From an uncultured bacterium (GTDB lineage Bacteria; Omnitrophota; Gorgyraeia; Duberdicusellales; CBEUCJ01): a stretch of DNA of 64,000 bases. Under the pieces are notes generated by a model. The model saw only the letters and a program-made list of their open reading frames with translations. It was not told the DNA's origin and did no database searches. The position numbers were made by a program, and so were the translations under genes. Shown piece after piece: positions 1 through 64,000 of the stretch (its first letter is position 1; each line of letters starts with the position of its first letter). The stretch is taken from NCBI GenBank assembly GCA_965541615.1, contig CBEUCJ010000001.1, positions 195,754-259,753 on the forward strand. The letters are read 5' to 3'.

Positions 1-494
1 TATATTTCAATTTCTATATATATATTGTTATCAAAAGAGAATTTTCTTTTGAGACTTTTTATTATTCTATGAAGGGTTTCTATCTCTAATAATTGGGGAG
101 TTCCCCCTCCAAAATGGACATTTATAATTTTGATATTATTGAGTATTCTTGAAATAATTCTTACTTCATTCTCTATGAGATTCAAAAAGTTTTTAGCATA
201 ATTTTTAAAAGGTTTTAAAGGTAAAGAAGGGCATACACAGTAAGGACATATTTTCTTACAAAAGGGATAATGAACATATAGAATTACATTTTTTATTTTT
301 CTTCTATTTCTCTTTATATACTCTATAAATTTATTCTTAGTACTTACTAGAGGAAAGTAATGAGGATAACCTATATTGAAAGGAGAAAGAATAATTCCCT
401 TTTCTATAACTCTTTCAATGATATTTATAATTTCTTTAGAGGTATAAAATAGAGATGATTCTTTAAGGATTTTTTTAATAACGTTTCTTATCAT
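1..494 (-). CDS. HemN/HemW-like radical SAM protein (partial; N-terminal ~164 aa, continues past the left edge)
   Basis: Manual minus-strand translation gives MIRNVIKK...ILYVHYPFCKKICPYCVCPS (CxxxCxxC) ...NVHFGGGTPQLL (HemN-type GGGTP motif). The ATG overlaps the TGA of the upstream gene (ATGA). Not in the ORF track because it is truncated by the window edge. Confidence 0.6.
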   Translation of the reverse strand, partial: MIRNVIKKILKESSLFYTSKEIINIIERVIEKGIILSPFNIGYPHYFPLVSTKNKFIEYIKRNRRKIKNVILYVHYPFCKKICPYCVCPSLPLKPFKNYAKNFLNLIENEVRIISRILNNIKIINVHFGGGTPQLLEIETLHRIIKSLKRKFSFDNNIYIEIEI

Positions 495-2173
495 CTTTTT
501 AGAATTTCTTTTTGAAGAGCATAAGCTATTGCTTCCTTAACCTGAAAAGATTCTTTTATTATTTTATTACCTACTGAAAACTCTGTGATACCTTTTATAT
601 CTATTTCCATAAATCCAGGTAATAATTCTTTCCCTTTCAAGTAAGAATAAGGAATAAATAAGAGAGAAATGAGAGGAATGAGAAAGTTATAACCTAAAGG
701 TAATTTATAACTATTATCTTTTTTTTCAAAGAATTTATTTTTATAAAGAAATTTTACAATCCTTTTCACAAATGATTTTTCTTTTGAAGGTAAGCTTTCC
801 AATATAAACTCAGGGATCTCCCCTTTATAGTAAAGAAATCTTATTAAAAGTGAATGAAAAAGGAGTAAGTTCCTTAAGAAAGGGTTTTTTGGAAAGGGAT
901 AGTATGTAGAGAAGAGAAAGTTCTCTAATGAATTTTCTTTTTGTAGAGAACTATGCCACCCCTTCCAGTCCCATCTATTATACCAAATTGGAGAAGTAAG
1001 GTATGGACTAAAAAGAGATTTTGCAAATGGTCCTATTCCTATAAGAATTCCGTAAATAGATGGCATATAGTAGTAATATTCATAAGAAAAAGGAGTAGGA
1101 CTACTACTTTCAGAAGTAGGGGAAGAAAAAACTCTCAACTTGTAATCAAAGTCTCCATTTCTTATAAAGATCTTTGCTTCTTGAGAAAATCTTATAACCG
1201 TATTTAAGAAATAAAAAGTTTCCCATATCCCTGCGTGATTATCTAAGAGTTCAAATTTTCCTAAGCGATAGTTTCGTGGAGTGACTATATATCTTCCTAT
1301 ATCAATTGAAAACCTTACATCTTTACTATCTTTGAAGAAATTTATTAAAGAGAAAACATCTTTAAGAGAATCTGAAATAGGGAGATAAGGTAAACCATAT
1401 AATAAATCTATATTAACTAAGGGAATCCTAAATTTTGATTTTAAATCCTCTAGTAATCCCCAAATAAGTTCACTGTCCCCCCCTCTTCCTAAGAATTTTC
1501 TTACTTTGTTGTTAAAAGTTTGCACTCCTAACGATATTCTTTTACATCCATTTTCTTGTAGAAGATTTATAATTTCTTCAATTCCTTCTTCTTCAGGAGA
1601 AAGTTCCACCTCCCAATATACTTTTTCAAAAAATTTGTTTCCATACATTTCTCTGAAATTTTTAAATAAGTTGACGAACCCCTTAATACTTAACAAATTA
1701 GGTGTTCCTCCTCCTATGTGAATTAACTTAGGTTCCAAAAGTCTAAAAAAGTCATCTTTGTTAAGATGAGGATGGATTATTCTTAACAATTGAATACTGA
1801 GAGGGCCTCCTTTTTTCTTATATAATTTATATAATCCCTTAATCCATATCTCAAGTTCTTTCTTACAGAGTTTGCCAAACATATTATTAAATTTTATAAG
1901 CTCTTTGTTATTTTTATGATATATTCCTCCAAACATACAAAATTTGCAGATACGTCTACAGAAAGGATAGTGGATGTATACTCCACAATTAAATTCTTTT
2001 TTTTTAATTTCTTCTAAAAAAAATTTTGGGATTTTCTCAGTAAAGTTGAGAGAAGGAAAGTTAAAAATAGAATGTTTTTGGATGAAATTTTTATCTTCAA
2101 TACTGATATGTCCGCTTCCTGGGAATAAAGTTATTAATTGCCAAAAGAAAGGATTCTTTAGTAATTTTTCCAT
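491..2173 (-). CDS. HemN-like radical SAM protein (coproporphyrinogen-III-oxidase family), unusually long at 560 aa
   Basis: VYIHYPFCRRICKFCMFGG (CxxxCxxC in the HemN YxHxPFC context); HIGGGTP motif further on. About 100 aa longer than typical HemN/HemW. Confidence 0.6.
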   Translation of the reverse strand: MEKLLKNPFFWQLITLFPGSGHISIEDKNFIQKHSIFNFPSLNFTEKIPKFFLEEIKKKEFNCGVYIHYPFCRRICKFCMFGGIYHKNNKELIKFNNMFGKLCKKELEIWIKGLYKLYKKKGGPLSIQLLRIIHPHLNKDDFFRLLEPKLIHIGGGTPNLLSIKGFVNLFKNFREMYGNKFFEKVYWEVELSPEEEGIEEIINLLQENGCKRISLGVQTFNNKVRKFLGRGGDSELIWGLLEDLKSKFRIPLVNIDLLYGLPYLPISDSLKDVFSLINFFKDSKDVRFSIDIGRYIVTPRNYRLGKFELLDNHAGIWETFYFLNTVIRFSQEAKIFIRNGDFDYKLRVFSSPTSESSSPTPFSYEYYYYMPSIYGILIGIGPFAKSLFSPYLTSPIWYNRWDWKGWHSSLQKENSLENFLFSTYYPFPKNPFLRNLLLFHSLLIRFLYYKGEIPEFILESLPSKEKSFVKRIVKFLYKNKFFEKKDNSYKLPLGYNFLIPLISLLFIPYSYLKGKELLPGFMEIDIKGITEFSVGNKIIKESFQVKEAIAYALQKEILKR

Positions 2174-2243
2174 TTCTCTTGAAAATCTTCACGGAACATT
2201 ATATATTATAATGGAAAGGTAATCAAGAGAAAGGAGGGATAGG

Positions 2244-2465
2244 ATGCAGAATAAGTTTATAAAAATTACAACTCTTCCATTAGTACCATTCATTACTCTT
2301 TTATTTCATGTTCAGAAAAGTGAAGCTATAGTCAATATGTCTAACGCTTCTAAAAAAATAGTGAAAAAACAATATTTATCAAATTTATTTGAAGAAATAG
2401 CAAAAGACTTTCAAAAAGAGGATATAGAGAAAAAGACTATAATGATTGCTTTCGCGTGTTATTAA
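2244..2465 (+). CDS. hypothetical small protein
   Basis: ORF only; no recognisable motif. Confidence 0.2.
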   Translation: MQNKFIKITTLPLVPFITLLFHVQKSEAIVNMSNASKKIVKKQYLSNLFEEIAKDFQKEDIEKKTIMIAFACY

Positions 2466-2959
2466 GGTTATTTTTTATATTTTTAAGAAAAAAGTTTAGA
2501 ATAAAAGGAGTCTTAGTCTCTTTATTGCTTATGACACTTATAACAACTGTAATCCTAGGAAGAACAAAATGTTACTTGCCTCTTTTAATTTTTCCTTTTA
2601 AATTGTCATCTTGTTTATCATCTTATACTCAGGAAAAAGGAATAAAAAGAGATACTTTCTTAGAAGCGAAGGTATGTTCATTATATAGAATAAAATACAT
2701 CCTTGAGCAAGAGAATATAGACAAAGATAAAAGAGACGAATTATTAAATCTATTTTTTCTTGTCCTTCTTAAATCTCCCTGCCCTATGTATATCAAAGAA
2801 GCTATGGATGCTCTTTCTGTAATTCATAATAAAATAGAAGAAAACAATATAAAAGAGCTAAAGAGGATATTTTATGAGGAGAAGAAAAAAGTTATTGAAG
2901 AATTGCTTCATAGTTATAGGAATCTATCTTTTGTTTTTAGCTGGAGACAGTTATTGTAA
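2456..2959 (+). CDS. hypothetical protein (N-terminal hydrophobic segment)
   Basis: ORF only. Its 3' end overlaps the predicted start of the next gene, so one of the two starts is probably wrong. Confidence 0.2.
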   Translation: MLLRLFFIFLRKKFRIKGVLVSLLLMTLITTVILGRTKCYLPLLIFPFKLSSCLSSYTQEKGIKRDTFLEAKVCSLYRIKYILEQENIDKDKRDELLNLFFLVLLKSPCPMYIKEAMDALSVIHNKIEENNIKELKRIFYEEKKKVIEELLHSYRNLSFVFSWRQLL

Positions 2960-4607
2960 AGAAACTTTTCGAACTCCGTATTTTGATATTACTTTAGACT
3001 CATTTAAAATAGAAAAAGGATTATTAAGCTTTAGTATAGAATCAGTAAAAAAGAAAGTTCCTATCTATGTTAAGTTTACCTCAATAAAAGATCCTACCTA
3101 CCATTTTTTTCTTTTCTACAAGGATAATATAGAAAAATGTTTTTTTTCATTTAGAAAGGTCCCTTTCGTTATTCTGAATAAAAAACGTTATATAATTTAT
3201 TCTTCTATCTATAATCCTTATCATCCATTAGAAAGAAATTTTTTATTCAGTTATCCTTATATTTTAACTTTTGAAACAGATGGCTTTTCTTTATCTTTTT
3301 TTGTATATGTTACTACGAAAAATTTCTCAAGAGAGTTAAAACAGTTATTTGAAAATAATACACTTCTTTCTCATCCTGAAGGTGTAGATATGGTAAGATC
3401 AGTATTTTCTCCTAAGTTGGCAGAATATTTAAAATACGATAAGATGCTTCTTGATACTTTATTATCTCATCCCCATAGTAGAAAGTTAATGTATTCTCGT
3501 AATGCTTCTGAGTTTATTCTCTCTTCCTCTAATGATGGTTGTTTAACCAGAGAGGAGATAAAGAACTTTATAGAAACTTTTAAAGTCGTCCCTACTTCTC
3601 AGATATATCCAAAAAGTGCAGAGATTTTCTATTTCTTAGATGAACGAATACCACCTTTTACTGAGTTTTTAAATGACATACGAAAGATAATCACTCCTTT
3701 TGAAAAAGGATGGATGTGGATGCTTCTTAACAATGTAGATAGTAATACCTTTCTTGTATTGTTGTTGGATAAGAGTTGTATCATTATAAAAGATAATAAA
3801 ATAATAAAAGTATTCAAAGGTTATTCTTTTAAAAAAAACATTGTAATGAAAAACATCCCTTTAGTAATTGTGAACTTTGAAAAAAATTGGTGTTTTATAG
3901 AGAAAGAAATCCCCAAATGGGTGAAGTCAGTTCTTAATGTTTTAGGCTTAACTGGTGATGATGTGAGATTGGTTAAAAGAGAATTTATACCCACTGAAGA
4001 ACTAGAAGTATTGAAAAAGTATCGTGAGATTATAAAAAAATCATCTTTAGAAATGGAAATAACTCGGAATTCTTATTTACTTTTAAAGTTTAGTAAGGAT
4101 GAAAATAGCTTTTATAATAAAAGGAATAAAATGTTTACCTCCCTTATTTATGCTAATCTTATCGATCCTATCGCAAGATATATAGTCAATGAATCTCTAT
4201 GGGAGAGTAAGTTCGATATATATACTATTTTTACTCTATATAGACATTACACTACTGAGGATAGTTGGCTTAGATACATAGTCCATGGAATGAAATTGGA
4301 GGGTATTTACTATACTATTAGTGGAAGTTATAGAAGCAAATTAGGTCATTGTATTACAAGAGCAATTGCTTCAGCAGCCCTCTCTTTAATGATAAATGAA
4401 CCAGTTGATTGTTATCTTATATATGGTTTCGATGATAAGAATAACCTTTTAATGTATCATGCCTTTTGCTGGTTGCCGAGAGAAAAAATACTTTTAGAAA
4501 GAAGCAATCCTATTAGGAACATATTGGTTCCTTGTCTTTCTCCTCTGTTCTATACTTCAGATAAATTGGAGATATTGTGGGAGTTTCATTCTCCTCAACG
4601 AAAATAG
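2874..4607 (+). CDS. secreted transglutaminase-like / papain-fold cysteine peptidase domain protein
   Basis: N-terminal signal-like segment. The C-terminus reads LGHCITRAIASAALSL...YLIYGFDD...MYHAFCWLP, resembling the Cys...His...Asp core of transglutaminase-like domains (G-x-C / HAW-like). Confidence 0.35.
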   Translation: MRRRKKLLKNCFIVIGIYLLFLAGDSYCKETFRTPYFDITLDSFKIEKGLLSFSIESVKKKVPIYVKFTSIKDPTYHFFLFYKDNIEKCFFSFRKVPFVILNKKRYIIYSSIYNPYHPLERNFLFSYPYILTFETDGFSLSFFVYVTTKNFSRELKQLFENNTLLSHPEGVDMVRSVFSPKLAEYLKYDKMLLDTLLSHPHSRKLMYSRNASEFILSSSNDGCLTREEIKNFIETFKVVPTSQIYPKSAEIFYFLDERIPPFTEFLNDIRKIITPFEKGWMWMLLNNVDSNTFLVLLLDKSCIIIKDNKIIKVFKGYSFKKNIVMKNIPLVIVNFEKNWCFIEKEIPKWVKSVLNVLGLTGDDVRLVKREFIPTEELEVLKKYREIIKKSSLEMEITRNSYLLLKFSKDENSFYNKRNKMFTSLIYANLIDPIARYIVNESLWESKFDIYTIFTLYRHYTTEDSWLRYIVHGMKLEGIYYTISGSYRSKLGHCITRAIASAALSLMINEPVDCYLIYGFDDKNNLLMYHAFCWLPREKILLERSNPIRNILVPCLSPLFYTSDKLEILWEFHSPQRK

Positions 4608-4652
4608 CCCCTCTAAAAAAAGAAAATGGCAGGTTTGTGAAAGAAGTAAACT

Positions 4653-5852
4653 ATGTCTATTAAATTAATGAGAAGATTGGATTATTGGCTAGGTATTCCT
4701 TTGTGCTTTTTGTTTACTTTTTTTGTCCATTTCTCAAAATTATTCTTATTTAAAGAAAAGAAGAAAGACATCAAAAAAATATTGTTTATTAAACTTTCAG
4801 AAATAGGAAGTATTATTTTAGCTTATCCTTTACTTCAATGCACAAAGAGGAGATACCCTCAAAGTGAAATATTTTTTCTTAGTTTTAAAGAAAATGAAGC
4901 TATTTTGGAGGTATTAAAGATTTCTAAAGATAGGATACTGAGTATAAGAAAAGGTTCTATAAAAGAGTTTATTTTAGATACCTTGAGAATGATAAAAAAA
5001 TTAAGAAAAGAAAATATAGATGTTGTTTTTGATTTAGAGTTTTTTTCTCGTTTTACAGCTATTTTATCTTTTTTAATAAAAGCAAAGAAAAGAGTAGGGT
5101 TTTATCACTATACTTTTGAAGGTCTCTATAGAGGAGAATTATTAACTCATAAAATTCAATACAATCCTTTAATCCACATAAGTAAAGTTTATTTATCTTT
5201 TTTACAAGTGATAGAAAAAGAAAAGAAAAATACACCTGAATTAGAAGAAAAAATCAATGAAGATGATATTAATTTACCGAAATTTGCTGCTTCTGAACAG
5301 GAGAAAAAGGAAATGTTAAATAAATTGAAAGATGCAGGTATAAATGAAAAAGCAAAGTTATTCCTCATTAATTTAGGTGAAGGAAATATCCCTTTAAGAG
5401 AATGGCCTTTAGAAAACTTTATTTCTCTTTCAAAGATGATTTTAGAAGATGATGAAGAAAACTGCATTATTATTGTAGGAAAAAATTTATCTTACAAAGT
5501 AAAAGAGTTTTGCAAAAAATTCTCTGAAAAAAGAGTTATAAATTTAGCAGGAAAGACTACGCTTAAAGAATTATTAACTCTTTTTGAAATTTCTGAAGCT
5601 TTGATATGTTGTGATTGCGGTTTAGCACATTTAGCTTCTTTAACCTCAGTTAAAAAATTTGTAATATTTGGTCCAGAATCTCCGCTGGTTTTTTCTCCTT
5701 TGGGAGAAAATACTTATATAATATATTCAAATCTTCCGTGTTCTCCTTGCCTTTCTATTTTAAACCATAGATGTTCTGCATGTAAGGATAATAAATGTTT
5801 AAAGGTAATTAAATCAGAAGAAGTTTACAGAGTAGTGAAATCTGCTGTATGA
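4653..5852 (+). CDS. glycosyltransferase family 9 (heptosyltransferase-like)
   Basis: KILFIKLSEIGSIILAYPLL (GT9 N-terminal motif); LINLGEGNIPLREWPLENF; CCDCGLAHLASLTSVKKFVIFGPESP (GT9 C-terminal donor-binding motif). Confidence 0.6.
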   Translation: MSIKLMRRLDYWLGIPLCFLFTFFVHFSKLFLFKEKKKDIKKILFIKLSEIGSIILAYPLLQCTKRRYPQSEIFFLSFKENEAILEVLKISKDRILSIRKGSIKEFILDTLRMIKKLRKENIDVVFDLEFFSRFTAILSFLIKAKKRVGFYHYTFEGLYRGELLTHKIQYNPLIHISKVYLSFLQVIEKEKKNTPELEEKINEDDINLPKFAASEQEKKEMLNKLKDAGINEKAKLFLINLGEGNIPLREWPLENFISLSKMILEDDEENCIIIVGKNLSYKVKEFCKKFSEKRVINLAGKTTLKELLTLFEISEALICCDCGLAHLASLTSVKKFVIFGPESPLVFSPLGENTYIIYSNLPCSPCLSILNHRCSACKDNKCLKVIKSEEVYRVVKSAV

Positions 5853-6943
5853 AAGTGATATTTATTTCCAGAGAGTGTTATGAATTTCCAGGAGGAAGAA
5901 TTAGGAGTTATGAGTTTTCTGAAGAGCTTGAAAAAAGGGGAATAGATACTTCTTTTTTCTTTTTTATAGATAATAAAAAAGAATATTTAGAAAGAGATAT
6001 TCTTTTAAGAGAAAAAATTATACTCACTTTTAAAAGCCTTCCATATTTTCTTAGACAAAGAAATTGTATTTTTGTAGTGAATAGATTTAATTATCATTCT
6101 CTTTGCGTATGGTTAGTTTCTTTATTTAAAAAAATCCCTTATGTATTTGATATGGATGATTGGGAGTCTCGTCAAGATACAGGATATTATTTTGGTATAT
6201 TTCCTAAATCAAAATCTGAATATTTATCCAGAATATTTGCTCATAATAGTAGATTTTGTATAGCTGCAAGTCATTATCTTAAAGATTATTTATCTCAATT
6301 TAATAAGAAAGTGTATCTTATTCCCACCGGTATAGATACCAATCTATTTAAACCAAAACATAATTGTGATAAAAAAGAAGTTATATTCTCTTGGCATGGA
6401 TTAATAAATAGAAAAGAGATCGTTGATTATCTTAAATTTGTAATAGAATGTTTTATTATTGTCAATAGAGAAATTAAACATACTCAACTATGGATAAAAG
6501 GGACAGGTATTTTCATCAAAGATTTTTTAGAAATATTAAAAAATTATAGAAATGAGAATATAAAATACTTTAGATGGTCACATCCTTTGACTATTCCTTC
6601 TTATTTAGATAAAGTAGATATAGGACTTTTCCCTTTGCTTGAGAGAACGCATTTTAATCTGGCAAAATTTCCTGTAAAAGTAGTTGAATATATGGCAAAG
6701 AAAATTCCTGTTATTGCTTCAAATATGGGTGAAGTAAAATATATAATAAAACACAATTATAATGGATTCTTAGCTAATTCAAAGGAAGAGTTTGTTGATT
6801 ATATGTTAAAATTAGCAAAGGACAGATTTTTAAGAGAAAAAATAGGCAAAAATGCTTACGAAACTGTAAAAGAAAAGTATTCTTTAAGTCTATTGGGAGG
6901 AAAATTATATAAAATATTTAAAGAAAATTTTGAACAGTTATAA
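5849..6943 (+). CDS. glycosyltransferase, GT1/GT4 (GT-B) family
   Basis: The C-terminal region VVEYMAKKIPVIASNMGEVKYIIKHNYNGFLANSKEEFVDYMLKL is typical of a GT4 nucleotide-sugar-binding domain. Confidence 0.55.
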   Translation: MKVIFISRECYEFPGGRIRSYEFSEELEKRGIDTSFFFFIDNKKEYLERDILLREKIILTFKSLPYFLRQRNCIFVVNRFNYHSLCVWLVSLFKKIPYVFDMDDWESRQDTGYYFGIFPKSKSEYLSRIFAHNSRFCIAASHYLKDYLSQFNKKVYLIPTGIDTNLFKPKHNCDKKEVIFSWHGLINRKEIVDYLKFVIECFIIVNREIKHTQLWIKGTGIFIKDFLEILKNYRNENIKYFRWSHPLTIPSYLDKVDIGLFPLLERTHFNLAKFPVKVVEYMAKKIPVIASNMGEVKYIIKHNYNGFLANSKEEFVDYMLKLAKDRFLREKIGKNAYETVKEKYSLSLLGGKLYKIFKENFEQL

Positions 6944-6949
6944 AGAAAA

Positions 6950-8233
6950 ATGGAGAAAAAAATTGTTATTTTAGGAGGAGGATTAGCAGGAGTATCTTTA
7001 GCCTATTTTTTAAAAAATAAAAATTTTCTTTTATTTGAAAAAGAAAAAGAATTAGGAGGTTTGTGTAGGACAAAAAGAAAAAATAATTTTTTATTTGATT
7101 TTTGTGGTCATGTTTTACATTTTAAACATAAAGAAATATTTTATCTAATAAGAAAACTTTTGGGTAAAGATTTATTAAGACATAAAAGAAATTCTGTAGT
7201 ATACTGTTTTAAAAGATTTATTCCTTATCCTTTTCAAGTGAATCTTTATAATCTACCTTTTAAAATTACAAAAGGATGCTTTAGTGATTTTGTAAAAATT
7301 TATTTTGATGGGAAAAAAGAGCCTTCTAATTTTTTAGAATGGTGTTATAAAAATTTTGGAAAAAGCATTACTGATCATTTTATGAGACCTTATAATGAAA
7401 AATTCTGGACTTATCCTTTAGAAAAGTTAAACTGGGAATGGGCAGAAAAAGTAATAATCGTTCCTACACTAAATCAACTTTTAGAAGGTACACTTAAAGA
7501 AAATAAAAAAAACTTAGGATACAATTCTTTTTTCTGGTATCCTAAAAAAGGAGGTATAGATAATCTTATAAAAGCTTTTTTGTTGCATATTGATTCTAAG
7601 AAGATATTTAAAGAATGTGAAGTTGTAAAAATAGACCCTATTTTAAAAAGAGTAGAGTTTAAAAATGGGCTTAAAGAAAAATATGATGTATTGATTTCTA
7701 CTTTACCTTTACCAGACTTACCTAAGATTTTAAACTTTCCAAGTTTTATTTTAAAATTTTTTAAAAAATTGAAATGGATTTCTATTTTTAATCTTAATTT
7801 AGGAGTAAAAGAAAAGTCTAAACAATGGCATTGGATATATTTTCCTGAAAAAGAATTTAGTTTCTATAGAGTAGGTTTTTTTAACAATTTTTTTCAAAAT
7901 TCATTTAATACTTCTCTGTATACAGAGGTTTCCTATTCTCAAAATAAGCCTATAGATAAAAGAAAAATAGTTGGAAAGATAATCAAAGATTTGCTAAAAA
8001 TAGGAATAATTGAAAAAAAAGAAAATATAAAAGAAATCGTTATTAATGATATAAAATATGCTTATCCTGTTTATGATTTGGACTGGAAAGAAGCTCGAGA
8101 AAAAATTTTAAATTATCTTGAAAAGTACAGGATTTTTTGTATAGGGCGATTCGGAAACTGGAAATATATGTCCATGGAGGATGTAATATTAGAAAGTTTG
8201 AAATTTTCAAAATTTATAAATGAGAATTTTTGA
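6950..8233 (+). CDS. glf: FAD-dependent UDP-galactopyranose mutase (Glf) family enzyme
   Basis: N-terminal Rossmann KIVILGGGLAGVSLAYFL...EKEKELGGLCRT. The internal YNEKFW and FWYPKKGGIDNLI segments and the C-terminal IFCIGRFGNWKYMSMEDVILESL each parallel the corresponding Glf regions (YTEKQW, GGY, GRLAEYKYYDMHQVI). Confidence 0.5.
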   Translation: MEKKIVILGGGLAGVSLAYFLKNKNFLLFEKEKELGGLCRTKRKNNFLFDFCGHVLHFKHKEIFYLIRKLLGKDLLRHKRNSVVYCFKRFIPYPFQVNLYNLPFKITKGCFSDFVKIYFDGKKEPSNFLEWCYKNFGKSITDHFMRPYNEKFWTYPLEKLNWEWAEKVIIVPTLNQLLEGTLKENKKNLGYNSFFWYPKKGGIDNLIKAFLLHIDSKKIFKECEVVKIDPILKRVEFKNGLKEKYDVLISTLPLPDLPKILNFPSFILKFFKKLKWISIFNLNLGVKEKSKQWHWIYFPEKEFSFYRVGFFNNFFQNSFNTSLYTEVSYSQNKPIDKRKIVGKIIKDLLKIGIIEKKENIKEIVINDIKYAYPVYDLDWKEAREKILNYLEKYRIFCIGRFGNWKYMSMEDVILESLKFSKFINENF

Positions 8234-9002
8234 AAGATTTAAAAAGATTTATTTTTACCGTAATATTCTAAAAGAACTGACACTAAAGAATTTAAAAATA
8301 AAGTATTCTGGTTCTATGTTAGGTATATGGTGGGCAATAATTACTCCTTTAATTTTGGCAATAAGTATTAATTTTGTTTTTAATGTTGTTTTTAATATCG
8401 GTATCAAAAACTTTACTCTTTTTGCTCTTTCTGGAATCTTACCTTGGATATTTTTCTCTAATGCGTTATTCGAAACTACAAATTCTTTTGTAATTAATTC
8501 TCAAATTTTAAAACAGGCAATTTTTCCTCATGAGTTTATTCCTCTTTCTTCTATTTTAAGTAATTTCCTTAATTTTCTTATTGGATTTTTTGCTTTGCTA
8601 CCTTTATTTATTGTTTTCAATCATAAAATATTATTAATCTCCCCTTTTTTATTTTTAATATTACTTCTTCATCTTCTTTTTTTGATTGGTTTAGGATTTT
8701 TACTCTCTGTTTTAAATGTTTTTTTGCGTGATGTATCTTGTTTTTTATCTATAGTATTAATGATTTGGTTTTGGGTTACTCCAATATTTTATCCCATTGA
8801 TTTTTTAAAATTTCCTTACCGTTTAGTATGTATTTTAAATCCTTTAACTTATTACATAATTTCCTATCAGAAAATTCTTTTTAAAGGAGAATCTCTTTCT
8901 TTTTCAGAGATATTTATAATGCTATTTATTTCTTTACTTTTCTTTATTGGAGGTTATTCTTTTTTTATTAAAAAAGAAAAACTTTTGTTAAAAAGAATAT
9001 GA
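8220..9002 (+). CDS. wzm: ABC-2 type polysaccharide export permease (Wzm/TagG family)
   Basis: ILKELTLKNLKIKYSGSMLGIWWAIITPL is the ABC-2 permease signature; six or more hydrophobic helices; translationally coupled to the downstream ATPase. Confidence 0.65.
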   Translation: MRIFERFKKIYFYRNILKELTLKNLKIKYSGSMLGIWWAIITPLILAISINFVFNVVFNIGIKNFTLFALSGILPWIFFSNALFETTNSFVINSQILKQAIFPHEFIPLSSILSNFLNFLIGFFALLPLFIVFNHKILLISPFLFLILLLHLLFLIGLGFLLSVLNVFLRDVSCFLSIVLMIWFWVTPIFYPIDFLKFPYRLVCILNPLTYYIISYQKILFKGESLSFSEIFIMLFISLLFFIGGYSFFIKKEKLLLKRI

Positions 9003-12000
9003 TTGTGGTAGAACTCAAAAATGTTTGGGAAAAATATAGTATAAAATTTGTCTCTGAAAAGAAAATTTGGCGAGAAGAAATTTGGGCATTAAAAGACATT
9101 AATCTTAAAGTTAAGAAAGGAGAAGTTTTAGGAATAATTGGAGCTAATGGAGCAGGAAAGACTACTCTTTTAAAACTCATCGCTGGAATGCTTATTCCTG
9201 ATAGAGGTGAGGTTATTGTAAAAGGAAAAGTAGCTACAATTATGGAATTGGGAGCAGGTTTTAATCCTGAATTTACAGGCAAAGAGAATATAATTCTTAA
9301 TGCTCACACTTATGGATTAGATGAAAATAGTTTAAATGAAAGATTAGAAAAAATTATAGAATTTTCTGGGTTAGGAAAATTTATTTACGCTCCTATAAAG
9401 TATTACTCTCAGGGTATGTTTTTAAGGTTAGCTTTCTCATTAGCTATTCATGCTGAACCAGATATTCTTCTTATAGATGATATTTTAGCTGTGGGGGACA
9501 AAGAAGCTCAAGAAAAATGTATTAATAAAATATTTGAATTAAAAAAGGAAAGAAAGACTATTATTTTGGTAAGTCATGATATGGAAATGATAAGCAGATT
9601 ATGTGATAGAGCAATTTTTTTAGAGAAAGGTAAGATCATTTATGAAGGAGTACCTCAAAAAGCAGTTTTTAAATATCTAGAAACTGTAGGAAATAAAGAA
9701 GGTATTGGTGTTTTGGAAGAGAATGATTTAAGGATCGTTTTTAACAATGGAAGAATCAATATAAGCTGGAGAGATTTTCCTATTACAAAAAGAAACAGCT
9801 GTATTTTTTATTTTGATTCTTTAGTTAATAGCCAGATTTCTTTTTTAAATCTTTTTTGGAGAGTAAAAAAAATAGATTCTAATAAGATTTTAGCTGAAGG
9901 TAGAGATCATAAAGATTTTCTTTTACAAATTTGGAATATCCAATTACAAGATAATTGTTTACATTTAGAAATAGAAATACTCAGTTCAACTGGAGAATCT
10001 CATTTAGGTCTTTCACTTTTTTCTGAATACAAAAAGTGGATAACTTTGAATGAAGAAAAAGAGTTTCCTCCTTTTATTTCTAAAACAGAATATCAAGATT
10101 TAGGTTTAAAAATCTCTCCTGAAGGAATAATAGGTATTAAATCAAAAAATATTCAAGATTTTCCTTATCTTATTTTTGAAAGAAAAGATAATAGTGACCA
10201 GATTAAGCTTTTTAATACAGGTTATAAAGAAGAAGCTCGCATTGTTCAGTTGCCTTTAAATAATAATAAACTTATTGTAGATATCAAAGTATTTTCTGAA
10301 GAAAATGACTTCGAAAAATATATTAAAGATAAAAAAGATAAATTGAAATCTAAACTCCTCTCTCAAAGAACTCTAACCTCAAAAAACTTAAAAGTATATG
10401 CAGACACAGAAAAAAAAGCAGTAAGGATTTATTACAAAGATTTAGAGATCACTAAAGCATTTGGTTTGCACACTTCTTTTTTAATAGATAACAATTGGTA
10501 TGGAAATTCAGAAGCTGAGTGGCAAGTAGAAAAGAAAAACTCTATGCTTATTTTGCAATTTAGTTGGAAAAAGTTGAGAATTAATCAGAGATGGAAACTC
10601 ACTCTTAAAGAAAATTCTATTTTCTGGCAAATAGAATCTGAAATAAAAAATTTGCCCAACCTTAAATTATTCAAATTCGGTATATTTTTATCTGAAAAAT
10701 ACAATACTTTTTTCTCTGGAGCTCAACAAGAGAATTTTCCTGAAGAATTTAATTCATGGCGGGATATGGAATTAAATGATTTCCAAGCTGGATTGATAGG
10801 AGTAAGAAAAAGAGAAAACTATCCTGCTATTGTTCTAGAAAATAAAAATAAACTTCAGGCTTTTATCCAAAATAGTAATAACAATTTAAGCTCCCGTGTT
10901 TTACAGTTAGGCACTTTTCTATCTCCTAATCAAAAAAAATTTTCTTTTTCTACACAACTTAAATTTTTAGAAGAAGAGAATCTTATTGAAGACTATATTA
11001 AAGAAGAACAGCAAAAACTCCTCTCTCAAAGAACTCTAACCTCAAAAAACTTAAAAGTATATGCAGACACAGAAAAAAAAGCAGTAAGGATTTATTATAA
11101 AGATTTAGAAATTACGAAAAACAGAGGGTTATATACAGCGATATGTTTAAAAAATAAAAGATGGATTCATTCTTTTGACTGTTCTTGGCAGATAGAAAAA
11201 AAATCTGAAGAATTGATCTTAATTGTAAAATATAAAAAAATTCTTTCAGAAGTTTGGCGTTTAAGTTGCCAAAATAATATTTTAGAAATTAAAATTGAGC
11301 TAAATCCAATGGCGCCCTTTGTTTTGCTTAATAGAGATTTGAGATTAGAGATATCTGATGAGTATGAAAAATGGATTACTGCTTATGAGGGAGGAGATTT
11401 TTTAAATCAACATTATGGCGGTATAATTCCTGTAAGACTAAAAGATAATAAGGTTTCTAAAATAATGCTGAAAACAAATGATGAGATTTCAGCTCCAACT
11501 TTGTATTTTGAGACTTTATGTCCACATTATGGACAAATTTTGGGAATATATAAAAACAAAAAAGATAAATATATTTGTCTTAATTTTTCTTCTATGATTT
11601 CAAAAAAAGAAAATCGATTTTATCCTGAAAAATATATTTGTTTTTTATCTAAAATTATTTTTAATGAGAATATTGAATTAAAAGAGACTGAATTTGAAGA
11701 AAAAGTTGAGATAAGTAAAGATAATTTAAGGTTTATTTTTGATAGGGGGAAAAGTCAAATATTTTGGAAAGAAGAAAAAATAACCCAAGCTTTAGGAGTT
11801 TATACATCTTTACGTTCTTCTGGTATATGGTATGATTCTTATCAAGCAAAGTGGGAGATAATTAAAAAAGAAAAAGATAGGTTGATTTTACGTGGTGATT
11901 GGATATACCTTCCTATTTCACAGATTTGGAATATAGAACTGAGAGAAAAAAATTTAATATACTGGAAAGTAGATATAGAAGTTCATGAAGAAATTGATTT

Positions 12001-12346
12001 AGAGATAGAGCAAGCAGGTATTATGCTTTCTTTAAAATATGAAAATTGGAAAATACCCAGATTAATCCAAAATAAATTTCTTGATGAATTCCCACAAGAT
12101 TATGATATCTTGCCTTTTAGGTTTTGGTATGGAAAATCAAATAAAATAGAAGTTTTTAGTGAAAAAAAAGATTTTCCAAAATTATTGTTTGAATGTAAAT
12201 CTGAAGAAGAATCTTTTAGAGCTGTAGTAGAAAATAGTGATTATTTTTACAAAGCAAGATTAATTCAATATCAAAGATCAAATATCCAAAAAAGATTTCC
12301 AGGTAAATATTCTTATTTTGAAGGAGTAATTAAAATTGAAAGTTAA
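8999..12346 (+). CDS. wzt: polysaccharide ABC exporter ATP-binding protein (Wzt/TagH family) with ~850-aa C-terminal extension made of at least 4 tandem copies of a ~200-aa repeated domain
   Basis: Walker A GIIGANGAGKTTLL; signature YSQGMFLRLAF; Walker B ILLIDDILAVGD (DD, not the usual DE). The extension carries repeats of the type xVRIxxxxxxIxWxxxEITKxxGLxT...W...S...W.I.KK....LIL...W..L..SQIWN..L.E.N.I.W.VDIE. Confidence 0.7.
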   Translation: MIVVELKNVWEKYSIKFVSEKKIWREEIWALKDINLKVKKGEVLGIIGANGAGKTTLLKLIAGMLIPDRGEVIVKGKVATIMELGAGFNPEFTGKENIILNAHTYGLDENSLNERLEKIIEFSGLGKFIYAPIKYYSQGMFLRLAFSLAIHAEPDILLIDDILAVGDKEAQEKCINKIFELKKERKTIILVSHDMEMISRLCDRAIFLEKGKIIYEGVPQKAVFKYLETVGNKEGIGVLEENDLRIVFNNGRINISWRDFPITKRNSCIFYFDSLVNSQISFLNLFWRVKKIDSNKILAEGRDHKDFLLQIWNIQLQDNCLHLEIEILSSTGESHLGLSLFSEYKKWITLNEEKEFPPFISKTEYQDLGLKISPEGIIGIKSKNIQDFPYLIFERKDNSDQIKLFNTGYKEEARIVQLPLNNNKLIVDIKVFSEENDFEKYIKDKKDKLKSKLLSQRTLTSKNLKVYADTEKKAVRIYYKDLEITKAFGLHTSFLIDNNWYGNSEAEWQVEKKNSMLILQFSWKKLRINQRWKLTLKENSIFWQIESEIKNLPNLKLFKFGIFLSEKYNTFFSGAQQENFPEEFNSWRDMELNDFQAGLIGVRKRENYPAIVLENKNKLQAFIQNSNNNLSSRVLQLGTFLSPNQKKFSFSTQLKFLEEENLIEDYIKEEQQKLLSQRTLTSKNLKVYADTEKKAVRIYYKDLEITKNRGLYTAICLKNKRWIHSFDCSWQIEKKSEELILIVKYKKILSEVWRLSCQNNILEIKIELNPMAPFVLLNRDLRLEISDEYEKWITAYEGGDFLNQHYGGIIPVRLKDNKVSKIMLKTNDEISAPTLYFETLCPHYGQILGIYKNKKDKYICLNFSSMISKKENRFYPEKYICFLSKIIFNENIELKETEFEEKVEISKDNLRFIFDRGKSQIFWKEEKITQALGVYTSLRSSGIWYDSYQAKWEIIKKEKDRLILRGDWIYLPISQIWNIELREKNLIYWKVDIEVHEEIDLEIEQAGIMLSLKYENWKIPRLIQNKFLDEFPQDYDILPFRFWYGKSNKIEVFSEKKDFPKLLFECKSEEESFRAVVENSDYFYKARLIQYQRSNIQKRFPGKYSYFEGVIKIES
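10352..10447 (+). repeat. near-identical ~96-nt direct repeat, copy 1 (inside the wzt extension)
   Basis: aaactcctctctcaaagaactctaacctcaaaaaacttaaaagtatatgcagacacagaaaaaaaagcagtaaggatttatta... recurs at 11018..11113 with only a few mismatches near the 3' end. It encodes KLLSQRTLTSKNLKVYADTEKKAVRIYYKDLEITK twice. Confidence 0.85.
11018..11113 (+). repeat. near-identical ~96-nt direct repeat, copy 2
   Basis: See copy 1. This marks a recent internal duplication of one domain repeat in wzt. Confidence 0.85.
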
Positions 12347-14543
12347 TGAGATTATTAAAGGCAGAGTAAGAATAATTTTTACTCAAAAAGGTGTAAGTAT
12401 TTTCTGGAATAATATTGAGATTACAAAAAATGTCGGCCTAAATGTAGCAATTAATACTGCAGGTTTATGGACAGATTCTTCAAAGGCAGATTGGAAGATA
12501 ATAGAAAAAAAAGGAGATAGTGTTGTTTTGAAAATAATATTTAAAGAGTTACCTCTTTCTCAAATTTGGAATTTAAAGTTCTTTACAGAGAAAGAAATAG
12601 ATTGGCAGATAGATACACAGATAGAGGAATGGATCTTTATAGATGAAGTAAGAATTTTATGCTTACTCCAACCTTATTATAAAAGTTGGATATGTGATTA
12701 TAAAGAAGGAGATTTTGTTAAATTGAGCAGAAATTGGCATGATCTATACATTAGTTCATCTTCATCTTCTTTGGTAGGAGCAAGATTTTGTGTTCAAGAA
12801 AAGTTTTTACCTTCTTTTACAATGGAATCTTTGGATAAAGAATTCTTCTCATTTGTCCAAGTATCTCCCCAGATAATAGGTGCATATGTTATTGGATTTA
12901 GAAGTAAAGATATGAAAGAGTTTTTACCAGGGTATCATCATACTTTTTCAGGAAAACTTAGTCTATTTGAAGAAGAGAAAATTTTGGATGAAAAATTAGA
13001 AATACCCCGCAGTTTAAAAATGGAAAAAGATTTAAGAAAAAAAGGATTTAAAAAGGAAAAGTTAAAAGTTTTACTTTTAAATCTTCCTTGGCAAAGAGAA
13101 GGAAAATGGGGAGTAAGAGCAGGTTCTCGCTGGCCACATATTAAAGATGATTCTGAAGGGAATTATTTACCTTTCCCCTTTTTTTTAGCTTATGCAACGA
13201 GTCTTTTAAAAAAACATAATATCGATGCACATATAATCGATGCCATTGCAGAAAAAATAAATTTTGAGGAACTTTTAAAAAGAATTATAAAAGAAGATTA
13301 CAACATTTTTGTAATTGAGACTTCTGTTCCTTCTTTCTATGATGATTTAAAAATGGCAGAAAAACTTTCTTCTTTAGGAAAGATTATTCTTTGTGGACCA
13401 AATGTGTTAATTTACAGTGAAGAATTTTTAAAGAATACTCCTTTTGTTGATTATGTTATTTATGGAGAATATGAATTTACACTTTTAAATTTAATAAAAG
13501 CATTAAAAGAAAAAAAAGATTTAAGAAAAATTAAAGGGATCATCTTCAGAGAAAATTCAGATATAATAAAAACTCCACCTCAAGAATTGATAGATATAAA
13601 CTTACTTCCTTGGCCAGAAAGAGAAGAACTCCCTATTTATAACTATTGGGATATGCCAGGAAATATTCCCTATCCTTCAGTTCAGATGCTTTCTTCACGA
13701 GGATGTGTTTTTTCTTGTAATTTCTGTCTTTGGCCTCAAGTTTTGTTTATGAAAAAATACAGAGCAAGAGATATAAAAGATGTTGTAGATGAAATGCAAT
13801 ATGTAGTAGAAAAATTTGGGTTTAAATCTATTTATTTTGATGACGATACTTTCAATATAGGAAAAGAGAGAGTTTTGAATTTATGTAAAGAAATTATAAA
13901 AAGAGGATTAAATAAAATTCCTTGGGCAATAATGGCAAAACCAGATTTGATGGATGAGGAATTATTAGATAACTTAAAAAAAGCAGGTTTATTCTCTATA
14001 AAATATGGAGTGGAAAATGCTGATCAAGAGATTGTAAATAGATGCGGTAAAAATCTTAATTTAAAAAAAGCAGAAAAAATGATTAAATACACAAAATCTT
14101 TAGGAATAAAAATTCATCTTACTTTTAGCTTTGGACTCGAAGGTGAGACAAAGGAAACTATAAAAAGAACCATTGATTATGCACTAGAACTTGATCCAGA
14201 TTCAGTTCAATTCTCTATAATTACTCCTTTCCCTGGAACAAAACTTTATGAGGATTTAGAGAGAGAAGGAAGAATTTTAACAAAGAATTGGTCTCTTTAT
14301 GATGGGCATTACAGTTGTGTATTTAAACCTAAAAACTTATCACCAAAGGATTTAGAAGAAGCAAAACAATATGCTTACCGAGTATGGAAAGATTTTCAAA
14401 GAAAGAAAAGAGGATTTATTGGAGATTTGAAAAGATTTTTAAATTACGCAAAAGAAAGAGGATTAAGTTATGCTTTTTATAAAAGTTTTGACTATTTTAA
14501 ATATCTCCTGTTTTACAGAAAAAAGTTTCTAGGAAAAATATAA
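12336..14543 (+). CDS. B12-binding (class B) radical SAM enzyme with an N-terminal Wzt-extension-type repeat domain
   Basis: N-terminus RVRIIFTQKGVSIFWNNIEITKNVGLNVAI...LPLSQIWNLKF matches the wzt C-terminal repeats. B12-binding segment KVLLLNLPWQREGKWG...NIFVIETSVPSF. rSAM core SSRGCVFSCNFCLWPQ (CxxxCxxC) followed by IYFDDDTF. TTG start 11 nt inside the wzt 3' end. Confidence 0.65.
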   Translation: MKVNEIIKGRVRIIFTQKGVSIFWNNIEITKNVGLNVAINTAGLWTDSSKADWKIIEKKGDSVVLKIIFKELPLSQIWNLKFFTEKEIDWQIDTQIEEWIFIDEVRILCLLQPYYKSWICDYKEGDFVKLSRNWHDLYISSSSSSLVGARFCVQEKFLPSFTMESLDKEFFSFVQVSPQIIGAYVIGFRSKDMKEFLPGYHHTFSGKLSLFEEEKILDEKLEIPRSLKMEKDLRKKGFKKEKLKVLLLNLPWQREGKWGVRAGSRWPHIKDDSEGNYLPFPFFLAYATSLLKKHNIDAHIIDAIAEKINFEELLKRIIKEDYNIFVIETSVPSFYDDLKMAEKLSSLGKIILCGPNVLIYSEEFLKNTPFVDYVIYGEYEFTLLNLIKALKEKKDLRKIKGIIFRENSDIIKTPPQELIDINLLPWPEREELPIYNYWDMPGNIPYPSVQMLSSRGCVFSCNFCLWPQVLFMKKYRARDIKDVVDEMQYVVEKFGFKSIYFDDDTFNIGKERVLNLCKEIIKRGLNKIPWAIMAKPDLMDEELLDNLKKAGLFSIKYGVENADQEIVNRCGKNLNLKKAEKMIKYTKSLGIKIHLTFSFGLEGETKETIKRTIDYALELDPDSVQFSIITPFPGTKLYEDLEREGRILTKNWSLYDGHYSCVFKPKNLSPKDLEEAKQYAYRVWKDFQRKKRGFIGDLKRFLNYAKERGLSYAFYKSFDYFKYLLFYRKKFLGKI

Positions 14544-14554
14544 AAAATGCCTAT

Positions 14555-17500
14555 ATGGAAAAAATTCTTGAAGGAATAGATAAGGAAAAAGTATTAACTG
14601 GTCCACGAGTAGTCCAAATCGATTTAACAGATAAATGTAACTTAAACTGTATTTTTTGCTGGGTCCACTCACCTTTGTTCGATAAAAAAAAGATTTTTCC
14701 AGAAGGATTGAAAGAATTACCTTTTAAATTAGTTAAAAATTTAATAAAGGAATTAAAAGATTTAGGAACAGAAGAAATTATTCTTTCAGGATCAGGTGAA
14801 CCTTTTATGTATGATAAAATTTTAGAAGTTATAGATTTAATAAAATCTTATGGTTTTTATTTGAATATTATTACCAATGGTTTACTTATAAATGATAAGA
14901 TAGCAAAATTTTTAGTTGAGAAAAAAGTAGATCTTCTTACAGTAAGTGTATCTGCAGCTAAACCTTCTACATATTTAAAACTGCATCCTCCAGCTACTCA
15001 TGATGATTTTTTAAAACTTAAAAACAATTTAAAAAAAATATCTAATTATAAAAATGAAATTGTGACGATTTATCCTCATACAAAAATTTATAATGTAATC
15101 TGTAATAAAAATTACAGAGAGATTGAAGAGATGATAGATTTTGCAAAAGAAGTCGATGCAGATTCTGTTGAATTTCAAACAATAGATATAATTGAAAATA
15201 AAACAGAATTTTTAGCTTTAGGTAATAAAGAAAAAGAAGAAATTTTTGAAATATTTGAAAGAATAAGAAAAAGAAAAGATTTAATAGATTATGAAATTCC
15301 AAAAGAAAAAAAAATAAAAGATTTTATAAAAGAAGAATTTTCAGATTTTGGAAAGATATGGAAAAATTATAAAGAAAATTTTCAACTTACAAGATATGCA
15401 AAAGAACTTATATGCCCTAAAGGTTTTAATGGAGAAAGAAAAATAATTTTTCATACATATTCTCCTTATGCAACAAGAGTTTCTGATTTTTGGTATAAGT
15501 TTAATTTCAACAATAACTGTAAAGAATGTGAGTTGAAAAGAAAATGTTTCAATAAGAAAGAGGAAGTTGGAGAGGTTGATGTGAAGCTGTTGAATCTTTT
15601 AAATGTGGAAAGTTTTTTAAGAAAATTAGTTAACCTGGATAATCAGAATTTTACTTATAGAAAAGATATTGATAGTATCCCCTGTTATATAGGCTGGTAT
15701 TATGCACGAATTTTGACAAATGCAGATGTAATTCCTTGCTGTAAAGCTTATAAATTTGCTTTAGGTAATTTATACAAAAAATCATTTAGCCAAATTTGGA
15801 AATCAGAAAAATATAATGAATTTAGAATAAAAGCTAAAAATTTGTCAAAAAAAGACAAATATTTTTCTTTAATAAACTGTATAAAAGAATGTGATAATTG
15901 GGGAATGAATATGGAAATTCACAAAAAATTTATGGAATATAAAAAAGAAAAGGATATAAGAGAAAAATCATTTTCTTTAGTAATAAATGCTGATAAATTT
16001 TTTGAAGGGAATTTTAACAAAGGCAATCATGAGTTTGGTAAAGGGTTAATAATAGATGGAGGAGAAAAAAGAGGGCATGCATTATATTCTATAACTATAA
16101 AAGAAAATGGAAGATATGAATTATGGTCAAAATACGCTTCCTATCAAATAAGACCAGTTAAAATTTTTATTGATGGAAATTTAATAAAAGAAGATGGACT
16201 TTCAAAAATTACTGGAGGCTGGAATAAAGTTTTTTCAAAATGGTTTAAGGAAGGAGAAATCTATCTTAAAGAAGGAAAGCATATTTTAAAAATTGTAGCA
16301 GATAACTGCATTCCTCATATAGAGAAATTTGCCTTTTTAAAAAAAGAAGGAAAGATTAATTTATTTAATATCAAAACTTCTTATCTTGAAAAATTTAAAG
16401 ATATTCTTAAAAAAGAAGGTTTAAAAAAAGCTATTTATAAATTATTTTATAATCTTACTCCTTCAAATTTAAAAGACAGATATTTGGAGATTTTAGGAAT
16501 TTTAGATAAAGAATATGCTTATAAAGGCCCTTTTCATGTTCAGATAGATTTAACTAATGATTGTAATAGTAATTGCATTGCCTGTTGGTGCAATTCTCCT
16601 TTATTTAAAAAACCAAGATTAACACCTGAAGAAAAAAAAGAATATCTTCCCTTTTCTTTAGTTAAAGAAGTTTTAGATGAATTGAAAGCAATGCATACTA
16701 CAGAGATTTACTATTCAGGAGGTGGAGAACCTTTTATGCATCCTAATATTTTAGAAATTTTAGAGTATACAAAAAAGAAAGGATTTATAACTCATGTAAA
16801 TACAAATTTCACTTTAGTTAATAAAGATGTAGCTGATAAATTAATAGATATAGGTGTAGATTTTTTAACAGTAAGTGTATGGGCAGGGACTCCTCAAGTT
16901 TATAAAAAAGTCCATTTAAGAGATGAAGAGGTTTTTTTTAGAGTAAAAGATACTCTCCTGTACCTTAACAAAAGAAAAAAGCAAAAATACAACAAACCTT
17001 TAATTAAAATTTATTCTGTAATTTTTAATATGAATTATCATGAGATAGAAGAAATAATTAAATTTGCAGAAGATACTTTATCTGAGTCTATAGAATTCAC
17101 TTTAGTCGATACTATACCAGGAGTTACTGATGTATTGCGACTAAATGATAAGCAGTATGAAGAGTTAATTTATAAATTTGAAAAGATTAAAAGAAAATTA
17201 GATAAAAATAATAGACTTCCCTCAGGTTTACTTTTATTTCAATTTGAACAGTTTTTGCGAAGGATTTCTCAAAAAAACAATGTAAAAGAAGCAAAGTATG
17301 ATAAGAATATAATTGATAGTATGCCTTGTTATATTGGTTGGCTTTTTGCAAGAATTATCCCTAATGGAGAGGTTCATCCCTGTCTTAAGGCTCATCGTAT
17401 ACCTAGTGGTTCTTTATATTTAAATAGATTTTTTGAAATATGGAATTCAGATAAACAAAAATATTTCAGAAAAAAGACTTTAGTCTATGAAAAAAAGGAT

Positions 17501-18793
17501 CCCTTTTTTAGATTAATAGGAAATGACCCTTTTACAAAAGAAGCAGGTTGTTATAAAGTTTGTGATGATATTGGAAGAAACATGTGGATGCATTCAAGAA
17601 TAAGTATGTTAACTTATCCTGAAAAATTATTATTAAAAACAGCAGCAGCTGGCATAAAAATTTTAAGAAAAATAAAGCCTAAAAAAGAAGAATATAAAAT
17701 GTATCATAAAGACCCACTTATTGCAGGTATTCTTCATGGAAGAAAAGCATTTAGAGGTCCTAATCAGGTAGTCATTGATATTACAAATAAATGTAATTTA
17801 AATTGTATTGTTTGCTGGCTTTACTCACCTTTTTCAAAAGTGGATAAAGATTGGCTTAATGAAGAGATTTCCAAAGATACACTTTTTAGATTAATAAAAG
17901 ATTTAAAAGATATTCATACAGAACGTATAAGATTTACAGGTGGAGGAGAACCTTTTATGTGCAAGTATTTAATAGAGGCGATTGAATTTGCACGGAAAAA
18001 TGGTTTATTAGTGTCTATTACTACAAATTTTGGGTTAGTTTCAAAAAAAGATATAAAACGTTTAGTCGATTTAGAGGTTGATGAATTATGCATCAGTATT
18101 TGGGCAAAGAACAAAGAAACTTATTTAAAAACTCATCCATCTGTTTCAGAAAAATATTTTGAGAATTTAAAAGAAAATCTTTTATATCTTAAAGAGATTA
18201 AAAGAAAAAAGCCTCGAGTTACATTTGCAAATGTAATAATGAATTTGAATTATAAAGAATTTGATGAAATGTATGAATTTGCAAAAGAATATGGTGCTGA
18301 TGCAATTTATTTTACTCTTCCTGATGTTTTTAGAGATGAAATTAAAAGGTTCTTATTAAGTGATAAAGAGAAAGAATTTTTAATTAGAAAAGCAGAGAAG
18401 ATGAAAATGAAAGCAAAAAAAGACAAAATCGAACTTGAATTTTTTGAAGGGTTTATAAGAAGATTATCTAAAAAAGAAGAATTTACAAAAGGAGAGTATG
18501 ATAAAGATGATATAGATAAAATCCCCTGTTATGTAGGATGGATATTCTCACGCATTTTAGCAGATGGAAATGTGGTTCCTTGTTGTAGAGCTGTTAATAA
18601 AATAATGGGAAATGTAAATAAGACCTCTTTTAAAGATATATGGTATTCTCAAAAATATAATGAATTTAGAGCTAAAGCGAAGTTTTTAAAGAAAACACAC
18701 CCCTTTTTTAAAGACATAGGATGTATAAAAGAATGTGATAATTTTATGCATAATTTAGAAATTCATAGAAAGTTGAATAATGTGTTAATATAA
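14555..18793 (+). CDS. 1412-aa protein with three tandem radical SAM / SPASM(twitch)-type modules
   Basis: Module 1: IDLTDKCNLNCIFCW...GSGEPFM, then IPCYIGWYYARILTNADVIPCCKAY...CIKECDNW. Module 2: IDLTNDCNSNCIACWC...GGGEPFM, then MPCYIGWLFARIIPNGEVHPCLKAH...GCYKVCDD. Module 3: IDITNKCNLNCIVCW...GGGEPFM, then IPCYVGWIFSRILADGNVVPCCRAV...CIKECDNF. A Cys-free ~130-aa beta-rich insert (GKGLIIDGGEKRGHALYSITIKENGRYELW...ILKIVADNC) lies between modules 1 and 2. Confidence 0.7.
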   Translation: MEKILEGIDKEKVLTGPRVVQIDLTDKCNLNCIFCWVHSPLFDKKKIFPEGLKELPFKLVKNLIKELKDLGTEEIILSGSGEPFMYDKILEVIDLIKSYGFYLNIITNGLLINDKIAKFLVEKKVDLLTVSVSAAKPSTYLKLHPPATHDDFLKLKNNLKKISNYKNEIVTIYPHTKIYNVICNKNYREIEEMIDFAKEVDADSVEFQTIDIIENKTEFLALGNKEKEEIFEIFERIRKRKDLIDYEIPKEKKIKDFIKEEFSDFGKIWKNYKENFQLTRYAKELICPKGFNGERKIIFHTYSPYATRVSDFWYKFNFNNNCKECELKRKCFNKKEEVGEVDVKLLNLLNVESFLRKLVNLDNQNFTYRKDIDSIPCYIGWYYARILTNADVIPCCKAYKFALGNLYKKSFSQIWKSEKYNEFRIKAKNLSKKDKYFSLINCIKECDNWGMNMEIHKKFMEYKKEKDIREKSFSLVINADKFFEGNFNKGNHEFGKGLIIDGGEKRGHALYSITIKENGRYELWSKYASYQIRPVKIFIDGNLIKEDGLSKITGGWNKVFSKWFKEGEIYLKEGKHILKIVADNCIPHIEKFAFLKKEGKINLFNIKTSYLEKFKDILKKEGLKKAIYKLFYNLTPSNLKDRYLEILGILDKEYAYKGPFHVQIDLTNDCNSNCIACWCNSPLFKKPRLTPEEKKEYLPFSLVKEVLDELKAMHTTEIYYSGGGEPFMHPNILEILEYTKKKGFITHVNTNFTLVNKDVADKLIDIGVDFLTVSVWAGTPQVYKKVHLRDEEVFFRVKDTLLYLNKRKKQKYNKPLIKIYSVIFNMNYHEIEEIIKFAEDTLSESIEFTLVDTIPGVTDVLRLNDKQYEELIYKFEKIKRKLDKNNRLPSGLLLFQFEQFLRRISQKNNVKEAKYDKNIIDSMPCYIGWLFARIIPNGEVHPCLKAHRIPSGSLYLNRFFEIWNSDKQKYFRKKTLVYEKKDPFFRLIGNDPFTKEAGCYKVCDDIGRNMWMHSRISMLTYPEKLLLKTAAAGIKILRKIKPKKEEYKMYHKDPLIAGILHGRKAFRGPNQVVIDITNKCNLNCIVCWLYSPFSKVDKDWLNEEISKDTLFRLIKDLKDIHTERIRFTGGGEPFMCKYLIEAIEFARKNGLLVSITTNFGLVSKKDIKRLVDLEVDELCISIWAKNKETYLKTHPSVSEKYFENLKENLLYLKEIKRKKPRVTFANVIMNLNYKEFDEMYEFAKEYGADAIYFTLPDVFRDEIKRFLLSDKEKEFLIRKAEKMKMKAKKDKIELEFFEGFIRRLSKKEEFTKGEYDKDDIDKIPCYVGWIFSRILADGNVVPCCRAVNKIMGNVNKTSFKDIWYSQKYNEFRAKAKFLKKTHPFFKDIGCIKECDNFMHNLEIHRKLNNVLI

Positions 18794-18881
18794 ATTAGGA
18801 GATCAGTTTTTGGATGAAAAACTTTATTTTTCTATTTTCAAAGCAAAGTTTTTACTAAAGGCAGAGAGTTTAGAGAATTAA

Positions 18882-19582
18882 ATGAAGTTGGAAATAGTAT
18901 TACCTGTATATAATGAAGAAGAGATTTTAGAAAAAAATGTAATAAGAGTCAAAAATTTTTTTAAGAAGCATAACTTCAAATTTATAATCTCTATTGTAGA
19001 TAATGGATCCACAGATAACACTTATAAAATTGCTAAAAATTTAGCAGATAAAAATGATAATATATTTGCTTTTAAATTGAAAAAAGGGGTAGAGGGAGAG
19101 CATTAAAATTTAGAATATTAAATTCTTCTTGTGCTATTTTGGGGTATATGGATATAGATTTATCTGCAGACCTTTATGATTTTTTGATATTGTATAGAGA
19201 AATTCAAAATGGGTATGATATAGTAATAGGTTCAAGATTGTTACCTGCTTCTTCTGTAAAAAGATCGATTCTCAGAAAATTACTTTCTCGAGTTTATAGC
19301 AAGATGGTAAGGAGAGTTTTGAATTTACCTTTTTTTGATTATCAATGTGGTTTTAAGTTATTTAGAAGAGAGAAAATCGTCTCACTAATGCCATTGATAA
19401 AAAATAATAATTGGTTTTTCGATACTGAGCTCATATTCTATGCATATAGAAAAAATTTAAAAATAAGAGAGATTCCTATAAGGTGGAAAGAAAGAAAATA
19501 TGGAAAGGTAAAGTTATTTCCTACGATTATTGAAGACATTAAAGGAATAATGAGATTGAGATTTAATAAAGAGTATTATTAG
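18882..19582 (+). pseudogene. GT2 glycosyltransferase (DPM1/polyprenol-phosphate-sugar synthase-like) split by a 1-nt frameshift in an A6G4 homopolymer (19080-19089)
   Basis: ORF 18882-19106 gives IVLPVYNEEE...SIVDNGSTDNT...FKLKKGVEGEH*. The next frame continues KRGRGRALKFRILNSSCAILGYMDIDLSAD...VIGSRL (the GT2 R-x-x-G-x-G-x-A-L ... DADL ... GSR motifs) into ORF 19139-19582. The split could be real (pseudogene or phase variation) or a homopolymer sequencing error. Confidence 0.55.
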
Positions 19583-19707
19583 CTAGTGTAGAGCATCATC
19601 AGATATATTATATGTTTCCTTTGATAAGTATAGGTTTAGTTTCAGGGTTAAGAGAAATTCAAAAATTAGTAATATACAAAAGAATAAATAATAATGAGTA
19701 GAAAACT

Positions 19708-20805
19708 TTGAAATACTCCTATTATATTAGAACATTATTAAATTATATAATTTTATATCCAAAACTTATTACTTTAAAATCCATCTATCGACTTTCTCTT
19801 TTATTATTTGGTAAAAATTATATCTCAGAACCTCTTACCATAAATTTTCTTATTACTCACAGATGTAATCTTAAATGCAAAATGTGTAGTTTTTTTGGAA
19901 GAAAGACTTATGAAACTAAAGAAAGAGATATAGAATTTGAGGATGTTAGAAAAATATTAATGAGTAGTAAAAAAATAAAGCCGATTATTTCTTTTGGTGG
20001 TGGAGAGCCATTTTTAAGAGAAGATTTTATTGATATATTAAAATTTGCTAAACATGAATGTAATTTAAAAGTGGTAGTGATTACAAATGGCTCTTTGCTT
20101 ACTGATAAGATAATAAAAACTATTGATAAACTAAACCTAATAGATTATTTTATAATATCTATACATGGTCTTTTTAATTTGCATGATGAAATAGTGGGAC
20201 TAAAGGGAGCTTTTGATAGAGTTGTTTCTAATATAAGAAAATTCTCTAAGAAACTTAAATCGAAGGTGATCGTTTCCTCAGTATTAATGAGAGAGAATAT
20301 ATTCTTTTTTGATGATTTTATAAGATTCTTTTTAAATGAAGGTATAAAAAAAATAAAAATAGAGCATTTGAACTTCCTAACAGAAGAAGAAACTAATCTT
20401 TATCAAAAAGAAAATATTTTTTTACCATTTACATTTATAAGAAAAGATTTATTCGAGAAAGAATTTATTGAAAAAGCTTGGTATACACTCGTTAATCTTA
20501 AAAGAAAATATCGTTCCAAACTCATTATTAAACCACCTCTCTCTCGAAAACAGTTTTATGAATGGTATGAAAAAAAAATTGGGAATAGCAATGAATTTTA
20601 TAGGCTTAGATGTGTTTTTATAAAACATTCTTTATTTATCGATCCACAAGGAGAAGTAATTCCATGCCAATTCCTTCGTAATTGTAAGATAGGAAATACC
20701 AAAAACAATGATCTTCTTAAATTGTGGAATTCTGCAATATATAAAAATATAAGAAAAATAATAAACAAAAGTAATTTTCCTGTTTGTTTTAGATGTTGTA
20801 AATAG
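19708..20805 (+). CDS. radical SAM / SPASM-domain protein
   Basis: INFLITHRCNLKCKMCSFFG (CxxxCxxC); FGGGEPF; C-terminal IDPQGEVIPCQFLRNCKIGN...FPVCFRCCK (SPASM-like Cys cluster). Confidence 0.65.
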   Translation: MKYSYYIRTLLNYIILYPKLITLKSIYRLSLLLFGKNYISEPLTINFLITHRCNLKCKMCSFFGRKTYETKERDIEFEDVRKILMSSKKIKPIISFGGGEPFLREDFIDILKFAKHECNLKVVVITNGSLLTDKIIKTIDKLNLIDYFIISIHGLFNLHDEIVGLKGAFDRVVSNIRKFSKKLKSKVIVSSVLMRENIFFFDDFIRFFLNEGIKKIKIEHLNFLTEEETNLYQKENIFLPFTFIRKDLFEKEFIEKAWYTLVNLKRKYRSKLIIKPPLSRKQFYEWYEKKIGNSNEFYRLRCVFIKHSLFIDPQGEVIPCQFLRNCKIGNTKNNDLLKLWNSAIYKNIRKIINKSNFPVCFRCCK

Positions 20806-20814
20806 TTTTCATTT

Positions 20815-23800
20815 ATGGCAGACTTCCCCAAATACCTTTCTATTCAAACCACATCTTTATGTAATGCTTCTTGTGTATTTTGTCCCTATAAAGATATAAA
20901 AGATTTATTTCCTAAAAAAATTATGGATATGAGACTATTTAAAAAAATAATAAATGAATGTTCAAACTATAAAGTTGAAAGAATAATCCTTTACATGAAT
21001 AATGAGCCTTTAACTGATCCTTACATAATAGAAAGGGTCAACTATGCAAAAGAAAAAGTACCTTGGGCTTGTGTTCATATTTTAACTAATGGTGTATTAC
21101 TTACTGATGAAATGGCAGAAAAAATTTTAAATTCAAAATTAGATTGGATTGGAATAAGTTTTCATGGGATAAGAAAAGAGACGGTTGAGAAAACAATGGG
21201 TATAAATTTTGATATAACATTTGAAAGGATTAATAAATTTATAGAAAAGGCAAAAAAAATAAAGAATATAAAGGAATACATAATGATAACTTTCCTAAAG
21301 CATAAATATTTAACAGATGAAGAAAAAGAAGAAGCGATTAAATACTGGAGAAATAAAGGAATAGAAAGAATTAGTTTTTTTGAAGCTCCTATCTCACGTG
21401 CAGGGAATGTAAAAAGTCTAAATAAGATATATCATAAAGAAAAAATTGTTGGTTGTAAATCTATATGGGCAGAAGAAATGATTCATATTACTGAGGATGG
21501 AAAAGTAATTTTATGTTGTATGGATTGGAGAAGGGAAGTTATTTTAGGAGATTTGAATAAAGAAAGTATATACAGTGTGTGGAATGGAAGAAGAAAAGAA
21601 ATTTGGCAGATGATTAAAGGATATAAAGAGATGCCAGAGGATTTTTTATGTAGAAGATGTGAAGAAGCAATAACAGAAAAAGAAAAAAAATCAGTTTTAC
21701 TTGTGAACTTACCTCCTTGGGGTGTAGATACTCCTTATTTAGGTATTGCTTCTCTTGCTAGTTATCTTAATAAGAACAGAATACCTACTCAAATATTCGA
21801 TTTTAATATAGAGTTGTATAATCTCGTTCCTTCAGAATATAAGTATCTATGGGGTATGAACTATAGTAGTTGGTGGAAAAATAAGTTTAGTTTTATTAAA
21901 GATAAAATAGGTCCTCATATTTATGCTTTAATGGAAAGATTGTTATACTTTCCTCACAAAATAATAGGATTTTCTCTTCCTTCAAATTGGTCATACACAA
22001 TTTTAGAAGAAATAGTAAGAAAAATAAAAGAGAGGGATAAAAATAAAATAATAATATTAGGAGGGATTTCTATATCAATAAAAGAACAAAGATTTGAGAT
22101 TTTAAAACGAATAGAAAAATATATAGATTATTGCATCATTGGTGAAGGAGAAAAGGCTTTGTATGAGATAGTAAAGAACATTTTTGAGAAAAAAGAAGAT
22201 GATATAAAAAAGATTAAAGGAGTATTAACAAAGGATACTTTTTTTAGTGATGGAGAAAAAGCAGAGATAGAATCACTCGATGAATTACCTTTTCCTTCCT
22301 TTGAGGAGTTTGATCTTGAAAAATACACTGCAAAAGGTAGCCTTCCTATAGAATTTTCTCGAGGGTGTATAGGTAATTGTTCATTTTGCGATTTTAAAAT
22401 AATTTCTCCTCGATTTAAGAAAAAGACAGCTTCTTACATTTTTAATCAGATTAAATATTATATAGAAAAGTATGGCATAAACCATCTTACAGTTGTAGAT
22501 CCTGCACTAAATTCAGATATAAAAACTTTAGAAGAATTATGTGATTTGCTAATCAAATACAAGGTTAAAATTAAGTTATCTGGTTTAGCTATTCCCCGAA
22601 AAGAGATGAGTTATGAATTACTCTGTAAGATGAAAAAAGCAGGCTTTTACCGTTTAGAATATGGAGTTGAAAGTGGCTCTGATAAAATTCTTAAGTTAAT
22701 GAGGAAAATGTTTACTTCTGAGATAGCTGAGAAAGTGATTAAAGATACTCATAGAGCAGGAATAGAAGTACATTTATATTTTATAGTAGGTTTTCCTGGA
22801 GAAGGAGAAAAAGAATTTAATGAAACAAAAGAATTTTTAAAAAGAGTAGCTTTATACGTAACAGCAATAAAATCAATTAATCCTCTTTATGTAATGGCAG
22901 GTTCAGAAATATTTTATCATCCAGAGAAATATGGGATTATTATACCTGATAATGAAGGTGATAGAAAATGGTATACAGTGAATTTAGATAACACTTTTGA
23001 TATAAGAAGAGAAAGAGTATTGGAGTTAAAAAGATGGGCAAAAGAACTAAATATAAAATTTTCAGAAGATGCTGAATCTTTGGAATTCACCTTAAAATTT
23101 GCTGAAAAGAAAAAAGAAAATGAAATTATAAGTATAAAAAAGAAAACGTTACCTGAGGAAGTTAAAAAATGTGATTTTCTTTTAATTAATCTTCCTCCTT
23201 GGTCTCAAGAAAATCCTCATATAGGTGTTGGTTATTTATGCAGTTATTTAAGAAAAAAAAGATTCAAACCTAAAGTTTTAGATTTAAATAAAAAATTTTA
23301 TCTTAACCATCAAGATTTTAAAATGCTCTGGCATGTGGAGAATAAAAATTTCTGGTCAAATGAATCTACATTTCCTTTGATTTTGAAAATTTTCAAAGAG
23401 GATATAGATAAAGCAATAGAGGAAGTTATTTCTTACGATTGTGAAGTTTTGGGGTTTTCTGTAGTAGATCCAAAAGAAAAACTTACCATTGAATTTATAA
23501 AAAGAATAAAAGAGAAAGCACCAGACAAAAAAATAATATTGGGAGGTCCTGCCACCTCTACTTATGAGCAGAGAAAGATTTTTTTAGATAATGTGGATAA
23601 AGATATAACTGCTTTTGTTATTGGAGAAGGTGAAGTCGCTCTCTTTTCTTTGTTGAGAAATATTTTAGAAAAGAGGGAGATAGATAACATTGAAGGATGT
23701 ATGGTTAAAAAAGATGGTAAGTGGAAATATAAAGAAAGAAAATTTTTTATTCCTCTTGATGAATTACCTTTTCCTACCTATGAAGAATTTGATATGAGTC

Positions 23801-24810
23801 TATATGGAAGATCTATTTTAGTTGAATGGTCAAGAGGTTGTATTGGAAGATGCGCTTTTTGTAAAAACTACAAACTTTTCCCTGTATTTAGAGTAAGATC
23901 TCCTGAGAATATATTAAAAGAATTAAGATTTCATAAAGAGAAATATAAAATTGAAGAATTCACAGTAGTAGATAATATATTAAATGGAGATTTAAATAAT
24001 TTAAGAAAAGTTTGTGAAAAAATAATAAAGGAAAATTTAAAAATAAGATGGACAGGCCAAATTGCTCCTTCAAAAAATATGGATTTTGAATTTTTTAAAT
24101 TATTAAAAAAAACAGGTTGTTTTAAATTACAAATTGGGTTTGAATCTGCTTCAAATAAGGTATTAAAAAAAATGAGAAAAACTTTTACTCAAGAAATATC
24201 TGAAAAGAATATAAGATATGCAAAGAAAGCAGGAATAGAAACAGAAATTTTTGTAATGGTAGGTTTTCCTGGTGAAGATGAAAAAGAATTTAAAAAGACT
24301 TATAATTTTATAAAAAGAAACTCAAAATATATTGATACTATAAAATCTATAAATACTCTGCATTTAATAGCAGGAACAGATGTATATGAGAAAAGAGAAG
24401 ATTTTGGAATAAAACCTTTACCTAAAGAAAATTGGCATTATTTATGGGAGACTTACGATGGAAATAATTATAAAATAAGAAAAAGAAGAGCAGAAATACT
24501 TTTAGATTTAGCTTACAATTTAGGAATAAAAGTTATGGAGACGAATATAACTGAAGGTAAAGAAAGTATATTTAAAGTTATAAAAGAAAAACCTCTTTGT
24601 GAAAAAATAGAATTGTTAAGGTCTTCCATTAATAATTTACAAGAACTCCCTCAAAAAAGAATAAGGAAGATAAGAAAAAAAAGGAGCTTTTTGAAGTATT
24701 TTATTTTGTTTTCACTTTCTTTTTACATATTTTTTTATATTGTATATTTTTGGATGTATATGATTTTAAAGAAAAAGATTATTTGGGGAGGAAAGTTGAA
24801 TAAGAAATAA
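20815..24810 (+). CDS. 1331-aa membrane-anchored protein with three radical SAM modules (1 twitch/SPASM-like + 2 tandem B12-binding class B modules)
   Basis: Module 1: IQTTSLCNASCVFCPYK...IVGCKSIW...ILCCMDW...FLCRRCEE. Module 2: NLPPWGVDTPYLGIASLASYL (B12-binding) + EFSRGCIGNCSFCDFK. Module 3: NLPPWSQENPHIGVGYLCSYL + EWSRGCIGRCAFCKNYK. Modules 2 and 3 are diverged tandem duplicates (DELPFPSFEEFD / DELPFPTYEEFD). C-terminal hydrophobic helix FILFSLSFYIFFYIVYFWMYMIL. Confidence 0.7.
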   Translation: MADFPKYLSIQTTSLCNASCVFCPYKDIKDLFPKKIMDMRLFKKIINECSNYKVERIILYMNNEPLTDPYIIERVNYAKEKVPWACVHILTNGVLLTDEMAEKILNSKLDWIGISFHGIRKETVEKTMGINFDITFERINKFIEKAKKIKNIKEYIMITFLKHKYLTDEEKEEAIKYWRNKGIERISFFEAPISRAGNVKSLNKIYHKEKIVGCKSIWAEEMIHITEDGKVILCCMDWRREVILGDLNKESIYSVWNGRRKEIWQMIKGYKEMPEDFLCRRCEEAITEKEKKSVLLVNLPPWGVDTPYLGIASLASYLNKNRIPTQIFDFNIELYNLVPSEYKYLWGMNYSSWWKNKFSFIKDKIGPHIYALMERLLYFPHKIIGFSLPSNWSYTILEEIVRKIKERDKNKIIILGGISISIKEQRFEILKRIEKYIDYCIIGEGEKALYEIVKNIFEKKEDDIKKIKGVLTKDTFFSDGEKAEIESLDELPFPSFEEFDLEKYTAKGSLPIEFSRGCIGNCSFCDFKIISPRFKKKTASYIFNQIKYYIEKYGINHLTVVDPALNSDIKTLEELCDLLIKYKVKIKLSGLAIPRKEMSYELLCKMKKAGFYRLEYGVESGSDKILKLMRKMFTSEIAEKVIKDTHRAGIEVHLYFIVGFPGEGEKEFNETKEFLKRVALYVTAIKSINPLYVMAGSEIFYHPEKYGIIIPDNEGDRKWYTVNLDNTFDIRRERVLELKRWAKELNIKFSEDAESLEFTLKFAEKKKENEIISIKKKTLPEEVKKCDFLLINLPPWSQENPHIGVGYLCSYLRKKRFKPKVLDLNKKFYLNHQDFKMLWHVENKNFWSNESTFPLILKIFKEDIDKAIEEVISYDCEVLGFSVVDPKEKLTIEFIKRIKEKAPDKKIILGGPATSTYEQRKIFLDNVDKDITAFVIGEGEVALFSLLRNILEKREIDNIEGCMVKKDGKWKYKERKFFIPLDELPFPTYEEFDMSLYGRSILVEWSRGCIGRCAFCKNYKLFPVFRVRSPENILKELRFHKEKYKIEEFTVVDNILNGDLNNLRKVCEKIIKENLKIRWTGQIAPSKNMDFEFFKLLKKTGCFKLQIGFESASNKVLKKMRKTFTQEISEKNIRYAKKAGIETEIFVMVGFPGEDEKEFKKTYNFIKRNSKYIDTIKSINTLHLIAGTDVYEKREDFGIKPLPKENWHYLWETYDGNNYKIRKRRAEILLDLAYNLGIKVMETNITEGKESIFKVIKEKPLCEKIELLRSSINNLQELPQKRIRKIRKKRSFLKYFILFSLSFYIFFYIVYFWMYMILKKKIIWGGKLNKK

Positions 24811-25029
24811 TCATAGGTTATGAGAATAATGTCAATACAGAAGAATAATAAGAGTCTTAAAAGAGAATTTAATCTAAATGGAAAATGTGCGTTACTAAAG
24901 AACTAAAATAAAATTTTGGAAGCATGGAAAAACAAATTGCAATATTATTTATCTTCATTTTCAATTTGGAGAAAATTTTATAAATTAAAGGTAAAATGAG
25001 TAGAAGTTTAATAAATTTTTGTTTGATAA

Positions 25030-26490
25030 ATGAGAAGTGATACAAATAATACAATGAAAAATTTACTATTTGTATTTGGTATATTATTTCTCTTAAGACT
25101 GTACCATCTATCCTTTCAAGACTTCTGGTACGATGAAATATACACAGTTCGACATGTGAAAGTGCCTTGGTTTATTTGGAATCCTCCTTTTTATTACATT
25201 TTTCTTCATTTTTGGATAAGACTTTTTGGTATTTGTGAATTTTCTTTGAGATTTCCTTCTTTGATTTTCAGTTTTTTATCTTGTATATTGTTATTTTTAT
25301 TGGGTAAAAGACTCTTTAATGAAAAGATAGCTTTTATTGCTGTGCTTTTTATGGGATTATCTCCTTTTCAAATATGGTATGCTCAAGAAGCACGCAGTTA
25401 TAGCATGTTATTATTTTTCTCTTTATTGTCAAATTATTTATTTTTAAAAGCGATAGAAAAGGATAAACTACAATTATGGCTTTATTTTGTAGTAGTCTCA
25501 AGTTTGGGAGTTTATGTTAATTACTTTTTTATTTTTTTAATTGTAACTCAATTATTTTATCTTCTTTTTTCTAGGAAATTATCTTTATCTAAATTAGGTT
25601 TCTTTTCATTAATTTCAATTTTATTTTTGCCTTATTTAAAAAGATTTCTAGCAAAGTTTTTTACAGTGAAGAACGGTTTTTGGATCCCTCCTCCTTACAT
25701 GATGTCTTTTATATTTACATTAGAAAATTTTATTTTAGGATATAATGCTTTTTCTTTTTTGTATCGTTTGATAGATATTATAATTGCAGTAAGTTTTTTT
25801 GTGAGCTTGGCATATTCTTTAAAAATATTTGGAAAAAACGTTTTATTTTGTTTTTTCTTTCTCTTTTCCCCTCTTATATTAGTTTTTACCTTTTCTAAAC
25901 TATTTTTTTCTATTTATTTAGATAGAGGGTTAATATTTTCAAGCCCATATTTGTATTTACTTTTATCTTTGGGTTTATTTTATCTACCAAAAGGAGTAGT
26001 AAAACTTATAATTTTTAGTATAGTAGGATATAGTCTATTCTTCAGCCTTTTCCTTTACTACCGTAATGATTTTCTTTCTCCCCCTTTTCATCATATAGGT
26101 GTGGTGCCTAAATTGCCTATAAAGCCCCTCGTAAAATTTGTGGAGAATAATTTTAAGGAGGGAGATATGATTTTTTTTACAAATTATTCTCTTCTGCCTT
26201 CTTTTAGATTTTATAGTAAGAAAAAAGAATTATTATATTTTTTGTTTTTTCCTGGTAAAGCATTTAATCCTTTTTCTGCAAAACCTATTCAAGAAGCTTT
26301 ATTTCAAATTTCTGTTCAGAAAGTAAAAAAATTAAAATTTAATAAATTGTGGGTGATTTCCTGTAACTGGGAAAGAGACGGTTATTTAGATGAAAATTCA
26401 AAAGCAGTTAATGATTTTTTAATTAAGAATTTTAAATTAGAATTAGTAAAGGAAATCGATAAGACATGGGTATATAGATACAGCAGGTAA
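25030..26490 (+). CDS. GT-C fold membrane glycosyltransferase (ArnT/PMT, GT39/GT83-like)
   Basis: About 12 hydrophobic helices; QDFWYDEIYT first-loop DE motif typical of ArnT/PMT-type GT-C enzymes. Confidence 0.45.
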   Translation: MRSDTNNTMKNLLFVFGILFLLRLYHLSFQDFWYDEIYTVRHVKVPWFIWNPPFYYIFLHFWIRLFGICEFSLRFPSLIFSFLSCILLFLLGKRLFNEKIAFIAVLFMGLSPFQIWYAQEARSYSMLLFFSLLSNYLFLKAIEKDKLQLWLYFVVVSSLGVYVNYFFIFLIVTQLFYLLFSRKLSLSKLGFFSLISILFLPYLKRFLAKFFTVKNGFWIPPPYMMSFIFTLENFILGYNAFSFLYRLIDIIIAVSFFVSLAYSLKIFGKNVLFCFFFLFSPLILVFTFSKLFFSIYLDRGLIFSSPYLYLLLSLGLFYLPKGVVKLIIFSIVGYSLFFSLFLYYRNDFLSPPFHHIGVVPKLPIKPLVKFVENNFKEGDMIFFTNYSLLPSFRFYSKKKELLYFLFFPGKAFNPFSAKPIQEALFQISVQKVKKLKFNKLWVISCNWERDGYLDENSKAVNDFLIKNFKLELVKEIDKTWVYRYSR

Positions 26491-26560
26491 TGTTCTCAAT
26501 TTATATTTTAGTATTTGTATGAATTACTTGAGAAATACTCTAAATTCATTTTTGATGTAA

Positions 26561-27727
26561 ATGAACGTTCTGATGATACATCCTCATGATTTGTTCGCAT
26601 GTGCAGAACCCTGGACAATAAGAATTATAAATATTGCAAAAGAGTTTGTAAAATTAAATCATAAAGTAAGACTTTGTTATTTTCCTTTATCTTTTGGAGA
26701 AAAAAATACGAAAAAAATTGATTCTATAGAAATTTTTCCCTTGGAAAGGAGACCAACTCCAATTTCATTTTTGAGAAATGTAAAAAAATTGATAGAATTA
26801 GCAAAATGGGCAGATGTAATTCATTTTCAAAAATGTCATCATTATTCAGCTATACCTGCAGTTTTAGCTGCTTATATTACAGGAAAACCCCTTCATTATG
26901 ATTGGGATGATTGGGAGGAAAAAATATGGTATGAGTCTTGTGGTAAAAGTTTACATTCAAGATTTATAGGTGTTTCTTTTAAAATTTTAGAAAGATGGCT
27001 TCCTGTTTTGGCTGATTCAGTTTCATGTTCTAGTAATTATCTAAAAAAAATAGCTTATAAATATGGAGTAAAAAAAGAATATATTTTTGATAGCCCTGTG
27101 GGGGCAGATTTAGAAAAATTTAGACCTGATTTAAATGGAAGCTGGGTTAGAGAAAAATACGATATAAAGGAACATTTAGTTTTATATATAGGGCAACTTC
27201 ATGGTGCTCAATATGTGGATTTATTCATAAAAGCAGCAAATATAGTTTTACATGAAAAACCAAATGCTACTTTTATGATTGTAGGAGAAGGATTTTTAAG
27301 GAGAAAATTAGAAAGATTAGTACAGGATTTAGGAATAGAAAATAAAGTTATTTTTACAGGAGCTGTTCCTCATAAAGAGATTCCTTATTATATTTGTGCA
27401 GCTGATATTTGTGTAGCTTCTTTTAAAAAAACAGAAGTGACTCAATGCAAATCTCCGTTAAAAATTGTAGAATATTTAGCTTGTGGAAAGCCAGTTGTAG
27501 CAAGTTTAGTAGGAGAAGTAAGAAGTATGGTGGGAGGAGTAGGTGTGTTAGTAGAACCTGGTAATCATTTGAATTTAGCAAAAGCTATAATCTTTCTTCT
27601 TGAAAATGAAGAGATAAGAAAAGAATTAGGCAAAAGAGCAAGAAAAAGAGTAGAATACAAATACAACTGGAATTTTACTGCTAAATCGATACTTTCTGCT
27701 TATGAAAAGATTTTAAATGACCCATGA
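26561..27727 (+). CDS. glycosyltransferase family 4 (GT-B)
   Basis: LVLYIGQLHGAQYVDLFIKAA...FMIVGEGFLRRKLERL...IFTGAVPHKEIPYYICAADICV...EYLACGKPVVAS is the canonical GT4 C-terminal domain. Confidence 0.65.
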   Translation: MNVLMIHPHDLFACAEPWTIRIINIAKEFVKLNHKVRLCYFPLSFGEKNTKKIDSIEIFPLERRPTPISFLRNVKKLIELAKWADVIHFQKCHHYSAIPAVLAAYITGKPLHYDWDDWEEKIWYESCGKSLHSRFIGVSFKILERWLPVLADSVSCSSNYLKKIAYKYGVKKEYIFDSPVGADLEKFRPDLNGSWVREKYDIKEHLVLYIGQLHGAQYVDLFIKAANIVLHEKPNATFMIVGEGFLRRKLERLVQDLGIENKVIFTGAVPHKEIPYYICAADICVASFKKTEVTQCKSPLKIVEYLACGKPVVASLVGEVRSMVGGVGVLVEPGNHLNLAKAIIFLLENEEIRKELGKRARKRVEYKYNWNFTAKSILSAYEKILNDP

Positions 27728-28170
27728 AAAGAGCTAACTATAAGTTACTGGGAGAGATTTTAGTAGAAGAGGGATTTATTAAAAAAGAGGATTTAGAAAT
27801 AGCGTTGGAAAGAAAAAAAAGAGAAAAGAAAATGTTAGGAGAAATTCTTTTAGAAATGGGTAGCTTAAAAGAAGAGGAGTTAGTTCAAGTTTTAAGTCTT
27901 CAATTTGGTTCTTCTTATTTACCTTTGGATAATTATGAGATAGATTTTCAAATAGTAAAAAGAATCCCTCAGGATATAATAGAAAAATATAAGATAATTC
28001 CTATCGATATTATTGGGAATATTTTAACGATAGTTACATTCGATCCTTCAAATTTAGAGTTAGAAGAATTGGAGAACGTATTAGGGTTTGATATACAGGT
28101 TTTTATATGTACAAAAAGTGAATTTGAGAGGGCTTTAAAGAAAATTAAACAGAATGTTTCTTCAGGATAA
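27724..28170 (+). CDS. stand-alone T2SSE_N (GspE N-terminal) domain protein with tandem MshEN-like c-di-GMP-binding motifs
   Basis: KLLGEILVEEGFIKKEDLEIALERKK + KMLGEILLEMGSLKEEELVQVLSLQ match the paired 24-residue MshEN motif. This is followed by the T2SSE_N fold (IIPIDIIGNILTIVTFDPSN). Confidence 0.5.
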   Translation: MKRANYKLLGEILVEEGFIKKEDLEIALERKKREKKMLGEILLEMGSLKEEELVQVLSLQFGSSYLPLDNYEIDFQIVKRIPQDIIEKYKIIPIDIIGNILTIVTFDPSNLELEELENVLGFDIQVFICTKSEFERALKKIKQNVSSG

Positions 28171-29851
28171 ACTTAAAGAAATATTAATTGAAAAAAAACT
28201 CATTGCTGAAGATGATCTTAAAAATGCTTTGAAGCTTCAAAAAGAAAAAGGAGGATTACTTTCAGATATATTAATAAAAATGGGTTTAATAGATGAAAAA
28301 AGATTAACTTTGGCTCTAAGCCAAAGTTTAAACATCCCTGTCTTAAGATTGAGTAAATTTAAAATAGATAAAGAGGTAATAAAACTTATGCCTTTGGAAT
28401 TGATAAAAAAATACCAGATTTTACCTTTAGCAAAAATAGGAAAAATACTTACTGTAGCTTTAGGAGACCCTCTAAATATTTTTGCTATAGATGATTTAAA
28501 AGCTGTAACTGGTTTACATATAAATCCTATTTTAGCTTTACCTTCAGAAGTAAAAGAAAATATAAATAAACTTTTTGCTCAAGATACAGAAAGAACTTTA
28601 GAAGAGATTTTAAAGAAAACTGAGAAACCAAATTTAGAGTTTATCCCTGTTCAGAAAGAGGAGTTGAGTACTCAAGAAGTTGAAGAAGCTCCTATCGTTA
28701 AGTACACTTATACTTTACTTAAAAAAGCCATAGAGAAAAGAGCTTCAGATATCTTAATAGAGCCTTTAGAGAAGAAAGTGAAGATAAGATTTAGAATAGA
28801 TGGTGTTTTACGTGAAGAGGAGTTAATCCCTAAGAATGTGCATAATTTTATTGTTACAAGGATAAAAGTAATGTCTAAATTAAATGTAGCTGAACACAGA
28901 CTTCCTCAAGATGGTAGGTTTAAGATAAAAATCAATAACAGAGAGATAGATTTTAGAGTTTCTATTCTCCCTTCAAGTTTTGGAGAAAAGATAGCTTTAA
29001 GAGTTTTAGATAAAAGTATGGGGTTGTTAGATTTAGATAGTTTAGGTTTTGAAAAAGATAATTTGGAAAAGATTAAAAAATCTGCTTCTATGCCCCATGG
29101 AATGATTTTGGTTTGTGGTCCTTCAGGTTCAGGTAAGACCACCACACTTTATGCTATCCTTAAATTCGTTGATTCTCCTGAGAAAAATTTGATTACAGTT
29201 GAGGATCCTGTAGAATATCAGATAAAAACAGCTACACAGATAAATGTAAATCCTGAAGTAGGTTTAACTTTTGCTTCTGCTTTGAGATCTATTTTAAGAC
29301 AAGACCCAGATATCATAATGGTTGGAGAGATTAGAGATCCAGAGACTTTAGATATAGCTATAAAAGCTGCTTTAACAGGACATTTGTTGTTATCTACAGT
29401 TCATACTACCACAGCTTCAGGAGCAATAGTTAGGTTATTAAATATGGGAGCAGAAAATTATCTTTTAACTTCATGTTTAATATGTGTGATAGCTCAGAGG
29501 TTAGTTAGAAAACTATGTGAGCATTGTAAAGAAGAGAAGTTAATAAAAAGAGAAATAATTGAGAGATTAAAAATGCCTTGTAAATCTTGTGAAGAAAATG
29601 TAAGAGTATTTGTTCCTAAAGGATGCGATAAATGTTTTAACACAGGTTATTTAGGAAGGATTGGAATATGTGAGGTTTTATCTATGAGTAATGAAATCAG
29701 AGAATTAATTTTAAAAAATGCACAGGAATCTGAGATTAGAAATAAAGCTAGATCAGAAGGGATGAGGACTCTAAGAGAAGATGGATTTGTTAAGGTAATC
29801 AAAGGGATTACTTCTTTAGATGAAGTTTTAAGGATAACAGCTCCAGAGTAG
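28154..29851 (+). CDS. pilB: type IV pilus assembly ATPase PilB/GspE family
   Basis: Walker A LVCGPSGSGKTTTLYA; VGEIRDPETLDIAIKAALTGHLLLSTVHT; tetracysteine CEHCK...CKSCE...GCDKC; N-terminal T2SSE_N domain with weaker MshEN-like motifs (KLKEILIEKKLIAEDDLKNALKLQ...LLSDILIKMGLIDEKRLTLALSQ). Confidence 0.8.
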   Translation: MFLQDKLKEILIEKKLIAEDDLKNALKLQKEKGGLLSDILIKMGLIDEKRLTLALSQSLNIPVLRLSKFKIDKEVIKLMPLELIKKYQILPLAKIGKILTVALGDPLNIFAIDDLKAVTGLHINPILALPSEVKENINKLFAQDTERTLEEILKKTEKPNLEFIPVQKEELSTQEVEEAPIVKYTYTLLKKAIEKRASDILIEPLEKKVKIRFRIDGVLREEELIPKNVHNFIVTRIKVMSKLNVAEHRLPQDGRFKIKINNREIDFRVSILPSSFGEKIALRVLDKSMGLLDLDSLGFEKDNLEKIKKSASMPHGMILVCGPSGSGKTTTLYAILKFVDSPEKNLITVEDPVEYQIKTATQINVNPEVGLTFASALRSILRQDPDIIMVGEIRDPETLDIAIKAALTGHLLLSTVHTTTASGAIVRLLNMGAENYLLTSCLICVIAQRLVRKLCEHCKEEKLIKREIIERLKMPCKSCEENVRVFVPKGCDKCFNTGYLGRIGICEVLSMSNEIRELILKNAQESEIRNKARSEGMRTLREDGFVKVIKGITSLDEVLRITAPE

Positions 29852-29855
29852 TTTT

Positions 29856-31544
29856 ATGAGACTTAAAGAGAAAATACTTGTTAAGTTAAAGAATAAAGGG
29901 ATTTCAGAAAATGAGATAAAAGAACTCTTAGCTATAAAAGAGTTTTCTGAATTTAAAGAAAGATTGTTTTCTGAAAAATTACTTACAAAAGAAGAATTTT
30001 TAAAGATACTTTCTGAAGAATTTCAGATTCCTTTGATAAATTTAAAAGATTTAAAGATTAGCAAGGATTTAAAAAAACTTTTACCTAAAGATACAGCCTT
30101 AAAGTATAAAATAGCACCTGTTGAAAGTAGAGAGAATATTTTAAAAATAGCTATCTCAGATCCTTCTGATATTTTTGTCAAACAGGATTTAGAAATCTTA
30201 GTTAATAAGAAAATAGAGTATGTTTTAGCTTCAGAAGAAGAGATTAAGATTCTTCAGGAAAGATTATATGGACTTGAAAAAGATACTGTAGATATCTTAA
30301 AAGAAGTAAAAGATTTAGGTGAGCCTGAACTTACAGAAGTTGAAGAGCTGAAAGTAGATTCAGTTATAAGAGAAGCAGAAAGACCACCCATAGTAAAAAT
30401 AGTAGATTTACTCCTTTATGAAGGTTTAAGAAGGAGAGCTTCAGATATTCATATAGAACCTAAAGAAGATTGCTTGAAAGTAAGATACAGAATAGATGGC
30501 ATCTTACAAGAAGCTTACAACATTCCTAAAAAAAATCAAAATGCTATTATTGCCAGATTGAAGATAATGTCCAGATTAGATATGACTGAAACAAGGATTC
30601 CTCAAGATGGAAGATTTAAGGTAAAATTTGAAGGTAGAGAAATAGACTTTAGGGTTTCAAGTCTTCCTTCAATTTTTGGAGAAAAATTTGTTTTAAGGAT
30701 TTTAGACAAAGAGAATCTTTTTGTAGGATTAGATAAATTAGGATTTTCACCTGAACCCTTAGAGATATTTAAAGAAGCTATTAAAAGACCTTTTGGGATG
30801 ATTTTGGTAACAGGTCCTACAGGTTCTGGAAAGTCTACGACACTCTATTCTATAATTCAACAGTTAAACACTCCTGATAGAAATATAATAACCATTGAAG
30901 ACCCTGTAGAGTATCAAATAGAAGGAATAACTCAAATTCAAGTAAGACCTGAAATAGGATTAGATTTTGCTCAAGGATTAAGAGCTATATTACGCCAAAG
31001 TCCAGATATTATCTTAGTAGGTGAGATTAGAGATACTGAGACTGCTGACATAGCTATAAAAGCTGCTTTGACAGGGACTTTGATTTTATCTACATTACAC
31101 ACAAATGATGCTTGTGGAGCTATTACGAGATTAGAGAACATGGGAATAGAACCTTTCTTGATAGCTTCTTCATTGATATTGGTTACTGCTCAAAGATTAT
31201 GTAGAAAAATTTGTGATAAATGCAAATATAGTTATAATGTTTCAGAAGTAGTTTTAAAAAGATTGGGATTAGAGCATTTGAAAGATAAAAAATTTTATTA
31301 TGGAAAAGGATGCCAAAATTGTAATAATACAGGTTACAAAGGTAGGACCCCTATTTTAGAATGTTTGTATATAGATGATGCAGTAAAAGAGTTAATAATA
31401 AAGTGTGCTTCTAGTGATCAAATTAAAAATTTTGTGATAAAAAACAAAGGATTTAAGACTTTGAGAGACGATGCTCTTAAGAAATGTTTAGAAGGAGTTA
31501 TAAGTTTAGAAGAGATGGTAAGAGTAACTGCTGAGGAGGAGTAA
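29856..31544 (+). CDS. second PilB/GspE-type assembly ATPase (paralog)
   Basis: LVTGPTGSGKSTTLYS; VGEIRDTETADIAIKAALTGTLILSTLHT; CDKCK...GCQNCNNTGYKGR; 562 aa with an N-terminal T2SSE_N domain, so assembly-type, not PilT. Confidence 0.75.
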   Translation: MRLKEKILVKLKNKGISENEIKELLAIKEFSEFKERLFSEKLLTKEEFLKILSEEFQIPLINLKDLKISKDLKKLLPKDTALKYKIAPVESRENILKIAISDPSDIFVKQDLEILVNKKIEYVLASEEEIKILQERLYGLEKDTVDILKEVKDLGEPELTEVEELKVDSVIREAERPPIVKIVDLLLYEGLRRRASDIHIEPKEDCLKVRYRIDGILQEAYNIPKKNQNAIIARLKIMSRLDMTETRIPQDGRFKVKFEGREIDFRVSSLPSIFGEKFVLRILDKENLFVGLDKLGFSPEPLEIFKEAIKRPFGMILVTGPTGSGKSTTLYSIIQQLNTPDRNIITIEDPVEYQIEGITQIQVRPEIGLDFAQGLRAILRQSPDIILVGEIRDTETADIAIKAALTGTLILSTLHTNDACGAITRLENMGIEPFLIASSLILVTAQRLCRKICDKCKYSYNVSEVVLKRLGLEHLKDKKFYYGKGCQNCNNTGYKGRTPILECLYIDDAVKELIIKCASSDQIKNFVIKNKGFKTLRDDALKKCLEGVISLEEMVRVTAEEE

Positions 31545-31551
31545 TTTTTAG

Positions 31552-32757
31552 ATGCCTTATTATAAGTACATAGCTGAGAATTCTGAAGGCAAAAAGATAA
31601 AAGGAGTAATTCAAGCTTCAGAGGAATCTGAAGTAGTTCAAAAGTTAAGAGAAGAAGGTTTAGTCCTTTTAGATTTAAAAGAGACTAAAAAAGGCATAGT
31701 TAAAAATATAGTCAGAGGGAAAATAAAATTAGAGGATTTAGCTTCTTTTTCAAGACAGTTAGCTACCATACTTCAAAGTGGGATCCCTCTGGTAGAAGGT
31801 TTAGGAATACTCTCTCAGCAAGTAACAAATCCTGCTTTTAAGAAGATAATCTCTAATATTCAAAAAGAGATTAAAGAGGGATTGGCTTTTTCAGATTCTT
31901 TAAAAAAATACCCAAATGTGTTTTCAGAATTATACATAAATATGGTAAAAGCTGGTGAAGCTTCAGGTTTATTAGATGAAATTTTAGATAGGTTAGCTAG
32001 TTACTTAGAAAGAACAGTTCAACTCCAGCATAAGATAAAATCTAGTTTAATGTATCCAATTGTAGTAGTTTTAATGGCTATAGGAATAACTGCTTTTTTG
32101 ATGGTAAAAGTAATCCCTACTTTTAAAGAAATCTTTGAGATGTTAGAGGCAAAATTACCTTTACCTACCAGGATTTTAATAAAAATAAGTGAATTTTTTA
32201 AAAATAGCTTTATTTTTATCTTAATGGGATTAGGGATAGGTGTTTTTATTTTCTTGCAGGGTTTGAAAAATCCTAAATTTAAAAAGATAGTAGATGCAAA
32301 TGTTTTAAGAATTCCTGTATTTGGTGATTTATGTAAGAAGATAGCTATAGCTAAATTTTCAAGGACTTTAGCTACTTTGATTAAAAGTGGTGTCTCTATA
32401 TTACAGTCTTTAGAGATAGTAGCTAAGACTTCAGGAAATAAGATTATTGAAGAAGCTGTATTAAAAGCAAGAGAGAGTATAAAGGAAGGTGAGTTTTTGG
32501 CTGCTCCTTTAGAAAAAACTCAAATTTTTCCTCCATTAGTAGTTAGGATGATAGCTGTAGGTGAAAAGACAGGAAAGTTAGAATTTATGTTGTCTAAAAT
32601 TGCTGATTTTTATGATGAAGAAGTTTCAACTACTGTATCTAATTTAATGAGTTTGATAGAACCACTTATTATTGGTTTTTTAGGAATAGTAATTGGAGGA
32701 ATAGTTGTTTCATTATTCTTACCTATATTAAAAATTACACAGTTAGTAGGAAGATAA
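31552..32757 (+). CDS. pilC: type IV pilus platform protein PilC/GspF
   Basis: Two T2SSF repeats (SFSRQLATILQSGIPLVEGL / KFSRTLATLIKSGVSILQSL); three TM segments. Confidence 0.8.
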   Translation: MPYYKYIAENSEGKKIKGVIQASEESEVVQKLREEGLVLLDLKETKKGIVKNIVRGKIKLEDLASFSRQLATILQSGIPLVEGLGILSQQVTNPAFKKIISNIQKEIKEGLAFSDSLKKYPNVFSELYINMVKAGEASGLLDEILDRLASYLERTVQLQHKIKSSLMYPIVVVLMAIGITAFLMVKVIPTFKEIFEMLEAKLPLPTRILIKISEFFKNSFIFILMGLGIGVFIFLQGLKNPKFKKIVDANVLRIPVFGDLCKKIAIAKFSRTLATLIKSGVSILQSLEIVAKTSGNKIIEEAVLKARESIKEGEFLAAPLEKTQIFPPLVVRMIAVGEKTGKLEFMLSKIADFYDEEVSTTVSNLMSLIEPLIIGFLGIVIGGIVVSLFLPILKITQLVGR

Positions 32758-32760
32758 AGC

Positions 32761-32789
32761 TTGACACCCTAAATTTTGAATAGTAAACT
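32761..32789 (+). promoter_or_regulatory. sigma70-like promoter for the pilin gene (-35 TTGACA, 17-nt spacer, -10 TAAACT), with a strong SD AGGAGGTG at 32841-32848
   Basis: ttgacaccctaaattttgaatagtaaact read directly; the SD lies 9 nt before the ATG at 32858. Confidence 0.45.
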
Positions 32790-32857
32790 TTAAAAGTAGA
32801 TTTAAAAATAGAAAATAAAGTTTTAATTTTGTTTAAAGAAAGGAGGTGTTTTAAAAG

Positions 32858-33304
32858 ATGAAGAAAGGTTTTACTTTAGTAGAAATTATGATTGTAGTCG
32901 CTATCATTGCTTTATTAGCAGCTATAGCTATCCCTAACTTACTACGTGCAAGATTGAATGCTAATGAATCTGCTGCAATAGCAGCTTTACAGACTATTTC
33001 TTCTGCAGCTCAAAGTTATAGAGCTGTAAATCCTACTTTTCCTGCTAATTTGAGTGCGTTGGGTAATGCAACTCCTCCTTACATTGATAGTGTCTTAGCA
33101 AGTGGGTCAAAGCAAGGATATAACTTTACTCTTTCAGGTAGCACAAACACTTTTTTGGCTATAGCTTATCCTCAAATTCATGGAAAAACAGGTAGACGTT
33201 CTTTCTGTGTAGATGAGAGTGGAGTTATAAGATACACAGACCCAGGTTCAGCAGTTACTAGTCCTTCTGCTTGTGATAGCAGTTTTGGGAATCCAATAGA
33301 ATAA
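32858..33304 (+). CDS. pilA: type IV pilin (major pilin, PilA-like)
   Basis: MKKGFTLVEIMIVVAIIALLAAIAIP: class III signal with G/FTLVE prepilin cleavage-methylation motif; C-terminal Cys pair. Confidence 0.8.
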   Translation: MKKGFTLVEIMIVVAIIALLAAIAIPNLLRARLNANESAAIAALQTISSAAQSYRAVNPTFPANLSALGNATPPYIDSVLASGSKQGYNFTLSGSTNTFLAIAYPQIHGKTGRRSFCVDESGVIRYTDPGSAVTSPSACDSSFGNPIE

Positions 33305-33334
33305 TAATTTTTTTGTTTTTATGTTAATTAAAAA

Positions 33335-33364
33335 GGGGGCTTTAAAAAGCCCCCTTAATTTTTT
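33335..33364 (+). terminator. rho-independent terminator after the pilin gene
   Basis: GGGGGCTTT-aa-AAAGCCCCC perfect 9-bp stem followed by TTAATTTTTT. Confidence 0.7.
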
Positions 33365-33369
33365 AAAGT

Positions 33370-35421
33370 TTGAAAAGATATATTTTTTTAATTATTCTAA
33401 TAGGCTTTTTCTTATATTTAAAAGTTATATTCTTTGATTTTGTTTGGGATGATAAAGCTTTAGTTATAAATAATCCTTTAATAAGACCCCCTTTAAGACT
33501 CAAAGAAATATTTACCAATACAATATTCTATCCAAAAGTATTAAAGACTCCTTTTTGGAGACCTCTTCAAACTTTAAGTTACTTTTTAGATTATAAAATA
33601 GCAGGTCTTAATTCTAAAATTTTCCATTTAACTAATATTATTCTTCATATTTTAAACTCCATTTTAGTATTTTTAATCATCCAAAATATTTTTTCTAAAA
33701 AATTTATATCTTTTTTTACATCTATATTTTTTCTTATTCATCCTTTAAATTTAGAATCTGTGTGTTATGTATCAGGAAGAGCAGATTTATTGATGGGATT
33801 CTTTATATTAACAGCTTTTTATTTTTTTCTATTTTATCAAAACACTAATAAATTACTCTTTCTTTTACTTTCTTTAATATTTTTTTCTTTAGCTTTACTT
33901 TCAAAGGAACCCAGTTTAATATTTCCCATTTGGATTTTTTTATATTTAAAATTTATAAAAAAAGATGTTTTTAAAAAAGCTTTTAAAAAAACTATATTCT
34001 TTTTTTTAATCTCTTTTTTTTATCTAATTTTAAGGATCTTTGTTTTAAAGATTCCTTCCTCTATAACTCTTCAAAAATTCTATCCTCCTTTAGTAAGATT
34101 TCTAACTCTGCCTCAAGTTTTTTTTCAATACTTAATTGTTCTCTTTTTTCCAATACATCTTCATATGGCAAGGAATGTGATGATTTTTGAGAAGTTTTGC
34201 TTTTTTTTATTATTTCAATGGTTGATAATGCTGTTTATTTTTCTTTTTCTTTTTAAAATTTCTCAAAAATCTTTTTATGCAAAGTTTTCTCTTATTTTCT
34301 TTTTTACTTTTTTATTTCCTAATCTACCACCTTTTCCTCAGAATGCTTTTTTAGCAGAACATTTTTTATATTTAGCTCAGGTAGGTATATGGGTTATGCT
34401 TTCAGTTTTTTTATATTCTAAGAAGTTAAGAAGTATTTTGTTTTTCTATCTTTTGTTTATATTTTTTATTAACTTTAAAACCTCTGATTATTGGAAAGAT
34501 AATAAAGTGCTTTATGAAAGGATACTTAAACTTTCTCCTAATAGTTTTGCTGTATGTAATAATTTAGGGACAGTGTATTTAGAAGAGGGAGATTTTAAAA
34601 AAGCTGATTTTTTATTTAAAAGAGCTTTAGAGATTAATCCTGGTTTTTTAGAAGCAAAACTCAATTTAGCTAGGATTTATTATCTTAAAGGAGATTTAGA
34701 GAAAGCTATAAGTATGACTAAAAAAATAATAAAATCAGAACCTTCTTATTACTTAGCTTACCAGTATTTAGGTGCTTTTTATGCAAAAAAGAAAAATTTT
34801 GAAAAAGCTGAAAAAGCATTTAAAAAAGCTTTAGAGTTAAATCCTAAGAATCCTTTAATTTGGTATGATCTTTACCTTTTTTATAAAGAAAAAGGAGATA
34901 TTAAGAATGCATATTCTGTTTTAAAGAAAGCAGGCAGTTTAAATAAAGAGTATTTTGGTGAGTTTTATTTTTTAAAAAGCAAAGAGTTTTTAGAAAAAGG
35001 AAATTTTAAAAAAGCTTTAAATTATGTAAATAAAGCTTTAAGAATAAATAGATTAAAATGTGAGTATTTTAATTTGAAAGGTGTAATATTTAAAAATATG
35101 GGTAGGTTTAAAGAAGCAATTATTTTTTATAAGAAAGCTTTAAGATTAAATCCTAAGAGTCCACAGGTTTATAATAATTTAGGAGTACTCTTTGCTCTTT
35201 TAAAAAGGGATAAGGAAGCAGAATTCTATTTTAAAAAGTCTTTAGAATTTGATAAAGATAACTTTGAAGCAAATATGAATTTGGGTTTTTTTTATTTAAA
35301 AAAAGGAGAAAAAGCTAAAGCAAGATATTATTTTTTAAAAGCAAAAAAAATAAATCCTCAATATTTTTCAAAATTTAAAGATTATTTAAAAGACAACTCA
35401 ATTATTGATGTAGATTTCTGA
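33370..35421 (+). CDS. TMTC-like GT-C membrane protein (DUF1736-type N-terminal domain) with C-terminal TPR repeats
   Basis: N-terminal FDFVWDDKALVINNP...FWRPLQTLSYFLDYKIAGLNSKIFHLTNIILHILNSILVFL matches the W-DD / RPL / HL-N--LH motif set of TMTC/PMT_2-like proteins. At least 8 TPR units follow (NNLGTVYLEEGDFKKA...). Confidence 0.5.
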   Translation: MKRYIFLIILIGFFLYLKVIFFDFVWDDKALVINNPLIRPPLRLKEIFTNTIFYPKVLKTPFWRPLQTLSYFLDYKIAGLNSKIFHLTNIILHILNSILVFLIIQNIFSKKFISFFTSIFFLIHPLNLESVCYVSGRADLLMGFFILTAFYFFLFYQNTNKLLFLLLSLIFFSLALLSKEPSLIFPIWIFLYLKFIKKDVFKKAFKKTIFFFLISFFYLILRIFVLKIPSSITLQKFYPPLVRFLTLPQVFFQYLIVLFFPIHLHMARNVMIFEKFCFFLLFQWLIMLFIFLFLFKISQKSFYAKFSLIFFFTFLFPNLPPFPQNAFLAEHFLYLAQVGIWVMLSVFLYSKKLRSILFFYLLFIFFINFKTSDYWKDNKVLYERILKLSPNSFAVCNNLGTVYLEEGDFKKADFLFKRALEINPGFLEAKLNLARIYYLKGDLEKAISMTKKIIKSEPSYYLAYQYLGAFYAKKKNFEKAEKAFKKALELNPKNPLIWYDLYLFYKEKGDIKNAYSVLKKAGSLNKEYFGEFYFLKSKEFLEKGNFKKALNYVNKALRINRLKCEYFNLKGVIFKNMGRFKEAIIFYKKALRLNPKSPQVYNNLGVLFALLKRDKEAEFYFKKSLEFDKDNFEANMNLGFFYLKKGEKAKARYYFLKAKKINPQYFSKFKDYLKDNSIIDVDF

Positions 35422-35441
35422 AGATGATAAGATAGTGTAAA

Positions 35442-36359
35442 ATGTTAAAGAAACCATATTCTAAAGAAAAGATAGTTTGCTTAAATATAGGAGAAGATTC
35501 AATTAAAGGAATAGAAATTGAGACATTACCTCCTCTAAAAGACCTCCCTTTTAGGTTTATTCTTGATAAGTTTTATATCAAAAATTTTAAAGAACTTACT
35601 TGTGAAGTTTTAAAAGAATTTTTTCTAAAAGCAAATTTTTCTACCCAAAAAGTAAGAGTATGTTTAGAAAGGATTCATACTCTTGCAAGATACATTGAGC
35701 TTCCTAAAATGGAGCTTAAAGAATTCAAAAACGCTCTTAAGTTTGAAGTAGAAAAGTGCATTCCTTTTTCTATAGAAGAAGTGTACTTTGACGGAGATAT
35801 TTTAGAAGAGTATGAGCAAAAAATGAGGGTGATAGTAGCTGTTTGCAAGAAAAAATTAATAGATTCTATTTTAGATCTTTTTAATAAAATAAATATTTTT
35901 GTTGAGTTAATAAATTTAGAGAGTTTAGCTTTGATTAATTTTTTTAATTATTTTTTCAAAGTCAACACAGAAACAGGTTTACTCAATATTGGAGATAAGG
36001 TTAGTTCCTTTACTATTTTGAGAGCTCAGATTCCTTTTTTAACAAGAGTCATAGCTTTGGGTAGATACCATTTTTTAAAAGAAGATAATTTTAATTCTTT
36101 TGAGAATCTGCTTAGAGAAATTAAACTTACCTTAGATTATTTTGAGACTCAAACTTCAAGTTCAGTAAAAAAGATGTTTATAACTGGAGAAGGAGTATAT
36201 ATTAGCAAAATAACAGATTTCTTTACAGAAAATCTAAATATACCTGCAGAAAAGCTTAGTATTGAAAACAAAATAGATTTTAAAGATCCTTCTACAAAAT
36301 CAAATTTTTTAAAAGAAGAAAATACATTCCATGCGTGTTTGGGGTTAGGGGTATCATGA
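35442..36359 (+). CDS. pilM: type IV pilus assembly protein PilM (actin-like)
   Basis: Position upstream of pilNOPQ; size and N-terminal VCLNIGEDSIKGIEIE segment. Confidence 0.55.
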   Translation: MLKKPYSKEKIVCLNIGEDSIKGIEIETLPPLKDLPFRFILDKFYIKNFKELTCEVLKEFFLKANFSTQKVRVCLERIHTLARYIELPKMELKEFKNALKFEVEKCIPFSIEEVYFDGDILEEYEQKMRVIVAVCKKKLIDSILDLFNKINIFVELINLESLALINFFNYFFKVNTETGLLNIGDKVSSFTILRAQIPFLTRVIALGRYHFLKEDNFNSFENLLREIKLTLDYFETQTSSSVKKMFITGEGVYISKITDFFTENLNIPAEKLSIENKIDFKDPSTKSNFLKEENTFHACLGLGVS

Positions 36360-36925
36360 TAATAAAAATAAATCTTTTACCTCCTCATGTAAAAGATTCT
36401 CAAAGAAAAATTAAAAAAATTAAATTAAATTTTAAGACTTTAGTTAAAGTGCTTTTAATTTTTATAATAATAGAAATTTCTTTAGGAGTCTTAAAAGGAG
36501 CAATTAAATTTAAGATAAAAAAGATAAATAAAGAAAGGAAAAGATTAGCTCCTTTATTAGGACAAATTCAGTCTATAAACAGAGAGTTGAGAAAAATAGA
36601 AGAGAAAATCTCTATTTTAAATAGTGTAAAGAAAAGGAATTTTTGTATATCTCTTTTTTTTGATAAGCTTTTAAAGATTTTGCCCAAAACCATTTGGTTT
36701 TCAAAAGTAATTATTACACAAGAAAATATATTTATAGAAGGCAGTTCAGTAAGTTTGGGTAAATTTGATCAGACTTACTATGTGAATGAGCTGGTAGAGA
36801 GAATAAGAGATTGTTTTAAAGATATTGTTCAAGATGTAGAATTGAAATCTTTAAGAAAGAGAAACATTTCAAAAACTGAAATTGCAGATTTTTCTATATG
36901 GATAAGATTAAAATCAGAAAATTAA
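36335..36925 (+). CDS. pilN: PilN-like fimbrial assembly protein
   Basis: INLLPPHVK N-terminus, single TM, coiled coil. Confidence 0.55.
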   Translation: MFGVRGIMIIKINLLPPHVKDSQRKIKKIKLNFKTLVKVLLIFIIIEISLGVLKGAIKFKIKKINKERKRLAPLLGQIQSINRELRKIEEKISILNSVKKRNFCISLFFDKLLKILPKTIWFSKVIITQENIFIEGSSVSLGKFDQTYYVNELVERIRDCFKDIVQDVELKSLRKRNISKTEIADFSIWIRLKSEN

Positions 36926-37446
36926 TATACTTTCTTCTTATAGGAATATTAGGAATAAATATCTTCTTTTTATTTCCTTTTCAGGTGATTACATTCTTTT
37001 CTATAAATAAGAAGTTAATAAAGCTTTCAAGAAAATTAAAGGAAGAAAAACTCCAAGTCTCCAGACTCACCAAATACAAAGAAAGTTTAAAATTGCAAAA
37101 AGAAAAATATCAAAAAGTTTTAAACAGTAGTATCAGAGAAGAAGAGTTCTCTAAAATTATTAGTATAATCTCACAAAAAGCTAAAAAATTCGGGGTTAAA
37201 CTCTGTGATTTAGAACCTTTGGAGATCTCTGAAAAGAATAGTTTTGATGGAGGAGAATGTTATCTTAAGCCTATTTCTGTTACTGCCTACAGTACTTTCA
37301 AATCATTTATGAGATTCTTAAGGTATATAGAAAAATATGAAAAGTTTATAAAGGTTAAAAATTTAGAGATCCTCTCAACCTACTCTGGAGAGTATCCTAT
37401 CAGGTTTTTATTAGAGGTTTTTGTGATAAAATTTAAAAAAATATGA
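36898..37446 (+). CDS. pilO: PilO-like protein
   Basis: Single N-terminal TM + coiled coil; synteny. Confidence 0.45.
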   Translation: MDKIKIRKLIYFLLIGILGINIFFLFPFQVITFFSINKKLIKLSRKLKEEKLQVSRLTKYKESLKLQKEKYQKVLNSSIREEEFSKIISIISQKAKKFGVKLCDLEPLEISEKNSFDGGECYLKPISVTAYSTFKSFMRFLRYIEKYEKFIKVKNLEILSTYSGEYPIRFLLEVFVIKFKKI

Positions 37447-37781
37447 AGATACTTTTTTATCTTCTTATTTTTTTATTTTTTCAGAATTTTACTTACGCAG
37501 ATAATTCTGAAAGAGACCCTTTTCTTCCTTTAGTATCTCCTGAAGGTAAACTGATAAACATTTCTTACAAAATCTCTTTTTCAGAGATTAAATTGGAGGC
37601 TATCATTTATTCGAAAGATAAACCTTTAGCTATAATAAATGGTAATCTTTATAAAGAAGGTGAAAAGATTGGAGAATACAAGATTGTTAAGATAAATGAA
37701 GATAAGGTAGTTTTAAAAAAAGGAAAAGAAGAATTTAATTTGATGTTGTATGAAGAAAAGTTTCAAAACCAAGGAAGGTGA
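37443..37781 (+). CDS. PilP-like small periplasmic protein
   Basis: Signal peptide; 112 aa; position between pilO and pilQ. Confidence 0.35.
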   Translation: MKILFYLLIFLFFQNFTYADNSERDPFLPLVSPEGKLINISYKISFSEIKLEAIIYSKDKPLAIINGNLYKEGEKIGEYKIVKINEDKVVLKKGKEEFNLMLYEEKFQNQGR

Positions 37782-37787
37782 TTAAAG

Positions 37788-39092
37788 ATGAAGAAGATCA
37801 GTTTTTTATTGGTTTTTTTATTTTTGATTTTTTGTACTTATTCTCAAAATAAACCAGATACAAAAAAGAAAGATTCAGAAAATGAAGTTAGAATAACTTT
37901 AAATCTCAAAGATACAGATATTAAAACTTTCTTACAAGCTATAGCTGAAGCAGCCAAAGTCAATATAATCCCAGGTCCTGAAGTAGACGCAAAAGTTACA
38001 GCTCGTTTAAAAAACATTCCTTGGAAAAAAGCTTTAAGCGTAGTCTTAAAAGCTTATGGATTTGAATTTGAAGAGATATCACCTGGAGTAATCTATGTTA
38101 CAACTTTAGAGAAGATGGCTGAGAAAAGAAAACTAGAAAGAGAACTTAAAACTCAAGAACCTTTAGTTACAAAGACCTTTTCTTTAAACTATGCTAAGGT
38201 AGATGAGATTTCAGAGCCTATAAAACAGTTATTAACTCCTAGAGGAAAGATTACTTACGATAAAAGGACTAATACTCTTATAATTACAGATACAAAGAGC
38301 AATTTAGAGAGTTTAAAGAATCTGATCAAAAATTTAGATAGAAAAACAAAACAGATTTTAATAGAAGTGAGAATAGAAGAAGCAGATGTCAATCTAACAG
38401 AAAAATTGGGTATAAATTGGTCCTTAACAAATGCTAGTATGAATTTACCTAAAGTTGAACATAAATGGCCATTTGGTGGTGGTACAAAGTTTGAAAAAAG
38501 ATATATAAAAGGTCAATGGCCTACCCCTACACTTACTCATGGAATCATAGACCTTTCTAATGTAAGTGCAATTTTAGATGCTTTAGAAACAGAAGGACAT
38601 ACAAAGTTAATAGCCCATCCTAAAGTAGTCACTTTAGAAAATGAACCTGCCAAAATAAAAGTAGTTACAGAATGGCCAATCCCTAATTATTCTTATAATT
38701 CAGAGACAGGACAATGGGAGATAACTGGTTTTGAATATAAAGACATAGGTGTAGTCTTAGAAGTTACTCCTCAAATAAATGAAGAAAATATGGTTACTCT
38801 GAAAGTTAAACCCGAAGTTACAGAAGAATCTGGTGAAAAAATAGACTTTACAGGAGGAGCTCAATTGCCTATCACTTTAAAAAGAGAAGCTGAATTAAAA
38901 GTTAGTATTAAAGATGGACAGACTTTAGTTATAGGTGGTCTTTTAAAGTCTTCTAAAAATATTACAAAAAGTAAATTTCCTTTATTAAGCAAAGTGCCTT
39001 TATTAGGATGGTTTTTTTCTCATAAATATGAGAGCAAAAAAGATGTAGACTTATTAATATTCATTACTCCCCACATATTAAAAGAATCATAA
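37788..39092 (+). CDS. pilQ: type IV pilus secretin PilQ
   Basis: Secretin C-domain GQTLVIGGLLKSSKNITKSKFPLLSKVPLLGWFF...DLLIFITPHIL; N-terminal signal peptide. Confidence 0.8.
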   Translation: MKKISFLLVFLFLIFCTYSQNKPDTKKKDSENEVRITLNLKDTDIKTFLQAIAEAAKVNIIPGPEVDAKVTARLKNIPWKKALSVVLKAYGFEFEEISPGVIYVTTLEKMAEKRKLERELKTQEPLVTKTFSLNYAKVDEISEPIKQLLTPRGKITYDKRTNTLIITDTKSNLESLKNLIKNLDRKTKQILIEVRIEEADVNLTEKLGINWSLTNASMNLPKVEHKWPFGGGTKFEKRYIKGQWPTPTLTHGIIDLSNVSAILDALETEGHTKLIAHPKVVTLENEPAKIKVVTEWPIPNYSYNSETGQWEITGFEYKDIGVVLEVTPQINEENMVTLKVKPEVTEESGEKIDFTGGAQLPITLKREAELKVSIKDGQTLVIGGLLKSSKNITKSKFPLLSKVPLLGWFFSHKYESKKDVDLLIFITPHILKES

Positions 39093-39122
39093 AAAAATTT
39101 AATTTTTAAAGTCTAAAATTCC

Positions 39123-39150
39123 TTGACAGTTTGATAAAAAGGTTTATAAA
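39123..39150 (+). promoter_or_regulatory. sigma70-like promoter (-35 TTGACA, 16-nt spacer, -10 TATAAA) upstream of the acyl-CoA ligase/MMPL operon
   Basis: ttgacagtttgataaaaaggtttataaa read directly. Confidence 0.4.
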
Positions 39151-39179
39151 ATTAAATAATAAAATTTTAATAATTAAAT

Positions 39180-40661
39180 ATGAATATAAAAAATTTACTC
39201 TTAGAAAAAGCAGAAAAGTTTCCTTTAAAACCTTCTATTATTTTTGAAGATAAAACGATAACTTTTAAAGAATTAAAAGAAAGTGTTTTTTTATTTAGTC
39301 AATATCTTTTAAATTCAGGTATTAGAAAAGGAGATAAAGTAAGTATTTATCTTCCTAATCTGCCTGAGTACATAATCTCTTATTTAAGTATATGGAATTT
39401 AGGAGCAACAGCTGTTCCTTTAGATTTCATGTTTACTCAATCAGAATTAGAAAATATGATTTTGCATTCAGAATCAAAAATTTTAATATGCGAAGAAAAA
39501 AAAGGGATAAATTTTGAAGAATTAAAAAGAAAGACCAATTTAAAGAAAATAATATTTTTAGAAGATTTTAAAAATATAGATAAAAATTTAAAATATAAGA
39601 ACTCTGTACAAATAAATCCAGAAGATTTAGCTTTAATCTTTTATACTTCAGGAACGACAGGCGTTCCAAAAGGAGTTATGATCCCTTATGAGAATTTAGA
39701 AATCCCTCCTAAAAATGTTGATTATTTTTTGGATATAAGTGAATCTGATATTTGTCTGTGTAGTGTTCCTTTATCTCATGCAGGAGGTTGGGTGTATTTG
39801 TTATTGATGCTTTATAAAGGAGTTACAGTAATCTTAATGCAAAGATTTGAACCTTTAAAGTTTTTAAAAAATATAGAAAAGTACAAAGTAACTATTTTCT
39901 GGATAGTCCCTTCTATGTATATAGCTCTTTTAGTTTCAAAGGAAATTAAAAAAATAGATTTAAGTAGTTTAAAATACGCTGTAGTATTTGGAGCTCCTTC
40001 AAGTCCACATTTATTGAAAAAATTTCACAAATTTTGTCCTAATGCAAAACTTTTAAATGGATGGGGAATGACTGAAACATCTGCTCCTAATATAGTAACA
40101 CCTCCTTTTTCAGAGAAAATAGAAAGTGTAGGAAAACCTGTTCCTTGGATAGAGTTAAAGATTGTAGATGAAGATGGAAAAGCTTTAGGACAGAATGAAA
40201 TAGGAGAGTTGTTAATAAAGGGTAAAGGTTTGTTTAAAGGATATTATAAAAATGAAGAGTTAACAAAAGCTTCTTTTACTTGTGATGGGTTTTTTAAAAC
40301 AGGTGATTTAGCAAAGGTAGACCAAGAAGGTTTTTATTACATAGTAGGGAGAAAAAAAGAGATGATAAAAGTAGGAGGTGAGATAGTCTTTGAAAATGAG
40401 ATTGAAAAAGCAATTCTAACTCATCCTAAAGTAAAAGATGTTGCTGTAATAGGTGTTCCAGATACTTTAAGAGGAGAGGTTCCAAAAGCATTTGTAGTTT
40501 TAAAAGAAAAAAAGACTTTATCTGAATTTGAATTAAAAGAGTTCTTAAAAAGTAAATTAGCACATTTTAAAATTCCTCATTATATAGAATTCGTGACAGA
40601 ACTCCCTAAGACAAGATCAGGAAAAATAAATAAGGAACTTCTACGCAGAAAGATTCAATAA
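39180..40661 (+). CDS. AMP-dependent synthetase/ligase (acyl-CoA synthetase family)
   Basis: IFYTSGTTGVPKGV (AMP-binding motif I); GWGMTETS; FKTGDLAKVDQEGFYYIVGRKKEMIKVGGE. Confidence 0.75.
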   Translation: MNIKNLLLEKAEKFPLKPSIIFEDKTITFKELKESVFLFSQYLLNSGIRKGDKVSIYLPNLPEYIISYLSIWNLGATAVPLDFMFTQSELENMILHSESKILICEEKKGINFEELKRKTNLKKIIFLEDFKNIDKNLKYKNSVQINPEDLALIFYTSGTTGVPKGVMIPYENLEIPPKNVDYFLDISESDICLCSVPLSHAGGWVYLLLMLYKGVTVILMQRFEPLKFLKNIEKYKVTIFWIVPSMYIALLVSKEIKKIDLSSLKYAVVFGAPSSPHLLKKFHKFCPNAKLLNGWGMTETSAPNIVTPPFSEKIESVGKPVPWIELKIVDEDGKALGQNEIGELLIKGKGLFKGYYKNEELTKASFTCDGFFKTGDLAKVDQEGFYYIVGRKKEMIKVGGEIVFENEIEKAILTHPKVKDVAVIGVPDTLRGEVPKAFVVLKEKKTLSEFELKEFLKSKLAHFKIPHYIEFVTELPKTRSGKINKELLRRKIQ

Positions 40662-40667
40662 GTTTTT

Positions 40668-43028
40668 ATGGAATTAATGAGAGAAGACTTTAAGTATAAG
40701 ATAGCTAAAACTATCATTCATTTTAGGATTTACATAATATTAGGATTTAGTTTTTTAACATTCTGGTTTCTGTCTTTAGTAAAAGATATAAAATTTGAAA
40801 CTACTTTAGGAGATTTTTTACCTCAAAAGCATCCTTTTATAAAAGTCCATAATAAATTAACTTGCGTATTTGGAGGCTTAAATCAGGTGAGCATTGCTTT
40901 AAAAGTAAAAAGAGGAGATATCTTTAACAAAGATTTTTTAGAAAAGGTCATTAATATTACACAGGATCTATATTTAACAGATGGAGTAAATATCTCAAGG
41001 ATAAGATCTTTGGCTTCTAGAAATACAAAGTATGTAAGAGTTACTTCAGAAGGGTTTTTTTCAGAAAGATTGTTGAGGGTGCTACCTTCTACTCAAAAAG
41101 AGTTATCTGAATTTAAAAAGAAAGTTTTGAGTAACCCTAACATTTTAAAGATGGTTTCAAAAGATTTAAAGAGCACTTTAATTCAAGTAGATTTTAATCC
41201 AGATGTAAAGACTTCATACGTCTTTAAAGTTTTACAAGATTTAAAAAAGAAGTATGAAGATGAGAATACAAAAATCTATATAGCAGGCTTTCCTGTTTTA
41301 GAAGGTTGGATGAATTTTTATTTGCCTAAGATGGTAAGACTTCTTTTTGTGAGTATGGGAGTAATAGCTGTGATCTTATATCTTACATTTAGATCTAAAA
41401 GAGGAGTAATTCTTCCATTTTTGGATTCTTGTATGGCTACTATTTGGGGAATAGGAGTAATGAAGGTTTTAGGTTTAAAGTTAAACCCTTCTACAATTTT
41501 AGTCCCCTTTATAGTGCTCTCTTTAGGAATAAGCCATTCAGTACACACTTTAAAGAGATATTATGAAGAAATGAAAGACCCTCAAACCAAATCCAAGAGA
41601 GCAGTTATTAACACTGTAAGTAGTTTGCTTTTGCCAGGTTTAGGATGTGTATTAACAGATGGTTTTGGATTTTTGTCTTTATTGTTAGTGCCTATTCCTG
41701 CTATTAGGAGTATGGCTTTAGCTTCTGGAGTAGGGATTATAGCAAATTTTTTCACTTCTTTTATGTTCACTCCTTCTATTTTGTCTTTTTTACATAGACC
41801 TAAGATTTTAGAGATAAAGAAAGAAGAGACTCACATTTGGGTAGATAAATTCTTAAAAAAATTAAGCATATTTTCCATGAATAAGAGAGCATCAAGGTTT
41901 TTAACAATCTGTTGTATAAGTTTAATATTAATTTCTCTAACCCAGATAACTAAAATAACTGTAGGAGACAATTCAGAAGGAACTTCTTTATTGAGCCCCA
42001 ACACTCCTTACAATATCTCAGAAAAGTTCATAAATACTCATTTTGGAGGTACTAATTCCTATTACATTCTAATAAGTTCTAAAGATCAAATACTTTCTTC
42101 AAAAAATTTGAAAGAAATAGATGCTTTACAAAATTACTTATTAAAAAGAGTAAGATCTGCAGGTTCTGCAGATTCTGTAGCTAACGTTATAAAAGCTTTA
42201 AATATGATTATTTTTGGAGGCAATAAAAAACATTTTTCTATCCCTGAAGATGACAAGACTATAGCTGAGTATTGGTTTTTGTATACTATCTCAGGTTTTC
42301 CAGGAGATTTTGATCACCTAATTACCAGAGATAAAAAAATAGCAAATATAAAGATAGATTTAAAGGATCATAAAACTTCTACAGTAAATAAAATAGTTAA
42401 AGAAACTGAAAATTGGTTAAAAACCTATAAAAAATCTAAGGATTTAAATTTTGAATATGCAGGTGGAGATATAGGTATTTTATATGCAATAAATGACATA
42501 ATAAAAAAGACTTTACTTCCTAATTTTTTATTCATCCTTTTTTTGATATTTTTGTATGTAAGTTTAATCTATAGATCTCTTGTTGCAGGCACATTTTTAA
42601 TAATCCCTTTGATTTTCAGCTCTTTGATAGTATTTTGTGTATTTGGTTTTTTAAATATGAGTTTAACTACAGAGACTCTGCCTTTGGTTTCTTTAAGCTG
42701 TGGGTTAGGAATAAATTATGGGATATATATCATAGATAGATTATATCAAGAGATAAGGAATAAAAAGACTACTTATAAAAATATCTTGTATGAGACTCTC
42801 ATTACTTCAGGAAAAGCTGTATTCTTTAGTGGTTTCATAGTCTCAATAGGTGTATTTATGTGGGTATTCTCTGAGATTTTACTTCAAAGTAAGTTGGGTT
42901 TGAACCTTTGTATAAGTTTACTTTTAAATATGATAATAAGTTTAGTACTTTTGCCATATTTGGCATGGCAGATAAAACCAGCTTTTTTATTTAAGAGAAT
43001 TAAGAAAAGGATTAAAAGGAGGTGCTAA
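40668..43028 (+). CDS. MMPL/RND-superfamily exporter (HpnN-like)
   Basis: 786 aa; two 6-TM bundles separated by large periplasmic loops; typical MMPL/SSD topology. Confidence 0.6.
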   Translation: MELMREDFKYKIAKTIIHFRIYIILGFSFLTFWFLSLVKDIKFETTLGDFLPQKHPFIKVHNKLTCVFGGLNQVSIALKVKRGDIFNKDFLEKVINITQDLYLTDGVNISRIRSLASRNTKYVRVTSEGFFSERLLRVLPSTQKELSEFKKKVLSNPNILKMVSKDLKSTLIQVDFNPDVKTSYVFKVLQDLKKKYEDENTKIYIAGFPVLEGWMNFYLPKMVRLLFVSMGVIAVILYLTFRSKRGVILPFLDSCMATIWGIGVMKVLGLKLNPSTILVPFIVLSLGISHSVHTLKRYYEEMKDPQTKSKRAVINTVSSLLLPGLGCVLTDGFGFLSLLLVPIPAIRSMALASGVGIIANFFTSFMFTPSILSFLHRPKILEIKKEETHIWVDKFLKKLSIFSMNKRASRFLTICCISLILISLTQITKITVGDNSEGTSLLSPNTPYNISEKFINTHFGGTNSYYILISSKDQILSSKNLKEIDALQNYLLKRVRSAGSADSVANVIKALNMIIFGGNKKHFSIPEDDKTIAEYWFLYTISGFPGDFDHLITRDKKIANIKIDLKDHKTSTVNKIVKETENWLKTYKKSKDLNFEYAGGDIGILYAINDIIKKTLLPNFLFILFLIFLYVSLIYRSLVAGTFLIIPLIFSSLIVFCVFGFLNMSLTTETLPLVSLSCGLGINYGIYIIDRLYQEIRNKKTTYKNILYETLITSGKAVFFSGFIVSIGVFMWVFSEILLQSKLGLNLCISLLLNMIISLVLLPYLAWQIKPAFLFKRIKKRIKRRC

Positions 43029-43909
43029 AGATGAAAAGAGGATTACTTATTTCAATTTTATACTTAGGATTAATTTCGATAACCTTTTCACAAGATTTAG
43101 AATACCACAAGCTTTATTCTCTTACTGATGGTATGACAGCAGAGCAGATAATGAAGATAATGTACCATAACAAATATTCTTTGTTTGCTAAAGATATTAC
43201 TTTTAAAGGAGAGGTAATCTATATTGATAGTCCTACTTTTCAAAGAAAGAGAAAGTATAAAAAAAGTCGTATTATCTTAGGAAAAGATGGTTTTTCTTAT
43301 AAGGAACTCACAGTAATAACCTATCCTACAGAAGTAAAAGGTTTAGCAGTTTTGGTATGGAGTTATATATCTCCTCAGAAAGATCAACAGGTCTGGTTGT
43401 GGTTGCCTTCTTTAAAGAAAGTCAGAAAAATCTCAGCTTCACAAGATGATGATTCTTTTATGGGTTCAGATTTCACAGTAGAAGAGGTCTCTACCAGAAG
43501 ATTTGAAGATGAGACTTACAGATTAATAGGAGAAAAAGTATTCAGTGGTTATGAGTTTGATTATATGAAGAAGACTATTTTTAAAGGTAGAAGATGTTAT
43601 GTAATAGAAGCAAAACCCAAAAAAAAGAACTGGTATTATGCAAAGAGGATAGTATGGATAGATAAGGAGATTGGAGGAAATATTTATGAAGAGTATTTTG
43701 ATAAAAAAGGTAGGCTCTTTAAAAAAATATTTAGATATTGGAAATTAATAGATGTGAATGGTAAAAAGTATCCCACTCAGATAGCTTTAGAGGTAAAAGA
43801 CTTAAGGACTAATCATAAAACAATAATTTTAATGGAAGATATAAAATATGACCAAAATATAAAAGAAGAATATTTCACAGTAAAGACCTTAATGCGTCAA
43901 AGATGGTAA
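43022..43909 (+). CDS. LolA-like outer-membrane lipoprotein-sorting domain protein (DUF1329-type partner of RND exporters)
   Basis: Signal peptide; size and position right after the MMPL gene. Confidence 0.35.
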   Translation: MLKMKRGLLISILYLGLISITFSQDLEYHKLYSLTDGMTAEQIMKIMYHNKYSLFAKDITFKGEVIYIDSPTFQRKRKYKKSRIILGKDGFSYKELTVITYPTEVKGLAVLVWSYISPQKDQQVWLWLPSLKKVRKISASQDDDSFMGSDFTVEEVSTRRFEDETYRLIGEKVFSGYEFDYMKKTIFKGRRCYVIEAKPKKKNWYYAKRIVWIDKEIGGNIYEEYFDKKGRLFKKIFRYWKLIDVNGKKYPTQIALEVKDLRTNHKTIILMEDIKYDQNIKEEYFTVKTLMRQRW

Positions 43910-43944
43910 GATATAAAAATTTTTTTAAAAAAGGAGGCTAAATT

Positions 43945-45354
43945 ATGCGTAAGATAGTAATTTTATTTATTTCTCTTTTATTAGGAAGCTTTGTATATCC
44001 TTTTGAAATTAAAAATGAAAATTTTGAATATGCAGGTTTTTTAAAAACAGAAGTTTGGCTTAAGATTAACAACGATAATCAGCATCTTTTTCTTTCTTCT
44101 TTTAAAAATACTTTTGATTTAGAAACAGAATATAAAATCTCTGAGAATTGGGTGTTTTTTACGCATTTAAGGTATTATTATGATTTTGCATATGATATAA
44201 GAAACAGAGAAAATTTTGATAGAAATCAAAGTATTTCAGGTCATACCCCACGTACACATTGGTTAAGAGATTGTTATTTGGATTTTAATTCTGATAAATT
44301 AGATTTGAGATTGGGAAAGCAACAAGTAGTTTGGGGGCAGACAGACATCCCTATTTTAGATAGAGTTATGCCTTTAGATTTAAGTTGGTGGTGGCTAAGA
44401 GATTTAGAAGAGATAAGAATCCCTCTATGGATGATAAAGGCAGAGTATTTAACATCACTTAACTCTATTTTACAAGTTTTAATAATCCCTGATTTTGAAG
44501 CTAATAGATCTGCACCAGCATATGATACTTTTTCTTTTAGGTCTGTAAATGCTTTTTATGATTTTAAAAATTTGATGAAAAGTTTGGGAGGCAATGTGAT
44601 TGTAAAAAATTATTCTGTGCCAAAAAAATTTAAAAATTCTACATTTGGTGTAAGATGGAGATCGATTATACCTGGCTTTGATTTAGAATATACTTTTAAT
44701 TATCTATATGGATATACTTATTCAGCTTATACTTATTCTGAAGGAGTCAAAAATATAAGAGGTATATTTGGTGCTTTACCCATAGCTGATTATTATTATT
44801 CAAGAAGACATAAAAGATATCAACTTTTTGGATTTTCTTTTGCTAAAAGTTTTGTTGAAGCTGGAATATTGAAAGGATTAACTTTAAAAGGAGAGTTTTG
44901 TTTTATACATAAAGAACCTGCTTACTATGGAATCTCAGGTTCTCGTAAAATTACTGAGAATACAGACAAATACAATTGGGGTTTAGCTTTAGAAAGGTAT
45001 ATTTTTACTGATTGGTTAGTAAATTTACAGTTCTTACAATTTAGAACAAAAGATTTTACAAAACAAGGCTATAAACTCTTAGATAAAGCTACTTATGGAA
45101 TACAAGACAAATATGAGAATTACTTAATACTTAAGGTTATGACAGATTTTATGCATGAAAGATTAAAACCAGAACTTTTAATAGTCTGGCAGGACGATAA
45201 CTCTGGAAGGATAGTTTCAAAAGTTAAATATGAATTAAGAGAAAATATCTGGTTAAAGTTAGGTGTAGCGCATTTTTTTGGTGAGCTCGACACTCCTAAT
45301 GGAGAGTTTAGAAATAAAGACCAGCTATTCTTTGAGGTAAAGTATACTTTTTAA
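43945..45354 (+). CDS. outer-membrane beta-barrel protein (DUF1302-like)
   Basis: Signal peptide; alternating amphipathic strands; C-terminal ...VKYTF (aromatic C-terminus). Confidence 0.35.
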   Translation: MRKIVILFISLLLGSFVYPFEIKNENFEYAGFLKTEVWLKINNDNQHLFLSSFKNTFDLETEYKISENWVFFTHLRYYYDFAYDIRNRENFDRNQSISGHTPRTHWLRDCYLDFNSDKLDLRLGKQQVVWGQTDIPILDRVMPLDLSWWWLRDLEEIRIPLWMIKAEYLTSLNSILQVLIIPDFEANRSAPAYDTFSFRSVNAFYDFKNLMKSLGGNVIVKNYSVPKKFKNSTFGVRWRSIIPGFDLEYTFNYLYGYTYSAYTYSEGVKNIRGIFGALPIADYYYSRRHKRYQLFGFSFAKSFVEAGILKGLTLKGEFCFIHKEPAYYGISGSRKITENTDKYNWGLALERYIFTDWLVNLQFLQFRTKDFTKQGYKLLDKATYGIQDKYENYLILKVMTDFMHERLKPELLIVWQDDNSGRIVSKVKYELRENIWLKLGVAHFFGELDTPNGEFRNKDQLFFEVKYTF

Positions 45355-45409
45355 AGTTGCAAGGTTTAAAATTTGACAGGAGTTTTTTGAGATATTACAA
45401 TAAAATTAA

Positions 45410-46408
45410 ATGCATAGTTTTTTTAGAAGAAGTAGTTTTATATTATTTTTGTTTTTTAGTGGAGTTAGTTTTTCTCACCCTAAGACCACACGTTCCCTTA
45501 TAATTAAAAAAACTTTAGATGAATGGGAATTAAGATTAGGTTTAAAGACAGGTTACTTAGATGGAGAAATGAATTATGTGATTAAACCTGCTCCATATAA
45601 AAGTAAATTAGATTTTCCTTTAGGAAATTGGCTGTATGGAGGAGAGATTTTAATAGGTAGAAAACCTTTATATCTTGGTTTCGAGTTTTATAAAGAAATA
45701 TGGCAGACTGCTTCAGGAGATATGGAAGATAAAGACTGGGAGTGGGGGATTCTTCGTTCTTATACTAAATCAGATAGTGAAGTTAAACTGAAAATACAGA
45801 ACGTTTATCTTAAATTCTGTATTTGGGAAGGGAAAAATTTTTGGAAAGGGATTTCAGAAGATAAATATCAAAGACTTTTCTTTTTAGCAGGTTATCTTTA
45901 TGAAAGATTTAAATACAGAATATTAGGAATAAGAAATGTCTTAGCAGGAGGAAGTTCATATGAAGGAAAAGAAGTCTTAGCTTATAAAGCTGAGTATACA
46001 GTACCCTATATAGGAATAGAAGGTGAGTGTATTTATGAGATAGATAATTATTCTTTATCAAAATTTTTTAAAAATCTGGGAATATCAGGCTATATTGCAG
46101 GTTCTCCTTACACTAAAGTAAAGCAGAGAGATGATCACGTATTGAGAAATAAGTTAAGCCATGGAGATTGCGATGGATGGGCTGTTTTGGCAGGTTTAAA
46201 GATTTTTATAAAGACTAACAAAAATTGGGAGATCAATTTTGGTTTAGATTATCTTAATATAGAGACAGATGGCAAACAATCACAATACTGGTATGGAGAT
46301 GACCCTCTCAGTGCTTATGATGATACAGGCACTCATATAGATGGTATTGATTTGGAAATAAAACAGCATTATAAATTTTACTGGATGAGTTTAGTTTACA
46401 GATTCTAA
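45410..46408 (+). CDS. omptin-family outer-membrane aspartyl protease (OmpT/Pla-like)
   Basis: Segment-by-segment similarity to E. coli OmpT: DMEDKDWEW (vs VDQDWMD, catalytic Asp pair); LFFLAGYLYERFKY (vs LGLMAGYQESRYSF); TVPYIGIEGECIY (vs KMPYIGLTGSYRY); RDDHV (vs DNDEHY, Asp-His dyad). Signal peptide, ~310-aa mature size, C-terminal Phe. Confidence 0.55.
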   Translation: MHSFFRRSSFILFLFFSGVSFSHPKTTRSLIIKKTLDEWELRLGLKTGYLDGEMNYVIKPAPYKSKLDFPLGNWLYGGEILIGRKPLYLGFEFYKEIWQTASGDMEDKDWEWGILRSYTKSDSEVKLKIQNVYLKFCIWEGKNFWKGISEDKYQRLFFLAGYLYERFKYRILGIRNVLAGGSSYEGKEVLAYKAEYTVPYIGIEGECIYEIDNYSLSKFFKNLGISGYIAGSPYTKVKQRDDHVLRNKLSHGDCDGWAVLAGLKIFIKTNKNWEINFGLDYLNIETDGKQSQYWYGDDPLSAYDDTGTHIDGIDLEIKQHYKFYWMSLVYRF

Positions 46409-46417
46409 ATAATTCAT

Positions 46418-47035
46418 TTGAATTTAAATAATTTTAAACTTTGCCTTTCAATCTTAATCTTTATATTCCTCTTAAATTGTGCTTCTCAAATAGCAAACTT
46501 AGATTCTAAAGGTCAAAATATAATTTGTTTTGGTGATAGTATTACTTCAGGAGAAGGAGTAGGAATAAAAGATTCCTATCCTTCAATTTTATCTAAACTT
46601 TTGAAAAGAAAAGTAATAAATGCAGGAAGACCAGGTGATACTACCCAAACTGCTTTGAAAAGATTAGACTCAGATGTTTTAAGTAAAGACCCCTATCTGG
46701 TAATTATAGAGCTTGGAGGAAATGATTTTTTACAAAAAGTGCCTTTAGAAAAAACTCTTTCTAATATTGAAAAAATTGTAAAAAAGATTATAGAAAAAGG
46801 AGCAATAGTAGTCTTGTGTGATATAAGCTCAGGTTTTCTTTTATCTGAATATAGAAAAGGATACAAAAAAATTGCACGCAAATATAAAGCTATTTTTATA
46901 CCAGAATTATTAAAAGGGATAATAGAAAATCCTTATTTAAAATCTGATTTTATACATCCTAATAAAGAAGGTCATAAAAAAATAGCTTACCGTATCTATG
47001 AAACTTTAAAAGAATACAATTTATTTTCAAAATAA
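46418..47035 (+). CDS. SGNH/GDSL hydrolase (TesA-like arylesterase/lysophospholipase)
   Basis: ICFGDSITSGEG (GDS block); ELGGNDF; DFIHPNKEGH (DxxH). Confidence 0.7.
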   Translation: MNLNNFKLCLSILIFIFLLNCASQIANLDSKGQNIICFGDSITSGEGVGIKDSYPSILSKLLKRKVINAGRPGDTTQTALKRLDSDVLSKDPYLVIIELGGNDFLQKVPLEKTLSNIEKIVKKIIEKGAIVVLCDISSGFLLSEYRKGYKKIARKYKAIFIPELLKGIIENPYLKSDFIHPNKEGHKKIAYRIYETLKEYNLFSK

Positions 47036-47039
47036 AAAT

Positions 47040-47756
47040 TTAGGGTTTATTATATTTTCTTAAAGCTTTTAAAAGATAGGAAAAATCTTTAGGTAGAGGA
47101 GCAACCAGCTTTAGGGTTTCTTTTTTAAAAGGATGAAAAAATTCTAAGCTTAAAGCATGTAAAGTTAATCTGGAAATAATTGGTTTTTCTTCTCCTTTCT
47201 TTTTGTAGTTCTTTTTTATTTGAGATAAATATATAGGTTCTTTATTTGCATAAAGAGGGTCTATAGCTAAAGGATGATTTATGTATTTTAAATGCAATCT
47301 TATTTGATGTCTTTTTCCTGTTATAGGAGTTATTTCTAAAAGTGTATAGTCTTTAAATCTTTCTAATACCTTGTATTTAGTCTCAGCAGGCTCTCCAAAT
47401 TTTGATAATTTCATCCTTAAGAAACTTTTTTTATCTTCACAAATAGGTTTCTTAATAATGCCTGTATCTTTTTCTACTCTACCTTTTACTATTCCTAAAT
47501 AGATTTTATTAACTTCTCTATTTTCAAAAGCTTTGTTTAAAAATTTATGCATGGTTTTATCCTTAGAAAATAAGATTACTCCTGAAGTATCTTTATCTAA
47601 TCGGTGAGTTACAAATAATCTTTTGTTTATTTTTTCTTCTAATATTCCTAATAGAGTCTCTTTTTTAGGGGTAAAACTGTTAGGGATCGTAGTTAATTTA
47701 GCAGGTTTATTTACACAGATTATAAATTCATCTTCATATAAGATTGGGATTTCCAT
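47040..47756 (-). CDS. RluA-family pseudouridine synthase
   Basis: HRLDKDTSGVILFSK catalytic motif. Confidence 0.75.
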   Translation of the reverse strand: MEIPILYEDEFIICVNKPAKLTTIPNSFTPKKETLLGILEEKINKRLFVTHRLDKDTSGVILFSKDKTMHKFLNKAFENREVNKIYLGIVKGRVEKDTGIIKKPICEDKKSFLRMKLSKFGEPAETKYKVLERFKDYTLLEITPITGKRHQIRLHLKYINHPLAIDPLYANKEPIYLSQIKKNYKKKGEEKPIISRLTLHALSLEFFHPFKKETLKLVAPLPKDFSYLLKALRKYNKP

Positions 47757-47764
47757 TTTTAAGA

Positions 47765-47851
47765 TGCCGGAGGAGGGATTTGAACCCTCACCCCCTTTGA
47801 AAGGGGAGCAGATTTTGAGTCTGCCGCGTCTGCCAGTTCCGCCACTCCGGC
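47765..47851 (-). tRNA. tRNA-Leu (anticodon CAA)
   Basis: Manual fold: acceptor GCCGGAG/CTCCGGC; anticodon stem GCAGA/TCTGC with loop CTCAAAA; long variable arm CCCCTTTCAAAGGGG; T-arm GAGGG-TTCAAAT-CCCTC; no encoded CCA. Confidence 0.8.
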
Positions 47852-47884
47852 TTCTTAAAGATTAAGGAATCTTTTGAAGACAAG

Positions 47885-47957
47885 TGGAGCTGGAGGGACT
47901 TGAACCCTCGACCCCCAGACTGCCAGCCTGGTGCTCTCCCAGCTGAGCTACAGCCCC
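47885..47957 (-). tRNA. tRNA-Ala (anticodon GGC)
   Basis: Manual fold: GGGGCTG acceptor with G3:U70; D-arm GCTC-AGCTGGGA-GAGC; anticodon loop CTGGCAG; T-arm GAGGG-TTCAAGT-CCCTC; discriminator A; no encoded CCA. Confidence 0.8.
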
Positions 47958-47983
47958 ACTTTTTCTAAAAAGAACTTCTAAAA

Positions 47984-48042
47984 AGTATATATTAGCAAAA
48001 ATTTTGTGTCAAGTTGACAACAAAAAATTAAAAGAATAAAAT
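47984..48042. promoter_or_regulatory. back-to-back divergent sigma70-like promoters sharing a 13-nt palindrome (TGTCAAgTTGACA)
   Basis: Minus strand: -35 TTGACA (48007-48012), 17-nt spacer, -10 TATACT (47984-47989), reading into tRNA-Ala/Leu/rluA. Plus strand: -35 TTGACA (48014-48019), 17-nt spacer, -10 TAAAAT (48037-48042), reading into nfo/leuS. Confidence 0.45.
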
Positions 48043-48060
48043 ACTGAAATTTTAACTAAA

Positions 48061-48906
48061 ATGAAGTTAGGTATGCAAATCTCTATTCAAGGAGGTTTAG
48101 ATAAGGTAATAGACAGAGCTTTAGAATTAGGTTGTAATTGTATACAATTCTTTCCTAGAAATCCTAGAGAATGGAAGAGAAAGAAATTGAATAAAAAAGA
48201 GGTAGAGTTATTTAAAAAGAAGTTAAAAGATACTAATATTAGTCCTGTAGTAATTCACGCACCTTATACTTGTAATTTAGCTTCTCCAAAAAAAAAGTTA
48301 TACAGAGATTCTGTTAAAGCTTTTATGAGAGATGTTCAAGATGCAGATATATTAGGTGCAGATTTTTTTGTTTTTCATATGGGTTCTCATTCAAAGACTT
48401 CAGAAAAAGAGGGTTTAGATAGAGTGACAGAAGCTTTAAAGACTGTATTTGAAAAATTGAAGCCTCGTTGTACAATTTTATTAGAAAATACCTCAGGTAG
48501 TGGAAGTTGGTTAGGTTATACTTTTTGGCATCATAATTATATTTTAAAAAAATTAAAATGGAACAAGAAAATAGGAGTGTGTTTAGATACTTGTCATAGT
48601 TTTTGTGCAGGATATGATATCTCTACAGAGGAGGGTTTAGAGAATTTATTAGAAGAAATAGATAAAACTGTGGGTTTAGAAAGATTAAAATTAATTCATT
48701 TAAATGATTCAAAAGACAAACTTGGTTCAAAAAAAGATAGGCACTTTCATATAGGAGAAGGATTCATTGGTTTAGAGGCTTTTAAGAGAATAGTAAATCA
48801 CCCAAAATTGAGAGATCTGCCATTTATTTTAGAGACACCCAATAAAAACCCTTCTGATGATCCTAAGAATTTAATGATTGTAAAGAGTATTAGAATTGAA
48901 AACTAA
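48061..48906 (+). CDS. nfo: endonuclease IV (AP endonuclease, Nfo)
   Basis: HAPYTCNL; ILLENTSGSGSWLG; GVCLDTCHSFCAGYD; IHLNDSKDKLGSKKDRHFHIGEG, co-linear with E. coli Nfo. Confidence 0.8.
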   Translation: MKLGMQISIQGGLDKVIDRALELGCNCIQFFPRNPREWKRKKLNKKEVELFKKKLKDTNISPVVIHAPYTCNLASPKKKLYRDSVKAFMRDVQDADILGADFFVFHMGSHSKTSEKEGLDRVTEALKTVFEKLKPRCTILLENTSGSGSWLGYTFWHHNYILKKLKWNKKIGVCLDTCHSFCAGYDISTEEGLENLLEEIDKTVGLERLKLIHLNDSKDKLGSKKDRHFHIGEGFIGLEAFKRIVNHPKLRDLPFILETPNKNPSDDPKNLMIVKSIRIEN

Positions 48907-48919
48907 AAGGAGGCAAAAA

Positions 48920-51385
48920 ATGAGTTACCCTTTCAAGGAGATAGAAAAAAAATGGCAAAAAAAATGGGAGGAATCCAAGTTATTTAAATGTGACTTAGAT
49001 GATGCTACTAAACCTAAATTTTATTGTTTGGTTATGTTTCCTTATCCTTCCTCAGAACTCCATGTAGGGCATGCCAGAAACTATGTATTAGGAGATGCTG
49101 TAGCTCGTTATAAATTAATGCGAGGGTTTAATGTGTTGAATCCTATGGGCTGGGATGCTTTTGGATTACCAGCTGAAAACCAAGCTATTAAACATAATAT
49201 CCATCCAAAGACATGGACTTTTAATAATATAAAAAGAATAAAAGAACAACTTAAAAGCTGGGGAGTAGTTTACGATTGGGATAGAGAAATAGCGACCTGC
49301 GAACCTGATTATTACAAATGGACTCAATGGTTATTTTTGAAGCTTTTTGAGAAGGGTTTAGCTTATAAGAAAAAAGCTCCTGTTAATTGGTGTCCAAAAT
49401 GTAAAACAGTATTAGCAAATGAGCAGGTAATAGATGGAAAATGTGAAAGATGTTCTACAGAAGTAGAATGGAGAGAGTTAGAACAATGGTTCTTTAAGAT
49501 AACTTATTATCAAGATAGGTTATTAGAAGATTTAGAGATGTTAAAAGGATGGCCTGAAAAAGTAAAGATAATGCAAAGAAACTGGATAGGAAAATCCTGG
49601 GGAGCTGAGATAAAGTTTAAAGTTAAAGGGAAAGATATTGACATTGTATGTTTTACTACAAGACCTGATACTTTATTTGGAGCAAGTTTTTTAGTTTTAG
49701 CTCCTGAACACCCTTTAATTAAAGATTTAATTTCAGATTCTAAAAATTTTTCTGAGCTAAAAAGTGCTATAGAGAGATTAAGAAAGCAACCTAAATTCAT
49801 AAGATATCTAAAAGACGTTGAGAAAGAAGGAGTTTTTTTAGAAAAATTTGCTATAAATCCAGTAAACAATAAAGAAATACCCATATTTGTATCGAATTAC
49901 GTTCTAACTGAATATGGAACAGGAGCAGTTTTTGGGTGCCCAGCTCATGACCAGAGAGATTTTGAATTCGCTAAGAAATACAACTTAGAAATAATAGAAG
50001 TTATTAGACCTTTAGAAGGTCAAAGTCCTTTACCTTTTAAAGCTTATGAAGGAGAAGGAGTTTTAGTGAATTCAGATAGATTTACAGGTTTAGATTCACA
50101 AAGAGCAAAAAAAGAGATAGTAAAATTTTTAGAAGAAAAAGGCTTAGCAAAAGAAAGCTTTCAATATAAATTAAAAGATTGGTTAATTTCTAGACAAAGA
50201 TACTGGGGGGCACCTATCCCTATTATCTACTGTGAGAAATGCGGGATAGTCCCTGTCCCAGAAAAAGATTTACCAGTTTTATTACCTCCTGTTAAAGAAT
50301 TTAAACCCACAGGTGAAAGTCCTTTAAAGTATGTAAAAGAGTTCGTTGAGACTAAATGTCCAAAATGTAAAGGACCTGCAAAAAGAGAAACCGATACCAT
50401 GGATACTTTTGTAGATTCAGCCTGGTATTATTTAAGATACATATCTCCTCATTTAGAATCAGCTCCATTCGATGTAGAGAAAGTGAATAAATGGTTACCT
50501 GTCGATCAATACATAGGAGGAGTAGAACACGCAGTTTTACATCTTCTTTATTCAAGATTTATAACTAAGTTTTTGTATGATTTGGGATTAGTAAATTTTA
50601 AAGAACCTTTTATGAATCTTTTTACACAAGGTATGATAATAAAAGATGGAGTTAAGATGTCAAAATCTAAAGGAAATGTAGTTTCACCTGATTTTATAAT
50701 AGAAAATTATGGAGCTGACACCATGAGACTTTATATTCTGTTTATGGGTCCTCCTGAAAAGGATGCAGAATGGCAGGATAAAGGTCTACAAGGATGTTTT
50801 AGATTTCTGAACAGATTCTGGAATTTAATAGAAGAAGCAAGACAAAAGAAGTTAATTGAGAATGTAAAAAAAGAATTTGATCTGAATTCTGAGAGCTCAA
50901 AGATATTATGGAAAAAGCTAAACTACACTATAAAAGAAGTAACTCAAAATTTAGAAAATAATTTCAGATTTAATACAGCAATAGCTAAAATAATGGAATT
51001 AGTAAACACTATATATCAAGTAAAGGATTCTCAAGATTTAGATAAAAATCTTTATGTTGAAGTATTAAAGAAACTCAGTTTGTTATTAGCTTGTTTTGCT
51101 CCTCACATTGCAGAAGAAGCTTGGTCTATTTTAGGAGGAAAAGAATCTGTATTTAAACAAAAATGGCCTTCTTATTCAGAAGAGATTCTAGAAGAATCTG
51201 AAATTGAATATGCAGTTTTAGTAAATGGAAGAGTAAAATCTCACATAAAGATAAATAAAAATTTAAATTCTGAAGAGATAAAAAAGATAGCTTTAGAAGA
51301 CCCCAAAATCAAAAAGATTTTAGGAGAAAAAGTTCCTAAAAAAATAATTTTGGTACCTCAAAAACTCATTAATATCGTAATTTAG
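48920..51385 (+). CDS. leuS: leucyl-tRNA synthetase
   Basis: HVGHARNY (HIGH); KMSKSKGN (KMSKS); CP1 editing domain. Start moved to the ATG at 48920, preceded by AAAAGGAGG; the ORF track begins at a TTG at 48896. Confidence 0.9.
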   Translation: MSYPFKEIEKKWQKKWEESKLFKCDLDDATKPKFYCLVMFPYPSSELHVGHARNYVLGDAVARYKLMRGFNVLNPMGWDAFGLPAENQAIKHNIHPKTWTFNNIKRIKEQLKSWGVVYDWDREIATCEPDYYKWTQWLFLKLFEKGLAYKKKAPVNWCPKCKTVLANEQVIDGKCERCSTEVEWRELEQWFFKITYYQDRLLEDLEMLKGWPEKVKIMQRNWIGKSWGAEIKFKVKGKDIDIVCFTTRPDTLFGASFLVLAPEHPLIKDLISDSKNFSELKSAIERLRKQPKFIRYLKDVEKEGVFLEKFAINPVNNKEIPIFVSNYVLTEYGTGAVFGCPAHDQRDFEFAKKYNLEIIEVIRPLEGQSPLPFKAYEGEGVLVNSDRFTGLDSQRAKKEIVKFLEEKGLAKESFQYKLKDWLISRQRYWGAPIPIIYCEKCGIVPVPEKDLPVLLPPVKEFKPTGESPLKYVKEFVETKCPKCKGPAKRETDTMDTFVDSAWYYLRYISPHLESAPFDVEKVNKWLPVDQYIGGVEHAVLHLLYSRFITKFLYDLGLVNFKEPFMNLFTQGMIIKDGVKMSKSKGNVVSPDFIIENYGADTMRLYILFMGPPEKDAEWQDKGLQGCFRFLNRFWNLIEEARQKKLIENVKKEFDLNSESSKILWKKLNYTIKEVTQNLENNFRFNTAIAKIMELVNTIYQVKDSQDLDKNLYVEVLKKLSLLLACFAPHIAEEAWSILGGKESVFKQKWPSYSEEILEESEIEYAVLVNGRVKSHIKINKNLNSEEIKKIALEDPKIKKILGEKVPKKIILVPQKLINIVI

Positions 51386-51708
51386 TGATTTTTAAGATTT
51401 CTTATCAAGAGAGAAAAGCTCTTCTTATTTTGGTTTGTATAATTTCAGTAGGAGTAGCTTTTAAATTTATAAAGAAAAAAGTCAGATTTGCTCAGATAGA
51501 ACAAAAGTTTTTTCAAAAATGCATTAATGTAAACAAAGCAGATTTTAAAGAGCTGGTGACTTTACCTTTTATAGGAGAAAAAATAGCCAAAGAAATAATA
51601 AAAGAAAGGCAGAAAAAGCCATTTAATTCTTTAGAAGATTTATTAAGAGTAAAAGGGATAGGTAATAAAAAATTAGAGAAGATAAAAAGATTCATTTGTT
51701 TTGATTAA
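51385..51708 (+). CDS. comEA: ComEA-like helix-hairpin-helix DNA-binding protein
   Basis: N-terminal TM; INVNKADFKELVTLPFIGEKIAKEIIKER...LLRVKGIGNKKLEKIK (HhH pair). Confidence 0.65.
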   Translation: MIFKISYQERKALLILVCIISVGVAFKFIKKKVRFAQIEQKFFQKCINVNKADFKELVTLPFIGEKIAKEIIKERQKKPFNSLEDLLRVKGIGNKKLEKIKRFICFD

Positions 51709-53119
51709 GTTTTTAGCTCCTTTATTTTTCATCTTTTTTTCTATAGGAATTTTTTTGAGTAAATTTTTTTCTTTCAATTTTTTATTCTTTTCTCTACTGC
51801 TTTTTATAATTCTTTTGTATTTTTTCTTAAAATTTAAAAGATTATTTTTATTCGACATTTTTTTACTTTTAGTTTTTTTAATTTTAGGAGCTCTTTTGCA
51901 CAGAATAAATATTTTTAGTTCATCTGCCCACATAAAAAATTTTTTAAAAGAAAAAGAAGTAATTTTTCTTAAAGGCATTATAAATTCAGACCCCAAAAAG
52001 TATTCTAAAAATTTTACTGAATTTTTAATAATGCCTTTGGTGTTAGAAAGAGAAAATAAAATAATCAAAAAAATAGAAGGAAATATAAAAGCATTTTATT
52101 GGGGAAATTTAGATTTAAATTATGGAGATCTTTTAATATTAAAAGCAAAAGTTAAAAAAAATAATCTCTATATAATCTGGCTAAAGAAAATAGGTAGATT
52201 CTTTCTTAATCCTTTAAAGTACGCTTCTTATAAACTAAGAAAAAGTATAGAGAAGACTTTTCAAAGAGAATTTTCTCCACAAATCTCAGGGTTTTTAAAT
52301 TCTATTCTTATTGGTAAAAGAGAGTATCTATCAAAAAAAGAGCTAATCATTTTTAAAAATACAGGGACTATGCATCTTTTGGCTATTAGTGGTTTGCATG
52401 TAGGAGTATTTACAGGTATTTTAAATTTTATTTTGAAATTTTTTGGATTAAAGAAAAAATTTAGATATTTTTTTCTTTTGCTTTCTCTTCCTTTTTATGC
52501 TGTTTTGACTGGTTTAAATCCACCTGTATTGAGAGCATGTATTCTGGTATTTTTTTGGATAATCAGTTTTTTCTTAAATAGACCGCAGGATTTAATTAAT
52601 AATTTATTTATTTCAGCATTGTTACTTTTATTTTTTAAACCTGAACTCCTTTTTAACATAAGTTTTCAGTTTTCCTATATATGCACTTTTTTTATAATCC
52701 TTTTTTTAAATACTATTAAATTTAAACCTCCTCTTCTTTATCTTAAAAATCTATCTTTAATCTCTATTGTAGCTTTTTTGAGTACTCTGCCTTTAGTTTC
52801 ATTTTATTTTGGTATAATCCCTTTTGTAGGAATAATAGCTAACATATTTTTGACACCTATTTTATTTTTGGTAATGTCATTAAGCTTTTTATTTTTGTTT
52901 TTACAAATTTTCAAATTAGGATTCATTATAAAAGATTCTCTTTTATTTTTGGTAGAGCTCTTTAGATTAATTAACTTTTTTTTATTTAAGATAGGTGGTA
53001 AGATAGATTTTAAATTTTCAATTTTAGGAGTAGTTTTCTATTATTCTTTATTTTTAGGGATGATATTTATTTTTAAGTATTCTAGAAGAAAACAAGATAC
53101 TCCTTTAATTTTACCTTGA
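51701..53119 (+). CDS. comEC: ComEC/Rec2-family competence channel protein (DUF4131 + competence domains; no metallo-beta-lactamase domain)
   Basis: IFKNTGTMHLLAISGLHVGVFTG core motif; polytopic; ends after the competence domain (472 aa). Confidence 0.65.
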   Translation: MIKFLAPLFFIFFSIGIFLSKFFSFNFLFFSLLLFIILLYFFLKFKRLFLFDIFLLLVFLILGALLHRINIFSSSAHIKNFLKEKEVIFLKGIINSDPKKYSKNFTEFLIMPLVLERENKIIKKIEGNIKAFYWGNLDLNYGDLLILKAKVKKNNLYIIWLKKIGRFFLNPLKYASYKLRKSIEKTFQREFSPQISGFLNSILIGKREYLSKKELIIFKNTGTMHLLAISGLHVGVFTGILNFILKFFGLKKKFRYFFLLLSLPFYAVLTGLNPPVLRACILVFFWIISFFLNRPQDLINNLFISALLLLFFKPELLFNISFQFSYICTFFIILFLNTIKFKPPLLYLKNLSLISIVAFLSTLPLVSFYFGIIPFVGIIANIFLTPILFLVMSLSFLFLFLQIFKLGFIIKDSLLFLVELFRLINFFLFKIGGKIDFKFSILGVVFYYSLFLGMIFIFKYSRRKQDTPLILP

Positions 53120-53129
53120 AATTTTATTC

Positions 53130-54086
53130 TTGCAAAAGGATTCTGTTATGATAAAAATTTTTTCTATGAGAAAAATACTAATTTTATTCTTCTTGATATT
53201 TTTTTCTCAAACAGTTTTTGCTTTTTGGATATGGAGCCCTAAAACTAAAAAATGGAAGAATCCAAAAATTTCTCCTAAACCTACTGCTCAATCTCAATTC
53301 CAATATGCAAAGGAACTTTTTGATAAGAAAGAATACTTGAGAGCAATTAAAGAGTTCCAAAAAGTAGAAAAGTATTTTAAAGGATCTAAAAAAGCAAGTT
53401 TAGCTCTTTACTATATAGGAGTATGTTATGAGAATCTAAAAGAAGATTTAAAAGCTTTTAAAGTATACAAAAAACTTTTAGAGAGTTATCCTTTTTTTGA
53501 GAATTTAGAAGAAATATATAAAAGAATGTATGAGATTGGAGAAAGATTAGAAAAGAAAAAAACTCGTAAATTTTTAGGTTTGGAATTAGAGCCTCCAAGT
53601 TTACTAGTTTTTAGGACTTTAGCTGAAGAAGGAGCTCATACTGAGTATGCTATGAAAGCTCTTTATAAAGAAGGTATAATTTTAATGAGATTGAATAAGT
53701 TTCTGGAAGCTCAAAGATGTTTTAAAAAGATTACAGAAGAGTACTCAGATAGCAAGTTAGCAAAACTCTCTAAATTCTGGTTAGCTTTATGTAAAATAAA
53801 GAGTTCTCCCAAAATTGAGTATGCTCAACAGGATTTAGAATCTGCTGAGAAACTTTTGAAAGAGTTTTTGTCTGAGTGCTCTGAAAAAGAGTTAATAGAG
53901 TCTGCAAAGAAAGAATTAAAATTTTTGAGAGGAAAGATAGCTGAGAAGAATTATAAAATAGCTCAATTTTACGAGTCTCAAAAAGCATTTAACTCTGCAA
54001 AGATTTACTATGAGTACATAATAAAGAATTTTCCTGATACTGAATGGGCAAAAAAAGCCAAAGAAAAATTAAAGCAGTTACCATGA
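53130..54086 (+). CDS. TPR-repeat protein (BamD/YfiO-like), secreted
   Basis: Signal peptide without lipobox Cys; TPR-like helices (YAKELFDKKEYLRAIKEFQKV...). Confidence 0.3.
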   Translation: MQKDSVMIKIFSMRKILILFFLIFFSQTVFAFWIWSPKTKKWKNPKISPKPTAQSQFQYAKELFDKKEYLRAIKEFQKVEKYFKGSKKASLALYYIGVCYENLKEDLKAFKVYKKLLESYPFFENLEEIYKRMYEIGERLEKKKTRKFLGLELEPPSLLVFRTLAEEGAHTEYAMKALYKEGIILMRLNKFLEAQRCFKKITEEYSDSKLAKLSKFWLALCKIKSSPKIEYAQQDLESAEKLLKEFLSECSEKELIESAKKELKFLRGKIAEKNYKIAQFYESQKAFNSAKIYYEYIIKNFPDTEWAKKAKEKLKQLP

Positions 54087-54583
54087 GAAAACTTTGTTTA
54101 CTTTTAGTTTTATGTGGTTGTGGATACACAATTTTAACTGTAAAAAACATAGAATCTTTACAATTAGTCCCATTTGAAAATAGAGTAAAAATTACCACAC
54201 ATTCACAAAATTATTCTCAGACTCAAGTTTATCCTGTAGGATTAGAAGATAAAATAACAAAGTTCTTGAAAAAAGAAATCTTAACAAAGACCAATCTAAA
54301 ATTAGTCCAAGATTCACAAGTCTTGCTTAAAGGGTATATAAAAGATTTTAAAAGATACCCTTTAACTTACACTGAATCTGAAGATGTTGATCAATATAGA
54401 ATAATCTGTGTTTGTAGAATAACTTTGACAGATAGAGATAAAGTAATTTTAGATAAAAATGTAACAGAAGATTTTGTCTTTTGTGTAAGAGGAGAAAATT
54501 CTATAAGTTTTAAAGAAGCTGAGACTATCATAGCTGAAAGAATAGCTGAAAAAATAACTGAAGTCCTAAGGTACACATGGTAA
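54044..54583 (+). CDS. LptE-like LPS-assembly lipoprotein
   Basis: Lipobox LLVLCGCG; ~180 aa; position between leuS-region genes and holA, mirroring the enterobacterial leuS-lptE-holA arrangement. Confidence 0.35.
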   Translation: MGKKSQRKIKAVTMRKLCLLLVLCGCGYTILTVKNIESLQLVPFENRVKITTHSQNYSQTQVYPVGLEDKITKFLKKEILTKTNLKLVQDSQVLLKGYIKDFKRYPLTYTESEDVDQYRIICVCRITLTDRDKVILDKNVTEDFVFCVRGENSISFKEAETIIAERIAEKITEVLRYTW

Positions 54584-55239
54584 GAAATGTGATAATTTTA
54601 ATAGGAGAAAATAATCAAAGTAAAAAAAGATTCATAGAAAAGATTAGAAAAGAACTAATTCCTAATTCTTTAAAGGAATTAAACATTAATACTTACTTTC
54701 CTGAAGATTTAAATAAAGAAAAACTCTTGGAAATTTTAAATACAGTAACTTTTTTTGGTAAAAAAATAATCATAATCAATAGAGCTCAAGATTTGTCTGA
54801 AGATTTAAAGAAGCTAATTATACAAAAGGTAGAGACTCTAAAAGAAGATAAAATCTTAATCCTGAACTTTGAAGAATCAGAGCGTTTGGTATTAGAAGAA
54901 GATATTCTGTATTCAGCTGTTTCTAAAAAAGCAAAGGTTTACAAAATGGGATTAAGAAAAAAGATGAACCTTTCTTCTTTTTCAAAATCTTTTCAAAATT
55001 CAGATATAGAAAAAAGTATATACATAATGAACTTTCTGTGTAATCAAACTCCTTCAGTTTCCCAGTTTCAAAAAGAAGTCTGGAAAATTTTAGGTACGAT
55101 AATTAAGAATTATCAAAAATTAAATAAAAAAAATAGAGAAAAACTTTTTGAGATTTTTAAAACCGAGAGGAGATTAAAGAGTTTAAGTTTTAATCCTTTA
55201 AGATTAATAGAATTTTTGATAATTAAATTACTTAGATAA
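54577..55239 (+). CDS. DNA polymerase III delta subunit-like (short HolA)
   Basis: VIILIGENN...TFFGKKIIIINRAQDLSEDLKKLI resembles the HolA N-domain; the comEA-comEC-holA-rpsT neighbourhood is the arrangement found in Bacillus. Confidence 0.4.
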   Translation: MVRNVIILIGENNQSKKRFIEKIRKELIPNSLKELNINTYFPEDLNKEKLLEILNTVTFFGKKIIIINRAQDLSEDLKKLIIQKVETLKEDKILILNFEESERLVLEEDILYSAVSKKAKVYKMGLRKKMNLSSFSKSFQNSDIEKSIYIMNFLCNQTPSVSQFQKEVWKILGTIIKNYQKLNKKNREKLFEIFKTERRLKSLSFNPLRLIEFLIIKLLR

Positions 55240-55497
55240 AAGAAGTTGATTTAGTTTCTTTGCCAATTTGCTCTTTTGACGAGAAGCTTTATTTTTATGG
55301 ATTACTCTTTTTTGAGCTGCCATGTCTAGTTTTTTATATACAACAGATAAGTATTTTTTAGCTTCCTGTAGATTACTTTCTAAAAGTTTTTTGAATTTCT
55401 TTATACTTTCTTTTAGTTCTTTTTTGACTTTTAAATTTCTTAATCTTCTTTTTTGAGCTTTTCTTAAAGCTCTTAATGCAGTTCTTGTTTGAGGCAT
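55228..55497 (-). CDS. rpsT: 30S ribosomal protein S20
   Basis: MPQTRTALRALRKAQKRRLRN...VIHKNKASRQKSKLAKKLNQL. Start set at the internal ATG (55497), which has AAGGAGA 5 nt upstream; the ORF-track start at 55536 is an artefactual extension. Confidence 0.85.
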   Translation of the reverse strand: MPQTRTALRALRKAQKRRLRNLKVKKELKESIKKFKKLLESNLQEAKKYLSVVYKKLDMAAQKRVIHKNKASRQKSKLAKKLNQLLLSK

Positions 55498-55547
55498 TTT
55501 TGTCTCCTTTTGATGTTGAAGGTAAAAATATATCATATTTTAGATAG

Positions 55548-57056
55548 ATGTCAATGAAATTTGAGAGGAGATTTTTAAAAAATTCTCTTTTGTTAAGTAT
55601 AGGAGTAATTTTATCAAGGATAAGTGGATTTTTGAGAGATTTGATTTTAGCTAACTATTTTGGAGTAAAAGGAGTAATTGAAGCTTTTTTTATTTCTCAA
55701 AGGATCCCTAATCTTTTAAGGTATGTTTTAGGAGAAGGGATAGTGAATTCAGCTATTGTGCCTGTATTGAGTAGGTATAAAGATACCAAAGATTTTAATA
55801 AGATCTGTAATTCTTTAATCTTGGTCTTTGGATCTTTAGGTATAGTAATCTCTTTTATGGGAAGTATTTTGGCTCCTTTATTTGTAAAGATTTTGGCTCC
55901 AGGTTTCTTAAAGAATAAAGAGTTATTTTTAATGACTACTAAACTTACAAGGATAACTTTTTTTTATTTTTTCTTTATAACTGTATTTTCTTCTTTTATG
56001 GGAATCTTATTTTGTTTGGGAGAATTTTTTTCTTCTGGTTTTTCTCCTTTTATAGCTAACTTAGTATTAATTTTGGGAATAATATTTTCTGTAAAGTTTT
56101 TAAAATCTCCTATTTACGGAATAGCATGGTTTTTTGTGTTTTCTGGTCTTTTTTATCCTCTAACTCAATTGCTTTTTCTTTTTAAAAGAGGTTTTGTATT
56201 TAATTTGCCTAAAAAAATTTTTTTAAAACCTATAAAAGAAATCGCAAAGTTATCTTTCCAAAGATTATTTCTATTTGCCTTTTGGTATCTTAATAACATC
56301 ATAGATACTATATTTTCTTCTCTCTTTTGGATAGTAGGGAGAGGAGCTGTTTCAGCTATTTATTATTCTCAAAGGTTGATAAGTTTGCCTTTGGGAGTGG
56401 TAGGTTTTTCTTTCTTGGGAGCAGGCACTGCTCAACTTTCAGAATATGTAAGTAAAGAAGATATTTCTAAATTTCAAGATGTATTTAGTTATTCTTTAAG
56501 ATTATTGAGTTTTTTAATTATTCCTCTTAGTTTTGTCTATATTCTTTTCCCTGATTCTATAATAAGATTATTGTTCGAAAGAGGTAAATTTACTCCAGAT
56601 TCTACATTCTTTGTAAGTTGGCCTTTGATCTTTTATTCTTTTGGTCTTTATTTTTTTTCAATAAACTATCTCCTCAATTCTTTTTTCTTTTCACACTGTG
56701 ATTTAAAGACTCCTTTAAAGATATCTTTTTTTTCTTTCTTGTTGAACGTAGTTTTGAATCTGATTCTAATATTTCCATTAAGGACTGGAGGGATAGCTTT
56801 ATCTACTAGTTTGACAGCTTTTTTTAGATTCTTGTGGTATATTTTTATAATAAAGAAGAGAGGAGTAAATTTTAAAGGTTTTTTTTCTTATGTAAGTAAG
56901 ATAACTTTGTTGAGTTTTGTAATAGGAGTTTTAATATTTTATCTCTCTAAAAAACTTAACTTTATTAATTGTATTTTTTTAGGAGCAATTTTCTATATAT
57001 TTACATCTTTCATTTTGGGATTATTTCCTGTCAGATATGGAGAAAGAAAAGTTTAA
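55548..57056 (+). CDS. murJ: lipid II flippase MurJ (MviN)
   Basis: ILSRISGFLRDLILANYFGVKGVIEAFFISQRIPNLLRYVLGEGIVNSAIVP is the canonical MurJ N-terminus; ~14 TM. Confidence 0.85.
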   Translation: MSMKFERRFLKNSLLLSIGVILSRISGFLRDLILANYFGVKGVIEAFFISQRIPNLLRYVLGEGIVNSAIVPVLSRYKDTKDFNKICNSLILVFGSLGIVISFMGSILAPLFVKILAPGFLKNKELFLMTTKLTRITFFYFFFITVFSSFMGILFCLGEFFSSGFSPFIANLVLILGIIFSVKFLKSPIYGIAWFFVFSGLFYPLTQLLFLFKRGFVFNLPKKIFLKPIKEIAKLSFQRLFLFAFWYLNNIIDTIFSSLFWIVGRGAVSAIYYSQRLISLPLGVVGFSFLGAGTAQLSEYVSKEDISKFQDVFSYSLRLLSFLIIPLSFVYILFPDSIIRLLFERGKFTPDSTFFVSWPLIFYSFGLYFFSINYLLNSFFFSHCDLKTPLKISFFSFLLNVVLNLILIFPLRTGGIALSTSLTAFFRFLWYIFIIKKRGVNFKGFFSYVSKITLLSFVIGVLIFYLSKKLNFINCIFLGAIFYIFTSFILGLFPVRYGERKV

Positions 57057-58257
57057 AGAACTTCCTTCTAAATGTGGAGTATATATTTTCAAAGATAGTA
57101 AAGGAAAAGTCTTATATGTAGGTAAAGCCAAAAATATTAAGGAAAGAGTAGCTAACCATTTTTCTTCAAAAGATCCCAAGCACGTTCTTTTAATAGAGAA
57201 GACTAAATACATAGATTATTATCTCTGTCCTACAGAACCCCAAGCTTTATTATTAGAGCAAGCTTTAATTAAAGAAAATTCTCCTCCTTTTAACATAGAG
57301 CTAAGAGATGATAAAAGTTATCCTTATGTAAGAATAAGTTTAGATGAGTTTCCTTCAATAAGCATCGTTAGACCAAAGGATAAAACAGATGCTTTGTATT
57401 TAGGACCTTTTACAAATAAAAAAATATTGAGACAAGCTCTAAATTTTATAAGAAAGATCTTTCCTTTTAGGACTTGCAAAAGAATGAAGAAGAAAGCGTG
57501 TTTAAACTACCATTTAAATCTATGTCCTGCTCCTTGTCAAAATAAAATTAAGAAAGAAGATTATAATAAAAACATAAAGAGAATAATAAAAATATTAAAA
57601 GGGGAAAGAAGAGATTTAATTCAAGAACTAGAAAATGAGATGCAAAAGTTAGCTAAAGAATTGAGATTTGAAGAGGCAGCTATTTTGAGAGAAAAGTTGA
57701 AAGCTTTGTTAGCTATATACGAAGGAATGAGAGGCTATATTCAGGAAGCTACACTTTTAAAAGATATTTTAGGATTAAAAAAGCTTCCTAGGATAATAGA
57801 AGGTTTTGATGTTTCAAATTTAGGGGGGAAGTTAGCTTGTGGGGCTATGGTAAGATTTGTAGAAGGAGAACCTGATAAATCTAACTATAGAAGGTTTAAG
57901 ATAAAACAAGCTTTTACTAAATCTGATTTAGATATGTTAGCTGAAATAGTAAGAAGAAGATATACTAGACTTTTAAAAGAAAAAAAAGAACTCCCAGATT
58001 TGATATTGATAGATGGAGGTTTAGCCCATTTACATACAGCAAAAAGAGAACTCAAAAAATTAGGTTTAGATATCTATGTAATATCTATTGCTAAAAAAGA
58101 AGAAAAGATTTATACTGATTTGAGAGAGGAACCTTTAATTTTACCTAAAAATTCTCCTGGTTTGCAGTTGATTCAAAGAATAAGAAATGAAGCACACAGA
58201 TTTTCAAAAGATTATCACAAAATTTTACAGAGAAAATCTCTTTACAGAAAAGATTAA
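57037..58257 (+). CDS. UvrC-like excinuclease (GIY-YIG + UVR domains), short form
   Basis: GVYIFKDSKGKVLYVGKAKNIKERVANHF (GIY-YIG); Cys cluster CKRMKKKACLNYHLNLCPAPC; UVR domain ELENEMQKLAKELRFEEAAILREKL. It lacks the C-terminal HhH region of full-length UvrC. Confidence 0.55.
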   Translation: MEKEKFKELPSKCGVYIFKDSKGKVLYVGKAKNIKERVANHFSSKDPKHVLLIEKTKYIDYYLCPTEPQALLLEQALIKENSPPFNIELRDDKSYPYVRISLDEFPSISIVRPKDKTDALYLGPFTNKKILRQALNFIRKIFPFRTCKRMKKKACLNYHLNLCPAPCQNKIKKEDYNKNIKRIIKILKGERRDLIQELENEMQKLAKELRFEEAAILREKLKALLAIYEGMRGYIQEATLLKDILGLKKLPRIIEGFDVSNLGGKLACGAMVRFVEGEPDKSNYRRFKIKQAFTKSDLDMLAEIVRRRYTRLLKEKKELPDLILIDGGLAHLHTAKRELKKLGLDIYVISIAKKEEKIYTDLREEPLILPKNSPGLQLIQRIRNEAHRFSKDYHKILQRKSLYRKD

Positions 58258-58531
58258 ACTCACTCAATTTCAAAAAAAAGTTTTAAAAGAAGTACTAAAA
58301 ATTCCTTTAGGAGAGACTCTGAGTTACAAAGAGTTAGCTAAAAGAATAGGACATCCAAGAGCTTTAAGAGCTGTAGGAAAAGCTTTGAAAGAAAATCCTT
58401 TTCCTTTAATAATTCCTTGCCATAGAGTCGTAAAGTCTTCAGGAGAGTTAGGTGGGTATAGTAAGGGTAAAGAGTTGAAGAAAAAACTATTGGAGTTAGA
58501 AAAAGAGATAAAGAAGATTTTATCTTCTTGA
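58187..58531 (+). CDS. methylated-DNA-protein-cysteine methyltransferase (Ogt/MGMT) C-terminal domain protein
   Basis: FQKKVLKEVLKIPLGETLSYKELAKRIGHPRALRAVGKALKENPFPLIIPCHRVV (PCHRV active site). 114 aa, so no N-terminal domain; overlaps the 3' end of the uvrC-like gene by ~70 nt. Confidence 0.65.
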   Translation: MKHTDFQKIITKFYRENLFTEKIKLTQFQKKVLKEVLKIPLGETLSYKELAKRIGHPRALRAVGKALKENPFPLIIPCHRVVKSSGELGGYSKGKELKKKLLELEKEIKKILSS

Positions 58532-58566
58532 AAAAATTCTAACTGAATCATAAAATAACTTTTGAA

Positions 58567-59649
58567 ATGGACATAATAGATTTATTTCACAAAATGGCAG
58601 AGTTAGATGCTTCAGATTTATTTTTAAGAATAAATTCTCCTCCTAAGATGAGAGTATATTCAGAAGTGGTAGACGTAGGTGATAAAAAGATAACTAAAGA
58701 TGAAATGTATGAGTTGGTAAATCAGATAACAAATGAAGAGAAAAGAAAAACTCTATTTGAACAAAAAGGAGTAGATTTTGCTATCTATATTCAAAATTTG
58801 GGAAGATTTAGAGTCAGCTTATTTATTCAGAGAAATACGCCTGCTTTAGTAGTTAGAAGAGTAAAAGAAAAAATATTTAATTTTGAAGAGTTGAATTTAC
58901 CTTCAGAAGTTTTGAAAAAATTATGTAAAGAGAAAAGAGGTTTAATTTTAGTTACAGGAGCTACAGGTTCAGGAAAATCTACCACCATTGCTAGTATGAT
59001 AAACTATATAAATAGTTTTAGAAAATGTCATATTTTAACTTTAGAAGAGCCTATAGAATTTATATTTAAAGATGACCAAGCTATTATAAACCAGAGAGAG
59101 ATAGGTTTAGATGTTAAAGATTACAAAAGTGCTTTAAGACAATTTGCTCTCCAGAGCCCTGATGTAATTTACATAGCTAACATAAGAGATACAGAGACCA
59201 TGTCTGCAGCTTTGACTGCTGCTGAGACAGGAGTTTTAGTTTTTTCTACACTCCATACAATTAATGCTTACCAGACTGTACAGAGGATAATTAACTTTTT
59301 CCCTCCCTATCAGCACAATCAAGTTCTTTTGCAACTTTCACTCTTATTAAAAGGAGTAATTTCTTTGAGATTAATAAAAAGAGCAGATACTCAAGGTATG
59401 ATTCCAGCTTACGAGATTATGACTTTGAGTCCAACTATCTCTAGACTTTTAAGAGAAGCAAAGATTTGGGAAATCCCTAGATACATAGAAGAAGGAGATA
59501 TTTATGGAATGATAAGCTTTAAAAAGTGTCTGATAAGATTAGTAAGAGAAGGAAAAATTACCCCTCAATCAGCCTTAGAATATGCAGATAGTAAAGAAGA
59601 TATGCGAATAGAGTTAAAAAATATATTAAATATAGATGTAGAAAGATGA
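58567..59649 (+). CDS. pilT: twitching motility ATPase PilT
   Basis: LILVTGATGSGKSTTIASM; IANIRDTETMSAALTAAETGVLVFSTLHT; ~360 aa without an N-terminal T2SSE_N domain. Confidence 0.8.
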   Translation: MDIIDLFHKMAELDASDLFLRINSPPKMRVYSEVVDVGDKKITKDEMYELVNQITNEEKRKTLFEQKGVDFAIYIQNLGRFRVSLFIQRNTPALVVRRVKEKIFNFEELNLPSEVLKKLCKEKRGLILVTGATGSGKSTTIASMINYINSFRKCHILTLEEPIEFIFKDDQAIINQREIGLDVKDYKSALRQFALQSPDVIYIANIRDTETMSAALTAAETGVLVFSTLHTINAYQTVQRIINFFPPYQHNQVLLQLSLLLKGVISLRLIKRADTQGMIPAYEIMTLSPTISRLLREAKIWEIPRYIEEGDIYGMISFKKCLIRLVREGKITPQSALEYADSKEDMRIELKNILNIDVER

Positions 59650-60743
59650 AAGCTCAGATTTTAGAAAAGATAAAAGAATTAGAAAAGTTATTTAATGATT
59701 TAAGAAAGGTTATAGATGAATCTCTTTTAAAAGAAAAAATAAATTCTATTCAAAATGAGATGGCAAGAGAGAACTTCTGGGAAAATCAAAAAACAGCCAA
59801 TAAGAAGATTAAAGAACTGAAAAGAGCAAAATCTTTATTAGAACCCTTTAATGAAATTAAAAGAGGTTTGGAAGATAATAAAGAATTTGTGAATTTAGTT
59901 TCAGAAGATGATATTCAATTTTTGACTCAAATAGAAAAGGAGCTAACATCTCTTTTAAAAAAAGCTAAAAACTTAAAATTAGAGGTCCTTCTTGATGGAG
60001 AGTATGACCAAAATAATGCTATTTTGAGTATAAATTCAGGAGCAGGAGGTATAGATGCTTGTGATTGGGCTCAAATTTTGTTGAGGATGTATACAAGATG
60101 GGCTGAAGACAAAAACTATGAAGTTAAGACTTTAGATATTTTGTATGAACCAGAAGCAGGCATTAAAAATGCAGTCCTTTACATAAAAGGACTTTATGCT
60201 TATGGATTTTTAAAATCTGAAACAGGAGTCCATAGATTGGTGAGGATTTCTCCTTTTGATGCTAATAAAAGAAGGCACACCTCTTTTGCTTCAGTGGAAG
60301 TCATACCCGAAATAGAAAAAGATATAGATATTCAAATTAGAGAAGAAGATTTAAAGATAGAGACTTTTAGAAGTTCAGGACCTGGTGGCCAACACGTTAA
60401 TGTTACAGATTCTGCAGTAAGGATTACTCACATCCCTACTCAGATCACAGTGACTTGCCAAAATGAACGTTCTCAATATCAAAATAAACAGATGGCTTTA
60501 AAAATTTTAAAGGCTAAGTTATTTGAATTAGAACAAAAAAAGATTAAAGAAAAAATAGAAAGCATAAAACCTCAAAAGATGAAGATAGAATGGGGTTCAC
60601 AGATTCGTTCTTATATTTTGCATCCCTACACTTTAGTAAAAGACCATAGGACAAATTTTGAGACTCCAAAAGTGGAAGAAGTTTTAGATGGAAAAATAGA
60701 TGATTTTATAGAAGCTTATCTATTAAAATCCAAGAATGCTTAA
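59646..60743 (+). CDS. prfB: peptide chain release factor 2
   Basis: SPF tripeptide ([13 protein letters not shown]); GGQ ([21 protein letters not shown]); full length in a single frame. Confidence 0.8.
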
Positions 60744-63627
60744 AAATATAATTTTAAAAATTACACAAAGAAAAATAGATAGGTTATCACCTAAAGTAAA
60801 TATAAAACTCAATAAAGAGATACCTATACCCTGTTGTTTAGAGATTAAAAAATTAGCTCCTTTAGTAAGTTATATTAATAGTCTAGAAGAAAAGTTTTCT
60901 AAACTTTCAGATTCAGAGTTAAAGGAATACACATTCAAGTTCAAAAAATTAATAGAAGATGAGAGAAAAAAATACCCTCCTCATCTTACAAAAGAAGAGA
61001 TCTTTAAAGAAGATCAAAAAATATTAGAAAAGATTCTGCCTGAATGCTTTGCTTTAGTGAGAGAAGCAGCCAAAAGGACCATAAAGATGAGACATTTTGA
61101 TGTTCAGATTTTAGGAGGTATAGTCTTACATCAAGGCAAAATAGCAGAGATGGCTACAGGTGAAGGAAAGACTCTTGTAGCTACATTACCTGCTTTTTTG
61201 AATGCTTTATCAGGTTTTGGAGTCCATATTGTGACTGTAAATGATTATTTAGCAAAGCGTGATAGAGAATGGATGGGACCAATCTATGAGTTTTTAGGTT
61301 TAAAGGTAGGAGTAATATACCATGGAATGAGTCATTATGAAAGAAAAAAAGCTTACCAGGCTGATATTACTTATGGAACTAACAATGAATTTGGATTTGA
61401 TTATTTAAGAGATAATATGGTAACTGATCTTTCTGAATGTGTACAAAGAGGTCATTTTTATGCTATAGTAGATGAAGTAGATTCTATATTAATAGATGAA
61501 GCCAGAACTCCTCTAATAATCTCAGGTCCTGCAGAGGAGTCTACACAAAAATATTACATTGCTGATAAAATAGCACGCAAGTTAAAAGGAAGAAAAATAT
61601 TAGAAAAGGATGAAGTAGAAGCAAAGTATAAAGGCATAGATTTAGAAAAAGGTGTTGACTACATATTTGATGAGAAGACTCAAAATGTGAGTCTTACTGA
61701 GGAAGGTATAAAAAAGTGTGAAGAGTACTTGGGAATAGATCTTTTTAAAGATTTAGAAAACCAATGGGTCCATCATATAATTCAAGCTATAAGAGCACAT
61801 GAAGCTTTTAAGAGAGATAGAGATTATATAGTTAAAGATGGGAAAGTAATAATTGTAGATGAATTCACAGGTAGATTGATGCCAGGAAGAAGGTGGTCAG
61901 ATGGTTTGCATCAAGCAATTGAGGCAAAAGAAGGTTTAAAGATAGAGAGAGAAAATCAAACTTTAGCTACAATTACTCTGCAGAATTATTTTAAAATGTA
62001 TCAGAAATTAGCAGGTATGACAGGAACAGCTTACACAGAAGCTAATGAATTTAAACAGATTTATAATTTAGATGTGGTAGTCATTCCTACAAACAAACCT
62101 TTAAGACGTACTAATTTTCCTGATGTTATATACAAGACCGAAAAAGAAAAATTTCAAGCAGTAGTTAATGAAATTCAAGAGTTATACAAAATAGGAAGAC
62201 CTGTTTTAGTAGGGACTACTTCTATTGAGAAATCTGAAAGGCTAAGTGAGATGTTAAAAAAGTTAAAGATACCTCATCAAGTTTTAAATGCAAAGTACCA
62301 TGAAAAAGAAGCTTACATTGTAGCTCAGGCTGGAAGATATAAAGCTGTTACCATAGCTACTAATATGGCTGGGCGTGGTACAGATATTTTATTAGGAGGG
62401 AATCCTGAGTATTTAGCTAAATGGGAATTATTGCAAAAAGGTTTAAAGCCTCACACTCCTGAATTTGAGGCTGAATACAAAGTTTTATATGAAAAGTATA
62501 AACAGATAACAGATGCTGAACACAAAAAAGTAGTGGAATTAGGAGGTCTACATGTAATAGGTACAGAGCGTCACGAAGCAAGGCGTATAGATAATCAGTT
62601 GAGAGGAAGAGCTGGTCGCCAAGGAGATCCAGGATCTTCCAGATTTTATGTTTCTTTAGAAGATGATTTAATGAGATTATTCGCTTCAGATAGAATCATG
62701 TTTATTATGGATAAATTAGGTTGGCGAGAAGGTGAGAGATTAGAATCTCCTCTTTTGACTAAATCCATAGAGATAGCTCAAAAAAGGGTAGAGAACTATA
62801 ATTTTGATATAAGAAAACAACTCTTAGAATTTGACAATGTGATGAACAGGCAAAGAGAAGTAATTTATAAGAAAAGAAGAAAAGTTCTAGAAGCAGAAAA
62901 TCTGAAACCAGAGATTTTAGAGATCTTAAAAGATGTGATTGAAGAGAAAGTAGATCTTTTTTGCCCTCCTAAATCTACTATAGATGAATATGATTTGAAA
63001 TCTTTACTGATTTGGGCCAGTTTCAATTTAGGAATAAAAGTCAGTTTAGAAGAGCTTGTAAATAAGAATAATTCTGAGATAAAAGAAATTTTATTTAAAA
63101 AAGCTTTGGCTTTTTATGAAGAGAAAGAGAAAAGGTTAGGTCCTGAAATGAGAAAGATTGAAAAGATGATTTATTTATATGCTATAGATTCAAAATGGAA
63201 AGATCACTTATATGGTATAGATTATCTAAAAGAAGGAATTTTTCTAAGAAGTTATGGACACAGAGACCCTTTAGTGGAATTTCAGTATGAAGCTTTTAAA
63301 AGTTTTGAAGAGATGTTAAAAAGAATAGAAGAAAGTTTAATTGAGAATATTTTTAGATTTGAACCTCCTGAAGAATCTAAATTAGTAAGCGTGTTTGAGA
63401 CTCTGCCTCAAGATTTTGTTCATCAAGAGTTTCAGAGTTTTAAAGCAAAAAAAGCAGATTCTGAATCTGCTCAAGATTTAAAAAAACTTTCAGAAAAAAA
63501 GACTCTCAAAGTGATAGTTAGAGAAGGTACTTACAAGAGAGAAGGCAAAAAAATAGGTAGGAATGACCCTTGTCCTTGTGGAAGCGGAAAAAAATACAAA
63601 AAGTGCTGTTATCCAAAGTATGGATAA
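60736..63627 (+). CDS. secA: preprotein translocase ATPase SecA
   Basis: [37 protein letters not shown]; C-terminal zinc motif [13 protein letters not shown]. Confidence 0.9.
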
Positions 63628-63650
63628 ATTTTTTATTAAGCATTTGCTGT

Positions 63651-64000
63651 TTGGCCCTACCTTTTCTAAATGAGAATTTCTTTTTTCTAATCTGGTTTGG
63701 ATTCTGTCCTTTCTTTTTTTATTTAGATAAAAATAAGAGATTTCCTTTTTTAAAAGGTTTTTTCTTAGGATTAATTTTCTTTTTGGTTAGTATTTATTGG
63801 TTAAAGAATGTAACTTATTTAGGATGGATTCTTTTAAGTTTGTATTGTGCAATTTACTTTGGAATCTTTTTTTATTTTTTTGCTAAGTATAAATTAAATA
63901 ATATCAAAGATTGTTTGTTTTATTCTTCTTTATGGGTAATTTTAGAATTTATAAGAGCAAATTTTCTAGGAGGATTCAGCTGGAATATGCTTTATAATTC
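63651..64000 (+). CDS. lnt: apolipoprotein N-acyltransferase (Lnt), N-terminal part; continues past the right edge
   Basis: Manual translation gives ...FFFLIWFGFCPFFFYLDKNK...SSLWVILEFIRANFLGGFSWNMLYN. It matches the Lnt N-terminal membrane region (W-x-L-E-x-x-R-x-x-x-F-x-G-F-x-W). Start tentatively placed at the in-frame TTG at 63651. Confidence 0.5.
   Translation, partial: MALPFLNENFFFLIWFGFCPFFFYLDKNKRFPFLKGFFLGLIFFLVSIYWLKNVTYLGWILLSLYCAIYFGIFFYFFAKYKLNNIKDCLFYSSLWVILEFIRANFLGGFSWNMLYN

Follow-up and report, generated by a model that had tools for sequence, protein, structure and literature searches.

Gene Organization of the Type IV Pilus Locus

The window, namely the whole 64-kb stretch of DNA that was analysed, was assigned to an Omnitrophota genome on the basis of its SecA relatives and carried genes in the order S–PilB–PilB–PilC. 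S was encoded at positions 27724..28170 of the forward strand with an ATG start and was identified as a stand-alone MshEN/GSPII protein of 148 residues via its open reading frame, Pfam and PDB matches, an AF2 model and Foldseek. The initial annotation had placed the feature at 27724–28420; the start was right, but the end reached 89 residues into PilB-1. The S start was overlapped (ATGA) by the stop codon of a GT4 glycosyltransferase gene (26561..27727, forward strand; open reading frame and Pfam). This overlap recalls E. coli NfrB (GT2–MshEN), in which MshEN is also tied to a glycosyltransferase. However, NfrB is a fusion in which the glycosyltransferase is under c-di-GMP control, whereas the GT4 neighbour of S was separate and unconserved. 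A functional tie of the NfrB kind was rejected because the GT4 gene was lineage-specific and occurred beside S in no relative, and the adjacency is hence probably incidental.

Two MshEN–T2SSE ATPases, both recognized by open reading frame and Pfam, followed on the forward strand: PilB-1 (28154..29851, 565 residues) and PilB-2 (29856..31544, 562 residues). Their Walker A motifs were intact (GPSGSGKT and GPTGSGKS, respectively). The start of PilB-1 overlapped the end of S by 17 nt, in a frame shifted by +1 relative to that of S. Pfam matches further identified the PilC platform protein (T2SSF; 31552..32757, forward strand) and a type IV pilin with the N_methyl motif (32858..33304, forward strand), after which a strong hairpin terminator was located at 33333–33356. 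PilM, a gene in the PilN position with no Pfam match, PilO, a small T2SSB-like protein and the PilQ secretin occupied 35442..39092 on the forward strand. These genes are the remainder of the pilus machine, and S thus sits within a type IV pilus gene set. A promoter scan was uninformative, with 49 sites against 40.8 expected.

Domain Identity and Fold of S

According to the phmmer comparison with the PDB, S was similar to the MshEN/GSPII (T2SSE_N) family over the whole domain of approximately 145 residues. The E values were 2.6e-34 for T. thermophilus PilF (residues 7–140), 1e-20 for Geobacter PilB and 1e-11 for MshE. The Pfam profile PF05157 scored 52.6 bits against a cut-off of 23.1 (4.5e-14), and the match covered residues 61–143 only. 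PF05157 misses the first three MshEN helices (Wang et al. 2016, PMC5013675). The alignment to this profile, which had been recommended for checking the motifs, cannot test them; in its place, S was aligned directly to 5HTL and PilF and its structure was compared. The T2SSE ATPase domain PF00437 gave no match in S, whose reading frame ended at residue 148. By its sequence, S is not an ATPase, though some sources label its relatives 'PilB'.

The AF2 model of S had a pLDDT of 90.8, with helices at residues 9–15, 21–33, 38–45 and 50–61 and strands at 91–97, 100–105 and 123–128. The model showed the two-subdomain MshEN fold, that is, a four-helix bundle and three beta-strands flanked by helices. 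The N-terminal four-helix subdomain was composed of motif I (residues 8–31), the spacer KREKK (residues 32–36) and motif II (residues 37–60), and the T2SSE_N1-like C-terminal subdomain spanned residues ~61–147. The top Foldseek match was c-di-GMP-bound MshE 5HTL (E = 8e-10, TM 0.80/0.85, rmsd 2.1 Å, 137 columns), and ligand-bound MshE and PilF GSPII-B were the best structural matches. Helix 1 of the model began at residue 9, and the N-terminal helical extension into the pocket was therefore missing. Moreover, the sequence comparison showed no ideal N-cap motif in S such as the one that blocks GSPII-A. Hence, S is a genuine free-standing MshEN domain, in which the motif pair for putative c-di-GMP binding is near-complete.

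The c-di-GMP Motif Pair

The two consecutive 24-residue motifs that had been read from the 148-residue frame were both present as quoted. In motif I, LLGEILVEEGFIKKEDLEIALERK (residues 8–31; 27745..27816, forward strand), Gly10 was kept, the first residue was Leu for Arg, and the last was Lys for Gln. In motif II, MLGEILLEMGSLKEEELVQVLSLQ (residues 37–60; 27832..27903, forward strand), Gly39 and Gln60 were kept, and the first residue was Met. The tandem arrangement with its 5-residue spacer was identical in spacing to that of VcMshE. In the residue-by-residue phmmer alignment with 5HTL, the pairs were R9/L8, L10/L9, G11/G10, L25/L24, L29/L28 and Q32/K31 for motif I and R38/M37, L39/L38, G40/G39, L54/L53, L58/L57 and Q61/Q60 for motif II. 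Thus, 9 of the 12 key residues were identical, and the changes were R to L, R to M and Q to K. Glycine stood at position 3 of both motifs (G10, G39), and the Leu clusters at positions 2, 17 and 21 were Leu throughout (L9, L24, L28, L38, L53, L57).

The claimed fit to the strict published consensus did not hold, since Arg was missing at both first positions, motif I ended in K, and position 11 of motif II was S. The relaxed MshEN pattern of Wang et al., with [RKPN] as the first residue, also gave no match in S. In the extended (R/K/L) consensus, a hydrophobic first motif residue goes with higher affinity (PMC11731258). The S motifs fitted this consensus except that one of them began with M instead of L and that Q had changed to K; L8 falls within it, and M37 is unlisted there, yet is large and hydrophobic like Leu. 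Lys at the motif-end position, as in K31, is permitted by the relaxed pattern (Wang et al. 2016, PMC5013675). The initial annotation had named loss of the conserved Leu, Gly and Gln positions on alignment as evidence against the motifs; all Leu, both Gly and Q60 were retained, and only the Gln at residue 31 was lost. A six-frame translation of the window contained a very relaxed tandem pattern once, and 200 shuffles contained none. Together with the E values for whole-domain homology, this indicates that the motif pair is not due to chance.

Published substitutions help to weigh these changes. In VcMshEN, binding was undetectable for G11L and 72-fold weaker for G40I. The loss was 9-fold only for VcMshEN Q32A and 158-fold for PilF-B Q190E, both of which still bind. 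Leu as the first motif residue raised affinity in experiments, with a KD of 2 nM for PilF GSPII-B K167L, in which L196 is the native residue (PMC11731258). When the consensus was fully restored in PilF GSPII-A, c-di-GMP was still not bound (PMC12002112), indicating that a motif match alone does not prove binding.

Complementary Motif Loss in the ATPases

The motif pair at the N-terminus of PilB-1 was degenerate, with K8 and S37 in place of the two glycines and S58 in place of the final Gln. No recognizable c-di-GMP motif was found in PilB-2, where both Gly positions were replaced and the spacer was shortened. Both ATPases thus lacked the paired glycines whose replacement abolished or strongly reduced binding in MshE, and they are probably unable to bind c-di-GMP. 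The weaker pair that had been noted in PilB-1 is present, but its reading as a weaker binder is probably wrong, since both glycines and the final Gln are missing. The picture hence shifts from one in which an ATPase and an extra protein both sense the ligand to one in which sensing may be delegated to S.

Conservation across Omnitrophota

S belonged to an Omnitrophota family of single MshEN proteins of ~145–160 residues, encoded directly upstream of two tandem pilB genes. The relatives were found with a family profile; a first k-mer search had given only 2, and a first genome scan none. The order S–PilB1–PilB2 was kept in all 83 related loci, which came from different assemblies, and at least 588 species genomes carried the family signature. 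The two glycines were kept together in 82/83 stand-alone proteins but in 0/81 PilB1 and 1/68 PilB2 N-domains, and all four G, G, Q and Q residues in 77/83 stand-alone proteins. The hydrophobic core residues were conserved in S and in the PilB1 and PilB2 N-domains alike. The fold therefore does not need the Gly and Gln residues, whereas S does. The spacer had 5 residues in 67/75 family members, and the first position of motif II was Leu in 87–94% of the stand-alone family, compared with Met in the window S. The signature QYGFPYLPL had diverged to QFGSSYLPL in the window S, which was the most divergent of 82 proteins compared in a set biased toward the core clade, with 14/41 conserved columns changed (including Q31K, P64S and Y142K). 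This divergence counts against c-di-GMP reception by this particular copy.

Genes with c-di-GMP domains accompanied many of the related loci. REC–HD-GYP genes with intact HD and GYP motifs followed PilB2 in 21/69 loci, including that of the closest relative (L001), and GGDEF-domain genes, mostly degenerate, lay within two genes upstream in 46/70 loci. The flanking GGDEF proteins had the canonical signature in 6/59 cases and a degenerate one in 53/59, and the I-site was absent in 52/59; their assignment as diguanylate cyclases was therefore rejected, and they provide no evidence for local c-di-GMP synthesis. The 64-kb window itself contained neither a c-di-GMP riboswitch nor any gene of the GGDEF, EAL or HD-GYP type, which also counts against S as a c-di-GMP receptor. 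No PilZ gene was seen in the window.

Proposed Mechanism and Alternative Explanations

The best-supported reading of S, as the initial annotation had suggested, is that of a soluble receptor for c-di-GMP by which the ATPases are modulated; its near-complete motif pair lies within a type IV pilus operon. From the sequence and the model, we consider it somewhat probable that S receives c-di-GMP and acts on the pilus motor in trans. Ligand binding by S, its interaction partner and the direction of regulation are what we infer in the following scheme. S would be co-transcribed with PilB-1 and PilB-2 and is probably translationally coupled to PilB-1 via the overlapping or close start and stop codons. 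PilB-1 and PilB-2 would have kept the MshEN fold but lost the ligand-contacting Gly and Gln residues, leaving them unable to sense c-di-GMP. One c-di-GMP may be held by S in the groove of the four-helix N-subdomain, where the guanines would stack with the Leu clusters (L9/L24/L28/L38/L53/L57) on one side and the hydrophobic L8 and M37 on the other. The guanines would form hydrogen bonds with the backbone amides at G10/E11 and G39/E40, and Q60 and K31 would touch the phosphate–ribose. S may then dock on the motor, that is, on the PilB N-domains, PilM or PilC, via its T2SSE_N1-like C-subdomain, and pilus extension would thereby be tuned.

A broader version of this scheme is that c-di-GMP sensing in Omnitrophota moved from the pilus ATPases to S, which serves two ligand-blind PilBs and forms a local module at the motor with the degenerate HAMP–GAF–GGDEF and the REC–HD-GYP proteins. 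This version is conceivable, but falls a little short of being probable.

The T2SSE_N1-like subdomain is a known docking module in EpsE-N1:EpsL (2BH1, 4PHT) and XcPilB-N:PilZ (7LKM), all of which were fold matches, and S may instead be a ligand-independent accessory subunit, that is, a structural or assembly factor which lost nucleotide binding in this lineage and which, for example, bridges PilB1/PilB2 to PilM or PilC via this subdomain. The high divergence of the window S with K31 for Q, the lack of c-di-GMP enzyme genes nearby in the window and the example of GSPII-A, in which a good motif can be non-functional, are consistent with this explanation. However, the family shows little or no variation at G10, G39 and Q60, all of which were kept in S, whereas the PilB N-domains keep the fold without them. 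Such retention in S alone is hard to explain without ligand binding, and an accessory role of this type is thus regarded as unlikely, though with some weight.

The Q-to-K change also bears on the nature of the ligand. A motif I that ended in K/R instead of Q was found only in loci without c-di-GMP-domain neighbours (4/18 vs 0/65, Fisher p = 0.0017, with kinship ignored), and VcMshEN binds cGAMP weakly. Both observations would fit a receptor of altered specificity or affinity, whether for 3'3'-cGAMP, for another nucleotide or through retuning by Q to K. We consider such a change improbable, since S retains the conserved Gly positions whose backbone amides contact guanine specifically, and the window showed no gene for a CD-NTase or another cyclase.

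The initial annotation had also suggested a sponge. No specific support was found for this role, in which the 148-residue protein would buffer c-di-GMP by sequestering it without contact with the motor. S is small and soluble, and the hydrophobic first motif residues predict high affinity. However, its fixed place directly upstream of PilB1 in 83 loci, with overlap or near-abutment, points to a stoichiometric partner of the ATPase. In addition, MshEN_N alone suffices for c-di-GMP binding, and the strongly conserved C-subdomain would be superfluous in a sponge, which makes this role very improbable.

Finally, (MshEN)2-, (MshEN)3- and (MshEN)4-T2SSE ATPases are known, many of the strongest representative-search matches were multi-MshEN proteins, and PilB-1 lies in the +1 frame with its 17-nt overlap, but the reading of S as an artefact or split-gene remnant, namely the first domain of a (MshEN)2–T2SSE ATPase cut off by a frameshift in the assembly, by pseudogenisation or by a programmed +1 shift into the PilB-1 frame, is scarcely credible and was rejected, because the split was identical in 83 loci, the S–PilB1 junction varied between −17 and +22 nt across the 8 loci with called genes (overlaps of 17, 11 and 4 nt; gaps of 2 to 22 nt) and hence had no conserved slippery site, every PilB1 had its own start and a complete N-domain, and S was also 148 residues long in a 66%-identical relative. 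An ancient fission is a possible origin of S and would not render the gene non-functional.

Comparison with Known Systems

S shares the two-subdomain fold and the tandem 24-residue motifs with their 5-residue spacer with V. cholerae MshEN (5HTL; Wang et al. 2016, PMC5013675). The latter is fused to its ATPase, whereas S is a separate polypeptide; moreover, the stacking arginines of MshE are replaced with Leu and Met in S, and the Gln of motif I with Lys. T. thermophilus PilF GSPII-B (8PDK; PMC11731258) is a c-di-GMP-binding domain of the MshEN type without arginine. It has Leu first in motif II, as does most of the S family, whereas the window S has Met, and it has Gln at both motif ends, compared with K31 and Q60 in S. 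The three domains of PilF differ in their ability to bind, as S, PilB1-N and PilB2-N are predicted to do. However, the PilF domains lie in one polypeptide, whereas in Omnitrophota one predicted binding-competent domain and two degenerate ones are distributed over three genes.

In the PilB–PilZ–FimX system of Xanthomonas citri (7LKM; PMC8389850), the N-domain of PilB does not sense c-di-GMP, and PilB is controlled in trans by other proteins, including one c-di-GMP binder. Foldseek matched the fold of the XcPilB N-domain to S, and FimX carries a degenerate GGDEF domain, just as degenerate GGDEF-domain proteins accompany the loci of the Omnitrophota relatives. The sensor in Xanthomonas is the EAL domain of FimX, bridged by PilZ, whereas the candidate sensor S is a paralogue of the PilB N-domain. 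P. aeruginosa PA3740 (MshEN–xT2SSE_N1; Wang et al. 2016, Suppl. Table 4) is, like S, a non-ATPase with an MshEN_N motif pair and an N1-like domain, and it was reported to bind c-di-GMP and affect swarming (Wang et al. 2016, PMC5013675). Its likeness to S is one of description; its N1 domain is highly diverged, and it is not described as sharing a locus with pilB or as making up for motifs that have degenerated in an ATPase. In the open-access papers and preprints searched, on stand-alone MshEN proteins and on the regulation of pili in Omnitrophota, the gene arrangement around S was not found described.

Implications for Pilus Regulation

[quoted passage not shown] Nearly all work on it has dealt with the module that sits at the N-terminus of the PilB, MshE or GspE ATPases and acts in cis. 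Omnitrophota are largely uncultured, possibly predatory or host-dependent nanobacteria, and their type IV pili are thought to be important for attachment to hosts or prey. The split between putative sensor and motor, conserved across the phylum, suggests that these motors may read c-di-GMP via a detachable sensor. If this were true, the regulation of the motor would be modular and shareable between paralogous ATPases. Furthermore, the split S and the ligand-blind ATPase copies would be a natural experiment on the mechanical role of MshEN. For annotation, hundreds of proteins labelled 'hypothetical' or 'PilB' would become candidate c-di-GMP receptors, and their cognate PilBs predicted non-binders. 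S is a concrete entry point into pilus regulation in Omnitrophota, and a detachable second-messenger sensor for an ATPase of the secretion superfamily would be the first functional handle on the control of pili in this phylum.

Gene Organization of the S-Pilus Cluster

The open reading frame of S, the 148-aa stand-alone MshEN protein, occupies 27724..28170 on the + strand, and its ATG start overlaps the stop of the GT4 glycosyltransferase gene upstream (ATGA). The gene of PilB-1, the first of two pilus-extension ATPases, starts at 28154, and the S stop lies 17 nt inside it. PilB-1 was followed on the same strand by PilB-2, PilC, a type IV pilin and a strong hairpin terminator at 33333-33356, beyond which a PMT_2/TPR membrane protein, PilM, a PilN-position gene, PilO, a small T2SSB-like protein and the PilQ secretin were encoded. 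Because the pilus genes from PilB-1 to PilQ lie downstream, the S gene opens a complete type IVa pilus gene cluster.

The hairpin, a perfect 10-bp GC-rich stem with T-runs on both strands just 3' of the pilin gene, looks like a bidirectional intrinsic terminator closing the S-PilB-PilB-PilC-pilin unit. Directly 3' of the pilin gene, the 683-aa membrane protein (33370-35421) combined an N-terminal PMT_2 (ArnT/PMT-like glycosyltransferase) region with many TPR repeats and is a possible pilin glycosylation enzyme; a TPR protein of similar size held this position in the closest related locus (L001) and in L009. Upstream, 1-27727 formed a large glycan or modification cluster. Its products include glycosyltransferases of the GT9 and GT4 families, a PMT_2 protein and an ABC-2 transporter pair, together with several radical-SAM proteins of very large size; one of these (14555-18793, 1412 aa) carries three modules each of the radical-SAM and SPASM types. 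CxxxCxxC motifs were seen by eye in a 1331-aa protein (20815-24810). ComEA-like (HHH_3) and ComEC competence genes and a PilT-like retraction ATPase were located at 51385-53119 and 58567-59649; PilT lies away from S in the window, and directly upstream of it in many relatives. Two adjacent tRNA genes (47765-47957, - strand) were the sole Rfam matches.

Motifs and Fold of S

Both motif strings quoted in the initial annotation were present in S: motif I, LLGEILVEEGFIKKEDLEIALERK, spans aa 8-31 and motif II, MLGEILLEMGSLKEEELVQVLSLQ, aa 37-60. The 5-residue spacer between them, KREKK, has the same length as that of Vibrio cholerae MshE (Wang et al., PMC5013675). The claimed fit to the strict MshEN consensus did not hold, owing to mismatches at the first positions, where the relaxed pattern of Wang et al. 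also failed. In a phmmer alignment with c-di-GMP-bound MshE (5HTL/S), the key residues were R9/L8, L10/L9, G11/G10, L25/L24, L29/L28 and Q32/K31 in motif I, and R38/M37, L39/L38, G40/G39, L54/L53, L58/L57 and Q61/Q60 in motif II; 9 of the 12 were identical. The E-values were 2.6e-34 for T. thermophilus PilF, 1e-20 for Geobacter PilB and 1e-11 for MshE, and a deliberately loose tandem pattern had a single match in the window translated in six frames and none in any of 200 shuffles. Hence the motif pair is a matter of homology, not chance.

[quoted passage not shown] (PMC5013675). The AlphaFold2 model of S, built on 75 family sequences (pLDDT 90.8, pTM 0.82), had four helices at its N-terminus and beta structure in its C-subdomain. 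Its top Foldseek match was 5HTL (TM 0.80/0.85, rmsd 2.1 Å), followed by c-di-GMP-bound PilF GSPII-B; further matches were PilF GSPII-A, the X. citri PilB N-domain in its PilZ complex (7LKM) and XpsE-N.

The deviations at the first positions were compared with known binders. PilF GSPII-B binds c-di-GMP with a KD of 6 nM although Lys and Leu replace the two arginines; its K167L variant bound more tightly (2 nM), and restoring Arg weakened binding 4- to 25-fold. The first position was accordingly widened to (R/K/L), and a hydrophobic first residue was proposed to predict very high affinity (Neissner et al., PMC11731258). L8 and M37 of S are of this hydrophobic kind. At the Gln position, Q32A costs MshE 9-fold, Q190E in PilF-B caused a 158-fold loss with binding still there (PMC11731258), and the relaxed pattern allows Lys (PMC5013675). 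PilF GSPII-A remained non-binding with all six consensus residues restored, its pocket being blocked by an N-capped helix 1 extension and inter-subdomain contacts (PMC12002112). Inspection of the equivalent place in S found no T/S/D N-cap with an E/Q/D N3 residue, and helix 1 began at residue 9 in the model; both argue weakly against a blocked pocket.

Motif Conservation in S and the PilB ATPases

The initial annotation had assigned PilB-1 a weaker motif pair. A degenerate pair (KLK...Q and LLS...S) was indeed found; K8 and S37 stand in place of the two glycines and the second Gln is missing, so that PilB-1 is a predicted canonical non-binder. No recognizable c-di-GMP motif occurred in the PilB-2 N-domain. 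In VcMshEN, G11L abolished detectable binding and G40I weakened it 72-fold. Direct reading showed Walker A and the other ATPase boxes intact in both proteins, which are predicted to be active motors unable to bind c-di-GMP canonically.

The N-domains of all S1, PilB1 and PilB2 proteins (the stand-alone protein and the two ATPases across related loci) were aligned to the S profile. Both motif glycines were retained in 82/83 S1 proteins, whereas this held for 0/81 PilB1 (neither in 76) and 1/68 PilB2 (neither in 57). The full set of two glycines and two final glutamines was kept in 77/83, 0/81 and 0/68, respectively. The core leucines were conserved in all three classes; therefore, the MshEN fold needs neither the glycines nor the glutamines, yet S keeps them under strong constraint. 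Such a pattern would be expected if S had maintained ligand binding and PilB1 and PilB2 had abandoned it. The tandem full-length ATPases (28154-31544; 565 and 562 aa) are kept as a pair in 83 Omnitrophota loci, and the PilB2 N-domain evolves much faster than that of PilB1 (55% versus 83% identity between the window and its closest relative).

Relatives and Gene Neighborhoods

The window SecA shared 60-65% identity with proteins carrying the name Candidatus Omnitrophota/Omnitrophica. An exhaustive HMMER search gave 14,613 MshEN relatives, many of the best being 145-180 aa long, and a profile search gave about 120 single-domain proteins, the named ones titled "hypothetical protein [Candidatus Omnitrophota]" or, wrongly, "PilB". 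In a genome scan, no fewer than 588 species-representative genomes contained the signature QYG[FYI]P[YF]LPL, and almost all of them had Omnitrophota in the title.

Open reading frames were called in 90 loci and classified with HMMs built for this analysis. The order [GGDEF-domain]-[PilT]-S-PilB1-PilB2-[REC-HD-GYP or second S]-PilC was found in 83 loci; five loci without the S-PilB pair were contig ends or of the second-S type. A GGDEF-domain gene lay at most two genes upstream in 46/70 evaluable loci, PilT directly upstream of S in 27/70, and HD-GYP after PilB2 in 21/69; at least one such neighbor occurred in 36 of the 54 fully evaluable loci. The window is among the one-third of loci that lack all of them, and its 64 kb contained neither a GGDEF, EAL or HD-GYP gene nor a c-di-GMP riboswitch. 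L001 (S 66%, SecA 88% identical) shares the 17-nt S/PilB1 overlap, and in it an HD-GYP gene separates PilB2 from PilC.

The flanking GGDEF proteins had degenerate signatures (e.g., GDNEF, DDNEF, TSDKF), canonical in only 6/59, and an I-site (RxxD) in 7/59; these genes are therefore no evidence for local c-di-GMP synthesis. The HAMP-GAF-GGDEF protein encoded upstream of S (loci L005-L090, e.g., L005:5581-6999 and L009:3483-4919) probably serves as a sensor or adaptor without catalytic activity, not as a cyclase, and resembles degenerate-GGDEF adaptors such as FimX. Both catalytic motifs were kept in 21/22 HD-GYP proteins. A second stand-alone MshEN gene (S2) lay between PilB2 and PilC in L019, L021, L022, L040, L048, L052, L054, L073 and L083, and S2 was also present at L008:6001-6516, L055:16041-16417 and in L057; the glycines and glutamines were kept in 11/13. 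In the last three loci, the gene before S2 encoded a protein of 1340-1390 aa whose GGDEF domain has the motif AGDEF; in L008, Pfam also assigned it AAA_16 and a weak HEAT_2.

Divergence of the Window Copy and Functional Interpretation

The window S was the most divergent of 82 compared (mean identity 0.40 against a median of 0.61), in a set that over-represents the core clade since it was picked by a signature the window S lacks. Changes affected 14 of 41 highly conserved columns, including Q31K, P64S and Y142K. Gln to Lys/Arg at the motif I end (window codon 27814-27816, K31; loci L021, L045 and L050) occurred in 4/18 loci without c-di-GMP-domain neighbors versus 0/65 others (Fisher p=0.0017, not phylogeny-corrected), in at least three apparently independent events. 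Binding of c-di-GMP by the core S family is likely, and the window copy somewhat more probably binds it than not.

The model with the best support, at moderate confidence, makes S a c-di-GMP receptor that acts in trans on the pilus motor. That S is instead a ligand-independent accessory subunit is unlikely; the changes in the window copy would suit it, and the constraint on the glycines and glutamines across the family would not. A receptor with altered nucleotide specificity is less probable still, with K31 on its side and the retained Gly positions against it. The c-di-GMP sponge suggested initially is very improbable, and a split-gene or frameshift artefact was rejected, because the S/PilB1 junctions vary between loci while the split itself is conserved.

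The MshEN domain and its ligand c-di-GMP are already known. The architecture table of Wang et al. (PMC5013675) lists many MshEN fusions; an unfused MshEN protein alongside pilB is not among its entries, of which PA3740 comes nearest. Searches of the open-access literature yielded no account of the Omnitrophota S-PilB1-PilB2 arrangement. In function, the nearest parallel is Xanthomonas PilB-PilZ-FimX (PMC8389850), in which a ligand-blind PilB N-domain is controlled by separate proteins. Judging from the invariant synteny and from what is known of N1-type domains as docking modules, S as a receptor would act on the pilus motor.
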